Shown in pieces: positions 1 through 64,000 of a stretch of DNA of 64,000 nucleotides. A program made the position numbers and the translations under genes. Location: the NCBI RefSeq assembly GCF_963921235.1, contig NC_086108.1, forward strand, positions 20,832,001 through 20,896,000. Direction: 5' to 3'. Positions within the stretch are counted from its first letter, which is position 1. The number at the start of each line of letters is the position of its first letter. The notes below the pieces were generated by a model. It saw only the letters and a list, made by a program, of their open reading frames with translations. It did no database searches and had not been told where the DNA came from. The DNA is from Mobula hypostoma (Eukaryota).

Positions 1-132
1 GGTATTTAGAGAAAGTTGATAAATTTTTGGAAGTGTAGGCAATTAAGGGAACTACCATGGAGGAGGAGAAAAGGCTAGGGACAGATTAGCCATGATGAAT
101 GCAGAGTTTAGGAGGGTTAGCGGTGCCTTACG

Positions 133-918
133 ATGACTTCTTTGCTTGCATCTTCAGAAACAGTTCTATTTCCATCTTTAATATCTCTATTTTTCCCTTT
201 CAGGGTTCTTTTGAAGACCCTGACCTGGAGTTACACGCTGACTACGATTCTTTGCGGGAATGCGACCTGCTCTTGTGGTTTCATAACTGGCCGGTTGTTC
301 AGCACGCCAAGGGCTCAGCCTAAGAACTCCACTCGCCTTCAGAGGACCGAGATTTCATGGCTCTGGAGACAGGGGCAATCAGAGGTCAGTGTCTGAGCGT
401 GTGTGACTGGTGTGTCATGGGAGATGGAAGATCTAAGGCTGTGTCCCCAGACCCGAGATCTTTGGGCACAGTGCTCAGAAAAAGCAACGCAATGGACTTT
501 TAACATCGTAAACCAGCGAGTTGTTTGTTATGTCTCCCCTCTCGCTGTGAAATGGAGACACCTCTTTCTCCTTTATTAGAGAGAAAGAAAGCCTGTCGTA
601 TATCGAATGCCGGGTGAACAATGTAGTCTTTGGAGTACTGCAAGTCTGTGTCTTTGCTGTTGCCTTGCTCATGCTTGAGTGCTCAGTGACAGGTGCCGAT
701 GCTTTTTTTTTGCTGGGGGGTGGGGTCTGTTGCTTGCTGCCACTTACGTGCGGGAGGGAGGGGAGCTAGGGTGGGGGGATTTTGGGGTTCTAACGTTTAA
801 CTGTCATTCATACTTTGGGGGCAGTCCTCTGTTTTCATGGATGGTTGCGAAGAAAAAGCATTTCAGGATATATATTGTATACATTTCTCCGACATTAAAT
901 GTACCTTTGAAACCTTTG
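133..918 (+). mobile_element. SINE-like non-autonomous retroposon lying between CR1 3' tail remnants
   Basis: No coding potential. Ends ...GACATTAAATGTACCTTTGAAACCTTTGA (short repeated tail). Flanked by CR1-like tail sequence at 1-130 and 919-990. Confidence 0.55.
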
Positions 919-3512
919 ATATTGAATGGGAGGGCAAGCTCGGGGAACCCCGTGGCTTATACCTGCTACTATTTTCTAATATGCTATACCTCCCCATCAA
1001 GATAATTCACAAGAAATCTGATTCTTTCACAAAACTATGATCAGAAATGAAAAGGGAAAGTGAAAAACAATAAACCATACTGGCATGGGGAAGGATTGCC
1101 TGCCTTTTTCAAAAGTTGCTTTGATAAGAGAAATAAAGTTGTTTGAAGTCAATAAAACTGAATTTATTGCTAACGAGTATGGATCCAATTACAGATTGTT
1201 ATATCTGGATAAAAATAATGAGCAATTGAACAGATCCATGCTTTATTCTTTAGATGAGAGAGTGAAATACTCAAGAATGTGTGACTGAGGATCTGCAACA
1301 GCTTCTAAATTATATCAAAAGTACCAACAGCTTCAAGAGTGGTATTGGATACAGGTGATATCTCAAGTAGTTTGAAGATAAAAGTAAAAAAACTGGGTTA
1401 TTTCAATTTGAAAAGTTACACATGGAAGTATTAAGTACGGTGCAAGTTCAAAAGTCTATTTTCAATTGTCGGTACTGAGTGAAACAAAGACCACTGTGAA
1501 CATGTCGTTTCTGGAAGTGCAAATACTCCTGGAAATCAGGTGCTCAATATAACTGAAGAGTCTAAAAGCCTTTCTGCTAAGCCAATGAAAATCATAAAAC
1601 TTACTGGAAACGTAAAAGAAAACTGTTAACACTGAATAGGTTAGGCAGTAGCTGTGGATGCTGGTAACACATTCTTAAATAATGGTATAGGAAGATCAGG
1701 ATGAATTTATACTTCCTGATAAGTGAATATCATTGAGGAAGTAAAAAAATCAAATTCCATGCATCAATTGATAATTTTATTTTAGTCAATGGGCCAGAAT
1801 CTTTTTCCAAATAAACATTTTGAATATATCATTTCAGCTACAATATAGAATCAGACAATAAAACAGAAAACGCTGAAAACGCGGAGCAGTGCTCTGGTGA
1901 ACAACAGATTTCACATTAATGATCCTTCTTCAGAAAAGGAAAGGTAATAAAAGCAGCATACTTTAAGTTACAGAAATGAAAGGGTTGGAGAGAAGAGAGG
2001 GCTTGTCATGGATAGGTTGGAGATTAAAGTTGTCCAAGTGATGTTTAATTGCTTTGGGATATCTAAAACAGAAGAATGAAAGTAAGTGAATTATAACTGA
2101 TTCATCTGGATGCATGTGAATAAAGGAAGCATAATGAGCAAAGATAGTGCATGATTCATCTATGGCCATTATCCTAGAAAGCAAGTGTACCATTTTGGAT
2201 ACTACTGGGGGACGGGCTGTAGGGTGGGGGGGGGAGAGAATGATGTTCACGAGAAAGCAGCAACATCAGCCACCAGCTTTATAGCATGAGGCCTGAGGCT
2301 CAGTAGGGAAGAGGGATGGCGGAAAGCTCTAGTGATCAAAAGACTCAATAGTCAAGGGGCAAAGAGGAGATCTTGTGGCCATAAAAAAAGACCCTAAGAT
2401 GGTGTTTTTCCTCCCTGGTGCCAGACTCAAGTACTTCTCTGGGATGTTGCCAAAAACTCTCAGAGGAGTGTGGAGAGGGGGTTCTGAGCATCAATAACTC
2501 ATTGTGCCCATTGGCATGAAATAGCATAGAAAAAAAAGGGGATGAATGCAGAGACTGAATACAAAGAGTTAGGAAAAGGGTTAAATAGCAGAACCTCAAG
2601 AACAGTAATCCCTGAATTATTGCTCGTGCCACATACCAGTAAGGGTAACAACAGGAGGATAAAGCAATTGAATGAGTGGCAAAATTTGTTGTAGGGGGCA
2701 AGTTCCAATTTTTTGGACCATAGGTATCTTTTGTGGGATAGAGGTGACCTGTAGACAGGGACAGTTTCCATCTGAATAGGAGTATGATGAATACCTTGGG
2801 GCAGGCAAATTTGCTAGTGCTGGTCAAGAACATTTAAACCAGACTTGCAGGGGTGTGGAATCCAAAGCAGAAGTAGGACAGATGGGAGACTGAAAGTTGA
2901 GGCGGAATTCATTGACACTGTGGTCAATAGACAGGACAGGCAGCAGCATGACAGGGAGCAATGACAGACAGCTGGATTAAATTTCATTTTTTTCAATGAA
3001 TGACGTCTGACGGGTAAGACATGAATAGCTGTGTGAAACTGAGATATTACAGCCATAACAGAAACATGACCTCAGGAGAGACAGGACCGGAAGCTTAACG
3101 TTGAGAAAAAAAAATTGCAGGAGCTCTGGCTGAGAATACAGTATATGCATCATTGTTAAAATGAATGAGATGTCAGAAGATTGGAGGGTGGTAATGTTGT
3201 GCCTTTAAGAAGGGCTGCAAATAAAATAAACTGGAAAGTATAGATCAGTAAATATAACATCTGTGGTAGATTATTTACCAGAGGAGACTCTGAAGGATAA
3301 GATATAGAAGCATTTGGAAAGACAAAGGTTGATTAGGGATAGTCATCACAGCATTGTGCACAGAAGTGTGTCATTAAATTCACTGCGTTTTTAAATAAGT
3401 CACAAAGAAGGTCAATGAGGGAAGTTAGGTCAATATGGACTTTAGAAAGGCCTTAATAAGGTTCAGCGTGGTAGATGCAGTAGAAGGATACACTCAGTGG
3501 CCATTATATTAC

Positions 3513-4027
3513 TGTCAGTACCTCCAGTTGAACTTTTTTTGTGTGTTTTTTCCCCTAGCCATCAGTCTGTGGTTTTGTATTGCCATGTGCTCTTGTTTGT
3601 TTTCATGCCCCATGTGCTCCTGTCCCCGCTCCTGCTCTACTCCAGCTGTATTACTGAGTACTCTGCCTCTCACCTGTTTTGCATTATTACCTGTTTTGCT
3701 GCCACTTCTGTCTCATTGTGCTCCACCTATCAACTGCCTCTCTGTTTATTGCTCAGTATTTTAGTTCTGTGTTTTTACCTGTTTGTTGTCAGATTGTGCC
3801 AGTGAATTTTCTTGAGTGTTTCCAGCATTTGTATCTGTACTCTGTCCATCTGAATATTGCCTCCGCCTGTTTCCCCATTCTGGGTTCTTGGATTTCTCTG
3901 TATGTTTTGATCTCTGCCTGAACTTTGATGTTGACCTCATTTGCACCTTGGGATTTGTTACTCAATTAATATCACTGTGTTCACAGTACTGGGTCTGCGA
4001 TTGGATCCCTGCTCCAGCACCCTGACA
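3513..4027 (+). repeat. Gypsy 5' LTR
   Basis: TG...CA termini with inverted repeat TGTCAG/CTGACA; direct repeat of 8049-9097. Confidence 0.93.
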
Positions 4028-4038
4028 GTACAATCTGA
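4028..4038 (+). promoter_or_regulatory. Self-priming type primer-binding site (GTACAATCTGA)
   Basis: Abuts the LTR, does not start with TGG, and is complementary to LTR 3789-3799 TCAGATTGTGC (one G:U pair). Confidence 0.75.
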
Positions 4039-6744
4039 GAGCTGCCCTGGAAAAACAGGGGATGATGCTGGGGAGACACCAGAACCAGCTGTGGGAGTGG
4101 AGGGCAGTGGAGTCGCTTTCTGCCAATGTAGCCGATCTTGTGACCCAGATTCAGTCACTCCAGCCGTCCCAGAGCGCCCATCAACATTCTGCGACTGCAT
4201 CTTCCACCCCATCCTCTGCATTCCCACTTACTCCTCCCATCCAAAAGCCCTGTCTGCTTCCGCCAGAAAAGTACTCAGGTGAGCCCGGTACCTGCCACTC
4301 TTTTTTTTTTCAGTGCACCCTCATTTTTGAATTACAACCAACAATCTTTCCGACTGATTGAGCCAAGGTGGCCTACGTCATCACTCAACTGTCCGGTCGG
4401 GCGAGAAAATGGGGAACAGCCATCTGGGAGGCAGGCTCACCTTTCTGCATCAGTTTTCAGTTATTTTCTGAGATGAGTGAAGTGTTTGATCGCTCCAAAC
4501 ACGGGAGAGAGGCTGCCTGTGAAATGCTGCACATGCACCAGGGGCGCAGACCTGTGTCAGATTACGCCATTGAGTTCCAGACCCCAGCCATCTCCAGCAG
4601 TTGGAACTCGGAGGCACAGTACGACACCTTCCTGAACAGCCTCTCCGAAGACATCAAAGATGAGCTGATCACCAAGGACCTTCCCACCACCTTTGAAGCC
4701 CTGGTGGATTTGGCCATCCGTATTGAAGTTCGCCTTCAGCAGTGCCACAGAGGGAGGGGTTCCAGAGGGTCCTTGGGGGCACTGGGTGATTTCCAAGATC
4801 ATCAGTCTACATTGCCCTGTCGTTTGCCCCCATCTGCAATTCCCGTTCCAGAGCCTGAAGCTATGAAGGTTGACTGTACCCGCCTGACGCTGACCAAAGG
4901 AGAAAGGAGAATCAGCACCCATTCCTGTCTGTACTGTGGCCAACCAGACCACTTCATCCCCACCTGCCCGGTGAAAGCCAAGCGCTCACCAGTAGGACGA
5001 GGAGTACTGGTGAGCGTGACCCCTGTCCGGCCCTCCTCGACACCACTCACTCTCATACCTACTTCTCTGGCGTCGGGTGTCCAACGGCAAGCAGTCTCAG
5101 TCTTGGTTGATTCTAGTGCAGAGGGGTATTTTATCGATTCCGGCTTGGCTGGCCAGTGGGGATTAGTCATGTCTGCTCTCCAGTCACCATTTGTGGTCAA
5201 CATCTTGAATGGTCAGATACTGGCTAACATCACCCATGTCATGGCCCTGGTGAGTCAGTTTATCCGGCAACCATCATGAACAGTTAACCCTTTGTGTTAT
5301 TGACTCTCCTCAAGCTCCCATTGTCGTGGGCCATCCCTGGTTAGTTAAACACAACCCCCACATTGACTGGCTCAGTTGCAAGATTGTAGGCTGGAGCCCA
5401 TTCTGTCACTCCCACTGCCTCTGCCATGCTCAGATCCCCTTGTCTCCAAGCCCAGGACCTGCCCCCCCCAAAGGAATTTCTGGACCTTTGTGCCATCCCT
5501 CCTGAATACATGGATATCAAGACTGTGTTTAACAAGTCCCGGGCCACTTCCCTACGGCCTCATCATCCATATCATTATGCCACTGTCCTCTTGCCTGGCA
5601 CATCTCCCCCAAGGGGCCACCTGTATTCCCTGTCTGTACCTGAAATAAAAGTCATGAGTAAGTACATTCAAGAGTGTTTGGCTGCAGGCATCATCCGGCC
5701 ATCTTCCTTCTCTGCTGGTGCCAGTTTTTTCTTTGTTGAAAAGGACGGCTCCTTACATCCATGCATTGATTACCAGGGACTGAATGAAGTCACTGTTAAG
5801 AACCATTACCCTCTTCCGCTCATGACCTTGGCATGTGAACTACTGCAAGGCGCCTCAGTTTTCACCAAGCTCGATCTCTGTAACGACCATCACCTTGTTC
5901 GCATCCGCGAAGGGTATGAGTAGAAGACTGCCTTCAACACCACCTCAGGCCATTACGAGTATCTGGTCATGCCATTCGGTCTCACCAATATCCCCCGCCG
6001 TCTTCCAAGCCCTAGTAAATGACGTTCTCAGGGACATGCTGAACCGATTTGTTTTTGTGTATCTTGCTGACATTTTGGTTTTTTTTTTCTAAGTCCCTTG
6101 CTGAACACACAAGTCACGTCCGCAGAGTTCTCCAGTGCCTTCTGGAGAACCAGCTCTTTGTGAAGGCTGAGAAATGTGAATTTCATCACACACAATACTG
6201 TCTCCTTCCTGGGGTATGTAATTTCAGGTGGTTCCATTCAGATGGACCAACAGAAGGTCAAAGCAGTGGTCAAATGGCCCCAAACTTCGACTCGTCAGGA
6301 GTTGCAATGCTTCTTGGGCTTCACTAACTTCTATTGCCACTTTATCAGAAATTGCAATACACTGGCTGCACCACTCACTGCTCTTACCTCATCGGCTGTC
6401 AGATTCTCCTGGTCCCCTGCTGCTGAAAAAGCATTCTCTGACCTGAAGAAACATTTCACCTCTGCCCTCATCCTGATTCAACCCGACACCGACTGGCAAT
6501 TCATTGTGGATGCGTCTGACATTGGCATAGGAGCTGTTCTCTCTCAGCGCTCAGCCAAGGATGAGAATGCACACCCCTGCGCCGCCTTCTCTCGCCGCCT
6601 CACTCACACGGAGCGGAATTACAATGTCAGAAAGCAGGAACTGCTGGCTGTGAAGCCAGCTCTGGAGGAGTGGAGGCATTGGCTGGAGGGAGCCAAGGTG
6701 CCATTCTTAGTCTGGACTGATCACAAGAATCTGGAATATATCCA
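4039..6744 (+). pseudogene. Gypsy gag-pol remnant (gag, CCHC knuckle, aspartic protease, RT, RNase H)
   Basis: [54 protein letters not shown] (degenerate YLDD); [11 protein letters not shown]...WRHWLEG...TDHKNLEY. Multiple stops and frameshifts. Confidence 0.93.
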
Positions 6745-6866
6745 TGATGCGTTGCCTAAGTCTATAACCTGCAGTTTTGGAGCTTGCATAACTGCAAATC
6801 AGGCTTGTGGTCAGGAGGTGTGCACAGATGTTCATCCTCTCCTTTCATTTATTTTCTGTTTTCATT

Positions 6867-7000
6867 TAGAGATACAGCATGGTAATAGGCCATTCTGGCC
6901 TAACAAGCCCATGTCACCCTATTACATCCATATGACCTGCTAACTCAGAGCAGGAATGTAAGAGTAAACTGGAGCACCCACACAGTCATGGGGAGAACAT
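6867..7000 (-). mobile_element. SINE fragment (V-SINE/HE1-like) within the foreign segment inside the Gypsy
   Basis: AGAGATACAGCATGGTAATAGGCC...GGAGCACCCACACAGTCATGGGGAGAACA resembles the antisense of the SINE core and tail seen at 60715-61080. Confidence 0.55.
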
Positions 7001-7393
7001 TTTGATTTAAATCAGCTCTTTTCCAAACTATAACATACCTAGATTCTAACAGTTGCCAAAGCACTTTGTGATGCTATATTCAGCACTACATGGGGAGGAT
7101 GCAGGTGGCTTTACTCTGCAGCACGCAATTAGCAGGGTAACTGCACTGTGCTTCACATGAAGCTTGCAAAGTGGGTTGCAAATGATATTTTCAAGTTTCA
7201 AGTTCCTAGAAACCTAGGTGCATTATTTGTGCGCGTACTAATTTTTAATGGTTTACGTCATTGTGGCCTCTGCAGGGGCACAGTGGATGAATGCTTGATG
7301 GTTCCAGTGGACAATTATTTGAGGTTTTTAGGATTATCACCACCACCCAGCATCAGACCAACAAAAATGTGCACCGCAGAAAAAGTGGAGCAT

Positions 7394-7705
7394 TACTAGA
7401 ACTAGGGGACATTGCCAAAATATTCAGGGGAGAAGATTTAAGACGGAGATGAGGAGAAACTGCTTTTTCCAGAGAGTGGTGAATCTGTGGAATTCAATGC
7501 CCAGGGAAGCAGTTGAGGCTTCCTCACTAAATATATCTAAGAAACAGATAGCTTTTACATAGTAAGGGAATTAAGGGTTATAGGGAAAAGGCAGGTAGAT
7601 GGAGCTGAGTTTACACAGATCAGCCATGATCTTATTGAATGGCGGGGCAGGCTCGATGGGCCGGATGGCCTACTCCTGCTCCTATTTCTTATGTTATGTT
7701 CTTAT
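7394..7705 (+). mobile_element. CR1 LINE 3' end
   Basis: TRTRGH...RRNCFFQRVVNLWN, then a 3' UTR with a TTCTTATG-type tail. Confidence 0.9.
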
Positions 7706-8000
7706 CTCAAGCTCCCCTTCACTCTCCACTGCATTCATCCCACCTTCCATGTGTCCTGCATCAAGCCTTTTATGAGCCACTCCCTGTGTCCTATCCCCCA
7801 CCCACAGCTTATCAATGGGTCAGAGGCCTTCACGGTGAGTCAACTGTTGGATGTTTATCACCAGGGCCGTGGCCTCCAGTACCTTGTGGACTGGGAGGGC
7901 TACGGTCCTGAAGAAAGGTGCTGGGTTCCCGCCCATAACATCCTGGACCCCTCTCTCATCAGGGACTTCCATCGCCAGCATCCAGCTCTAACTGCCGTGA
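7706..8000 (+). pseudogene. Integrase C-terminus and chromodomain of the Gypsy element
   Basis: [16 protein letters not shown]...[44 protein letters not shown]. Confidence 0.92.
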
Positions 8001-8048
8001 TGCCAGGAGGTGTCCATTGGGGGGGGGGGGGGGGAGGCGGGGAAATAC

Positions 8049-9097
8049 TGTCAGTACTTCCAGTTGAACTTTGTCTTTTTGTGTGTGTTTTCCCCTAGCT
8101 GTCAGTATATGGTTTTGTACTGCCATGTGCTCTTGTTTGTTTTCAATCCCCATGTGCTCCTGTCCCCGCTCCTGCTCTGGCCCCTGTATTACTGAGTACT
8201 CCACTTACATAGAACGTAGAATAGTACAGCACAGACCCTTCGGCCCACAATGTTGTGCTGACCCTCAAACCCTGCCTCCCACATAAGCTCCCACCTTAAA
8301 TTCCTCCATATACCTGTCTAGTAGCCTCTTAAACTTCACTAGAGTATCTGCCTCCACCACTGACTCAGGCGGTACATTCCAGGCACCAACCACTCTCTGA
8401 GCAAAAAATCTTCCTCTAATATCCCCCTTGAACTTCCCACCCCTTACCTTAAAGCCATGTCCTCTTGTATTGAGCAGTGGTGCCCTGGGGAAGAGGCACT
8501 AGCTATCCACTCTATCTATTCCTCTTAATACCTTGTATACCTCTATTATGTCTCCTCTCATCCCCCTTCTCTCCAAAGAGTAAAGCCCTAGCTCCATTAA
8601 TCTCTGATCATAATGCATACTCTCTAAACCAAGCAGCATCCTGGTAAATCTCCTCTGTACCCTTTCCAATGCTTCCACATCCTTCCTATAGTGAGGCGAC
8701 CAGAACTGGACACAGTACTCCAAGTGTGGCCTAACACTTCTCACATGTTTCTCATCATTACCTGTTTTGCTGCCACTTCTGTCTCATTGTGCTCCACCTA
8801 TCATCTGCCTCTCTGTTTACTGCTCAGTGTATTTCAGTCATGTTTTCACCTGTTTGTTGTCAGATTGTGCCAGTGAATTTTCCTGAGCCTTTCCAGCATT
8901 CGTATCTGTACTCTGTCTGTCTGAATATCGACTCTACCTGTTTCCCGATTCTGGTTTTTGGATTCCTCTGGGTGCTTTGATCTCTGCCTGAACTTTGATG
9001 TTGACTTTGTTTACACCTCTGGATTTGTTACTCAATTAATATCACTGTGTGCATGGTACTGGGTCTGCGACTGGATACCTGCTCCAGCACCCTGACA
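8049..9097 (+). repeat. Gypsy 3' LTR, interrupted by a CR1
   Basis: Follows the polypurine tract at ~8018-8045; matches the 5' LTR on both sides of the 8207-8734 insertion. Confidence 0.93.
8207..8734 (-). mobile_element. 5'-truncated CR1 LINE inserted in the 3' LTR
   Basis: VRPHLEYCVQFWSPHYRKD... on the minus strand; (TTCTATG)-like tail; TSD CACTT at 8202-8206 and 8735-8739. Confidence 0.92.
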
Positions 9098-9246
9098 ATT
9101 AGGTACATCTGAACACCTGCTTGTTATTGCATAGATCTAATCGACCAACAACATGGCAGCAACTCAATGTATAAAAGCATGCAGACATGGTCAAGAGGTG
9201 CACTTGTTCCAATCAAACATCAGAATAGGGAAGCCATGTGATTCTA

Positions 9247-9541
9247 TACCTCCATCAGGAAGGAGGTACAGAAGCCTGAAGGCTCATACTCATCGATTCA
9301 GGAACAGCTTCTTCCCCTCTACCATCCAATTTCTAAGTGGACATTAAACCATGAACACTCCTGCACTTTTTTTATTCATTCTGTTTTTGCACTACTATTT
9401 TTATAAAATACTTAAAATATACAGTACATTTATTTACTGTAATTCCTTTTTCTATATTTATCATGTATTGCATTATACTGCTGCCATTAAGTCAACAAAT
9501 TTCACAACATATGCCAATGATATTAACCCTGATTCTGATTC
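9247..9541 (+). mobile_element. Rex1/Babar-like LINE 3' tail
   Basis: PSGRRYRSLKAHTHRFRNSFFP followed by a (GATTCT)n tail. Confidence 0.8.
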
Positions 9542-9930
9542 TAAGTGACTTTAACCATGGAATGATTGTTGGTGCCAAACTGAATGGTTTGAGTATCTCA
9601 GAAACTGCAGATCTTCTCAGATTTCTATGTACAACAGTCACCAGGTTTCATAGATAGTACAAAAAAAATCCAGTGAGCAGCAGATCTATGGGCAATAAAA
9701 CTTTGTTAATGAGTGAGGTCAGAGGAGAAAAGCCAGATTGGTTCATGCTGATAGGAAAGGAAGACAATAGCAACTCAACCATAAATCTTGAAGTGGATGG
9801 GCTAAAGCAGCAAAGTCCATGAACATATACTCAGTGGCCACTTCATTAAACAGAGGAGGTACCCAATAAAGTGGCCACTGAATGTAGATCACATAAGATC
9901 TAAGGGGAACTAGCTAACTGGATATAGAAT

Positions 9931-10077
9931 CCAATCACAAACAAGAGAAAATATGCAGATGCTGGAAATCCAAGCAACACACACAATATGCAGCATCCAT
10001 GGAAAAGAGTACTGTTGATGTTTTGAGCCAAAACCCTTCAGCAGGTCTGCTGAGTTCCTCCAGCATTTTGTGTGTGT
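9931..10077. mobile_element. Short inverted Penelope pLTR-derived insertion
   Basis: Matches the PLE 3' end; 16-bp TSD TAACT(G/A)GATATAGAAT at 9915-9930 and 10078-10093. Confidence 0.8.
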
Positions 10078-10292
10078 TAACTAGATATAGAATTAGCTTG
10101 TTGGCAGGAACCAGAGGGTGATGGTGCAAGGTTGCATTTCAGACTGGAAGTCTGTGACTAGTGACGTCTACAGAGGTCAGTGTTAGGCCCATTGCTATTG
10201 TCATCTTTATATGGTTGGCTATGTATTAGTCATGGTGAGTAAGTCTGTAGATGACATCAAAGCAGGCAGTGATGTTGACAGGGAAGATGGTT

Positions 10293-12140
10293 AAACACAC
10301 AAAATGGTGGAGAAACTCAGCAGGCTAGACAGCATCTATGGAAAAAAGTACATTCGACATTTCAGGCTGAGACCCTTCAGCAGGACTGGAGAAAAAAAGA
10401 TGAGGTGTAGATTTTAAAGGTGGGGGGAGAGGTGAGAGTAAAACAAGGTGATAGATGAAACTGGGAGAGGGAGAGATGAGGTAAAGAGCTGGTGAAAGCG
10501 ATACAGAGCTGGAGAAGGAAGAGTCTGATAGGAGGGGACAAAGGAGCCATGGAAGAAAGAAAAGGGGGAGGAGCACCAGAGGGAGGCAATGGGCAGGTAA
10601 GGAGATAAGGTGAGAGAGGGAAAGGGGGATGGGAAATGGTGAAGGGGTCAGGGGAATTACCAGAAGTTCAAGAAATCAATGTTCAGGCCATCAGGTTGGA
10701 GGCTATCCAGATGGAATAAAAGGCGTTGTTCCTCCAACCTGAGTGTGGCTTCGTTGCGACAGTAGAGGAGGCCATGCATTGACATATCGGAATGGGAATG
10801 GGAAGTGGAATTAAAATAGGTGACCACTGGGAGATCCCACTTCTTCTGGCCGATATACAGGAGACCACATTGGGAGCACCGGACACAGTATATGACCCCA
10901 ACAAACTCACAGGTGAAGCGTTGCCTCACCTGGAAGGACTGTTTGGGGACTTAGACTTCTTCACAGCCTGTTACTTGTAATAATGTCACCCCCTTCTCTC
11001 GACTCCTCTGTCTCCGATGCACCTGCTTTCAGGGTGAGGCTTTTCATTCCAGAACAAAGGAGATGTCATCCCATTTCAAAGAAAGGGGCTTCCTGTCCTC
11101 TGCCATCAATGTTGCCCTCAAACCGCACCAGGGATAGGCTTCCTCTTGTCCTCCTCTACCACTCCACCAGCCTCCAGGACCAACACATAATTCTCCAAAC
11201 TTCTGCCATCTCCAAAAGGATCCCACCACCAAGCACATCTCCCCCCCCCCACCACCACTATCTGCTTTCCACAGGGATCGCTTTCTATACGACTCCTTTG
11301 TCCATTCGTCCATCCCCACTGATCTCCCTCCTGGCATATATCCTTGTAAGCAGAACAAGTGCTATACTTGCCCCTACATCTCCTCACTCACTACAACTCA
11401 AGGCCCCAAACAGTCCTTTCAGGAGAGGCGTCACTTCACCTTTGAGTCTGTTGGGGTCATATACTGTGTCCAGTGCTCCCAGTGTGGTCTCCTGTATACC
11501 AGTGAGACCTGATGTAGATTAGGAGACCACTTCACCGAGTATCTACGCTCCCTCTGCCAGAAGAAGCGGATCGTCCAGAGGTCACCCATTGTAATTCCAC
11601 TTCCTATTCCGATATGCTAATCCATGGCCTTCTCTACATAGGGCACACTCAGGTTGGAGGAACACCACCTAGTATTCCATCTGAGTAGCCTCCAACCTGA
11701 TGGCATGAACATAGATTTCTCAAACTTCTGGTAATACTCACCTCCCCTCACCATTCCCCATCCCCTTTCTTCTCTCTCTTACCTGATCTCCTTGCCTGTC
11801 CTTTGCCCTCCACTGGTGCTCCTCCCCCCCCCTTTCTTCCATGGCTTTCTGTCCTTTCTTATCAGACTTCCCCTTCTCCAGCACGGCATCTCTTTCACCA
11901 ATCAACTTCCCAGCTCTTTACTTCATCCCTCCGCCTTCAGGTTTCACCTGTCACCTTGTGTTTCTCTCTCCCTTCCCCCACCTTTTAAATTTACTCATCT
12001 TTTTTTCTCCAGTCTGTCAAAGGGTCTCGGCCCAAAACATTGACTGTACTTTTTTCCATAGATGCTGCCTGGCCTGCTGAGTTCCTCCAGCATTTTGTGT
12101 GTGTTGCTTGGATTTCCAGCAACTGCATTTTCTCTTGTTT
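10293..12140 (+). mobile_element. Older Penelope-like element, 5'-truncated, with an inverted 3' copy at 10293-~10950
   Basis: GIY-YIG remnant (VIYCVRCSQCGLLYIG...RLEEQ..F.L.SLQPDGLNIDF) present in both orientations; degenerate hammerhead motifs in both arms. Confidence 0.88.
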
Positions 12141-12166
12141 GTGAAGAAGGTTATCCAGAATTACAA

Positions 12167-13129
12167 TAATAGCTGCCTTGTGCAGCTGGATCCTGGACTT
12201 CCTGTCAGATCGCCAGCAGGTGGTAAGAGTGGGCTCCCTCACCTCCACCCCTCTGACTTTCAACATGAGAGCCCCTCAGGGCTGTGCACTAAGTCCCCTC
12301 CTTTACTCCCTCCCTGTATACCTATGACTATGTTGCCACCCACAGCTCTAATCAGCTAATCAAATGTGCCGACAACACTACATTGATTTGCCTAATCTCA
12401 AACAATAACGAGGTGGCCTACAGGTAAGAAGTCATCTCTTCCCTGGTTGTGGATTACAGGAGGATAGAGATAGGCTAACCTCTATTGACATCAATGGATC
12501 TGGGATTGAGAAGTAAACAGCCTTAAATTCCTCAGCATCCACATTACCGAGGACCTCTTGTGGTCTGTACACACCAGCTGTGTGGTGAAAAAGGCACAAC
12601 AGCGCCGCTTTCATATCAGATGGTTGAAGAAGTTTGGTATGGGCCCCCAAATACTAAGAACTTTCTACAGGGACACAATTGAGAGCATCCTGACTGGCTG
12701 CATCACTGCCTGGTATGGAAACTGTACCACCCTTAATCACAGGATTCTACAGTGAGTGGTGCAGACAGCCCAGTGCATCTGCAGTTGTGAACTTCCCATG
12801 ATTCAGGATATTTACAAAGGCAGGTGTGGAAAAAAGGGCCTGTAGGATCACTGGGGACCCAAGTCAACACAACCACCATCTATTCCAGCTGCTACCATCT
12901 GGGAAACAGTACCGCAGCATAAAAGCCAGGACAAACAGGCTCCAGGACAGCCTCTTCCACCAAGCCATCAGACTGATTTGAGTGTATTTCTTTGTTACAT
13001 TGACTGTTCTATTTATTATAAATTACTATGATTGCACATTGCACATTTAGACAGAGACATAATGAAAAGACTTTTACTCCCCATGTATGTGAAGGATGTA
13101 AGAAATGAAGTCAATTCAATTCAATTCAA
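12167..13129 (+). mobile_element. Rex1/Babar-like LINE 3' portion
   Basis: WILDFLSDRQQVVRVG..PQGC.LSPLL; KKAQQR..IESILTGCITAWYGNC; (AATTC)n tail. Confidence 0.85.
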
Positions 13130-13546
13130 TAAGGATGGGACTTTCAAAAAAAGTGAATCGGCCATGGGGAGTATTGTAGAGATGGGGGATACAGGGATAT
13201 AAGTATTTCTGGGAGAAAAGTTTGTGAACGCTTTTCAATTACCTTTTTCTGCATTACTCATAAATGTGATCTGATTTTCATCTGTCACAATAATAGACAA
13301 GCACCATCTGCCTAAACTAATAACACAAACATTGTACTTCTTGTCAATACTAAGCATATCATTTAAACAATCAGTCCAGGTTCAAAAAAGTATGTGAACC
13401 TCTGGGCAATGCTTTCCACAAAAAGTATTTGGAGTCAGGTTTCCAATCAATGAGATTAGACTGGAGACACACATTAAAGTTGCTGGTGAACACAGCAGGC
13501 CAGGCAGCATCTCTAGGAAGAGGTACAGTCGATCTCTCTATCAAAA

Positions 13547-15578
13547 TTCTTTGGCAAAGACTCTTCCACCCCCACCGATGACCCCTTCTCCCATCTTCAA
13601 CCCTCTTCTTCTTCGTGGACACCCCGCTCTGGTCTTCTGCCTGCTCTGGATCTCTTTATCGCTAACTGCCGACGGGACATCAACCGTCTCGACTTCACCG
13701 CACCTTGTTCCCATTCCAACCTCACTCCTTCGGAACGCTCTGCTCACCACTCCCTCCGCACTAATCCTAACCTTATTATTAAACCCGCCGATAAGGGGGG
13801 TGCCGTTGTAGTCTGGCGCACTGACCTCTACCTTGCCAAGGCACAGCGACAACTCGCGGATACCTCCTCTTATTTACCCCTCGATCGTGACCCCACTAAG
13901 GAGCACCAGGCCATTGTCTCCCACACCATCACTGACTTTATCCGCTCAGGGGATCTCCCATCCACTGCTACCAACCTTATAGTTCCCACACCTCGCACTT
14001 CCCGTTTCTACCTCCTACCCAAGATCCACAAACCTGCTTGTCCTGGCAGACCTATTGTCTCAGCTTGCTCCTGCCCCACCGAACTCGTTTCTGCATACCC
14101 CGACACGGTTTTATCCCCACTTGTTCAATCCCTTCCTACCTATGTTCGTGACACTTCTCACGCTCTTAAACTTTTCGATGATTTTAAGTTCCCTGGCCCC
14201 CACCGCTTTATTTTCACCGTGGATGTCCAGTCCCTATATATTTCCATCCCCCATCAGGAAGGTCTCAAAGCTCTCTGCTTCTTTTTGGATTCCAGACCTA
14301 ATCAGTTCCCCTCTACCACCACTCTGCTCCGTCTAGCGGAATTAGTCCTTACTCTTAATAATTTCTCCTTTGTCTCCTTCCACTTCCTCCAAACTAAAGG
14401 TGTAGCTATGGGCACCCGTATGGGTCCTAGCTATGCCTGTCTTTTTGTTGGCTTTGTGGAACAATCTATGTTCCGTGCCTATTCTGGTATCTGTCCCCCA
14501 CTTTTCCTTCACTACATCGACGACTGCATTGGCACTGCTTCCTGCACACATGCTGAGCTCGTTGACTTTATTAACTTTGCCTCCAACTTTCACCCTGCCC
14601 TCAAGTTTACCTGGTCCATTTCCAACACCTCCCTCCCCTTTCTAAATCTTTCTGTCTCTGTCTCTGGAGACAGCTTATCCACTGATGTCTACTATAAGCC
14701 TACTGACTCTCACAGCTATCTGGACTATTCCTCTTCTCACCCTGTCTCTTGCAAAAATGCCATCCCCTTCTCGCAATTCCTCCGTCTCCGCCGCATCTGC
14801 TCTCAGGCTGAGGCTTTTCATTCCAGGATGAGGGAGATGTCCTCCTTTTTTAAAGAAAGGGGCTTCCCTTCCTCCACTATCAACTCTGCTCTCAAACGCA
14901 TCTCCCCCATTTCACGTACATCTGCTCTCACTCCATCCTCCCACCACCCCACTAGGAATAGGGTTCCCCTGGTCCTCACCTACCACCCCACCAGCCTCTG
15001 GGTCCAAGATATTATTCTCCGTAACTTCCGCCACCTCCAATGGGATCCCACCACTAAGCACATCTTTCCCTTCCCCACCCCCAGCTTTCCGCAGGGATCG
15101 CTCCCTACGCGACTCCCTTGTCCATTCGTCCCCCCCATCCCTCTCCACTGATCTCCCTCCTGGTACTTATCCTTGTAAGCGGAACAAGTGCTACACATGC
15201 CCTTACACTTCCTCCCTTACCACCATTCAGGGCCCCAAACAGTCCGTCCAGGTGAGGCGACACTTCATCTGTGAGTCGGCTGGGGTGATATACTGCGTCT
15301 GGTGCTCCCGATGTGGCCTTCTATATATTGGCGAGACCCGACGCAGACTGGGAGACCGCTTTGCTGAACACCTACGCTCTGTCCGCCAGAGAAAGCAGGA
15401 TCTCCCAGTGGTCACACATTTTAATTCCACATCCCATTCCCATTCTGACATGTCTATCCACGGCCTCCTCTACTGTAAAGATGAAGCCACACTTAGGTTG
15501 GAGGAACAACACCTCATATTCCGTCTGGGTAGCCTCCAACCTGATGGCATGAACATCGACTTCTCTAACTTCCGCTAA
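13547..15578 (+). pseudogene. Penelope RT-GIY-YIG ORF, 5'-truncated, with a frameshift near 15070
   Basis: KPADKGG, YLLPKIHK, GVAMGT, YIDD, FL(D/N)L, CKRNKCYTC, VIYC..C..CGLLYIGET.R.L..RF.EH. Confidence 0.92.
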
Positions 15579-15857
15579 CGTCCCACCTCCCTCTCGTACC
15601 CCATCTGTTATTTATTTTTATACACACATTCTTTCTCTCACTCTCTTTTTTCTCCCTCTGTCCCTCTGACTATACCCCTTGCCCATCCTCTGGGTCCCCC
15701 CCCCCCGCTTGTCTTTCTCCCCGGACCTCCTGTCCCATGATCCTCTTTGCCAATCACCTGTCCAGCTCTTGGCTCCATCCCTCCCCTTCCTGTCTTCTCC
15801 TATCATTTTGGATCTCCTCCTCCCCCTCTCAAATCTCTTATTAACTCTTCCTTCAGT

Positions 15858-15895
15858 TAGTCCTGACGAAGGGTCTCGGCCTGAAACATCGACTG
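15858..15895 (+). ncRNA. Minimal type I hammerhead ribozyme motif in the Penelope pLTR
   Basis: TAGTC-CTGACGA-AGG(GTCTCGG)CCT-GAAA-CATC-GACTG: conserved core, stems I and II, and a minimal stem III. Confidence 0.8.
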
Positions 15896-16577
15896 TACCT
15901 CTTCCTAGAGATGCTGCCTGGCCTGCTGCGTTCACCAGCAACTTTAATGTGTGTTGCTTGAATTTCCAGCATCTGCAGAATTCCTGTTGTTTGCGATTAG
16001 ACTGGAGATGTGGGTTGTAGAGGTGCCCTGCCCTATATATAAAAAAAGACACACAGATGGCTCTTCTCAAGAAAGATCTGTTTATGTACACCGTGCCTTG
16101 ATCAAAACAACTTTTGGAGAACTTTAGAAGAAGAATTGTAGAGATGCATGAAGCTGGAAATGGCCACAAAAGCATTTGAGTGTTAATCAGTCCACAGTAA
16201 GAGAAAATGTCAACAAATGGTAGAAACTCAGTACTGTTGTTACTTTCCCTAGGAGTGGCCGTCCTGCAAAGATCACATCAAGAGCACAATATGGAATGTT
16301 GAAGGAGGTGAAAAAGAACCCAAAGATTCCACCAAAAGACCTACAGAAATCTCTAGAACTTGCTAAATGCCTCTGTTCATGTGTCACTATAAGAAAAACA
16401 CTGAACAAGGATGGTGTTCATTGAAGGACACAATGGAGGAAACCACTGCTCTCCAAAAAAATATTGCTATGTGTCTCAAGTTTGCAAAAGACCACCTGAA
16501 TGTCCTACAATGCTTTTGGAACAATGTTCTGGGGACAGATGAGACAACAGTTGAACTTTCTGGCAGAAATGCACACC

Positions 16578-17178
16578 CCTTCCACATCACCTAGGACCTC
16601 ATGTGGTCTGTACACACCAGCTGTGTGGTGAAAAAGGAGCAACAGCGCCTCTTTCACCTCAGATGGTTGAGGAAGTTTGGTATGGGACCCCAAATCCTAA
16701 GAACTTTCTACAGGGGCATAAACGAGAGCATCCTGACCGCATCACTGCCTGGTATGGGAACTGTACCTCCCTTAATCGCAGGATTCTGCAGAGAGTGGCG
16801 CGGACAGCCCAGTACATCTGCAGTTGTGAACTTCCCATGATTCAGGACATTTACAAAGATAGGTGTGAAAAAAGGGCCCAAAGGATCACTGGGGACCTGA
16901 GTCACCCAACCACAATGTATTTCAGCTGCTATCATCCGGGAAATGGTACTGCAGCATAAAAGCCAGGACCAACAGGCTCCGGGACAGCTTCTTCCACCAG
17001 GCCATCAGACTGATTAATTCACTCTGATTTGAGTGTATTTCTATGTTACATTGACTGTTGTATTTATTATAACTTACTATGATTGCACAATGCACATTTA
17101 GACAGAGACATAATGTAAAGATTTTTACTCCTCATGTATATGAAGGATGTTAGAAATAGAGTCAATTCAATTTTAATT
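16578..17178 (+). mobile_element. Rex1/Babar-like LINE 3' fragment inside the Tc1 transposase
   Basis: Highly similar to 12540-13129; same AATTC-like tail. Confidence 0.85.
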
Positions 17179-19709
17179 CTATCTTTGGCAAAAAAGAGCA
17201 TTGCACACCAACATCAAAACCTTATCCCAACTGTGAAGCATGGTGGAAGGAGCAACATAGTTTGGCCTGTTTTGCTACCTCAGGGCCTGGACAGCTTCCA
17301 TTCGTTAAGGGAACAATGAATTCAAAATTGTATCAAGACATTTTATAAGAGAATGTCAGGGTAGTGGTCTATCACCTGAAGCTTAATAAAATTTAGACGA
17401 TGCAATAAGACAATGATCCGAAATACAAGAGTAAGTCAACAATAGAATGGTTTAAAAAGAAGAAAACCTGTGTTTTGGAATGGTGAAGTCAGAGTCCAGA
17501 CCTTAGCCCAACTGAGATGCTGTAAGATGACCTGAAGAGGGTTGTTCATGCGAAGTATCCATGATATATTGATGAACTGACAAGTTTTGTATGGAGGAAT
17601 CGTCTAAAATTCCTCCTTGCCATTGTGCAAGTCTGATCAGCAGCTACAAAAAACATTTGATGGATGTTATTGTTGCTGAAGGAAGTTCTACCAGTTACTT
17701 AGTACAACGGTTCACACACTTTTTCCAGCCTGAAAGTACAATTGTTTGTGTGTCATTACTTTAGGCAGAGTGTGTTTTCAATAATTGTGACTTAGATGAA
17801 GATTTTATGAGTAACTTATGCAGAAAATCAGGTAATTACAAAGGGTTCACAAATGTTTTCTTGCAACTGTACATCATGGTTCCCTGAAAGTGGCCTCACG
17901 TTGTGGATAGGGTGGTGAGTACAACTTTTAGCATGCTGGCCTTCATCAGTCAGGGCACTGAGCACAGAAGTTGGAATGTTAGCTGTAGTTGTACAAAATG
18001 TTGCGGAGGCCGCATTTAGAACACTGTATGCAGTTTGGCCACACTGCTCTCAGAAGATGCTATTCAGCTGCAAAGACTGCAGAGGAAATTTACAAGGATG
18101 TTGTCAAGGGGCTGAGTTATGGAGAGACGTGAGCAGGTTGGGACATTTTTCACTGGTGTGTAGGAGAACAAAGGGTATAGAGATGTATAAAATAATAAGA
18201 CACATAAATAGAGTTATTGTGCAAGGTGTTTTCCCACAGGATTGGGGAAGGAGAGAGATTTAATACGAACCTGAGGAGTAACATTTTCATCCAAAATAAA
18301 TGGAATAAGCTGCCAGAGGAAGTGGTTGAAGCAGGTACACTAACATAATTTTAAAAGGTATTTGTACAACTGCATGGAAAGGAAAGCTTTAGAGTAATAT
18401 GAGCTAAATATGGGCAAATGTGATTATCTTAGATGGGAACTTTGGTTGGCATGGACCAATTGGACCGAAGGATCTGCTTCCATGTTCTAGGACTCTATAC
18501 GGAATAGGTTAAGACAGAATGGAAGACAGAAAGCACAAGTAGTGACTATTAGGGAAGATTTTATAGAAACAAGATGAGAAAGGGACCTGTGTTAATCTGG
18601 CTGAGTTTTTCCAGTATTTTCCCTTTTTGCAAACATATCTCAGCAGTTTTATTTATTTTCCACACTGAAGTAACTACCATGTTTACATTATCATTTGTAT
18701 ATCAGAACTTTTAACATTATAAAAAGAAATTATTTGGCCAGTCAAATATACTGATTCACTGACTGGTGCTTTATTCTCACAATCTGAGGTTGTTCACCAT
18801 CAGTAACAAACAGAGGAAAAATGATTTCACAATATTCAAGTCCTGCTGGATATTCAAAAATCAGTTACTGAACTTCACCAGTTAAAAAAGAAGTTGCTAT
18901 TTGTGGTAGGTCCCCAAACCAAGAGACGAATACAGAATATAAAATGGGATAAAGTTATCCAATTTCTGAAAAGGAAAAATTGTTAACACAGAATAGGCCA
19001 AAGCAGGCCAGACTGAGGTTCCCATCCAGAAGTAACCATTAGCGTGTTGATCCTCAAGTATCTGCACTTAAACCAAGAACCAAGAGAGCCTTCCACACCC
19101 TCTCACATAAAGGCAAATGCCCAAATGGAAACGTGGCCTTAGGCAGTGTGGTGCTGAGACCAACCCTAATGTCATATTCAATCAGGTCAGGTTCAGTTAA
19201 TCATTATGCCACATTATAAAGGCCATGAAAATTAGTTTTTTCAAGCAGTAGCACATGGCAAATTAATACAAACTTAAATTAATATAAATTAGATATAAGT
19301 TATCAAGTAAACAAAAATAAACAAAATATACTAAAAGTATGAGAACAATCTTTTGACTCTTTGAATTTGTGCAAATTGAGAGAAATATAGTTCAAGATTG
19401 TACTAGGGGTTTTCAGTTAGTTCAAGAAACTGATGGCAGAGGGGATGAACCTGTTACTGAACCCGGATTGTTACTACCATCAGAGAAGAGGTACAGGAGC
19501 ATGAAGGCACACACTCAACGATTCAGAACTACTTCATTCAGATTTCGGAATGGACATTGAACCTATAAACACTACCTCACTATCTTTTTTGCACTACTTA
19601 TTTAACTATTTAATTCTGATTCAGAAATTCATTATATTCAAAGATTTAAAAATGACATTTAAAGACTTTAAAAGCTTTAAATTGAAATCAAGAAAGAATT
19701 AAAAAAAAC

Positions 19710-20558
19710 CTGGTGGCATGGTGCGAAGACAATAACCTATCCCTCAACGTCAGCAAGACGAAGGAATTGGTTGCTGACTTCATAAGGAGTAGCGGACCGC
19801 ACGACCCAATTTACATCGGTGGTGCGCAAGTGGAACAGGTCAAAAGCTTTAAGTTCCTCGGGGTCAATATCACAAAGGACCTGACTTGGTCCAACCAAGC
19901 AGAGTTCACTGCCAAGAAGGCCCACCAGCGCCTTTACTTCCTGAGAAAACTAAAGAAATTTGGCCTGTCCCCTAAAACCCTCACTAATTTTTATCGATGC
20001 ACCGTAGAAAGCATTTTTCTCGGGTACATCACAACCTGGTATGGAAGTTGTCCTGTCCAAGACCGAAAGAAGCTGCAGAAGATCGTGAACACGGCGCAGC
20101 ACATCACACAAACCAATCTTCCGTCCTTGGACTCACTTTACACCGCACGCTGTCAGAGCAGTGCTGCCAGGATAATCAAGGACACGACCCACCCAGCCAA
20201 CACACTTTTCGTCCCTCTTCCCTCCGGGAGAAGGCTAAGGAGCTTGAAGACTCGTTCGGCCAGATTTGGGAACAGCTTCTTTCCAATTGTGATATGACTG
20301 CTGAACGGATCCTGACCCGGATCTGGGCCGTACCCTCCAACTATCCGGACCTGCCTCTCGGTTTTTTTGCACTACCTTACTTTCCATTTTTCTATTTTCT
20401 ATTTATGATTTATAATTTAAATTTTTAATATTTACTAATCTTTACTATTTTTAATATTTAATATTTGTAATCCAGGGAGTGGGAAGCGCAGAATCAAATA
20501 TCGCTGTGATGATTGTACATTCTAGTATCAATTGTTTGGCGACAATAAAGTATAAATA
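19710..20558 (+). mobile_element. Rex1/Babar-like LINE 3' fragment (young; 194-aa open frame)
   Basis: WCEDNNLSLNVSKTKELV.DF..FKFLGV.I..KKAHQRLYFLRKL..LPSGRRLRS..NSFFP; tail AATAAAGTATAAA. Confidence 0.88.
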
Positions 20559-21512
20559 ACATTGAAAATGTCATTAAAACACAAGAAAACTTCTACAAGT
20601 AATCAGTAAAATTACAAAAGCAAAATAGTTATTTTTTTAAAGGTAGTAATTTATCTTCCCTTTTGACTCCTATCCTGTGGGGCTAGACTCTCAATTGAAA
20701 TTAAATTTTTTTTTAAATCTAACAGGCCAGTATTTAAGAAAAATTCTGAGACAGGCTTCCATACTGTACTCCATGGAGAGTCCAAAACTGTCAGTAAGTC
20801 CCAGACTCTCAGCACACGTATACGGTCTAAGTCTGACTTGAGTTTGAACAGCTGGACATGAGTAATTGCAGTCAAAACAGTATGACAGTCAAAATTTTGC
20901 CCAATTACACATTCAAACTGCTCTTGAAACAAGCAGAAAAGATGAACTTCTGTTAATTTTTGTTGCACAGATAAATTACAAGCTACAGACCTTTTCCAAA
21001 CACATGCAGAAACTGAATGTTGTTTCCCTTAAAGATTAATAGTATGCAAGGAATAATACTACAACTTGCCACCAATTTTAACTATGAACTAAAAGTTTTG
21101 TTAAAGTAATTTCCAGTTACACTTTTATTTTGTCTTCAACACAATGAACAGTAATAGAGCAATGAAAAAATGAGAAATCAATGCAAAGCTATAAAAGGAA
21201 TCAAACATCTAAGGCATGAAGAACAAATTACAGAGACAGATAAATAACTGCAAGCCATGAAAAAGTAAAATACCAGAAGACAACAAATCAGAAAGCACAT
21301 AGGTGATGGATAAGTTAAATTTGGAGCAATAGAGATTTACACGAATCCCACGTAAGGTGCAAAGGGAAAGGCTGGACAGTATAACGTAGGGATCATTGAA
21401 TATAGAGTAACGAAGAGAAGTATATTCAGATGGACTGAAGCACAACAAGAAATATGCAAAGCTACAAGGTAAGATGATGTTTGCAGTCAAGAGGATGCAA
21501 ACTCATTAATTT

Positions 21513-24500
21513 ATATAACCATATAACAATTACAGCACGGAAACAGGCCATCTCGGCCCTTCTAGTCCGTGCTGAACACATGCTCTCAGCCCATAACCCT
21601 CCATTCCATTCCTGTCCATATAGCTGTCCAATTTAACCTTAAATGACAACATCCAACCTGCCTCAACCACTTCTGCTGGACGCTCGTTCCACACAGCTAC
21701 GACTCTCTGAGTAAAGAAGTTCCCCTTCATGTTACCCCTAAACTTTTGCCCTTTAACTCTCAACTCATGTCCTCGTGTTTGAATCTCCCCCACTTTCAAT
21801 GGAAAATGCCTATCCACGTCAACTCTATCTATCCCCCTCATAATTTTAAATACCTCTTAAAAAGTCCCCCATCAACCTTCTACGCTCCAAAGAATAAAGA
21901 CCCAACTTGTTCAACCTTTCTCTGTAACTTAGGAGATGAAACGCAGCTAACATTCTAATAAACTTTCTCTGTACTCCCTCAATTTTGTTGACATTTTTCC
22001 TATAATTTGGTGACCAGAACTGTACACAATACTCCAAATTTAGCCTTACCAATGCCTTATACAATTTCAACATTACATCCCAACTCCTATACTCAATGCT
22101 CTGATTTATAAAGGCCAGCATACCAAAAGCTTTCTTCACCACCCTATCCACATGACAGTCCACCTTCAGGAAACTATACACCATTATTCCTAGATCCCTC
22201 TGTTCTACTGCATTCTTCAATGCCCTACCATTTACCATGTATGTCCTATTTTGATTAGTCCTACCAAAATGTAGCACCTCACATTTATCAGCATTAAATT
22301 TCATCTGCCATCTTTCAGCCCACTCTTCTAACTGGCCTAAATCTCTCTGCAAGCTTTGAAATGACAAATAACATTAGACCCAGTACAAATCCCCGAGGCA
22401 CACCACTAGTCACCGGCCTCCAATCTGACACACAGTTATCCACCACTACTCTCTGACGTCTCCCATCCAGCCACTGCTGAATCCATTTTACTACTTCAAT
22501 ATTAATACCTAACAATTGAACCTTCCTAACTAACCTTCCTTGTCAAAGGCCTTACTGAAGTCCATATAGATAACATCCACCACTTTACCCTCGTCAACTT
22601 TCTCAGTAACCTCTTCTAAAAATTCAAAAGGATTTGTCAATCATGACTTTCCACGCACAAATCCATGTTGACTGTTCTCAATCAGACCCTGTCTATCCAG
22701 ATAATTATACAGTTCCTAATCAGACCCTGTCTGTCCAGATAATTATATATACCATCTCTAAGAATACTTTCCAACAATTTACCCACCACTGACGTCAAAC
22801 TCACAGGTCAATAACTGCTAGGTTTACTCTTAGAACCCTTTTTAAACAATGGAACAACATCAGCAATACGCCAATCAGCCGGATCCCCGTTTCTAATGAC
22901 ATTTGAAATATTTCTGTCAGAGCCCCTGCTATTTCCACACTAACTTCCCTCAAGGTCCTAGGGAATATCCTGTCAGGACCTGGAGACTTACCCACTTTTA
23001 TATTCCTTAGAAGCGCCAGTACTTCCTCTTCTTTAATCATCATAGTTTCCATAACTACCCTTCTTGTTTCCCTTACCTTGCACAATTCAATATCCTTCTC
23101 CTTAGTGAATACCGAAGAAAAGAAATTGTTCAAAATCTCCCCCATCTCTTTTGGCTCTGCACATAGCCATCCACTCTGATTCTCTAAGGGACCAATTTTA
23201 TCCCTCACTATCCTTTTGCTATTTATATAACTATAAAAACCCTTTGGATTTATTTTCACCTTACTTGCCAAAGCCAACCTCATATCTTCTTTTCGCTTTT
23301 CTAATTTCTTTAAGATTCTTTTTACATTCCTTATATTCCTCGAGCACCTCATTTACTCCAAGCTGCCTATATTTATTGTAGATCTCTCTCTTTTTCTGAA
23401 TCAAGTTTCCAATATCCCTTGAAAACCATGGCTCTCTCAAACTTTTAACGTTTCCTTTCAACCAACAGGGACATAAAGATTCTGTACCCTCAAAATTTCA
23501 CCTTTAAATGACCTCCATTTCTCTATTACATCTTTCTCATAAAACAAATTGTCCCAATTCACTCCTTCTAAATCCTTTCGCATCTCCTCAAAGTTAGCCT
23601 TTCTCCAATCAAAAATCTCAACCCTGGTTCCAGTCCTTTCCTTCTCCATAATTATATTGAAACTATAATTATGATCACTGGACCCGAAGTGTTCCCCAAC
23701 ACATACCTCTGTCACCTGACCTATCTCATTCCCTAACAGGAGATCCAACACTGCCCCTTCTCTAGCAGGTACCTCTATGTATTGCTGCAAAAAACTATCC
23801 TGCACACATTTTACAAACTCCAAACCATCCAGCCCTTTTACAGAATGAGTTTCCCAGTCTATGTTGGAAAATTAAAATCTCCCACAATCACAACCTTGTG
23901 CTTACCACAAATATCTGCTATCTCCTTACAAATTTGCTCCTCCAATTCTTGCTCCCCATTAGGTGGTCTATAATACCCCTTATAAGAGTTACTACACCTT
24001 TCCCATTTCTCAATTCCACCCAAATAGCCTCCCTAGACGAGTCCTCTAATCTATCCTGCCAAAGCACCGCTGTAGTATTTTCTCTGACAAGCAATGCAGC
24101 TCCCCCTCTTGCCCTTCCAATTCTATCACACCTGAAGCTACAAAATCCAGGAATATTTAGTTGCCAATCACACCCCTCCTGCAACCATGTTTCACTAACA
24201 GCTAAAACATCATATTTCCAGGTATCAATCCATGCTCTAAGCTCATCCACCTTTCTTGCAATGCTCCTAGCATTAAAATAGATGCATTTAAGAAACTCTC
24301 CACCTCTTATTCTCTGTTTATCCCTGATGGTGCAAACAACTTTGTTATCTTTTTCTTCCTTCTTCCCTATATCTTCGGTCTGAGTGCTCCCGTTCTCTGT
24401 CCCCTGCCTATCCTCCCTCACACACTGTCTACTAGCTTTCTCTATTTGTGAACTAACCTCCTCTCTCCTCATCTCTTCAATTTGATTCCCACCCCCCAAC

Positions 24501-25850
24501 CATTCTAGTTTAAAGTCTCCCCAGTAGCCTTCACAAATCGCCCCGCCAAAATATTGGTCCCCCTAGGATTCAAGTGCAACCTGTCCTTTTTGTACAGGTC
24601 ACAGCTGCGCCAAAAGAGGTCCCAATGATCAAGAAACTTGAATCCCTGCCCTCTGCTCCAATCCCTCAGCAACGCATTTGTCCTCCACCTCATTGCATTC
24701 CTACTCTCACTGTCGTGTGGCACAGGCAGTAATCCCGAGATTACTACCTTTGTGGTCCTTCTTCTCAACTCCCTTCCTAACTCCCTATATTCTCCTTTCA
24801 GGATCTCTTCCCTTTTCCTACCTATGTCATTGGTACCTGTATGTACCACAACCTCTGGCTCCTCACCCTCCTACTTCAGGATATCTTGGATGCGATCAGA
24901 AACATCCCAGACCCTGGCACCAGGGAGGCAAACTACCATCTGGGTCTCCTGACTGCGTCCACAGAATTGCCTATCTGACCCCCTATCGAGTCCCCTATTA
25001 CTACAGCCCTCCTCTTCCTTTCCCTACCCTTCTGAGCTACAGGGCCGGACTCTGTGCCAGAGGCACAGCCACTGTTGCTTCCCCCAGTTAGGCTGTCCCC
25101 CCACAACAGTACTCAAACAGGAGTACTTATTGTTAAGGGGCATAGCCACTGGGTACTCTCTAGTACCTGATACTTCCCCTTCCCCCTCCTAACTGTGACC
25201 CACTTGTCTGCCTCCCATGGCCCTGGTGTGACCACCTGCCTGTAACTCCTCACTCTCCCTGAACAGATGAATGTCATCAAGCTGCAGTTCCAGTTCCCTA
25301 GTACGGTCCTTTAGGAGCTGCAGTTCGGTGCAACTGACGCAGATGTGGACATCTGGGAGGCTGCCCTCACACTCATACTTCCCCCTTTCCTCAAATAACA
25401 GGGAAAATTGAAAACCAAACCTACTTTGCCTCATCCGTTTCTGCCTAAGCCCGTTGAGCCAAAGCCCTTAAGCATTCACTCTGCTCCCGGCTCGCTCCGC
25501 AGCCCGCAAAACGACGCTGCCCGCTGTATACGGCTGTGTTCCTTTTAAATCTTCTGTACTTCACTGCCCGACGTCACACGCCTGCACAGTCCTGCCTCTC
25601 ATAACTCCGATGAGAAAAAGAAAAAGTCAAAATGGCTTCTACTGCACTCCCACTCCGATTCTCAGACTTCCTTCTCCGAATTAAACCCGAATCAGGATTT
25701 CTGACCTTTTAAATCTTCTGCGCTTCACTGCCCAGCGTCACACACCTGTGCAGTCCCGCCTCTCTTAACTCCGATGAGAAAAAGAAAAAATCAAAATGGC
25801 TTCCGCCGCACTCCTGCTCCGATTCTCAGACTTCCTTCTCTGAATCTCTT
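21513..25850 (-). mobile_element. Near full-length CR1 LINE (5' UTR, ORF1 esterase, ORF2 APE-RT), defective
   Basis: ORF1 C..C zinc finger and VH.GTNDIG..LHLN. ORF2 YFNARS, ETWL, GSSDHN, KSPGPD, FNADKC, LEYCVQFW. (TTATATGG) tail at ~21515. Confidence 0.93.
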
Positions 25851-26444
25851 GCTCCAACAGAATGCCAATATTCTCAACTGTCTGGAAAAATTTGACTAGG
25901 GTCGATCAAAAGACACAACAGACCACAGATGCTGGAATCTCAAGCAACAAGCAATCTGCTAGACGAACACAGCAGGTCAAGCAGCAACAACCCACTAGGC
26001 TCCTCCGGCAGATAGTTTTTGGCTCTGGAGAAGTTATGGATTTCAGTAATAACTACAGCCTTCCCATGTATAACTGGAGGCAATTTTGCTTGCCCAATAT
26101 TGGATGTGAAACAAGTAGCATTACAAATAAATAGCAGTTGAAAGCAGTAGTAAGAAATAAAAATGCACATTGTCAGCATTTATTTGGAAACAAATATATT
26201 TTCAAATGATGGGCATTGTGCAACAGGTAAATAGGAGAGGGTCAAGGAGAAAGTGAAGAATAATCCTTGGGGAAAATTGCACAGATGACAATATTGCCTA
26301 CTCAGTTGTTCCAACACATTCTCTTTGAATGTATGTTAGCCCTCTATAGCAGCTCGCTTGCCATAATCTTGAGTTACAATTAGAACAATGTTATCTTTGC
26401 ACTCAAATGCAAATCACTTCTCTACAATCCAAGAGAACTATATT

Positions 26445-27169
26445 TGTCAAGTCAAACTAGAGTTTCTAGAAAGTATTGGGACCTAGAGGCAAAAGAAAAT
26501 AAAATTTAAAAGTAATAGCAAGAATCCACTGATAGACCGGATGGAACCCGCTGCCTGGGTGCTGCTTTTGCCCGGAACATCGGGAGGACCCGGCAGCATC
26601 ACAGCGGCAGTCCGGGAACAGCGTTGGAATCTGCGGTAAGATGCTGAACTTTAAATAATTTTAGAGACTGTTTCATGGAAAAGAGTACTGCTGTCACTGC
26701 GTTTTGGGTCAGTGCGAGCTTCGCGTCACGGGGATCATCGCACGCAGGTGCTTCTGGGAAATGGCACGAGGTTTAAGAAGAGCTCAGGAACCTTTGGGAA
26801 CGCACGCCCGGTTTGAAAACATAACAGTCGATTAGGGAGCGGAGAGGTGCAGGTCGAATCCGTCTACAAAGTCCGCAGAGGTACCCAGTTTTTTCACCTA
26901 ATAACTAATAACTTATAACTTATGACTAGTGTCCAAGCAACTACTGTCTAGTGAATAATGTCTAATGACTAGCGACCAATGTCCAAGAGCTAATGGTTGA
27001 TGGAACTAATCAAACTGCCGCACTTGCGAAAAATAAAATGAGGAAAAAGGAAAAGTTGTTTGGTCATTGAGTCGAATCTAGTTAAAAAACCTTCGCGTAG
27101 ATGCATTCAATCCCTTTCAAGTGGGGAAGCTGCGCATGTTCAAAGAACAAAAAGAAGTCCAACTTGACA
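26445..27169 (+). repeat. BEL 5' LTR
   Basis: Direct repeat of 33944-34675; Inr-like CCAGTTT at 26885 and AATAAA at 27032. Confidence 0.95.
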
Positions 27170-27182
27170 GTGAAAAAACTGG
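27170..27182 (+). promoter_or_regulatory. Putative self-priming primer-binding site (GTGAAAAAACTGG)
   Basis: Exact reverse complement of LTR 26885-26897; no TGG-initiated tRNA-type PBS abuts the LTR. Confidence 0.7.
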
Positions 27183-28823
27183 TTGACCAGAAAACTGGAG
27201 AACCAGGAAACAGCAGGAGCAATAACCTTGAATCCTGAAAAGGAAGAAAATCAAGTTAAAACAACATCAAAGCATCATTAAAAAGTTGTACTTACCTTCT
27301 CACCTGCGAACAGCCTGCAGAGGAAATCAAACATGGCTGATCAAGCTATTGGGAAATCAGTTGATCAACTCAAGGTAGAGCGAACAGCAAAAAGATTATT
27401 TTCTAGTCTGGTCAACAGCATTACCAGGACCTATGAAGACATGTCTGAAGAGGAGCTCAGAGTCAGTTTCAATAAACTCACAATACAAGCCAAGAAAGTC
27501 ATGGAAGCCAATGATGATGTGGAGGCCGGATTCACTACAGAAATGGAGGCGAAGCTGAACACAGAGGAAGTAGCTGTGTTGACTGAACAGCAAAAAGCCA
27601 ACCTGGCAAAGACGGCAAATGAGTGTGAGTTGAAACTAAAGGAGGTCATAAGCCTAATCCTGGAGACTCTTCGGACCAACTTTGGGAATGTTGAATTGTT
27701 CACAGCACTACAAGCAGCAGAGGATGAATGTGAAAGCGTCACTGCTATACAATCCGATGGCAACCAGGAGGCGTATGAGTTCATGCTTAACCACCTGCAA
27801 GGACTGGTAAAGACAGCAAAGAAGGTGCATGGTTGGTGGAAACGATGGATCCCGCCAGGGGATCAGAAGGACCTTCAGAGTCACCTAAAGGGGCTCAAAC
27901 TCCACATCCCCAAGTTGGTTTCCAAGAAGGCCCACTTCATATGGGCAAAGAGAAAGGAGGATGCTGAAAGACTAACACCCACGGCATTGGGCTTTTCCTC
28001 CAATTTTCCCACGCCAGCCATCAGATTGAAACCGATGGCCCTTCCCAAGTTTACTGGCAGCAAACGTGATTTTCACAGGTGGAGAAAGGACTGGGAAGCA
28101 CTCCAGAGGCAGGGAGAGCCGACCGGTTCAAGAGAGGTGAAAAAGGTTCAACTACTGGACAGTCTTGACGACAAAATCATAAGAAACCTTCATCACTACA
28201 TATAACACTGTAGATGACATTTTCCATGTACTAGAAAACCGCTATGGAAATCAAACGTGCATTGCTATTGAAATAGTGGAAGAGTTACAGAAAATGCCAG
28301 CTGTCAGAAATCATCAGTCACAGAAAATAGTGGAATTTATTCAAGCTGTGGAGAAGGCACTTCAAGACTTGAGTGACCTTGGACAAATGGATGCTATCAA
28401 AAATCCGCTGGTGACAAAATCAATTGAAAGTAAACTTCCTGAAACTCTCAAAAGGGAATGGCTGGTCTATGTCACTGACAGGAGAAATCCAGATAATTGG
28501 TTTGACAGTCTCTTGGAATTCCCCAAAGGGCAAGAGAGCATATATGAGCAGCTCGAGCAACTGAGAGATGAACAGCCAAGTAGAAGAGAAACCAGGGCTG
28601 AGCCAAGACATGCCAGAACCAAGTCTACCAAGTCAGGCAACAATCATGTAGGGTGTGTAGTCTGCGGTGAAGGAAAGCACAAAAGGAAGCTCTAGTTTTG
28701 CAAACAGTTTCAAACGCTAAAGCTACCAGAGAAAAAGGCTGCAGTAAGAAAGTTGGGAGCATGCAAGAGGTGTCTCGAGGTTCATGATGACAGTTCATAC
28801 TGCAAACCCACCTATCCATGTAA

Positions 28824-29321
28824 AACGCAAACACGAGGAAATCTGCAGATGCTGGAAATTCAAGCAACACACATCGAAGTTGCTGGTAAACACAGCAGGC
28901 CAGGCAGCATCTCTAGGAAGAGGTACAGTCGACGTTTTGGGCCGAGACCCTTCGTCAGGACTGACTGAAGGAAGAGCTAGTAAGAGATTTGAAAGTGGGA
29001 GGGGGAGGGGGAGATCCAAAATGATAGGAGAAGACCGGAGGGGGAGGGATGGAGCCAAGAGCTGGACAGTTGATTGGCAAAAGGGATATTAGAGGATCAT
29101 GGGACAGGAGGCCTAGGGATGTTGACGGCCTAGGAGGGCCATGAACATTGACTTCTCAAACTTCCGCTAATGCCCCACCTCACCCTCGTACCCATCTGTT
29201 ATTTATTTATATACACATTCTTTTTCTCTCTCTCTTTTTTTCCCTCTGTCCCTCTCACTATACCCCTTGCCCATCCTCTGGGTTTTCCCCCCCTCCCCTT
29301 TTTCCTTCTCCCTGGGCCTCC
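28824..29321 (-). mobile_element. Penelope 3' fragment with a 5' inversion, inserted in the BEL element
   Basis: Minus arm 28824-29117 and plus arm 29140-29321 match 15548-15994. Hammerhead motif at 28926-28963 (-). Confidence 0.9.
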
Positions 29322-31690
29322 CACCAAACAAACAGGATGGCATCAAGCTTCAGGAGTCAGGTACTTCAAGCACCAACCGGGACTTCCTAGAGTGGTGGAC
29401 GTGGGATAGTATTGGCGCAGCATGCAAGCCAAAATGTGGGGGTTGCCACTGCGGAAACTGCCAGCCAGGTGGCAAAGGAATGACTCTTGTTGAGGAGAGG
29501 GAACTTGGAAGTTGTAAGAAGAGGCCTCACCTATGTCACACGTGACTGCCACAGCAAGGAACCACATTGGCACGCCAGATATCCTTGGTTAGAAGATCCA
29601 GCTTCCCTGCCAAACAATAAAAGAACAGTGGAGGCTACATTTCTCAGGACGGAAAAGCACCTAGCCAAAGAATCTGAGTGGAAAGCTGCCTAACTGCTCA
29701 AGTGCATGACATGGTCCATCAAAGGGTTGCAATGAAATTATCCAAAGACACGGTCATCAACTGGAATGGGCCAGTCTGGTACATGAGTCACCTTATTGCT
29801 CCAAATCCACACTCTGTCACGACCCCAGTGAGACTCGTGTGGAACAGCAGCCAAAAGTTCAGAGGTGTGAGCTTGAACGACCTGCTAATGAAAGGGCCAG
29901 ATGTCCTCAACCAGATTCGTACTGTCCTACTCAGATTCAGAGGTGGAGTATACGCTGCTCTGGGTGACATAAAAAAGATGTACAATTCGGTTTGGTTGGA
30001 AGACCGAGAAGTGCACCTGCATAGATTCCTCTGGCGAGACTTCAAGGACGAGGAGCTGGGGGAAGGTGCAATCACGAGAGTGAACATTGGAGATAAACCA
30101 GCAGTGCGCATTGCGCAGCTCGCAATGCGTGAAACTGCCAACTTCCCTCCTTTCACCCACCTCAAAGAGGAGTGGCAGGTACTCCAACACGATAGCTACG
30201 TTGATGACATTCTCACATCCCACAACAACCTTGATCAGCTGAAATCCATCACAGCAAATTTGGAACAGATCCTGCAGGCCGGAGGTTTCGAGCTCAAGCC
30301 TTGGGTCTTTTCTGGGCAAAGTGGGAGGAAAGGGTGCAATGACAAGCTGGAGAAGTCCAAGGCAGAAACCATGGTCGCCAAACCAAATGCGTGATGATGA
30401 CAACAAGGCACTTGGCCTGGGCTACATAGTATAAGAGGACAAGCTCCATGTCATGATTGCAATCAATTTGTCGAAGAGAAAGAAAAAAATGAGACTTGGC
30501 CAAGACTTTCTACAAGAGCAAATCAAAGAACAGACGCCAAACCCCATGACACGAAGAGAACTGCTCAGCCAAGTATCAGGGCTGTATGACCCAGTTGACC
30601 TGGCAACTCCTGCTAAGCAGAAGGGAGCTATTCTGGTACGAAGGATGTTCCAAGAGGCAAAGGGCGAAAAGTGTCCAGTCAAAGACACATGGGACATAGC
30701 ACTCTCAGATGGCCTCAGAGAGGATGCAATTAAGCTCTTCAAGGAGTACGTTCAACTTGGCAAGGTAAAGTTCACCAGAGCACTGACTCCCCCATGCTTC
30801 ACTGAGGAACCCTGGGCAATCACGTTCTCTGGTGGAAGCGAGCACGCCTATGGAGCAGTGATGTATCTAAGGTGGAACTCAGACCAGGGCTCAGTCGTCA
30901 GGCTGGTGGAATCTAAAGCCAAATTAACTCCCTTGGATCACAAAGGTGATGCTGTCAAAGCAGAGATGTGTGGAGCAGTGTTTGCCTCATGCCTGAGAAA
31001 GTACTTTGAGCTGCATAGCCAAATCCAAGTTGGGAGGTGGTACCATTTCACTGATAGCCAGACAGTCTTTGGTGCAGTACAGTGGGAAAGCTATGGCTAT
31101 TAAACATTCTTTGCAAATAGGATCGGAGAGATTCAAAACAGCACAGGGATCCAGAACTGGCGGTGGATTCCTGATCTGCAAAATATTGCTGATGTAATCA
31201 CCATAGGAGCCAGCCCTCAAGACCTGGATGAAGACTCAGAGTGGCAAAATGGGCCAAAATTTTTGAGTTTCCCAATGAATGAGTGGCCAATGAAATCAGC
31301 CAAAGAACTAGCAGCCTCTGTCAGGGGAAGCATCAACAAGTTGCAAAAGGAGGCATTTGTTGCTGCTTTGACAAGGGCTAAGGCAAAGAAACAAGAACCA
31401 GCACAAAAACAGCACCAGGTCAAAACAGAACAATGGAGACTGCCTGCAGCATCAGCCATCCAAAGCCTTGTGGACATCAAGCGGTTCAGTGTTCTAACTT
31501 GACTAGTCAAAACAGCTGCATGGATCTGAAGAGCAGCAAAAAAATTCATTGGACAAAATCAAGCCGTGGACAGTCCAAAGTGGGAAGCAGTTTCTTTGAT
31601 AGGAGTCATCTCAGCAAGGGAATGAGAAGATGCTCTAAGAGACATTTTTCTAGCAGCACAAGAGGGCATAACCTTCCCAAGCACCACTAC

Positions 31691-32500
31691 CTAGTGCGCA
31701 TGCGCCGGTTGTGCATGCAGCCTGATACAGCCGTTCCAAACTATTCTTTTACTTCCTTCTTCTTACTTTTTAATTTACGTTATTTTTGTTTTTTTTTCTC
31801 ACGGTAACACGTCGAAGCTGCACCCTCTCTAACATGCTGGTAGAGAGAGTTTTATTTGGGTTTTCTTTAGCGTTGGAAATGGTTACATCCCAACACGCGG
31901 GACTGAAGCAAGGTGTCATTGTGTATTTCACGGACCAGCAAAGACCGGTCAGCTTAGCTAACAGAGCGGTGGACACCCCTGCTGAAATCCGGAGGAAAAC
32001 ACACAGAGGGGGATCACAAAGCCGAGGAAAGAGGGCCGGGTCGAGACAACAGAGTCTTTTGGAGAAGAGGAGTTCGGTGGGTAATACCGTTCTGGCTGAC
32101 CGGAAGTACACCGAGAGCGGTAAGCGTAAAGGAGTTTCATGCTTACTGCTCTGGTTAACAACGGATGGTGCAATCCGGAGTATATTACGATCGAGGAACG
32201 TGTTTGCAGACTGGATACCGAACTTTTTACTGTTGGACTTCGGCCACGTTCCACCGTGATACAACACGGGAGGTCGTTCCTGCCTGTGGCCATCGAACGT
32301 GCGGCTCCTCCCGTGAAGGGTCAGACACCCTGAGCCAATAGACTGGTCCGGGACTTATTTTCCATCTGGCATAGTTTGCATTTTGTTGTTTGATTGTTGG
32401 GGTTTTTTGTAGTGCTATATTTACGCTCTATTCTTGGTTGGTGCGGCTATAACAAAACCAAATTTCCCTCAGGATTAATAAAGTATATCTATCTATCTAT
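31691..32500 (+). mobile_element. Internally deleted Rex1-type LINE inserted in BEL pol
   Basis: RRKTHRG, ADR..ESGKRKG and LVNN.WCNP..ITI.ERVC..D.ELF.VGLRP (endonuclease) fused to RSFLPVAI (C-terminus). (ATCT)n tail; TSD CTAC. Confidence 0.8.
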
Positions 32501-33943
32501 CTACAGACAGGCTGGTAGTCTATAAAAACCAAGATTCTGGGCTGTTGGTTTGCAGTGGCCGAGTGCAAATCTTCAAAGAAGATCAAGTTGGTGTCCCCAT
32601 CTTGCCCTATGATACCTGGGTGTCCACACTGTTAACTCGGAAGGCCCACAATGGTAGTCATGACAGAGTGGCCGGAACCTTGCTCAAGATGAGAAGAAAG
32701 GCATGGGTCATAAGGGGAAGGAAAATTGCCCTAAAAGTTGTCGATAGCTGCATGCTCTTGAAGGAAGGCAAAAGCAAGGAAATGTCAACAAGTAATGGGT
32801 GACTTGCAGCTAGAAAGAAATGAACCTACTGCACTGTTCCAGTTCACAACAGTGGACCTCTTCGGACCCTACCAAGTAAAAGATGACGTCAAGAAAAGAG
32901 TAACACTGAAAGTCTGGGGAGCGGTCTTTTGTTGCATGGCCAGCAGAGCCATCCACACAGAGTTGGTAAACACCCTATCAACTGAAGGATTCCTGATGGC
33001 CTATCAAAGGTTCAGCGCAATCAGGGGACATCCAAGAAAGATCTGGTCAAATCCAGGCACCAATTTCATTGGAGAAACACCAGTCTTGGAAGAGCTGTAC
33101 AGAATTTTGGACGACCTGAACGAAGCAGCCTTGCAGGAGACCACAGCAAAAAAATGGAACGGAGTGGATGTGGAAAATCCATCCGCCTGATTCTCCACAC
33201 AGGAACGGTGCTGCAGAAGCCGCTGTACGCATTGTAAAGAGAGCGTTCCAGAGTCTTGGGAAGGAGTCTGGGCTCAGTTACAGTGAGTTCCAGACAACTC
33301 TTCACATATCAGCCAACCTTGCCAATGAGCGCCCAATTGGCGCCAGGGTACAGAGCCGGGAAGACTGTATTCAGTATGTCACACCCAACACTTTTCTACT
33401 CGGTCAAGCATCTCAAAGCGGGGATTTCAAAACCTTTGACTTTTCCAGTTACCCCTAAGAAAGACTCCGAGCAATGCAGTCAGAGGTGACCAAGTTCTGG
33501 AGGTGCTGGAGCCAACTCGCTGGTCCTAATTTGTTTGTCAGGAGCAAGTGGCATACTGCACAGAGAAACGTCACTGTTGGGGACATCGTCTGGTTAAGCA
33601 ACCAAAATGCACTGAGAGGACATTTCAAGCTTGGCAGAGTCCTCCAGACAGCAAAGGCATCGTGAGGGACGTCACCGTCAGGACCTTCCCAAGCTACAGT
33701 GTTCCTGTGACAAAAGCTCTGAAAATAACAACAAGACATCCAATCGCTGATAGGAAAAGAGACAGGATCCAAGCCACCATCCTTCACAGGGACGTCATGC
33801 GGCCGGTTGTCTTACTACCTGTTGAGGAACAGATGGAAAGTCAAGTCAACAATACATCGTAAGAACACCGAATTGGGACCACCAAGTTTGCCTTTGAAGC
33901 TGGCGATCTCCCCAGTGTTTCCATGGGAAGATCGAGTGGGGGG

Positions 33944-34675
33944 TGCCAAGTCAAACTAGAGTTTCTAGAAAGTATCGGGACCTAGAGGCAAAAGAAAATA
34001 AAATTTAAAAGTAATAGCAAGAATCCACTGATAGACCGGATGGAACCTGCTGCTTGAGTGCTGCTTCTGCCCGGAACATCGGGAGGACCCGGCAGCATCA
34101 CAGTGGCAGTCCGGGAACAGCGTTGGAATCTGCGGTAAGATGCTGAACTTTAAATAATTTTAGAGACTGTTTCATGGAACAGAATACTGCTGTCACTGCG
34201 TTTTGGGTCAGCACGAGCTTTGCATCACGGGGATCATCGCGCGCAGTCGCTTCTGGGAAATAGCGCGAGGTTTAAGAAGAGCTCAGGAACCTTCGGGAAC
34301 GCACGCCCGGTTTGAAAACATAACGGTCGATTAGGGAGCGGAGAGGTGCAGGTTGAATTCGTCTACAATGTCCGCAGGGGTAGCCAGTTTTTTCACCTAA
34401 TAACTAGTGACTTATGACTAGTGTCTAAGCGACTAGTGTCTAGTGACTAATTCTAATGTCTAATGACTAGTGACTAATGCCTAATAGCTAATGGTTGATG
34501 GAACTATTGAAATTATCAAACTGCCGCACTTGCGAAAAATAAAAGGAGGTAAAAGGAAAAGTTGTTTGGTTATTGAGTGGAATCTAGTTAAAAAACCTTC
34601 AGGTAGACGCATTCAATCCCCTTCAAGTGGGGAAGCTGCACATGTTCAAAGAACAAAAAGAAATCCGACTTGACA
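33944..34675 (+). repeat. BEL 3' LTR
   Basis: Direct repeat of 26445-27169, followed by TSD ATATT. Confidence 0.95.
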
Positions 34676-34935
34676 ATATTGCCTGAACTAAGTAATGCCA
34701 CTTTTTATTTTTTGTATGCAAAGTATAATATTCCCAGTCCTAACAGAGCATATTTCTATGAAATGAAAGATAAAATAAATTTAATTTTGATCTGAATTCA
34801 TTGCAAAATAAGGGCAATCACTAACTAAATGTGTAAAAGTCAATCTTCAAGTCTTATCTGTGAAAATAATCAGGAAGAATCCAAATTTATAGAAGTATAT
34901 CTGTACAGAACACCTGTAGACTTTAACAGCATATA

Positions 34936-36132
34936 CACTTAGTGGCCACTTTATTCGGTACATCCTGTATCTAATAAAGTGGCCACTAAGGGCATATCCA
35001 TTGTCTTCTGCTGCTGTAGCTCATCCACCTCAAGGTTTGACGTGTTGTGTGTTCAGAGATGCTCTTGTGCACACCATCTTTGTATTGCATGGTTACTTGA
35101 GTTACCGTTGCTGTCAGTCTGAACCAGTCTAGCCATTATACTCTGAGCTCTCTTATTAACAAGGCATTTTCACCCACAGAACTGCTGATCACTGGATTTA
35201 TTTTGTAGCATCTCTGTAAACTCTAGTGATTGTTATACATGAAAATCTGAGATCTCCAGTTTCTGAGATACTCAAACTGCTCCATCTGGCACCAATAATT
35301 ATTCCACAGTCAAAGTCACTTAGGTCACAGCAGCACGCGTGGCCACTTCGGTGGTGATGTCTGATAACTGTCAAGTAGGGGACCGTGCACAATTCTGATT
35401 TGATGGAGACAGATGTGAAGGAACATCTGGAAAACTTCTGAAATGCCCGCTTCGCTGCCACTGCTACTGTGTGGTAACCAGAATCTCCAGAGCTGAAGCC
35501 CCTGAAATCCTCAGCTTTGTGTATTTCAGCGGCTGGGGAGAGGTCGAAGGCGCTCGGCAGAGGATGGCACTCAGGAGGCTGTATTGGAGAGGCTGGTCGG
35601 AAGCTCGGAGTTTTCAGACGGATGGACTCAGTGTCGGCTGGGGTCGGCTGCTTCCAAGGTATCGGCAAGTTGACAGTGCCTAGAGGTTTATGCCAGGGAG
35701 TTTCTCCGTTTTGCCGCCTGCTATCAGGGACTCCGGAGTCAATCGACTTGGGACTTAGAGACTTTTTACTGTGCCCATGGTCTGTTCTTCATCAAATTAT
35801 GGTATTGCTTTGCACTGCTGTAACTATATGTTATAATTATGTGGTTCTAGCAGTGTTAGTCTTTGGTCTGTCCTGTTTTCTGTGACATCACTCCGGAGAA
35901 ACATTGTATCATTTCTTAATGCATGTATGCATTTCTAAATGACAATAAAAGAGGACCAAGTGTTCTCATAATCTAATCTAACATTTCTTCCCATTCTGTT
36001 GTTTAGTCTGAACAATAACATAACTTCTTGACCATGTCTGCATGCTTTTATGCACTCCGCCACATGTTTGGCTGATTGGATATGTACATTAACAAAATGT
36101 ACAGGTGTACCTAATAAAGTGGTCACTGAGTG
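34936..36132. mobile_element. Tc1/mariner-type MITE (same family as 3491-9884, opposite orientation)
   Basis: TA-CACTTAGTGGCCACTTTATT ... AATAAAGTGGTCACTGAGTG-TA. Confidence 0.88.
35330..35980 (+). mobile_element. SINE-like non-autonomous retroposon inside the MITE
   Basis: Interrupts the MITE consensus; ends AATGACAATAAA...(AATCT)n; possible 3-bp TSD ACA. Confidence 0.7.
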
Positions 36133-36363
36133 TATACAAGTATTTGTGCATATAATCAATAAAAGGTTCCATGAAATAACATTTAAGATACATTTTCTGT
36201 ATTCCAGAATAGTGATAACCAACCACTAACCTTAAAAATGAATTCTGTTTATCCTCTGTCCACAGTTGACTATTTCCAATATTCCGATTCCATTTAGTAC
36301 ATACTTTAAAATCTCTAGTTAGTATATTCTGTGTTGATCATAAATATGATTCCGAACACTTAC

Positions 36364-36456
36364 CGCCCATGTTTTTGTGAGCCTGAAGATGGGCGCACTC
36401 TGCAATCCGGACACGACAGCCATTAGCGCATGTAGGTTATTCATCTCATATAATTT
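36364..36456 (-). CDS. RALGPS2: RalGPS2 internal exon (RasGEF/CDC25 domain), 93 nt
   Basis: ttgtag|[31 protein letters not shown]|gtaagt, phase 0/0. Residues [13 protein letters not shown] match RALGPS2 rather than RALGPS1 as I recall the proteins. Confidence 0.93.
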
Positions 36457-36565
36457 CTACAATTGAGATGAGCGTACATTAGCTGTAAATAAAAATAAAA
36501 TCTAAATCTGATTAAGATAACTGAAATAATCAGTTATAGTACTACACTATAAGTCACTTACATAC

Positions 36566-36655
36566 CTTTGCAGTTTTCACATAGTGGCTCAAAACTTCTG
36601 CTCTGATCTTTAATGTTTGTGCAGTAAGAATTTCTCGGACAACCCAAAAGCTGAC
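36566..36655 (-). CDS. RALGPS2: RalGPS2 internal exon (RasGEF/CDC25 domain), 90 nt
   Basis: ttttcatttatag|[30 protein letters not shown]|gtatgt, phase 0/0; splices in frame to 36364-36456. Confidence 0.93.
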
Positions 36656-36991
36656 CTATAAATGAAAAAAAAATTTTGAATTCTGAAGAGGCAGATAAAT
36701 CAACCAATATTATGTAACCTCACACAGAACTCTAATGTCTCTACATTCATGAAAAGGAGTCAGATGTTTTCTCACCACTAGACTTCATTGCTTCTATGCT
36801 CTTCTGTTAGTCTCTAAATCTTTGTCCTTTGATTTTCTTTTTGTCTAGAGTTTTATATTTGGTGTTCATTGGAAAACATCAATCAAGTCACAAAGTAAAA
36901 GGTTGCTTTCACTATGATTTTAAGTAACAATTCTAAATTCTGTCGGAGTTAAGGAGTTCTGGTAGCCTTGGAAATAAAAATCACATTCAAG

Positions 36992-37524
36992 AATGACTTT
37001 TTGCATCACAACCTGGTACTCCAGCTGCAGTGCTGTCGACAGAAAAACCTTGCAGAGGGTGGTTAGGGGAGCAGAGAAGGTTATTGGGGTCTCCCTACCT
37101 TCTGCCCAAGACCTCTTTCAGAGTCGATGCCTCCTGAAGACACGGTACATCATTAAATACCCCTTACACCCTCTCCATGAACTGTTTGTTCTTCTGCCAT
37201 CAGGCAAACGTTACAGGAGCATCAAAACTAAAACCACAAGGCTACTAAACAGCTTCCTCCCACAGGCAGTCAGACTGCTAAATAGCTGCTCCACCTGACT
37301 CTGCTCTGGACACTTTTAACTGCACTGGACACTTATAACTGGTTTTAACTGACATGTGGCTGTTGTGTTTTACTATTTATTGTTATGTTTATTATTTAGT
37401 GCTGCATTTGTTATGTTATGATTGCACTGCCCCTGAGAAACGCTGTCTCATTCTGCCCTGCAGAGCTGATGTATGGTTAGAATGACAATAAAGTTTTTTG
37501 AATCTTTGAATCTTGAATCTTGAA
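36992..37524 (+). mobile_element. Rex1/Babar-like LINE 3' fragment
   Basis: CITTWYSSC..LQRVVR.AEKVIG..LLPSGKRYRSIKT..NSFLPQAVRLLN; (TCTTGAA)n tail. Confidence 0.85.
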
Positions 37525-39512
37525 CTTGCTTCTCCTTATGGAGCTTCTGAGAATGATGAACAAACCTTTCATGTTCAGGCCAAGCTGTCAGTACCTGATT
37601 AACTGATGATAAGAAAAGGGATGTGATGACACATTTTCAATGGACTAGGCTTGGATAAAATACTGAGTCTAGGTTTTGGAGAAAAACTTTGAGGAGATAA
37701 AAAGGCCACCAAGGGCCCTGGATTGTGAGCCCAAGACTGAGGCCAAAGTGGGGTACCAGGGAACCTGAAGGAACCAATGAAAATATTCAATTTCACTTCC
37801 TGATACTTCATTGTTTTGATGAATTTGTTAAATTACAAAATTAACATTTTAGTATTTGGGAGACTTCCGGTGAGGCACAAGGCAAGATGGCAGCACAGCA
37901 TTGAGCACTGACATAGAACCCTCCTTTTTCAAGTTCTTTAGAGCTCATAGATGGTCTTAATACAAGGTTGAGTTGGAGAAAGATCTAACTAAAGACATTA
38001 CCTTAAAAAAGATCCAAATTCAACCAAGAAACAAGATACCAGCAGACGACACCAATCTAGCGATTCATCCGAGGAAATAGCTATGCTAATCAAGCAAACA
38101 ATGGCAACGGAGACGGAATTGCTGCAGGAAACGGTTGTCCACATGCTAAAGGAGTCGCTGGAAAAGGTTCTTGACCCCATACATAAGCATATGGCAGAGA
38201 ATGGCAACATTCTCCAGTCGTTAAAGGAGCAAGCGGACATTCAAGCCAAAAAATTTAGTACGGTCTTCAACAAAATAGACAATATTCAGGTTAGCTTACG
38301 CAAGAATGAGAAAGTTACTAACTCCTGTCTCTTGGAGGTGACTAAGATACGGAAGAAGCTAAATAACTTGGAGGACAGATCCAGGAGAAACAACGTGTGG
38401 CTGGTCAACTTACCGACAGGTGCGACGATCCAAGAGGTTACCTCCAGGACATACTGCCTAATTGGATACCAGCGCTCAAGAATTCCCACAGTACTCCATT
38501 GGAGATCGATAGAGCACATAGGATCTTTTCCAACAACACCTTAAGACCGCGGACCATGGTTTTTAGGTTTCTATGGTACACCGACCGGCAGGCTATACTG
38601 GAGGGCGCGAGCAAAGCCAAACCTACTCTCCCTGATGGCACCCAGCTGCAGTTCTTCGCCGACTACAGCCCCAGCACTATGCAGGGACTGCAGGGATACA
38701 AAGAGAAGCAAACTAAGCTTCGACAGAAGGGGATTGACTCGTTCCTCATATACCCCGCGATTTTGAGAGTGAATATCAAGGGCATGAAGATGTCGTTTAA
38801 CTCAGCAGAAGAAGCAAAAGAAGCTCTGAAATCATCGATGCTGGGATGTATGGAAGAAGACCCTGGGCAAAGTCCACAAGCCCTTTGGGAGGAGATGGAA
38901 CTGCATTAAGAGCTCGGACCAGCCTGTATGCACAATCTAACAGGCACGGGCAAGTTAATGTCCTAGGTGTGAAGTTTTCTGGTTATTCTTTTATTGGAAA
39001 GCCATTCGATGTACTTCTGTATTTAGTTAATTAAAGGGCCAATTTGTTTCTGAGTATTGCAGGTCAGAGTTTTAAGGTAATGGCTCAGTTAACTTGTTAG
39101 TACAAGGACAACATGGTAAGGTGATATAAGTCTGCCTATACTTTTTACCTTTTTACTTTCTAAGGTGATATTCAATACACTCAAATGCCATACTCCATCA
39201 AGAATGAAGCTGAAAACAGCAGTTTGTTCTGAATAATTTTAGTTATACATGTTCATTTCGGGTTACGTCTCCAGTAGACTTGTTTATGTTCCTGGGCGCC
39301 CGATAAGACATCACTGGTGCCATCGCTAAGCGACGGTCTATTAAAGCAACTGTCTCCCGCAAAAGAACTGTTGGGGTCCTGACTATGTGTTACATTTGAG
39401 ACGGGAATGGTTTTAATTATATAGGTTAACCGGTTTGACCAGGCTTTTTTAACTTGTCTCTGTGAAATGATTGTCTATGAGAACTGCTTTGCCCTTCTAA
39501 TATGTTGGTGCT

Positions 39513-39736
39513 GAAGAAGAAGAAGAAGAAAGCCCTCAACTCCGAGTGGAGTCATCGGGACGCCGTCGTAACGGCGTTTTTTTAGCAGGCTTTCTTATTT
39601 TTTACGAGGTTGAGTTGCTAGCTCGATGCTCAACCAAGCACGGATGGAAAGTGTGCAAGGGAGCCAGCTGGATTCAAACTCAGGGGCATTTGCTTCGAAG
39701 TCCGGCGCTGATGCCACTACGCCTCCAGCCTTCTAC
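39513..39736 (-). mobile_element. tRNA-derived SINE with a (TTC)n tail
   Basis: Head GGCTGGAGGCGTAGTGG (A box) ... GAGTTTGAATCC (B box); TSD TGGTGCT. Absent from the sister L1 copy at ~49000. Confidence 0.82.
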
Positions 39737-39818
39737 TGGTGCTAGAGGGAGGTGGTTAATGTTCGGTGTCTGACATTGCTAAGTGACACTCACAGAAGTT
39801 ACAAAGTAAAGGGTTGTA

Positions 39819-40728
39819 CAGTCGGCCCTCCTTATCCGCGAGGGGTTGGTTCCAGGACCCCACACGGATACCAAAAAACGCACATGCTCAAGTTCCTTAT
39901 TCAACCTGTCTCAATGCAGTGGACCTTAGGACCCAGCGGAACCCCGGATCTTATTTAACCTGTCTCAGTGCGGTGGACATTAGGACCCGGCGGCGAGCTC
40001 TGAAGCTGTAGTGTTTCTGTTCACGAAAATAATCATGATCATGATTGAAAATAAAGTGGAAACAATAAAGCGATCAGAAAGAGGTGAAACACCATCGGTC
40101 ATTGGAAAAACGTTAGGCTACATTCGGTCAACGATCAGAACAATTTTAAAGGATAAAGTGAGAAAGGACCTGCCCTGATGAAAGCTACATTTATTACTAA
40201 GCAACGCAGTGGTTTAATTATCGAGTTTTGGGGTTTGGGTTTTCAATCCCCCACATCAACTCGGCACAGATGGAAAGCGCGCTCAGGAGCGATCTGTCAC
40301 TGGATCGAACTCGAGAACTTCCATTCCCGAGCCCGGCGCTGAAATATACATTTCTTAAGTGTTTTATATGCATAGAAGGTAAAATATATACTATATACTA
40401 AGACAAACGTTTGACTAACTAACGCTAATTAATACCGGATGTACCTGTTCCGACTTACTTAGTGAGAGAACTTAGTTTTTTTTTAATCCCGATCCAGGAT
40501 AACTTACTCACATCCTCCCGTATACTTTAAATCATCTCTAGATTACTTATAATACCTAATACAATGTAAATGCTATGTAAAGTAGTTGATTTTCTGCATT
40601 GCTTAGGGAATAATGATAAGAAAAAATGTCTGTACATACTTGAACAACAAGTGCTGGAAGAAGCCTTCCTGGTTTTCTCGATTCGCGGTTGGGTGAATTT
40701 GCGCATATGGAACTGGCAGATAAGGAGG
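39819..40728 (+). mobile_element. Tigger/pogo-type non-autonomous DNA transposon
   Basis: TA-CAGTCGGCCCTCCTTATCCGCG left TIR; truncated right TIR GATAAGGAGG; CENP-B-like HTH remnant (ENKVETIKRSERGE..STIRTILKDK). Confidence 0.82.
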
Positions 40729-40999
40729 CGGGGGTGGGAAGGGTGTAACTCAAGGCTCCACCACTAACTAACAACAACAGATCCAGGGAAAGATGAGCAA
40801 TACAGATAAATTAGAAAATCTTACTATTGTATCAATTAATGTTAGAAGATTAAACTCTCCCTACAAGCGTTCAAAGGTTTTAGATTTCTTACGCAGAAAG
40901 AAAACAGATATCGCGCTGTTACACATCTTAAACCTAATGACATTCCCAGAGTTCAAAACCGCTTTTATAAACCTGTTGTGGCATCAGCTGATGGTACTC

Positions 41000-42738
41000 T
41001 GAGGGTGAATTTATTATGGGGAACAAGGAAATGGCAGACGAGTTGAACAGGTACTTTGGATCTGTCTTCTCTAGGGAAGACACAAACCATCTCCCAGATA
41101 TAATAGTGGCCAAAGGAACTAGGGTAATGGATGAACTGAAGGAAATTTATATTAGGCAGAAAATGGTGTTGGAGAGGCTAGTGGGTCTGAAGGTTGATAA
41201 GTCCCTGGGACCTGATGGCCTGCATCCCAGGGTACTTAAGGAGGTGGCTTTAGAAATCGTTGACACATTAATAATCATTTTCCAATTTTCTATAAATTCA
41301 GGATCAGTTCCTGTGGATTGCAGGGTGGCTAATGTTGTCCCACTTTTCATGAAAGGAGGGAGAGAGAAAACAGGGAATTAGAGACCAGTTAGCCTGACGT
41401 CAGTGGTGGGAAAGATGCTGGAGTCAATTATAAAAGATGAAATTACAACACATTTGGATGGCAGTAACAGGATAGGTCCGAGTCAGCATGGACTTACGAA
41501 GGGGAAATCGTGCTTGAGTAATCTTCTGGAATTTTTTGAGGATGTAACTATGAAAATGGATAAGGGAGAGCCAGTGGATGTAGTGTACCTGGACTTTCAG
41601 AAAGCCTTTGATAAAACCCCACACAGGAGATTAGTGGGCAAAATTAGGGCACATGGTATTGGGGGCAGACTACTGACATGGATTGAAAATTGGCTGGCTG
41701 ACAGGAATACAAAGAGGGGCAATTAACGGGTCCCTTTCGGAATGGCAAGTGGTGACCAGTGGGGTACCACAGGGTTCAGTGCTGGGACCGCAGCTATTTA
41801 CAATATACATTAATGATTTAGATGAAGGGATTAAAAGTAATATTAGCAAATTTGCAGATGACACAAAGATGAGAATGCAGGGTGACTTGGACAAGCTGGG
41901 TGAGTGGGTGGATGCATGGCAGATGCAGTTTAATGTGGATAAATGTGAGGCTATCCACTTTGGTGGTAAGAACGGGAAGGCAGATTATTATCTAAATGGA
42001 GTCAAGTTAGGAAAAGGGGAAGTACGACCAGATCTAGGTGTTCTTGTACATCAGTCACTGAAAGCAAGCCTGCAGGTACAGCAAGCAGTGAAGAAAGCTA
42101 ATGGCATGCTGGCCTTCATAACAAGGGGAATTGAGTATAGGAGCAAAGAGGTCCTTCTGCAGCTGTACAGGGCCCTGGTGAGACCACACCTGGAGTACTG
42201 TGTGCAGTTTTGGTCTCCAAATTTGAGGAAGGACATTCTTGCTATTAAGGGAGTGCAGCGTAGGTTCACAAGGTTAATTCCCAGGATGGCGGGACTGTCA
42301 TATGCTGAAAGATTGGAGCAACTGGACTTGTATACACTGGAATTTAGAAGGATGAGAGGGGATCTGATTGAAACATATAAGATTATTAAGGGATTGGACA
42401 CGCTGCAGGCAGGAAGCATGTTCCCACTGATGGGCGAGTCCAGAACCAGAAGCCACAGTTTAAGAATAAGGGGTAGGCCATTTAAAACGGAGTTGAGGAA
42501 AAACTTTTTCACCCAGAGAGTGGTGTATATATATGGAATGCTCTGCCCCAGAAGGCAGTGGAGGCCAAGTCCCTGGATGTTTTCAAGAAAGAGATGGATA
42601 GAGCTCTTAAAGATTGCGCAATCAAAGGTCATGGGGATAAGGCAGGAACTGGATACTGATTGTGGATGATCAGCCATGATCACAGTGAATGGCAGAGCTG
42701 GCTCATAGGGCCGAATGGCCTACTCCTGCACCTATTGT
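41000..42738 (+). mobile_element. 5'-truncated CR1 LINE inside L1 ORF2
   Basis: GPDGLHPRVLKE, YLDFQKAFD, SGVPQGSVLGP, KFADDTK, RPHLEYCVQFWSP. L1 ORF2 resumes after the insertion. Confidence 0.93.
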
Positions 42739-43436
42739 CTACTCGTACGAAAGGAGTTATGATATTAATGAGATGTAGTATTAATGTATCAATTGAAAGG
42801 ACTGGTGCCGACAATGAAGGACGTCTAGCTTTTTGCTGCACATCCATTCAAGGTTAAAAAAAAAAGTTGTATTCATTAGCCTATATGCCCCAACTATATT
42901 CGAGGTTTAATTTTTTCCCTCAATTACCTCACAATTACTGAAGTTAAGTGACTACCAACAATATGTTGGTTCGTGGACATGAATGCTTTGGTAAACAATA
43001 ACCTTGATAAATCTTCCTCAACTATATCAAGCTCTCAAGAATGTGCTTCCAAAGCACTTAACCTTTTTCTAATGGATTTAAATTTATCTTATATGTGGAG
43101 GGTACATAATCCATCTGCTAAAGACTATATCTTCTTCTCCACAAGACATAAAACTTTCTCTTGGATATATTACATTCTTATATCCTCCGGATTGCTGCCT
43201 TTGGTACACTCAATAGAATTTTTGCCCAGACATCTATCTGATCGCAACCCAGTCATATCTACTTTTAATTATGGCAAAATTAAAAATAAGGCTACTAGGT
43301 GGATGTTTAACTCCACCCTTCTAAAAAACGACGAATTTCTAACACAACTGGGAACAAAACTGACGGAATTTATAAATTTAAGTAAAAATTGTGTCTTGGA
43401 TGTGACAGTGGTTTGGGCCTCCATCAAGGGTTTCTT

Positions 43437-43999
43437 ATTTTTTTGTAATTTATTTTTTATTGAATTTCATCATCAAACATTTCTATAAGATGTATTTCAA
43501 ATACTGTACATATATATCATATTATCATATTTGTCACAAATCTCCACATAATATTTATCTGAGGTATACACTTATAGAAAGGAGAGGAAAGAAAGAACAA
43601 TTGAAAGAAGACAACTATGTACAGAGTATGGAGCGATCTTTTTTTTTACAACATATTCATTGACTTGTGAGAATAAAATCAGGCCTATGAGGTGTTATGC
43701 AGTTAAACCATTTTTTCTAGTATGAATAAAATTGTTCCAACTTATGATTAACAGATGCTGTTATCTTCTCCATTTTGTAAATGTCCATTGTAATTTCCAT
43801 CCATACATTTAAAGTTGGGCTCGCCTGTGATAACCATTTCCTGGTAAGGGTCTTTTTACCAGCCACCAGCAGTACATTCATTAAATATTTATCTCTTTTC
43901 AACCATTCTTGGGGTATATACCCAAAATATATGGTCTTACTCTCTAAGGGTATTTCACATTTAAAGATATCTTGTAGGGCATTATGTATCCCACTCCAA
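43437..43999 (-). mobile_element. 3' end of a second L1 family
   Basis: T-rich tail at 43437; LLVAGKKTLTRKW...W.EI..MEKIT; same family as 58856-59226. Confidence 0.85.
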
Positions 44000-44001
44000 T
44001 A

Positions 44002-44597
44002 GTCACTCCAAGACAGCTGAAATGTCTCAACCCAAGCAAAGCTGCAGGACTGGATGGTGTCAATACCAGGGTGCTCAAAGCCTGTGCCACTCAGCTATGT
44101 GAAGTTCTTCGCCATGTCTTCAACCTGATCCTGCGACTCCGGAGGGTTCCTGTGCTGTGGAAGACATCCTGCCTCATCCCTGTGCCGAAGTCGCCACGCC
44201 CCAGTGGCCTCAATGACTTCAGACCAGTGGCATTGACCTCCCACATCATGAAGACCCTGGAGAGACTTGTTCTGGAGCTGCTCCGGCCTATGGTCAGGCC
44301 ACACTTAAATCCCCTCCAGTTCATCTACCAGCCCTGACTAGGAGTTGAGGATGCCATCATCTACCTGCTGAACCGTGTCTACGCCCACCTGAACAAGCCA
44401 GCAAGCACTGTGAGGGTCATGTTTTTTGACTTCTCCAGTGCGTTCAACACCATCTGACCTGCTCTGCTGGGGGAGAAGCTGACAGCGATGCAGGTGGATG
44501 CTTTCCTGGTGTCATGAATTCTTGATTACCTGACTGGCAGACCACAGTACATGTGCTTACAACAGTGTGTGTCCGCCAGAGCGATCAGCAGCACTGG
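44002..44597 (+). mobile_element. Rex1 RT internal fragment
   Basis: KAAGLDGV..VLKAC..WKTSCLIPVPK..NDFRPVALTSHIMK..DFSSAFNT. Confidence 0.88.
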
Positions 44598-47330
44598 GAA
44601 AATAATTAGCCCAGATCAAACGGGTTTTATCAGGGGACGTCTCACATCTGATAATATTCGCCGGCTCTTACACATACTGAGTGCAACACATAAAATCCCA
44701 CCTACCTATGGCCTGCTATTTCTAGATGCTGAAAAAGCGTTCGATCGCCTTGAATGGCCATATCTTTGGAGAGTTCTAAAAGAATTTAAGTTCAGCGATA
44801 AATTTTTCAATATGATTCAAACACTGTATGCTAATCCTTCAGCCCAGGTATGTGTAGGAGGAGGTTCCTCAGAGTTATTTGACATAGGATGGGGCACACG
44901 ACAAGGGGACCCTTTGTCTCCTTTAATTTTTACTATATCTATTGAACCGCTTGCATATTTAATTAGAAACTCTCCTCAGATCTCCCCTATTACAATAGGT
45001 ACAACATCACTTTCGATATCACTTTACACAGGCGACACACTAGTTTATATGGCAAATGTTCATCAAACTCCCTCTTAAAAACACTGGAGCAATTTGGATT
45101 TCTTTCAGGATACAAAGTTATTTTATCAATATAAGCACTGATGCTAATTAATACAGATAAAAGTAAGGTGTTTCTCCCTCCCCAGATTAAGGTGACAAAT
45201 AAATTGAACTGAATGATCTTTATTGTCATTATACATAGGTACAATGAAACTGTTTGGCTTCCTCTCAGGCAATTAAAAAAAAGCGGTAGATAAAAACAAG
45301 ACAGTAATAGCAAAACAGTATTAAATAGATAAATAGCAGAAAATAAGTTGAGGTCCTCTACTTGGGTATCAAAGTGAATATTTCCCTATCATCTGTGGCC
45401 AGAACTTTAATTTTTAAAAAATTAGAAGATATTAATAGATGGAGACACTTGCCACCATCAGTCCCAGCCCGTGTATCGGTCATTAAAATGAACATCTTAC
45501 CCTGCATTAATTTTGTCAGCTCAATGATCCCACTTGCAGCTCCAGCAGGATATTGGCAAAAACTGGACTCCTTACTACGATGCTATGTTTGGAATGGTAA
45601 ATGACCCAATATAAAATGGTCAGCTCTACAATTCAAAAAGTCGAATGGGGGATTGGCATGTCCAAATTGTAAATTGTATCACTGGGCATTTGTATTAAAA
45701 AGTCTTAGCTATTAGATGGAGGGGGATGAAGTTTCGTCATGGAAAAATGTAGAACGAGCTAATAGCACCAATAAGGTTGAAGGACTTTCTCCTTATAGTC
45801 TACCAAAAAATGTGATTTGTATTATGGTCCAATTTTAACCCATATGCTACAAGTGTTTAGAGCAGCAGAAAAATTCTTAAAATTTAAAAGCATATGGTGC
45901 AAATCATCTCCATTATGGAACAGTAATCATCTTCTATCTGGGGGGAAACCATTCACTAACAGAACTTGGGAGGGTAAAGGTATTACTACTCTTCAAGATA
46001 TTAATAGGGCAAGTACTATCCTTAGCTTTCAAGAACTGATATCTCGATATAATATTGATAAACACTCTCTTTTCCTCTACTTTCGAGTAAGATCAGCTTG
46101 TAAAGCCTATGGGGTTCCCTGGGGGTCAGATTTAAAGGACCATCCCATTTTAAGTTGGATACAGAGTGCTCCAAGACAGATAGCGTCATACATCTATGAT
46201 AAATTAAACTCCCAGAAATAAATGCCCACATCAGGAATGAAAGCCTGGGATAGGGACATATCTGAATTGGGACAAGATTTAGACTGGGATGCGATTTGGG
46301 ATAATGCTGCTGGTGCTTCGAAAAACCCAAATCATCGGTATATACATTTGAAATTTTGTCATTGAGCATATTTAACACCAAGAATTAGACATCAAATTGG
46401 ACAGGTTCCTAATCCAAATTGCTCATTTTGCCCCCACAGAACTGTTGGCTCTTTTATACATGCTGTATGGGAATGTCCAGGGGTTTTTGGTTTGTGGGGG
46501 AAGGTTATCAGTACTCTTACAGAACTAACAGGGATACAATTACCAATGGACCCCACTTTACATCTTCCAAATGATGACTCCCACCTTTCCCTTATGGAAA
46601 AAAACATGCAAAGTCTGGCTGGCAGGCCTGCCTGCAGCTAAGAAGATTATAGTCCAGCATTGGAAACCTCCCCATGATATTTCAAGTACTCAATGGCTTC
46701 AGAGCTTTTTGGACATTTCTTACCTGAAACTATCATCAGCAAGAGTAAATGATGCACGACCAAACACAATCTTAATGTGGACAAATCTGATACCTAACTT
46801 AAAAGATCTTCTGTTAAAATAGGAGTGCTCTTGTCTGTGTATGCACTACTATTCAATTGGTTGGTGGAGGGTAGAGGGATTGGGGGGGGAGAGAGAGGGG
46901 TGGAGAGGGGGAAGGGAATGAGGAAGAGGATGAGGGGTGGAGGGGGGATGGTGATGAAGGTTGGGGAGGTGGCTAGGTTAAACAGTCAAAATGTAATTGG
47001 CAATTGGTTGTATTAAATGTAATTTGTTAGTGTTGCAATAAAAATTAGTGATAAACATTTTAGTATTTGGCATTTGAGAAAGAAAGGAACAAGCCTAGGC
47101 TTTACCATACCACAGAATGTAGATGTGTAAATGGCTGAAAATGAGGCCTTTAATGGCTAAAGAAAATAAGGTGTTTTGCAAAATCATAAACAGCAATAGA
47201 AACTTGTAGATTGAAGTCTCAAGAAAATAAATAATAGCCGATGATAATTATCAGATTCAGTTTTAAAATCTAGGATTCAGCCCAGTTCAGTCTCAAAATT
47301 CACTTGGCTACAACTACTCAAAAGCTGATT

Positions 47331-49385
47331 GGGACTTCCGATGAGGCATGAGGCAAGATGGTAGCACAGCACTGAGCGCTGTCATATAACCCTCCTTTTT
47401 CAAGTTCTTTAGGGCTCATAGATGGTCTTAATACAAGGTTGAGTTGGAGAAAGATCTAACTTAAAGACATGACCTCAAAAAAAGATCCAAATTCAACCAG
47501 GAAACAAGATACCAGCAGACGACACTCAGCTAGCGAGTCATCCGAGGAAATACCTATTCTAATTAAGCAAACAATGGCAACGGAGCTGGAATCGCTGCAA
47601 GAAACGGTAGCCCACATGCTAAAGGAGACACTGAAAAAGGCTCTCGACCCCATACAGAAGCATATGGCAGAGAATGGCAACATTCTCCGGTCGTTAAAGG
47701 AGCAAGTGGAAATTCATGCTAAAAAATTTAGCACTGTCTTCAACAAAATAGACAACATTCAGGTTAGCTCACGCAAGAATGAGAAAGTTACTAACTCCTG
47801 TCTCTTGGAGGTGACTAAGATACGGAAGAAGCTAAACGACTTGGAGGACAGATCCAGGAGAAACAATGTGCGGCTGGTCAACTTACTGACAGGCACTGAG
47901 GGTGACGATCCAAGAAATTACCTCCAGGAGATGCTGCCTAATTGGATTCCAGAGCTCAAGAATTCCCACAGCACTCCATTGGAGATCGATAGAGCACATA
48001 GGATCTTTTCCAACAACACCTCAAGACCGCGGACCATGGTTTTTAGGCTTCTACAGTACACCGACTGGCAGGCTATCCTGGAGGACCCGAGGAAAGCCAA
48101 ACCTACTCTCCCTGATGGCACCCAGCTGCAGTTCTTCGCCGACTACAGCCCCGGCACGATGCAGGGACTGCAGGGATACAAGGAGATCCGCGCTAAGTTT
48201 CAACAGAAGGGGATCGACTCGTTCTTCATATAGCTGGTGGTTTTGAGAGTGAATATCAAGGGCATGAAGATGTCGTTTAACTCGGCAGAGGAAGCAAAAG
48301 AAGCTCTGAAATCATCAGTGCTGGGAGATATGGAAGAAGACCCTGGGCAAAGTCCACACACCCCTCGGGAGGAGATGGAAGGGCATTAAGAGCTCAGACC
48401 AGCCGGTATGCGCAATCTAACAGGCACAGGCAAGTTAACATCCTAGGTGTGAAGTTTTCTGGTTATTCTTTTATTGGAAAGTCATTCGTTGCACTTTTGT
48501 ATTTAGTTAATTAAGGGGCCAATTTGTTTCTGAGTATTGCAGGTCAGAGTTTTAAGGTAATGGCTCAGTTAACTTGTTAGCACAAGGATAACATAGTAAG
48601 ATGTTACAAGTCCGCCTAGATTTATGCTTTCTATCTTTTACTTTCTAAGGTGGTATTCAATATACCCAAATGTCATACTTCATCAAGAATGAAGCTGAAA
48701 AACAACATTTTGTTCTAAATAACTTTAGTTGTACATGTTCATTTTGGGTTATGTCTCCAGTAGACTTGTTTACGTTCCTGGGCACCAGATAAGACGTCAC
48801 TGGCACCGTCGCTAAGCAGCAGTCTATTAAAGCAATAGTCTCTCGCAAGGGAGCTGTTGGGGTCTTGATTATGTGTTATATTTTATTTGAGACAGTAATG
48901 ATTTTAATTATGTAGGTTAACGGGTTTGTCCAGGTTTTTTTTTCCTTGCCTCTTTAATATGATTGTCTATGAGAACTGCTTTGCCTTTCTAATTTGTTGG
49001 TGCTAGAGGGGGGCAGTTAATGTTAATGTTCAGTGTCTGACATTGCTAAGTGACACTCACAGATGTTACTAAGTAAAGGGTTGAATGCGAGGAGTGATGT
49101 GGGGGGTGGGAAGGGAGTAACTCAGGGCTCCATCACCAACTTACAACAACAGATCCAGGGGAAGATGAGCAACACAAATAAATTAGAATCTAACTTAAGA
49201 GATCTTTTGTTAAAATAGGAATGCTTTATCTGTGCATGCATTATTCAGTTGGTTGTTGGAGGGGAGAGGGTACAGGGTTCTGAGTTGGATGATCACCCAT
49301 GATCATACTGAATGGTGGTGCAGGCTTGAAGGGCCGAATGGCTTACTCCTGCACCTATTTTCTATGTTCCTATGTTTCTAATAAA
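47331..49385 (+). mobile_element. ORF1-only (HAL1-like) L1 derivative with a CR1-type 3' segment
   Basis: Same 5' UTR, ORF1 and spacer as 37860-40800. ORF2 reduced to 49165-49218. TSD AAAAGCTGATT(GGGAC) at 47320 and 49386. Confidence 0.88.
47469..48389 (+). pseudogene. L1 ORF1p (coiled coil, RRM, CTD), 306 codons with one in-frame stop
   Basis: Open from 47469 to TAA at 48387-48389 except for TAG at 48231 (TAC in the sister copy). Confidence 0.88.
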
Positions 49386-49426
49386 AAAAGCTGATTGGGA
49401 CGCTTATGTCTTTGCCAGCATACATC

Positions 49427-50387
49427 TTAGAACAGAGAAACCTACAGCACATTACAGGCCTTTCGGCCCACAATGTTGTGCCGACAATGTGACCTACTCT
49501 AGAAACTGCCTAGAATTTCCCTACCGAATAACCCTCTATTTTTCTAAGCTTCATGTACCTACCTAAGAGTCTCTTAAAATACCCGATTGTATCTGCTTGC
49601 ACCACCATCACTGACAGTGCATTTCACACACCCACCACTCTCAGTGTGAAAAACTTACCCCTGACATACCCCTTGTATCTACTTCCAAGCATCTTAAAAC
49701 TATGCCTCCTCATGTAAGCCATTTCAGCCCTGGAAAAAAGCCTCTGGCTATCCACACGATCAATGCCTCTCATCATCTTATACACCTATATCAGGTCACC
49801 TCTCATCCTACACTGATCCAAGGAGAAAAGGCCAAATTCACTCAATCTATTCTCAAAAGACATGTTCTCCATTCCAGGCAACATCCTTGTAAATCTCCTC
49901 TGCACGCTCTCTATAATACCCACATCCTTCCTGTAGTGAGGTGACCTGAACTGAACACAGTGCACCAAGTGAGGTCTAACTAAGGTCTTATATAGCTGTA
50001 ACATTACCTTATGGCTCTTGAACTCAATCCCACTTTTATAAAGGCCATCACAGCATATGCCTTCTTAACAACACTGTCAACCTGTGCAGCAGTTTTGAGT
50101 GCCCTATGGACATGGACCCAAGTTCTCATTGATCCTCCACACTGCCAAGAATCTTACCATTAATATTATATTCTGTCATCAAATTTGACCTTCTGAAATG
50201 AACCACTTCACACTTATCTGGGTTGAACTCCATCTGCCATTTCTCAGGCCAGTTCTGCATCTATCAATGTCCCGCTGTACTCTCTGACAATCCTTCAGAC
50301 TATTTACAACACCCCCAACTTTTGGGTCATCAACAAACTTACTAATCCACCCTTCTACTTCCTCATCCAAGTCATTTATAAAAATCT
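49427..50387 (-). mobile_element. CR1 LINE 3' fragment
   Basis: WISKFVDD.K; LYKTLVRPHL..CVQF.SPHYRKD; CR1 tail. Confidence 0.88.
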
Positions 50388-50674
50388 TGTTTGCTTTGCC
50401 ACTTCACGGAATGTTTTAAATTTAACGTTTCCCTGCCAAGAGAATCTCAAGTTGATAATTAACAGAATGGAAGATCTGACAATTGCACTGAATTCTGTCC
50501 CAATGGTCACGATTGTTCAAATGCTCAGAATTATTTACAAAGCAACTTTCTGTCTCTGAGCTAACATACTTCACTCACTGAAATGCTCTGGTAAATCTTT
50601 ACCAAAACAAACGTATCAAGTTAGTTCCAAAACAAGTAGAGGGAAAATAAATAGATACAGAAATTATCTTTTTT

Positions 50675-50812
50675 AAACGCAAACAACAGGAATTCTGCAG
50701 ATGCTGGAAATTCAAGCAACATACATCAAAGTTGCTGGTGAACGCAGCAGGCCAAGCAGCATCTATAGGAAGAGGTGCAGTCGACGTTTCAGGCCGAGAC
50801 CCTTCGTCAGAA
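50675..50812 (-). mobile_element. Short Penelope 3'-end insertion, truncated within the hammerhead motif
   Basis: 16-bp TSD AGAAATTATCTTTTTT. The minus strand reads CTGACGAAGGGTCTCGGCCTGAAACGTCGACTG. Confidence 0.9.
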
Positions 50813-51935
50813 AGAAATTATCTTTTTTTTACCAAGTCTTCATGCATTGCAAAACAATGTTCTCATAATGCATTATTTAATGCAATAAAATACCAACTCT
50901 GACTCAAAGGAACATAACTGAAGACAACCCAGAATAAAATGCAACCATAAAATTGTTCTGAACCCTTAGACACTGTGAAAAATTAATAATCTTAATTTAG
51001 TGTCTATGGCTCTCATGAGTAAGTTCTGAATGACCACACACATTTTCCAAAATAATCTAATATACGTGGATCAGAAATATTTGTTAAGATATTACACTTG
51101 ACGAAGTAATTTTACTGAAGTATTCAAGCAGATCCCAGCTAACCTTTTGCATATTATAATGCGGTTCAAGTGATAACTTTTAATGATGCAAAAAAGATCA
51201 CTCACTTAGAAGCTGTATTATACTCATAATTTCACAGATACATAATGTTTACTTTAGAAAATTGTCATACAACAGTAAAACAACTTACCTTTCTTTAACT
51301 AAGCTTTTCTCACAAGGAGTTGAAGAACTCTTTAAAAGTATTTTTCTTAAGGCATTAATAGTAGTTGGTTTAAAAAAAAATGCCACATAAAGTACAGAGG
51401 AATACTTTATTCTTGCTGGCTAATGTAACAACTTATGTCTAGTTCAACAAGGTTCAAAACTAACTTGAACTTAATTAACAATTAAAATGACATAAACATC
51501 ATTGAGTGAGGGTTTATAAAAATAACTCATTAACACCACCAAGATCATGATGATAGAGACACAAAAGACCATGGATACTAGAGCCTGAGCAAAAATGAGC
51601 TGCTATGAGAACTCAGTGGATCAAGCAACATCTGTGGAGGGAAAATGGACAGTCAACATTTTGGGTCAGCGACTTCATCTGGTGAAAACTGAGGAGATGG
51701 CTAGTACAAAGAGATAAGCGGAGAGATGGGCAAAAGCTGGCAAGCAACAGGTATATCCTGCTGAGGGAGATTGAAACCTTGTGTTGTCAAATATTTTACT
51801 GAAAATTTGCTCTGCAAATACAGTACATCTTAATAAGAAAAATATTCACAACTATTAGTCTTTTTCCTATAATCTTTACAGATGGTATGTTGATAAAAAC
51901 TTCCAATCATTATCTGATGATTGATCATTTCACAG

Positions 51936-52861
51936 TGTGACGAAAGAGGGTTACAAAAGTACACATAGACTAAGATGTTAACTGTCCTGTGCTAGCACCA
52001 GTGGGATCAACAGTTGATCTACTACTTGTCTTCAGGAGAGAGAGATAAGTAAGACAATGGAGCAGCATTTGGAAATGTTAATGAAGAGACGAGAGAGCTT
52101 AACGGAAGGAGACACCGGTCTGAGTATTGTCAAGACCGGGTCTTTTTGAACCCTGAATTGTTTGAAGTGTGATGGACAGGCGATACCCCAGCGGGGGGAT
52201 AAAAAGGGACAGGTTCGCTAAGGCAATCGACACACAACTCCACGAGGTAACGAGACCCTGAAAGCAGTGTGCCCCCCCCCCACTAGTTGGTGGGTGTTGT
52301 TGGAGGTCTGGTCGCGGGACCAGCCAGAGACGTACAGGGTAGAAAGGTATGGACGGCAGGAACCTGGTGTATGTGTGTCCACCCTTGCCGGGGTGCTGGG
52401 TTCACCGCAGAAGAACGATCGTATCTGAAACGGAGGGGTCACAGTCGGTGACCTCAGAAGACATTACCAAGGACTCATCCAAAAGCTAACTGCGAGGAAT
52501 ATCGAAGGTCTGTGTGGAATCCGTTTTGAATATTCATTCGCTTTCGCTCTCTCTCCTTTTCCCCACCCAACGGCACAACAGTGATTACTGCGAACTGAAC
52601 TGAACTCAATTGAACTGAACTTTGCGTCACTTGAAACTGGTCATTTACCCCTAGACTGCGATAGAGCTTGATTGATCCTATTACCCTAGTTCTGTGTACA
52701 TGTGTGTTTATTCATTGCTAACCTGTTGCATTTATATCCTTACTATTAGAGTACTGTGTTGCTTATTTCTTTAATAAAACTTTCTTAGTTCCAGTAATCC
52801 AGACTCCAACTGAGTGGCCCATTTCTGCTGGTTTGGCAACCCAGTTACGGGGTACGTAACG
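51936..52861 (+). mobile_element. Solo LTR (Gypsy/ERV type)
   Basis: TGTGACG...CGTAAC(G) termini; 4-bp TSD ACAG; TATA-like GATAAAA at ~52198 and AATAAA at ~52773. Confidence 0.8.
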
Positions 52862-53369
52862 ACAGTACAAGCAGTTGTCTGAATCCCATCTGACCCAAGA
52901 CACTGCTACGCCAAGCTTTTGTTCTGTGGAATTTGACAGCTACACATCCAATTCACATAATAATTTACCTTGGAATGGAAGTTCTTAAGACATATTTTTG
53001 GAAATAATGGCTGTGTCTCAGCAAAATATGCTATGGTTGAGGGGAAAAAATGGACACGTACTCTGGAGTTCAAACAAGATAATTTCTTTAAGGATGAGTC
53101 AAACAACCTATTATGTGATAAGGAAGTATGCTATGAAGTCAGATCAAGCGAGCAGTGCAGAAATTGCTCCAACTACGAACAGTTGAAAAACATTCAATAG
53201 ATTTCAAAGCATTCTCCTAGCTTTGCATTCAAAGTGCTCAAATTTGTGAACTATTTCTGAATGCCATTACCAAAATAAATCACTAAAATAAAGTAACTTA
53301 CTTTTGTTGACTCAGTGATCTCAGTCATGGAGGTTGATGTCATTATGTCCTTCAGAAGGATGGAACTTT

Positions 53370-54820
53370 AAAAGGCACCACCCCTGACAGTGTAACCAGT
53401 TCAGTGCTAAAAATCTACACTAACCAAGTGGCTGGAGTGTTCAGGGACAGCTTCAACCTCTTGTCTATATGGTGAGGTTCCCACCTGTTTCAAGATGGCA
53501 TCAAATGTACCAGTATCCAAGGGCAGGTAACCTCCCTCAACAACTACTGGCTGATAGCACATATGTTCATCATAATGAAGTGCATCAAGAGGTTAGCTAT
53601 AGCTTGAATCAAATTCTTCCTCAGTAATGACATGGACCTATTTCAATTCGCCTATTGCCACTGTAGGTTTACAACACACACCACGTCGCTGGACCAACAT
53701 TTTGCTCTAGACCACCCGGAGAACGGGAATATATACATCAAGCTGTTGTGCACTGACGACATCTTGGTGCACAACACCATCATCACTTCAGAACACATCA
53801 AGTTCCAAGACTAGGGCCTCTGAATTGGACCCTTTACTGGGAGACCACTATATTTAGAGGAATTTCATCTCCCCCTCACTGATGATCAATACTGGTGCAC
53901 CTGAAGCACTTCATGCTTAGCTCCCTTTTCTACTCTCTCTACACCTACAACTGTACGACTACAACTCAAAAGTGATCTACAAATTTATAGATGACATCAC
54001 TGTTGTCAGAATCATGGATAGTGATGAGAAAGCACACAAGATTGAAACAGGTCAGCTGGTTGAGTGGTATCATAACAAAATTCTCGCATCCAATGTCAGC
54101 AAAAGCAAGGAACGTATTGTGGACTTTAGGATGAGCAAATCTGGTGAACATATACAAGTCCTCATTGAAGGATCTGCAGCTAAAGAGAGAGAAATCTCAT
54201 GTTCCTAGGTGCCAATATTTTAGAGGACTTATCCTGGGCTCACTACATGGATATAATCATGAAAAAGACCTGCCAGTGTCTCTACTTTCTAAGAAGTTTA
54301 AGATGCTTCAGCGTGTCACTAAAGTTTCTGACAAACTTCTACAGATGTACAGCAGCATTTTGAGTCTTAGCAGCCCCTCGTGGTATGCAAACCCTAATGC
54401 ACAGGAACGCAAGAGGCGATAGACTGGCAGACTCATCCACTTCCATCATGAGTAAAGCTCTCCCCAACAACTCTAAGAGGCAAAGTCTCAGGAAAGCAAC
54501 GTCCATCACTGAGGAACCCACCACCTAAACCATGTGCTCTTCTTGATGCTGATCCCAAGCAGGTGGTACAGGAGCATGAAAACCCATAGCTCATGGTTCA
54601 ACAACCACTTCTTCCCCACTGCCATGACTTGAAAAGCCATAATACAACCTTGCACTGCATATTTTTTTTCTCAACCTCTATAAATGTTATGTTTACTTTG
54701 TCATGTATGTATTTGAATTTACATTAACAGGTTTGTCATGTTTGTAACGTACTCTGCTGCAGCTACAAAAAGCTAATCGTCCTGGCACTTATACCCTGGG
54801 TATTTATGTCTATGAACTTG
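53370..54820 (+). mobile_element. Old degenerate Rex1/Babar-like LINE
   Basis: QFAY, KF.DDITVV, W.H.....NVSKSKE.IVDFR remnants in order. Confidence 0.75.
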
Positions 54821-55916
54821 AAAATTTTCATTTAAGTTACTGATCAAATCTAGGGCAAGAACTGAGTACAACATGCAAGGTCATTAAAAATGGAGGAACA
54901 ATTAGCTAATACAACTTTGTAGGTTGATGCTGTGAACCTGGATTATTTTTACACCATTCAGAAAGGTTCAGACTAAACTTAGAGGATAGATATATAAGAC
55001 ACATGACTTACAAACCAGTTTACTTCTTGTGCTAATGATACAATTTCATGCTGCATTTCTCCCTTCTTGCTTAATCTTTTCATAATGTTCTCCTTCATTA
55101 AAAGTCACAATAACAATGTGCGTATATCTTGAATCAAATAACAGCAATACTTTACTGACCTCAAAAGAACATTCCAGAGTGGGGTTTTTTTGATAGATTA
55201 AATTCTCAAAAACTTCCCTCAGGAAAAGATGGAATCTGAAAATCATGGTCTAAAGAAGACAGTCAGGTCTGGGATTTAAACTTGGATCACCACGACTCCC
55301 ACTGAAGTGTTACAAATTATTCTTTCAGATGTTAAGTCATGGAAAGCACTTCTGCTCTCCAAACACCAGCGGAAATTCAGCATTCAAGGGGGATTTTGTA
55401 TAAGCTGCCCCATTAGCACAAAAGTAACACTTAACAATAAATGCAGCAGTAAGCAGAACTGAAATAATAACAACAACATGAATCAGTTAATTACATGATT
55501 TCCAGTAATGTGAGGTGATAAGGTTCATAATCATCTACTTTTTGTCAATCTACCACAACTACTTTTTTTAAAACATAAAACAATCCAAATTAGAAGTCAC
55601 TTTCAGACATTTTACAATGAGATTTAAGGTTTTGCTTTTGTAAAAATTTAACTTACTTCCATTTCAGACTTTCTATACAGAACATTCCACAACCAAAAAG
55701 ATTCTTTTTCTTTTGGAAAACAATGCTGTACTGGTAGTCCTCTGTTACCCAAGGATCCTGGTGATTGTCAGCAGACAATTTAGCAATATTGATGTGATGC
55801 CACCAACACCAATGGTCTGCCAACATCCTTGTGCTGGTATGCACCACAGAATCACTTAACAGTGAAGAAATAAGCAACCACCACAGATTTTTTTTATGCC
55901 TAATACAAAGACAACA

Positions 55917-56724
55917 CAGTGGATTCCAGTTAATTGGGCCATCAGATCCTGTACATTTTGGCCTAATTAAACAGCTGACCCAATTAGCCGAAGTTTCATA
56001 GAAATAGTTAAAGAGCAATAAAAAGGACAAACTACGGTTCAACTGAGTAAAAAATTATGTATTTAAATAAAATACAGAACAAAAACTACAGCAATACTAT
56101 AAAATTGTGTATTAGTTCCTAACAGTTATCGAAAGAGGAATTCATCCAGTATATGCTGCTATTTTCTTTTGATTAACTGAGAATGAATAAACAACATCGC
56201 CATGGACAGATAATGAACTGCCTACATACAATACTTTCAATGATCGCATCCTCCAAATCTTAATTTTCATTGTAACATTCAAGATAATTGTCGAAACCTT
56301 CAAATTCTTCAAAGTTCCTAACTTGAAGTAGTGAAATAGTTTCATTTTTCACCCCGGCTATTTCTAGCATGTCCAAGCCTGAATGCTTGAAACAGTAAGC
56401 AAAAACAGTTCTGAATTATCTTATTGCTCACCAACGATCAGTGACAAAAAATACTGCTTTTTGAACAAAAATACACGCAACTGCCGCTATTTAAAAAAAC
56501 TATTCACTGTAAGCATATTGTGGTGTCTAATGGCCAAACAAGTGCATGCAAATAATGCTAGTTGAGACACTGTTCAGCAAAAGCCTCCTGTCCCAATTAA
56601 GCAGCAGAGCATGCAAAATAAACAAAGGGAATCATGACTATTTTCTCAATTAGTTTTTGTTAAGAGTTGCCCAAATAAGCAGTTGACCTGGTTAAACGAT
56701 GGCCCAATTAACCGAAATCCACTA
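55917..56724. mobile_element. Tigger-like MITE
   Basis: TIRs CAGTGGATTCCAGTTAATTGGGCCATC / GATGGCCCAATTAACCGAAATCCACTA-TA; acidic transposase-tail remnant on the minus strand. Confidence 0.8.
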
Positions 56725-58051
56725 TATTTCACAAATTGCAGCCTCAACTGCAATTGCTCAACTTAGAAGAACCCTAGTTCAGCATGGTTCAATATTATAT
56801 TGATTGCTGAATTCAGCAAGCCTTTAGGACATCTCCGTTTAAAGTTCATCCGATGCTGTTTTGCCTTTACTTTTCTCCCCACATGGTTTTTCTTTTACCA
56901 CATCAATTAGAATTGAATCTAAATTGAGATTACCAGAATCAACACAAAAAAAGCATCAGATATTAATCACCATTCATGATACATAGAAGCTTTCTCCTTT
57001 CCATCCACAGCCAAACGTCCAAAACTCCATGTTTTCACTTAAGTGCAGAGCCAATGTCTCTTATAATTACGTCAACTGAAATTTCCAATACTTCATTCAC
57101 CTGACCAATGGAAAATGCTGTAATGTAAAATTCAACTCCTTCCACTAGTCAAACATGAGCTTTGTAAAGAAAAGTTGTAATACACTATTTATATATTTAA
57201 CATTCAATATTATTTGTCCTTTATTTAAACTTGAACAAAATGCAGATTCCTACATTATTATCTTCAGAAATTTCACCTCATGTCTGTGCAGTAGTCTTTG
57301 ACTTGGCTTTACTTTAGAATCACACTTCTCTACATTGTGAAGAATTTCATTAATACCACAAAATTAAGGAGCAGCAAATTTGAAAAGTCAAGGAGAGTTC
57401 CAAACACCAGTCAGCTTCTGCCAATCTCTACATATGAATTTGTCATTCAAAAGCAATCTTGACAATATAGATACTCACAGCTTAATACTGTGAAAAAGAA
57501 AAACAAAGTACCTTTCACATTGAGATATCAAAAGAATCCATATTATGAAATAAAGCACAAATTATTTTAATCTAACTACCTCTTCATTTATGATTCACAA
57601 TAGCTACTGATATGGCTATGACAAAATTTCCTTAAACCTGTCTTGTATCATTATTCAACTGTGTTCTATACCATGATACAGAACATAACAACACAGGGAC
57701 AAGCCATTCAGTGCACAATGCTGTGCCGAACTAATTAAGTTAGTAATCAAATGCCTCACTAAACTAATCCCTTCTGCATTTTCAAAATCCACGTCTTTCC
57801 ATTTCCTGCACATTCACACACTACATTAGAGCCTCTTGAACACTTTTATCATATTTGCCTCCGCCACCATGCCTGAGAGAACATTCCGGGTACCCACTGC
57901 TCTCTGTGTGAGGAAACTTGCTCTGCAAATCTCCTTTGAATTTAGCTCCTCTCGCCTTATATGCATGTTCTATGGCATTAGGTATTTCAACCCTGGTAAA
58001 AAGATACCAGATAGAAAGCTATGCCTCTCATAATCTTACAATCCTCTATCA

Positions 58052-58126
58052 CAGGGTTCCCAACTTGTACTCCACAGACCTCTTGCTTACTGGTATGGTC
58101 CATGATATAAAGGTTAGGAACCCATA
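58052..58126. mobile_element. 75-bp hAT-type MITE
   Basis: CAGGGTTCCCAAC...GGTTAGGAACCCATA with 8-bp TSD CTCTATCA/CTCTACCA. Confidence 0.7.
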
Positions 58127-58276
58127 CTCTACCACATTTCCCCTCAGCCCTATCACTCCAGAGAAAATAACCCAAGTTTGTCCAACATCTGCTTATAGCA
58201 TATGACCTCTAATCCAACAGCATCCTAACAAACCTCTTATGCACCTTCTCCAAAGCCTTGATATCCTTCCTATAAT

Positions 58277-58587
58277 AGCATCACAATAGTGGTTACTGAG
58301 ACGCTATTACAACTTGGGGTATCGCAGTTAGGCGTTCAATCCCAGCATCCTTCGTAAGGAGTCTCTATGTCCTTCCCATGAAATGTGTGGTTTTTTGTGG
58401 CTCCTCAGGTTTCCTCCCATAGTACAAATATGTACTGGGTAGGTAAACTGGTAATGGTAGATTGTCCTGGTAGGTAAATTGTCCTGTGATTAGGTTAGGG
58501 TTAAATCGGGATTGTCAGGGGTTGCTGAGACAATGATGCTCAAAAGGCTGGAAGGGTTTCTGCGCTATATCGCGACATAAAAAATAA
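58277..58587 (+). mobile_element. tRNA-derived SINE (V-SINE-like)
   Basis: B-box-like GCGTTCAATCC and core ...GGTTTCCTCCCATAGT.CAAA. Confidence 0.6.
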
Positions 58588-58855
58588 CAGTGCAATCAAA
58601 ATTGAATACAATACTCCAAATAAGGCCTAACTAGAGTTTTCTAAAGCTTGAATTTAGTTCCTCAACTAACAAAGGTAAGCATGCCACTTGCTTTCTTTAC
58701 CATCCTATTAACTTGAGTAACCACTTTCAGGGAGCTATGGACTTGCACCACAAGATCCCTCTGTACATCAACTCTTAAAAGTCTTGCCTTAATACTGTAC
58801 CATCCATTTACCTTTGATATCTCAAAGTACAACATTTCACACTTAGAAAGGTTAA

Positions 58856-59226
58856 ATGCATGGATGGAAATTACAATGGACATTTACAAAATGGAGAAAA
58901 TAACAGTATCTGTTAATCATAAGTTGGAACAATTTGATTCATACTGGGAAAAATGGTTCAACTACATAACATCTCATAGGCCTGATTTTATTCTCACAAA
59001 TCAATGACTGTTGTAAAAAAAATCACTCCCTACTTATACATAGTTTTCTCCTTTTGCTTGTTCTTTCTTTCTTCTCTTTTCTATAGGTGTATACCTCAGG
59101 ATAAATATTATGTGGAGATTTGTGGCAAATATGATTGTATGATATATATGTACAATATCTGAAACACATCTTATGGAAATGTTTGTTTGATGATGAACTT
59201 CAATAAAAAATAAATAACAAAAAAAA
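58856..59226 (+). mobile_element. L1 3' end with poly(A)
   Basis: Same family as 43437-43999; AATAAA, A-tail, TSD AAAGGTTAAA. Confidence 0.85.
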
Positions 59227-59969
59227 GGTTAAACTCCATCTGCCATTTATCTGCCTATATATGCAAAAGATCTCTATCCCATTTCATCCTGTGGCATCTT
59301 CTACACTATTGATGACACCACTAACTTTCATATCTTCTAAAAATTTACTAAACCACTTATCTATAAGATTGAATTTGAAGGCAGAGTATAAAGCTCACAG
59401 CAAGATTGTTAGCAGTGTGGAGGAATAGAGGGATCTTGGAGTCCAAGACCATAGATCCCTCAAAGTTGCTGTGCAAGTTGATAGAGTGGTTGAGAAGTCA
59501 TATAGTGTGTTGGCCATTATTCAGGGGAAAGAGTTCACGAGTCCCGAGGTAATGATGCTACAATAGAGATATTTAAAAGATCTTAGAAAGGCAGGTGGGT
59601 GCAAGAAAAATAGAGGGTAATGAACTCTATATGAAAGGTTAGATTAATCATGCAGTAGGTTTCTATTGGTTGGCATATCATTGGCCGAAAGGCCCATAAT
59701 GTGCTATATTGCTCCGTTTTCAGCCAGGTCATTTACATAGATCATAAACAGCAAAAGGATCTCAGCATGGATCTTTGTCAAACACCACTAGTCACAGATC
59801 TTTAGCCAGAATAAGTCCGTTTGGACTTGAGCAAGTCAATTTGGAATCCAATTGGCCAACTCACAGTGGATCTCGTGTCTTAATCTTCCCAATGAGTCTT
59901 CATGTGGGACTTTGTCAAACCTTACTAAAATCCATGTAGACAGCATCGACAACAGTGCTTCTGTCATCA

Positions 59970-60632
59970 AGAGTAACCTGTCATTTCTGTACAGGTTATA
60001 CCTTCCCCAGAAGAGATCCCAATGATCCAGAAACCTCAAACCCTGGCCCCTGCACCAGTTCCTGAGCCACACATTCATCTGCCAAATCATTCTATTCTTA
60101 CTCTAACTGGTGTGTGGCACAGGCAGCCATCCAGAGATGACTACCCTTGAGGTCCTGTTTTCCAGCTTCCTACCTAGATCTCTATATTTGCTCCGCAGGA
60201 TCTCATCTCTTTTCCTACCTATGTCACTGGTACCAATACTGTATGTATCACAACTTCTTGCGGCTCACGCTCCCCCTTTAGAATACGATTGGCTCGATCC
60301 AAGACATCCCTAACCCTGGCACCTGGGAGGTATCATCTAGGTGCCTATTTCATCCACAGAATCGCCTGCCTGCTCCTTTAACTATGGAGATCACCAATGC
60401 ATCAACACTGCACTCCTCTTCTCCACTCTTCCCTTCTGAACCACAGAGCCAGACAGTGCCAGAAATCTGGCTACTGCAGCTTTCCCCAATAGATCATCCC
60501 CCACAACGGTATCCAAAGCAGTATACTTATTATTGAAAGGAACGGCCACATGGGTACTCTGCAGACTATGTGTTCCCTTTTCCTCTCCTAACAGTCACAC
60601 AGCTACCTGCTTCCTGCATCTTAGGGGTGACT
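59970..60632 (-). mobile_element. CR1 ORF1 (esterase) fragment
   Basis: NVWLRNWCRGQGLRFLDHWDLFWGR; homologous to 24500-25200. Confidence 0.85.
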
Positions 60633-60714
60633 ATAAGACCCATAGATAACAAAATAATATCAGATTTTTCACAATAATAGTTTTTTTCTTAATTTTGTGA
60701 CCATTAATTGGGAT

Positions 60715-61080
60715 TGGACAGTGGCACAGCTATTAAAACAGCTTTCTCACAGTACCAGTAACCCAGATGCAATCCTCACTTCTGCTGCTGACCACAAAGA
60801 ATTTGCATATTCTTCTGTGACCACATGGATTTTCCCCAGGTACTCTAGTGTCCTCCCAGATCCCAAAAATACGCAGGCTGTTAGTTTAATTGACCATTGC
60901 AAATTGTCCCAAGTTCGTAAATGAGTGGCTGAATCTGAGGGAGTGATTGGAATGTGGAAAGAATAAAATAGGCATACAATTAGTGTTGGGGAGAAAAAGG
61001 TTCCCTGATGGTCAATAGATACAGTGGGGTAAACGACTATTTTTGTCATGACATATCCATGACTACGATCTATGACTCCT
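60715..61080 (+). mobile_element. Old V-SINE/HE1-like SINE
   Basis: tRNA-like head, core GAATTTGCATATTCT..GTGACC..TGGATTTTCCCCAGGTACTC, CR1-like tail. Confidence 0.6.
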
Positions 61081-61292
61081 TCAAAGAAAGTGATGGAATC
61101 AAGTACAAGCACTGTTTAAGAGATATTTTGACAATCACTTGCATTGGCATGGCCAAGAAAGATAAGGATTTAATGCAGGTAAATGGGATTAGTACAGATG
61201 GGGAAAGAAAGGTGGGCTGAAGAACCTATCTCTGCTGTACAAATCTATGACACTATAATCAAACAGCTTTCCAAATGAGAGCTGAAAATTAG

Positions 61293-64000
61293 GACCATAA
61301 GACATAGGAGCAGAAGTGGGCCATCTGGCCCATCAAGTCTGCTCCACCATTCAATCATGGCTGATCCTTTTTTTTCTGTCTCCTCCTCAACCCCAGTTCC
61401 CAGCCTTCTCCCCGTAACGTTTGATGCCATGTCCAATCAAGAACCTATCAATCTCTGCTTAAAATACACCCAACGACTTGGCCTCCACAGCTGCAGGTGG
61501 CAACAAATTTCACAAATTCACTACCCTTTGGCTATAGAAATTTCTCTGCATCTGTTTTGAAAGGGCACCCCTCTATCCTGAGGCTGTGCCCTCTTGTCCT
61601 AGACTCTCCTACCATGGAAAACATCCTTTTCACATCTACTTCTCTGTCTAGGCCTTTCAACATTCGAAAGGTTTCAATGAGATCCCTCCTCATCCTTCTG
61701 AATTCCAGTGAGTTCAGACCCAGAGCCACCAAACGTTCCTCGTATGATAACCCTTTCATTCCTAGAATCAACCTTGTGAACCTCCCCGGGACCCTCTCCA
61801 ATGCCAGCACATCTTTTCTAAGACGAGGGGCCCAAAACTGTTCACAATACTCAAGGTGAGGCCTCACCAGTGCCTTATAAAGCCTCAACATCACATCCTT
61901 GCTCTTGTATTCTAGATGTCTTGAAATGAATGCTAACATGGTATTTGCCTTCCTTACCACCAACTCAACCTGCAAGTTAACCTTCAGGGTGCTCTGCACA
62001 AAGACTCCCAAGTCCCTCTGCATCTCAAGATTCCTGGATTTTCTCCCCGTTTAGAAAATAGCCCGCACATTTGTTTCTACTACCAAAGTGCATGACCATG
62101 CATTTTCCAACATTGTATTTCATTTGTCACTTTCTTGCCCATTCTCCTAATCTGTCCAAGTTCTTCTGCATCTTACCTGTTTCCTCAACACTACCTCCCC
62201 CTCCACCAATCTTTGCATCATCTGCGAATTTAGCAACAAAGCCATCTATTCTATCATCTAAATCATTTACATACAGCATTAAAAGAAGTGGTCCCAACAC
62301 CAAACCCTGCAGAACACCACTAGTCACTGGCAGCCAACCAGAAAAGGATCCTTTTATTCCCATTCGCTGCCTCCTACCAATCAACCAATGCTCTAACCAT
62401 GTTCGTAACTTTCTTGTCATACCATGGGCTCTTAACTTGGTAAGCAACTTCATGTGTGGCACCTTGTCAAACGCCTCCTGAAAGTCCAAATATACAACAT
62501 CCACTGCATCCCCTTTATCTATCCTACTTATAAACTCCTCAAAGAATTCCAACAGGTTCGTCAGGCAGGATTTTCCCTGAAGGAAACCATGCTGACTTTG
62601 TACTATCTTGTCCTGTGTCACCAAGTACTCCATCACCTCCTTCTTAACAAATGACTCCAACATCTTCCCAACCACTGAGGTCAGGCTAACTGGTCTATAA
62701 TTTCCTTTCTGCTGTCTTCCTCCTTTCTTAAAGAGTGAAGTAACATTTGCAATTTTCCAGTCCTCGGCACCATGGCAGAGTCCAATGATTTTTGAAAATA
62801 ATTTCTAATGCCACTACAATCTCCGACGCTATCTCTTTCAGAACCCTAGGGTGCAGTTCCTCTGGTCTGGGTGACTTAGATTCTTTTGGGTCTTACAGCT
62901 TTTTGAGCACCTTCTCTCTTGTAACAGTAACTGCACCCATTTCTCTTCCTTCACACACTACAACATCAGGCATACTGCTTGTGCCTTCCACAGTGAAGCC
63001 TGACGCAAAATACTCATTTAGTTCAGCAGCCATCTCCTTGTCCTCCGTTATTATTTCTCCTGCCTCATTTTCTAGCAGTCCTATATCCTCTCTCATTTCT
63101 CTTTTATTTTTAAAATACTTGAAAAAACTTCTACTATTCACTTTGATATTATTTGCTAGCTTGCTTTCAAATTTCATCTTTTTGCTTCTAATGATATTTT
63201 CCAGTTGCTCTCTGTAGGTTTTTAAATACTTCACAATCCTCTATCTTCCCACTAATTTTTGCTTTGTTGTATGCCCTTTCTTTTGTTTTTACAATAGCTT
63301 TGACTTTCCTGTCAGCCACGGTTGTACTATTTTACCATTGGAGTATTTCTTCATTTTTGGAATACACATGTCCTGCACTTTCCTCACATTTCCCAGAAAT
63401 GCACGCTATTGCTGCTCTGCTGACATCCCTGCTAGCAGCTCCTTCCAATTTACTTTGGCCAACTCCTCTCTCATACCACTGTAATTTCCCTTACTCCACC
63501 GAAGTACTGCTACATCAGACTTTGCTTTCTCCCTATCAAAATTCAAGTTGAACACAGTCATATTGTGATCACTGGTTCCTAAGGGTTCTTTTACGTTATG
63601 CTCCCTAATTGCCTCCAGTTCATTACATAACACCCAATCCAGTATAGCTGATCCCCTAGTAGGCTCAACGACAAACTGCTCTAAAAAGCTATCTCTTAGG
63701 CATTCAACAAACTCACTCTCTTGAGATCCATTACCAACCTGATTTTCCCAATCAACCTGCATTTTAAAATCTCCCATGACTACCATAACATTGTCCTTTC
63801 GACTCGCCTTTTCTATTTCCTGTTGTAACCTTTGGTCTACCTCCCAGCCACTGTTGGGAGGCCTGTATATAACTGCCATCAATGTCCTTTTACCCTTTCA
63901 GTTTCTTAACTCAACCCACAAGGATTCAACATCTTCCGATCCTATGTCACATCTTTCTACTGATTGGGTGCCATTCTTTACCAGTAGAGCCATACAACCC
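61293..64000 (-). mobile_element. CR1 LINE ORF2, running off the window end
   Basis: IYRPPNS, MGDF, LGTSDHN, QHGF..GKSCLTNLLEFFE, KFADD, RPHLEYCEQFW; (TCTTATGG) tail. Confidence 0.93.

Follow-up and report, generated by a model that had tools for sequence, protein, structure and literature searches.

A BEL/Pao retrotransposon family of Mobula hypostoma that probably primed reverse transcription with RNA from its own LTR

The window analysed here is a stretch of 64,000 nucleotides from the genome of Mobula hypostoma (assembly GCF_963921235.1, contig NC_086108.1, positions 20,832,001 to 20,896,000), and all coordinates refer to it. A decayed BEL/Pao retrotransposon occupies positions 26445-34675 and is flanked by a target-site duplication (Table 1). 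Its LTRs have TG...CA ends and short terminal inverted repeats, and a purine tract precedes position 33944. The 5ˊ and 3ˊ LTRs are identical at 671 of 718 aligned bases, with transitions making up 36 of the 47 mismatches. Pfam matches occur in the order DUF1759, RVT_1 (below its cut-off), Peptidase_A17, Integrase_H2C2 (weak), and DUF5641. The initial annotation placed the element in BEL/Pao, and this assignment holds because the domains lie in BEL order between the LTRs and tblastn matches to BEL polyproteins agree. The LTR size (within 0.2-1.2 kb), the TG...CA ends, the target-site duplication, and the polypurine tract are likewise those of a BEL/Pao element.

The window Gag shares 35-67% identity with 45 longer proteins, and those that are named come nearly all from fish. 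One of these relatives is a Takifugu protein whose cluster contains AAN15112.1 of Takifugu rubripes, the nearest named protein, which we take to be Suzu. Identity to protein P0119 is 45-71% over the matched segments. Two stretches of the element lack a BEL polyprotein match, namely 28830-29363 and approximately 31683-32499, the latter being an insertion. The former stands where a match to the protease region would be expected, and has short repeats in common with 25926-25986.

Table 1. Positions of element features in the window, and post-LTR sites of the families compared
Feature	Position	Strand	Remarks
Target-site duplication, 5ˊ copy	26440..26444	+	ATATT (5 bp)
5ˊ LTR	26445..27169	+	725 nt, TG...CA
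Candidate splice-donor-like site	26636..26641	+	GTAAGA; kept in 22 of 27 window-family copies with the site parsed
Candidate promoter element, TATA-like	26772..26780	+	TTTAAGAAG; about 113 nt 5ˊ of the primer motif; in 26 of 27 parsed copies
Candidate self-primer	26885..26897	+	CCAGTTTTTTCAC; contiguous in DNA; no pyrimidine-tract acceptor before or inside
Polyadenylation signal	27032..27037	+	AATAAA
Putative primer-binding site (PBS)	27170..27182	+	GTGAAAAAACTGG; adjoins the terminal CA of the LTR
Small hairpin 3ˊ of the PBS	27187..27198	+	CCAG-AAAA-CTGG; CCRG-GAAA-CTGG in most family copies
Candidate acceptor-like tract	27293..27313	+	pyrimidine-rich, ends CAG, 20 nt 5ˊ of the gag ATG
gag-pol, decayed	27333..33832	+	DUF1759, RT, RNase H/Peptidase_A17, integrase, DUF5641; stops and frameshifts
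Polypurine tract	33934..33943	+	adjoins the 3ˊ LTR
3ˊ LTR	33944..34675	+	732 nt
Primer motif, 3ˊ LTR copy	34384..34396	+	identical
Target-site duplication, 3ˊ copy	34676..34680	+	
Post-LTR site, window			GTGAAAAAACT
Post-LTR site, L095 and L091			GTTGAAAACCA
Post-LTR site, L092			GTTGATAACCA
Post-LTR site, F2			GTGAAAACGTG
Post-LTR site, F3			GTGAAAAGGCG
Post-LTR site, L126			GTAAAATATCT
Post-LTR site, L127			GTCGACAACGT
Post-LTR site, L129			GTAAATTCACA

The most distinctive feature of the element is the sequence that follows its 5ˊ LTR. As the initial annotation had reported, positions 27170-27182 are the exact reverse complement of LTR positions 26885-26897, with the match ending at 13 nt, and the same 13-mer is unchanged at 34384-34396 in the 3ˊ LTR. 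Among 5000 dinucleotide shuffles of the window LTR, none gave a 13-nt match at offset 0, where the longest was 10 nt. Matches of at least 13 nt appeared in 1/5000 shuffles at offsets 0-5 and in 2/5000 at offsets 0-20. Other observations of the annotation were borne out as well. By sequence, CCAGTTT fits the initiator consensus YYANWYY with its A at 26887, and AATAAA is present at 27032. No TGG adjoins the LTR in the window or in 28 other loci of the same family. Two small hairpins had also been proposed, and the second of these requires correction to CCAG-AAAA-CTGG at 27187-27198, with a four-base loop, in place of CCAG-AAA-CTGG at 27186-27196. The element lacks the 18-nt PBS of ICTV type, which is the complement of a tRNA-Arg or tRNA-Gly 3ˊ end. 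This missing tRNA PBS is the point of the finding, and is no ground for removing the element from BEL/Pao, where its protein phylogeny places it.

Copies of the window's family (F1) in the M. hypostoma genome show about 90% identity to the copy in the window. Nearly all start with GTGAAAAA after the LTR, and TGG is found there in 0 of 29 loci. All 13 pairs are kept in only 10 of 35 parsed copies, and covariation between the lengths of the T run and the A run is not significant within the family (3/3/3/12, p 0.29). Conservation of the primer is 0.92 versus 0.78 and 0.65 in its flanks, a level that 34% of 13-nt LTR windows equal. The small number of fully paired copies, the non-significant covariation of run lengths, and the undistinguished conservation of the primer all follow from the age of the F1 copies, and F1 alone is therefore no proof of selection.

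A comparison across families is more informative. The initial annotation had proposed covariation in related families as a check, and the complement is indeed kept with changed letters: in nine of the 11 families for which an LTR and a post-LTR site are available, the site matches the family's own LTR at 10-11 of 11 positions, and the letters differ among families (Table 1). The pass level was at most 2 of 200 shuffles; the acceptor filter was relaxed after the first pass, and the null was recomputed under the relaxed filter. With the first, strict filter, seven of nine families were at or below 2/400 shuffled sites, while L127 did not pass and L126 reached a score of only 9, on a wrong acceptor. 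The two families that fail the relaxed test are F5, a decayed copy with a match of 9 of 11 (67/200 shuffles), and L125, whose LTR is incomplete (130/200 shuffles). When sites were swapped among families, the family's own PBS came first in seven of 11 rows, shared first place with a near-identical one in two, and was not the best in two. These swap and shuffle counts leave out L128, L130, family F4, and coding-only contigs, which have no PBS, and because the families are few and related, the counts should not be read as independent probabilities. In eight of the nine passing families, the first post-LTR base is where the complement starts (offset 3 in L129), and in all nine it begins with GT. 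None of the 11 families has TGG where the LTR ends.

The relatives used in this comparison come from several sources. Eleven metagenome loci were collected, of which only L091, L092, and L095 had an LTR end and PBS. These three are contigs of the window's branch, with 55-61% protein identity to the search query. Their LTRs are followed by GTTGAAAACC (L091 and L095) or GTTGATAACC (L092), in each case with an exact 10-nt complement within the same LTR, and L092 shows a compensatory A-T swap in site and complement. Eight genome-contig loci were also collected, of which L125, L126, L127, and L129 had an LTR end and PBS, L128 and L130 had only a 3ˊ LTR, and L131 and L132 had neither. L125-L130 are complete or almost complete BEL/Pao elements whose contigs were assigned to bacterial MAGs, and these contigs are most likely contamination with animal host DNA. 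A search of viral contigs found no relatives. The M. hypostoma genome holds at least five BEL/Pao families (F1-F5), with TGG at the LTR end in none of the four whose 5ˊ LTR was seen; no 5ˊ LTR was obtained for F4 (L208, L209, and L216).

In L091, L092, and L095, the motif is preceded by a T-rich tract and an AG, and for this reason the other BEL families of the M. hypostoma genome were examined. In seven of the nine passing families (F2, F3, L092, L095, L126, L127, and L129), the best match to the post-LTR site spans the junction of a GT-AG intron inside the LTR, such that joining the two exons completes the complement. The F2 intron is 205-217 nt long, and its PBS match is 8 nt unspliced versus 11-12 nt across the junction. 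In L126, L127, and L129, which come from other hosts, 11, 10, and 11 of 11 positions match across the junction versus 8 of 11 unspliced. Exon 1 supplies 6-7 primer bases in these three elements and only 2-3 in L092 and L095.

Genomic LTRs from which exactly this intron is absent are present in F2 (L122 and L123; 205 nt, with two pattern hits against one control hit). With equally exact boundaries, they also occur in F3 (L204 and L206; 225 nt) and F5 (L214 and L217; 342 nt). These intron-less LTRs fix the junctions independently of the PBS. Both LTRs are intron-less in L206, L214, and L217, which indicates that intron-free elements were made and integrated. Most of the F2 and F3 elements seen keep the intron in both LTRs. 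The intron-less F3 copies L204 and L206 are mutually closest (90% versus 80-87%) and have variants in common. The intron was probably lost once in F3, with subsequent replication of the intron-free sublineage. For F3, the expected post-LTR site was written down from 3ˊ LTRs only, before nine stretches were fetched. The predicted site is exact in one of five 5ˊ LTRs, and differs by one substitution in two and by two substitutions in two. The F5 copies (L214, L215, and L217) have a second 6-nt complement, between GAAAGC in exon 1 and GCTTTC 3ˊ of the PBS. This complement could lengthen the duplex upstream past a bulge, which would require an internal primer; it was noticed post hoc and in one family.

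No GT-AG LTR intron that completes the complement is evident in the window's own family. Of the 17 nt that precede the AG within the window motif, 2 are T and 7 are pyrimidines, and by sequence, splicing from the sole strong donor would cut the match from 13 to 10. Among 59 loci, no F1 copy has a donor-to-primer deletion, and no intron-less variant was found. Genome-wide pattern searches for an F1 copy with the 26636 donor joined to the primer returned 1 hit, and those for a joint with the pre-gag acceptor returned 4; none of these hits is family-derived. Four sets of presumed-RNA contigs, compared with 26300-28300, run through both the donor-like site and the motif and yielded six joints, none of them GT..AG; this comparison has low power, and the contigs cannot show transcript starts. 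In an RNase H tree, F1 falls in a clade (SH-aLRT 100) with the intron-bearing L092 and L095, and intron-bearing families are also found in the two other clades. This tree was built by a quick method, is midpoint-rooted, and leaves aside the LTR states of the nearest proteins (P0001-P0045). The simplest reading of the sequences is that the intron was lost in the ancestry of F1. The window family is best read as the intron-free state of a junction-primer system, with the two parts of the primer already united at the DNA level. Its intron-free state suggests that such elements can likely do without the intron after the junction has become fixed in their DNA. A hypothetical splice from 26636-26641 to 27293-27313 would excise both primer and PBS and leave an mRNA suited only to translation. 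Neither a joint nor a processed copy that uses this donor and acceptor was found in the contigs and genome patterns.

The complement, its covariation, the fit at the junctions, the intron-less LTRs, and the predicted F3 site together make self-priming well supported as an inference. From these sequence comparisons, we estimate a probability of about 75% that the window family primed reverse transcription with a piece of RNA derived from its own LTR. In its initial form, this proposal is partly supported: a self-complement in place of the tRNA PBS holds up under covariation across families, but the LTR-intron junction of most relatives was missed. The primer presumably lies inside the transcript and not at its 5ˊ end, because the 2-3 primer bases supplied by exon 1 of L092 and L095, the closest relatives with an LTR, argue for an internal primer rather than for a first exon of this length. 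In the proposed mechanism, the transcript would fold such that the motif at 26885-26897 pairs with the PBS at 27170-27182, and cleavage of the RNA would follow directly behind the last C of the motif, by RNase H if the process resembles that of Tf1. The freed 3ˊ end would then start minus-strand DNA at the terminal CA of the LTR. Extension through U5 and R would produce a strong-stop DNA of approximately 272 nt, and the sequence upstream of the cut would be regained from the 3ˊ LTR after strand transfer. Under this mechanism, an unspliced 3ˊ copy would pass the LTR intron on, and splicing of that copy would remove it from both LTRs.

A broader reading is also favoured, if a little less strongly. 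Several major vertebrate and marine-invertebrate branches of BEL/Pao probably dispense with tRNA and use a primer of their own RNA that the spliceosome joins from two LTR exons, so that spliced RNA alone is licensed for reverse transcription. Lineages could then shed the intron, fix the united primer in their DNA and keep replicating, and the window family would be one of them.

Equilibrium folding models support the primer-PBS helix only in short folds. The fold of 26885-27200 has a z of -3.3. Mean pairing between primer and PBS is 0.87-0.99 if the fold ends at 27200, and 0.05-0.84 if it ends at 27260 or 27335. The helix is not formed in the L091 fold. The U5 stem of the Tf1 'pretzel' has a probability of 0.00-0.34 in the RNA of the window, whose sequence is decayed, and appears in the minimum-energy folds of L092 and L095.

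The alternative that survives best, though we consider it unlikely, is that transcription starts at 26885-26887 and that the mRNA begins with the primer as its first 11-13 nt, as in Tf1; in intron-bearing relatives, the primer would then combine a micro first exon with the beginning of exon 2. The YYANWYY sequence at 26885 is consistent with such a start, and most families have a match that ends at 11 nt or close to it, the limit that a 5ˊ end would set. Moreover, the helix of the intron-less F2 copy L122 forms (about 0.75) only if the fold starts at the primer, and falls to 0.00-0.05 with 30 or 80 nt of upstream sequence. However, the same start would mean a first exon of 2-3 nt in L092 and L095. 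The window family has no TATA-like box 25-30 nt upstream, and carries a conserved TTTAAG 113 nt upstream. Folds of the window RNA that start at 26887 show pairing lowered to 0.23-0.31 when they are longer. An initiator consensus is weak evidence, and a start at the motif is doubtful.

It is rather improbable that priming occurs in trans, whereby a short LTR transcript of another copy or a solo LTR (spliced if it has an intron) primes a genomic RNA that stays unspliced and passes the intron on. The presence of the intron in both LTRs of most F2 and F3 elements needs an unspliced 3ˊ LTR in the template, and priming in trans removes the need to splice one LTR copy while sparing the other. A cap-proximal intron that is spliced better than its 3ˊ twin would presumably give the same pattern, however, and the window family has no intron to tell cis from trans.

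A very unlikely reading is that the duplex is real but serves a structural role (packaging, dimerization, or translation control) or is a by-product of template switching, with some other RNA or protein acting as the primer. Sequence comparison cannot show priming, and the folding is not robust. Nevertheless, the complement sits at the first post-LTR base in eight of nine families and always begins with GT, which is where the 3ˊ end of a primer must lie, and no other primer site is present.

Least likely of all is that a host tRNA or tRNA fragment uses a site that is offset or bulged (TGG at +11) for priming and that the LTR complement serves another purpose, although Belpaoviridae are described by the ICTV as tRNA-primed (PMC8742986). 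Many F1 copies, of which L002 was tested, match the 3ˊ part of tRNA-Glu(CUC) over 10 nt at +15 to +24, just after TGGT. However, this tRNA was picked post hoc, and the match skips the four bases next to the tRNA 3ˊ end, is broken in the window copy, has no counterpart in other families, and overlaps a hairpin that explains its letters. Priming 10 nt from the LTR end would presumably also not yield the LTR end that is observed. Against the host genes for tRNA-Lys(UUU) and tRNA-Glu(CUC) only, the longest match to the window site is 5 nt. These genes are not a full tRNA set: an Rfam search scored 63 candidates, and the 24 loci scanned were all tRNA-Lys. An RNA complementary to the first ten bases of the site needs a run of six U nucleotides, which is not expected in a tRNA made by Pol III. 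The tRNA-Glu(CUC) match of the L002 type might be due to chance, to the letters of the hairpin, or to a vestige of a tRNA PBS.

Self-priming from the LTR has been shown for Tf1, where the complement is about 11 nt and the primer is freed by RNase H cleavage. The window element resembles Tf1, Tf2, Tj1, and Tf1/sushi elements, as described in two reports (PMC4600332, PMC10085805), in that it has no tRNA PBS and carries a post-LTR site complementary to its own LTR. In the same reports, the Tf1/sushi primer is the mRNA's 5ˊ end and is held in a three-duplex 'pretzel' (PMC4600332, PMC10085805). Compensatory change across families (9/11) is a further Tf1-like property of the site. In contrast to Tf1/sushi elements, which are chromoviruses of Ty3/Gypsy, the proteins of this element are BEL/Pao by Pfam and by their homologues, the flanking duplexes are unsupported by folding of the window RNA, and the BEL relatives complete their primer across an LTR intron. 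In other words, the element works like Tf1 in the source of its primer and is not a member of Tf1/sushi.

Self-priming has also been predicted in plants for the Copia TAR lineage (Houba and Osr-1) and for Gypsy Tcn1, by a rule under which the LTR is followed, at a distance of 0-5 nt, by a complement no shorter than 10 nt (PMC6317226). By this rule, the window element would be classed as self-priming. The Copia TAR and Tcn1 elements are plant Copia or chromovirus elements, and the available text describes no intron junction for them (PMC6317226). With the Copia TAR predictions, the statement of the initial annotation that self-priming is known only from Ty3/Gypsy is incomplete (PMC6317226).

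The Belpaoviridae profile includes an 18-nt PBS for tRNA-Arg or tRNA-Gly (PMC8742986). The window element resembles members of this family (Semotivirus) in the set and order of its domains, LTR length, genome size, and polypurine tract, and departs from the profile in having no TGG where the LTR ends, as do all the other families of the 11 compared. The literature searched, whose scope excluded Repbase and GyDB entries and most subscription papers, contained no account of BEL/Pao self-priming or of a BEL/Pao junction primer. Two of the reports (PMC3118150, PMC554778) make no mention of a PBS, primer binding, or tRNA. If the proposed reading is true, tRNA-independent priming would extend to a third LTR superfamily, and the ICTV description of Belpaoviridae would need correcting. 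Splicing that assembles a primer would connect host RNA processing with reverse transcription in a new way, and would provide a testable reason for the introns in these LTRs. Control by tRNA fragments would not reach such elements, and they would be missed by LTR-finding programs that require a tRNA PBS.

Several other mobile elements are present in the 64-kb window. Gypsy-type fragments (Retrotrans_gag and RT_RNaseH) are located at 4362-6943. The region at 13517-15578 carries a 544-aa frame with no Pfam hit followed by a weak GIY-YIG match, and is possibly a Penelope-like element. LINE-type endonuclease and RT fragments are found at 23918-24562, 41677-42669, and 62127-62804. Just 3ˊ of the 3ˊ LTR, inverted repeats of 31-32 nt at 34931-34997 and 36106-36136 resemble the ends of DNA transposons.
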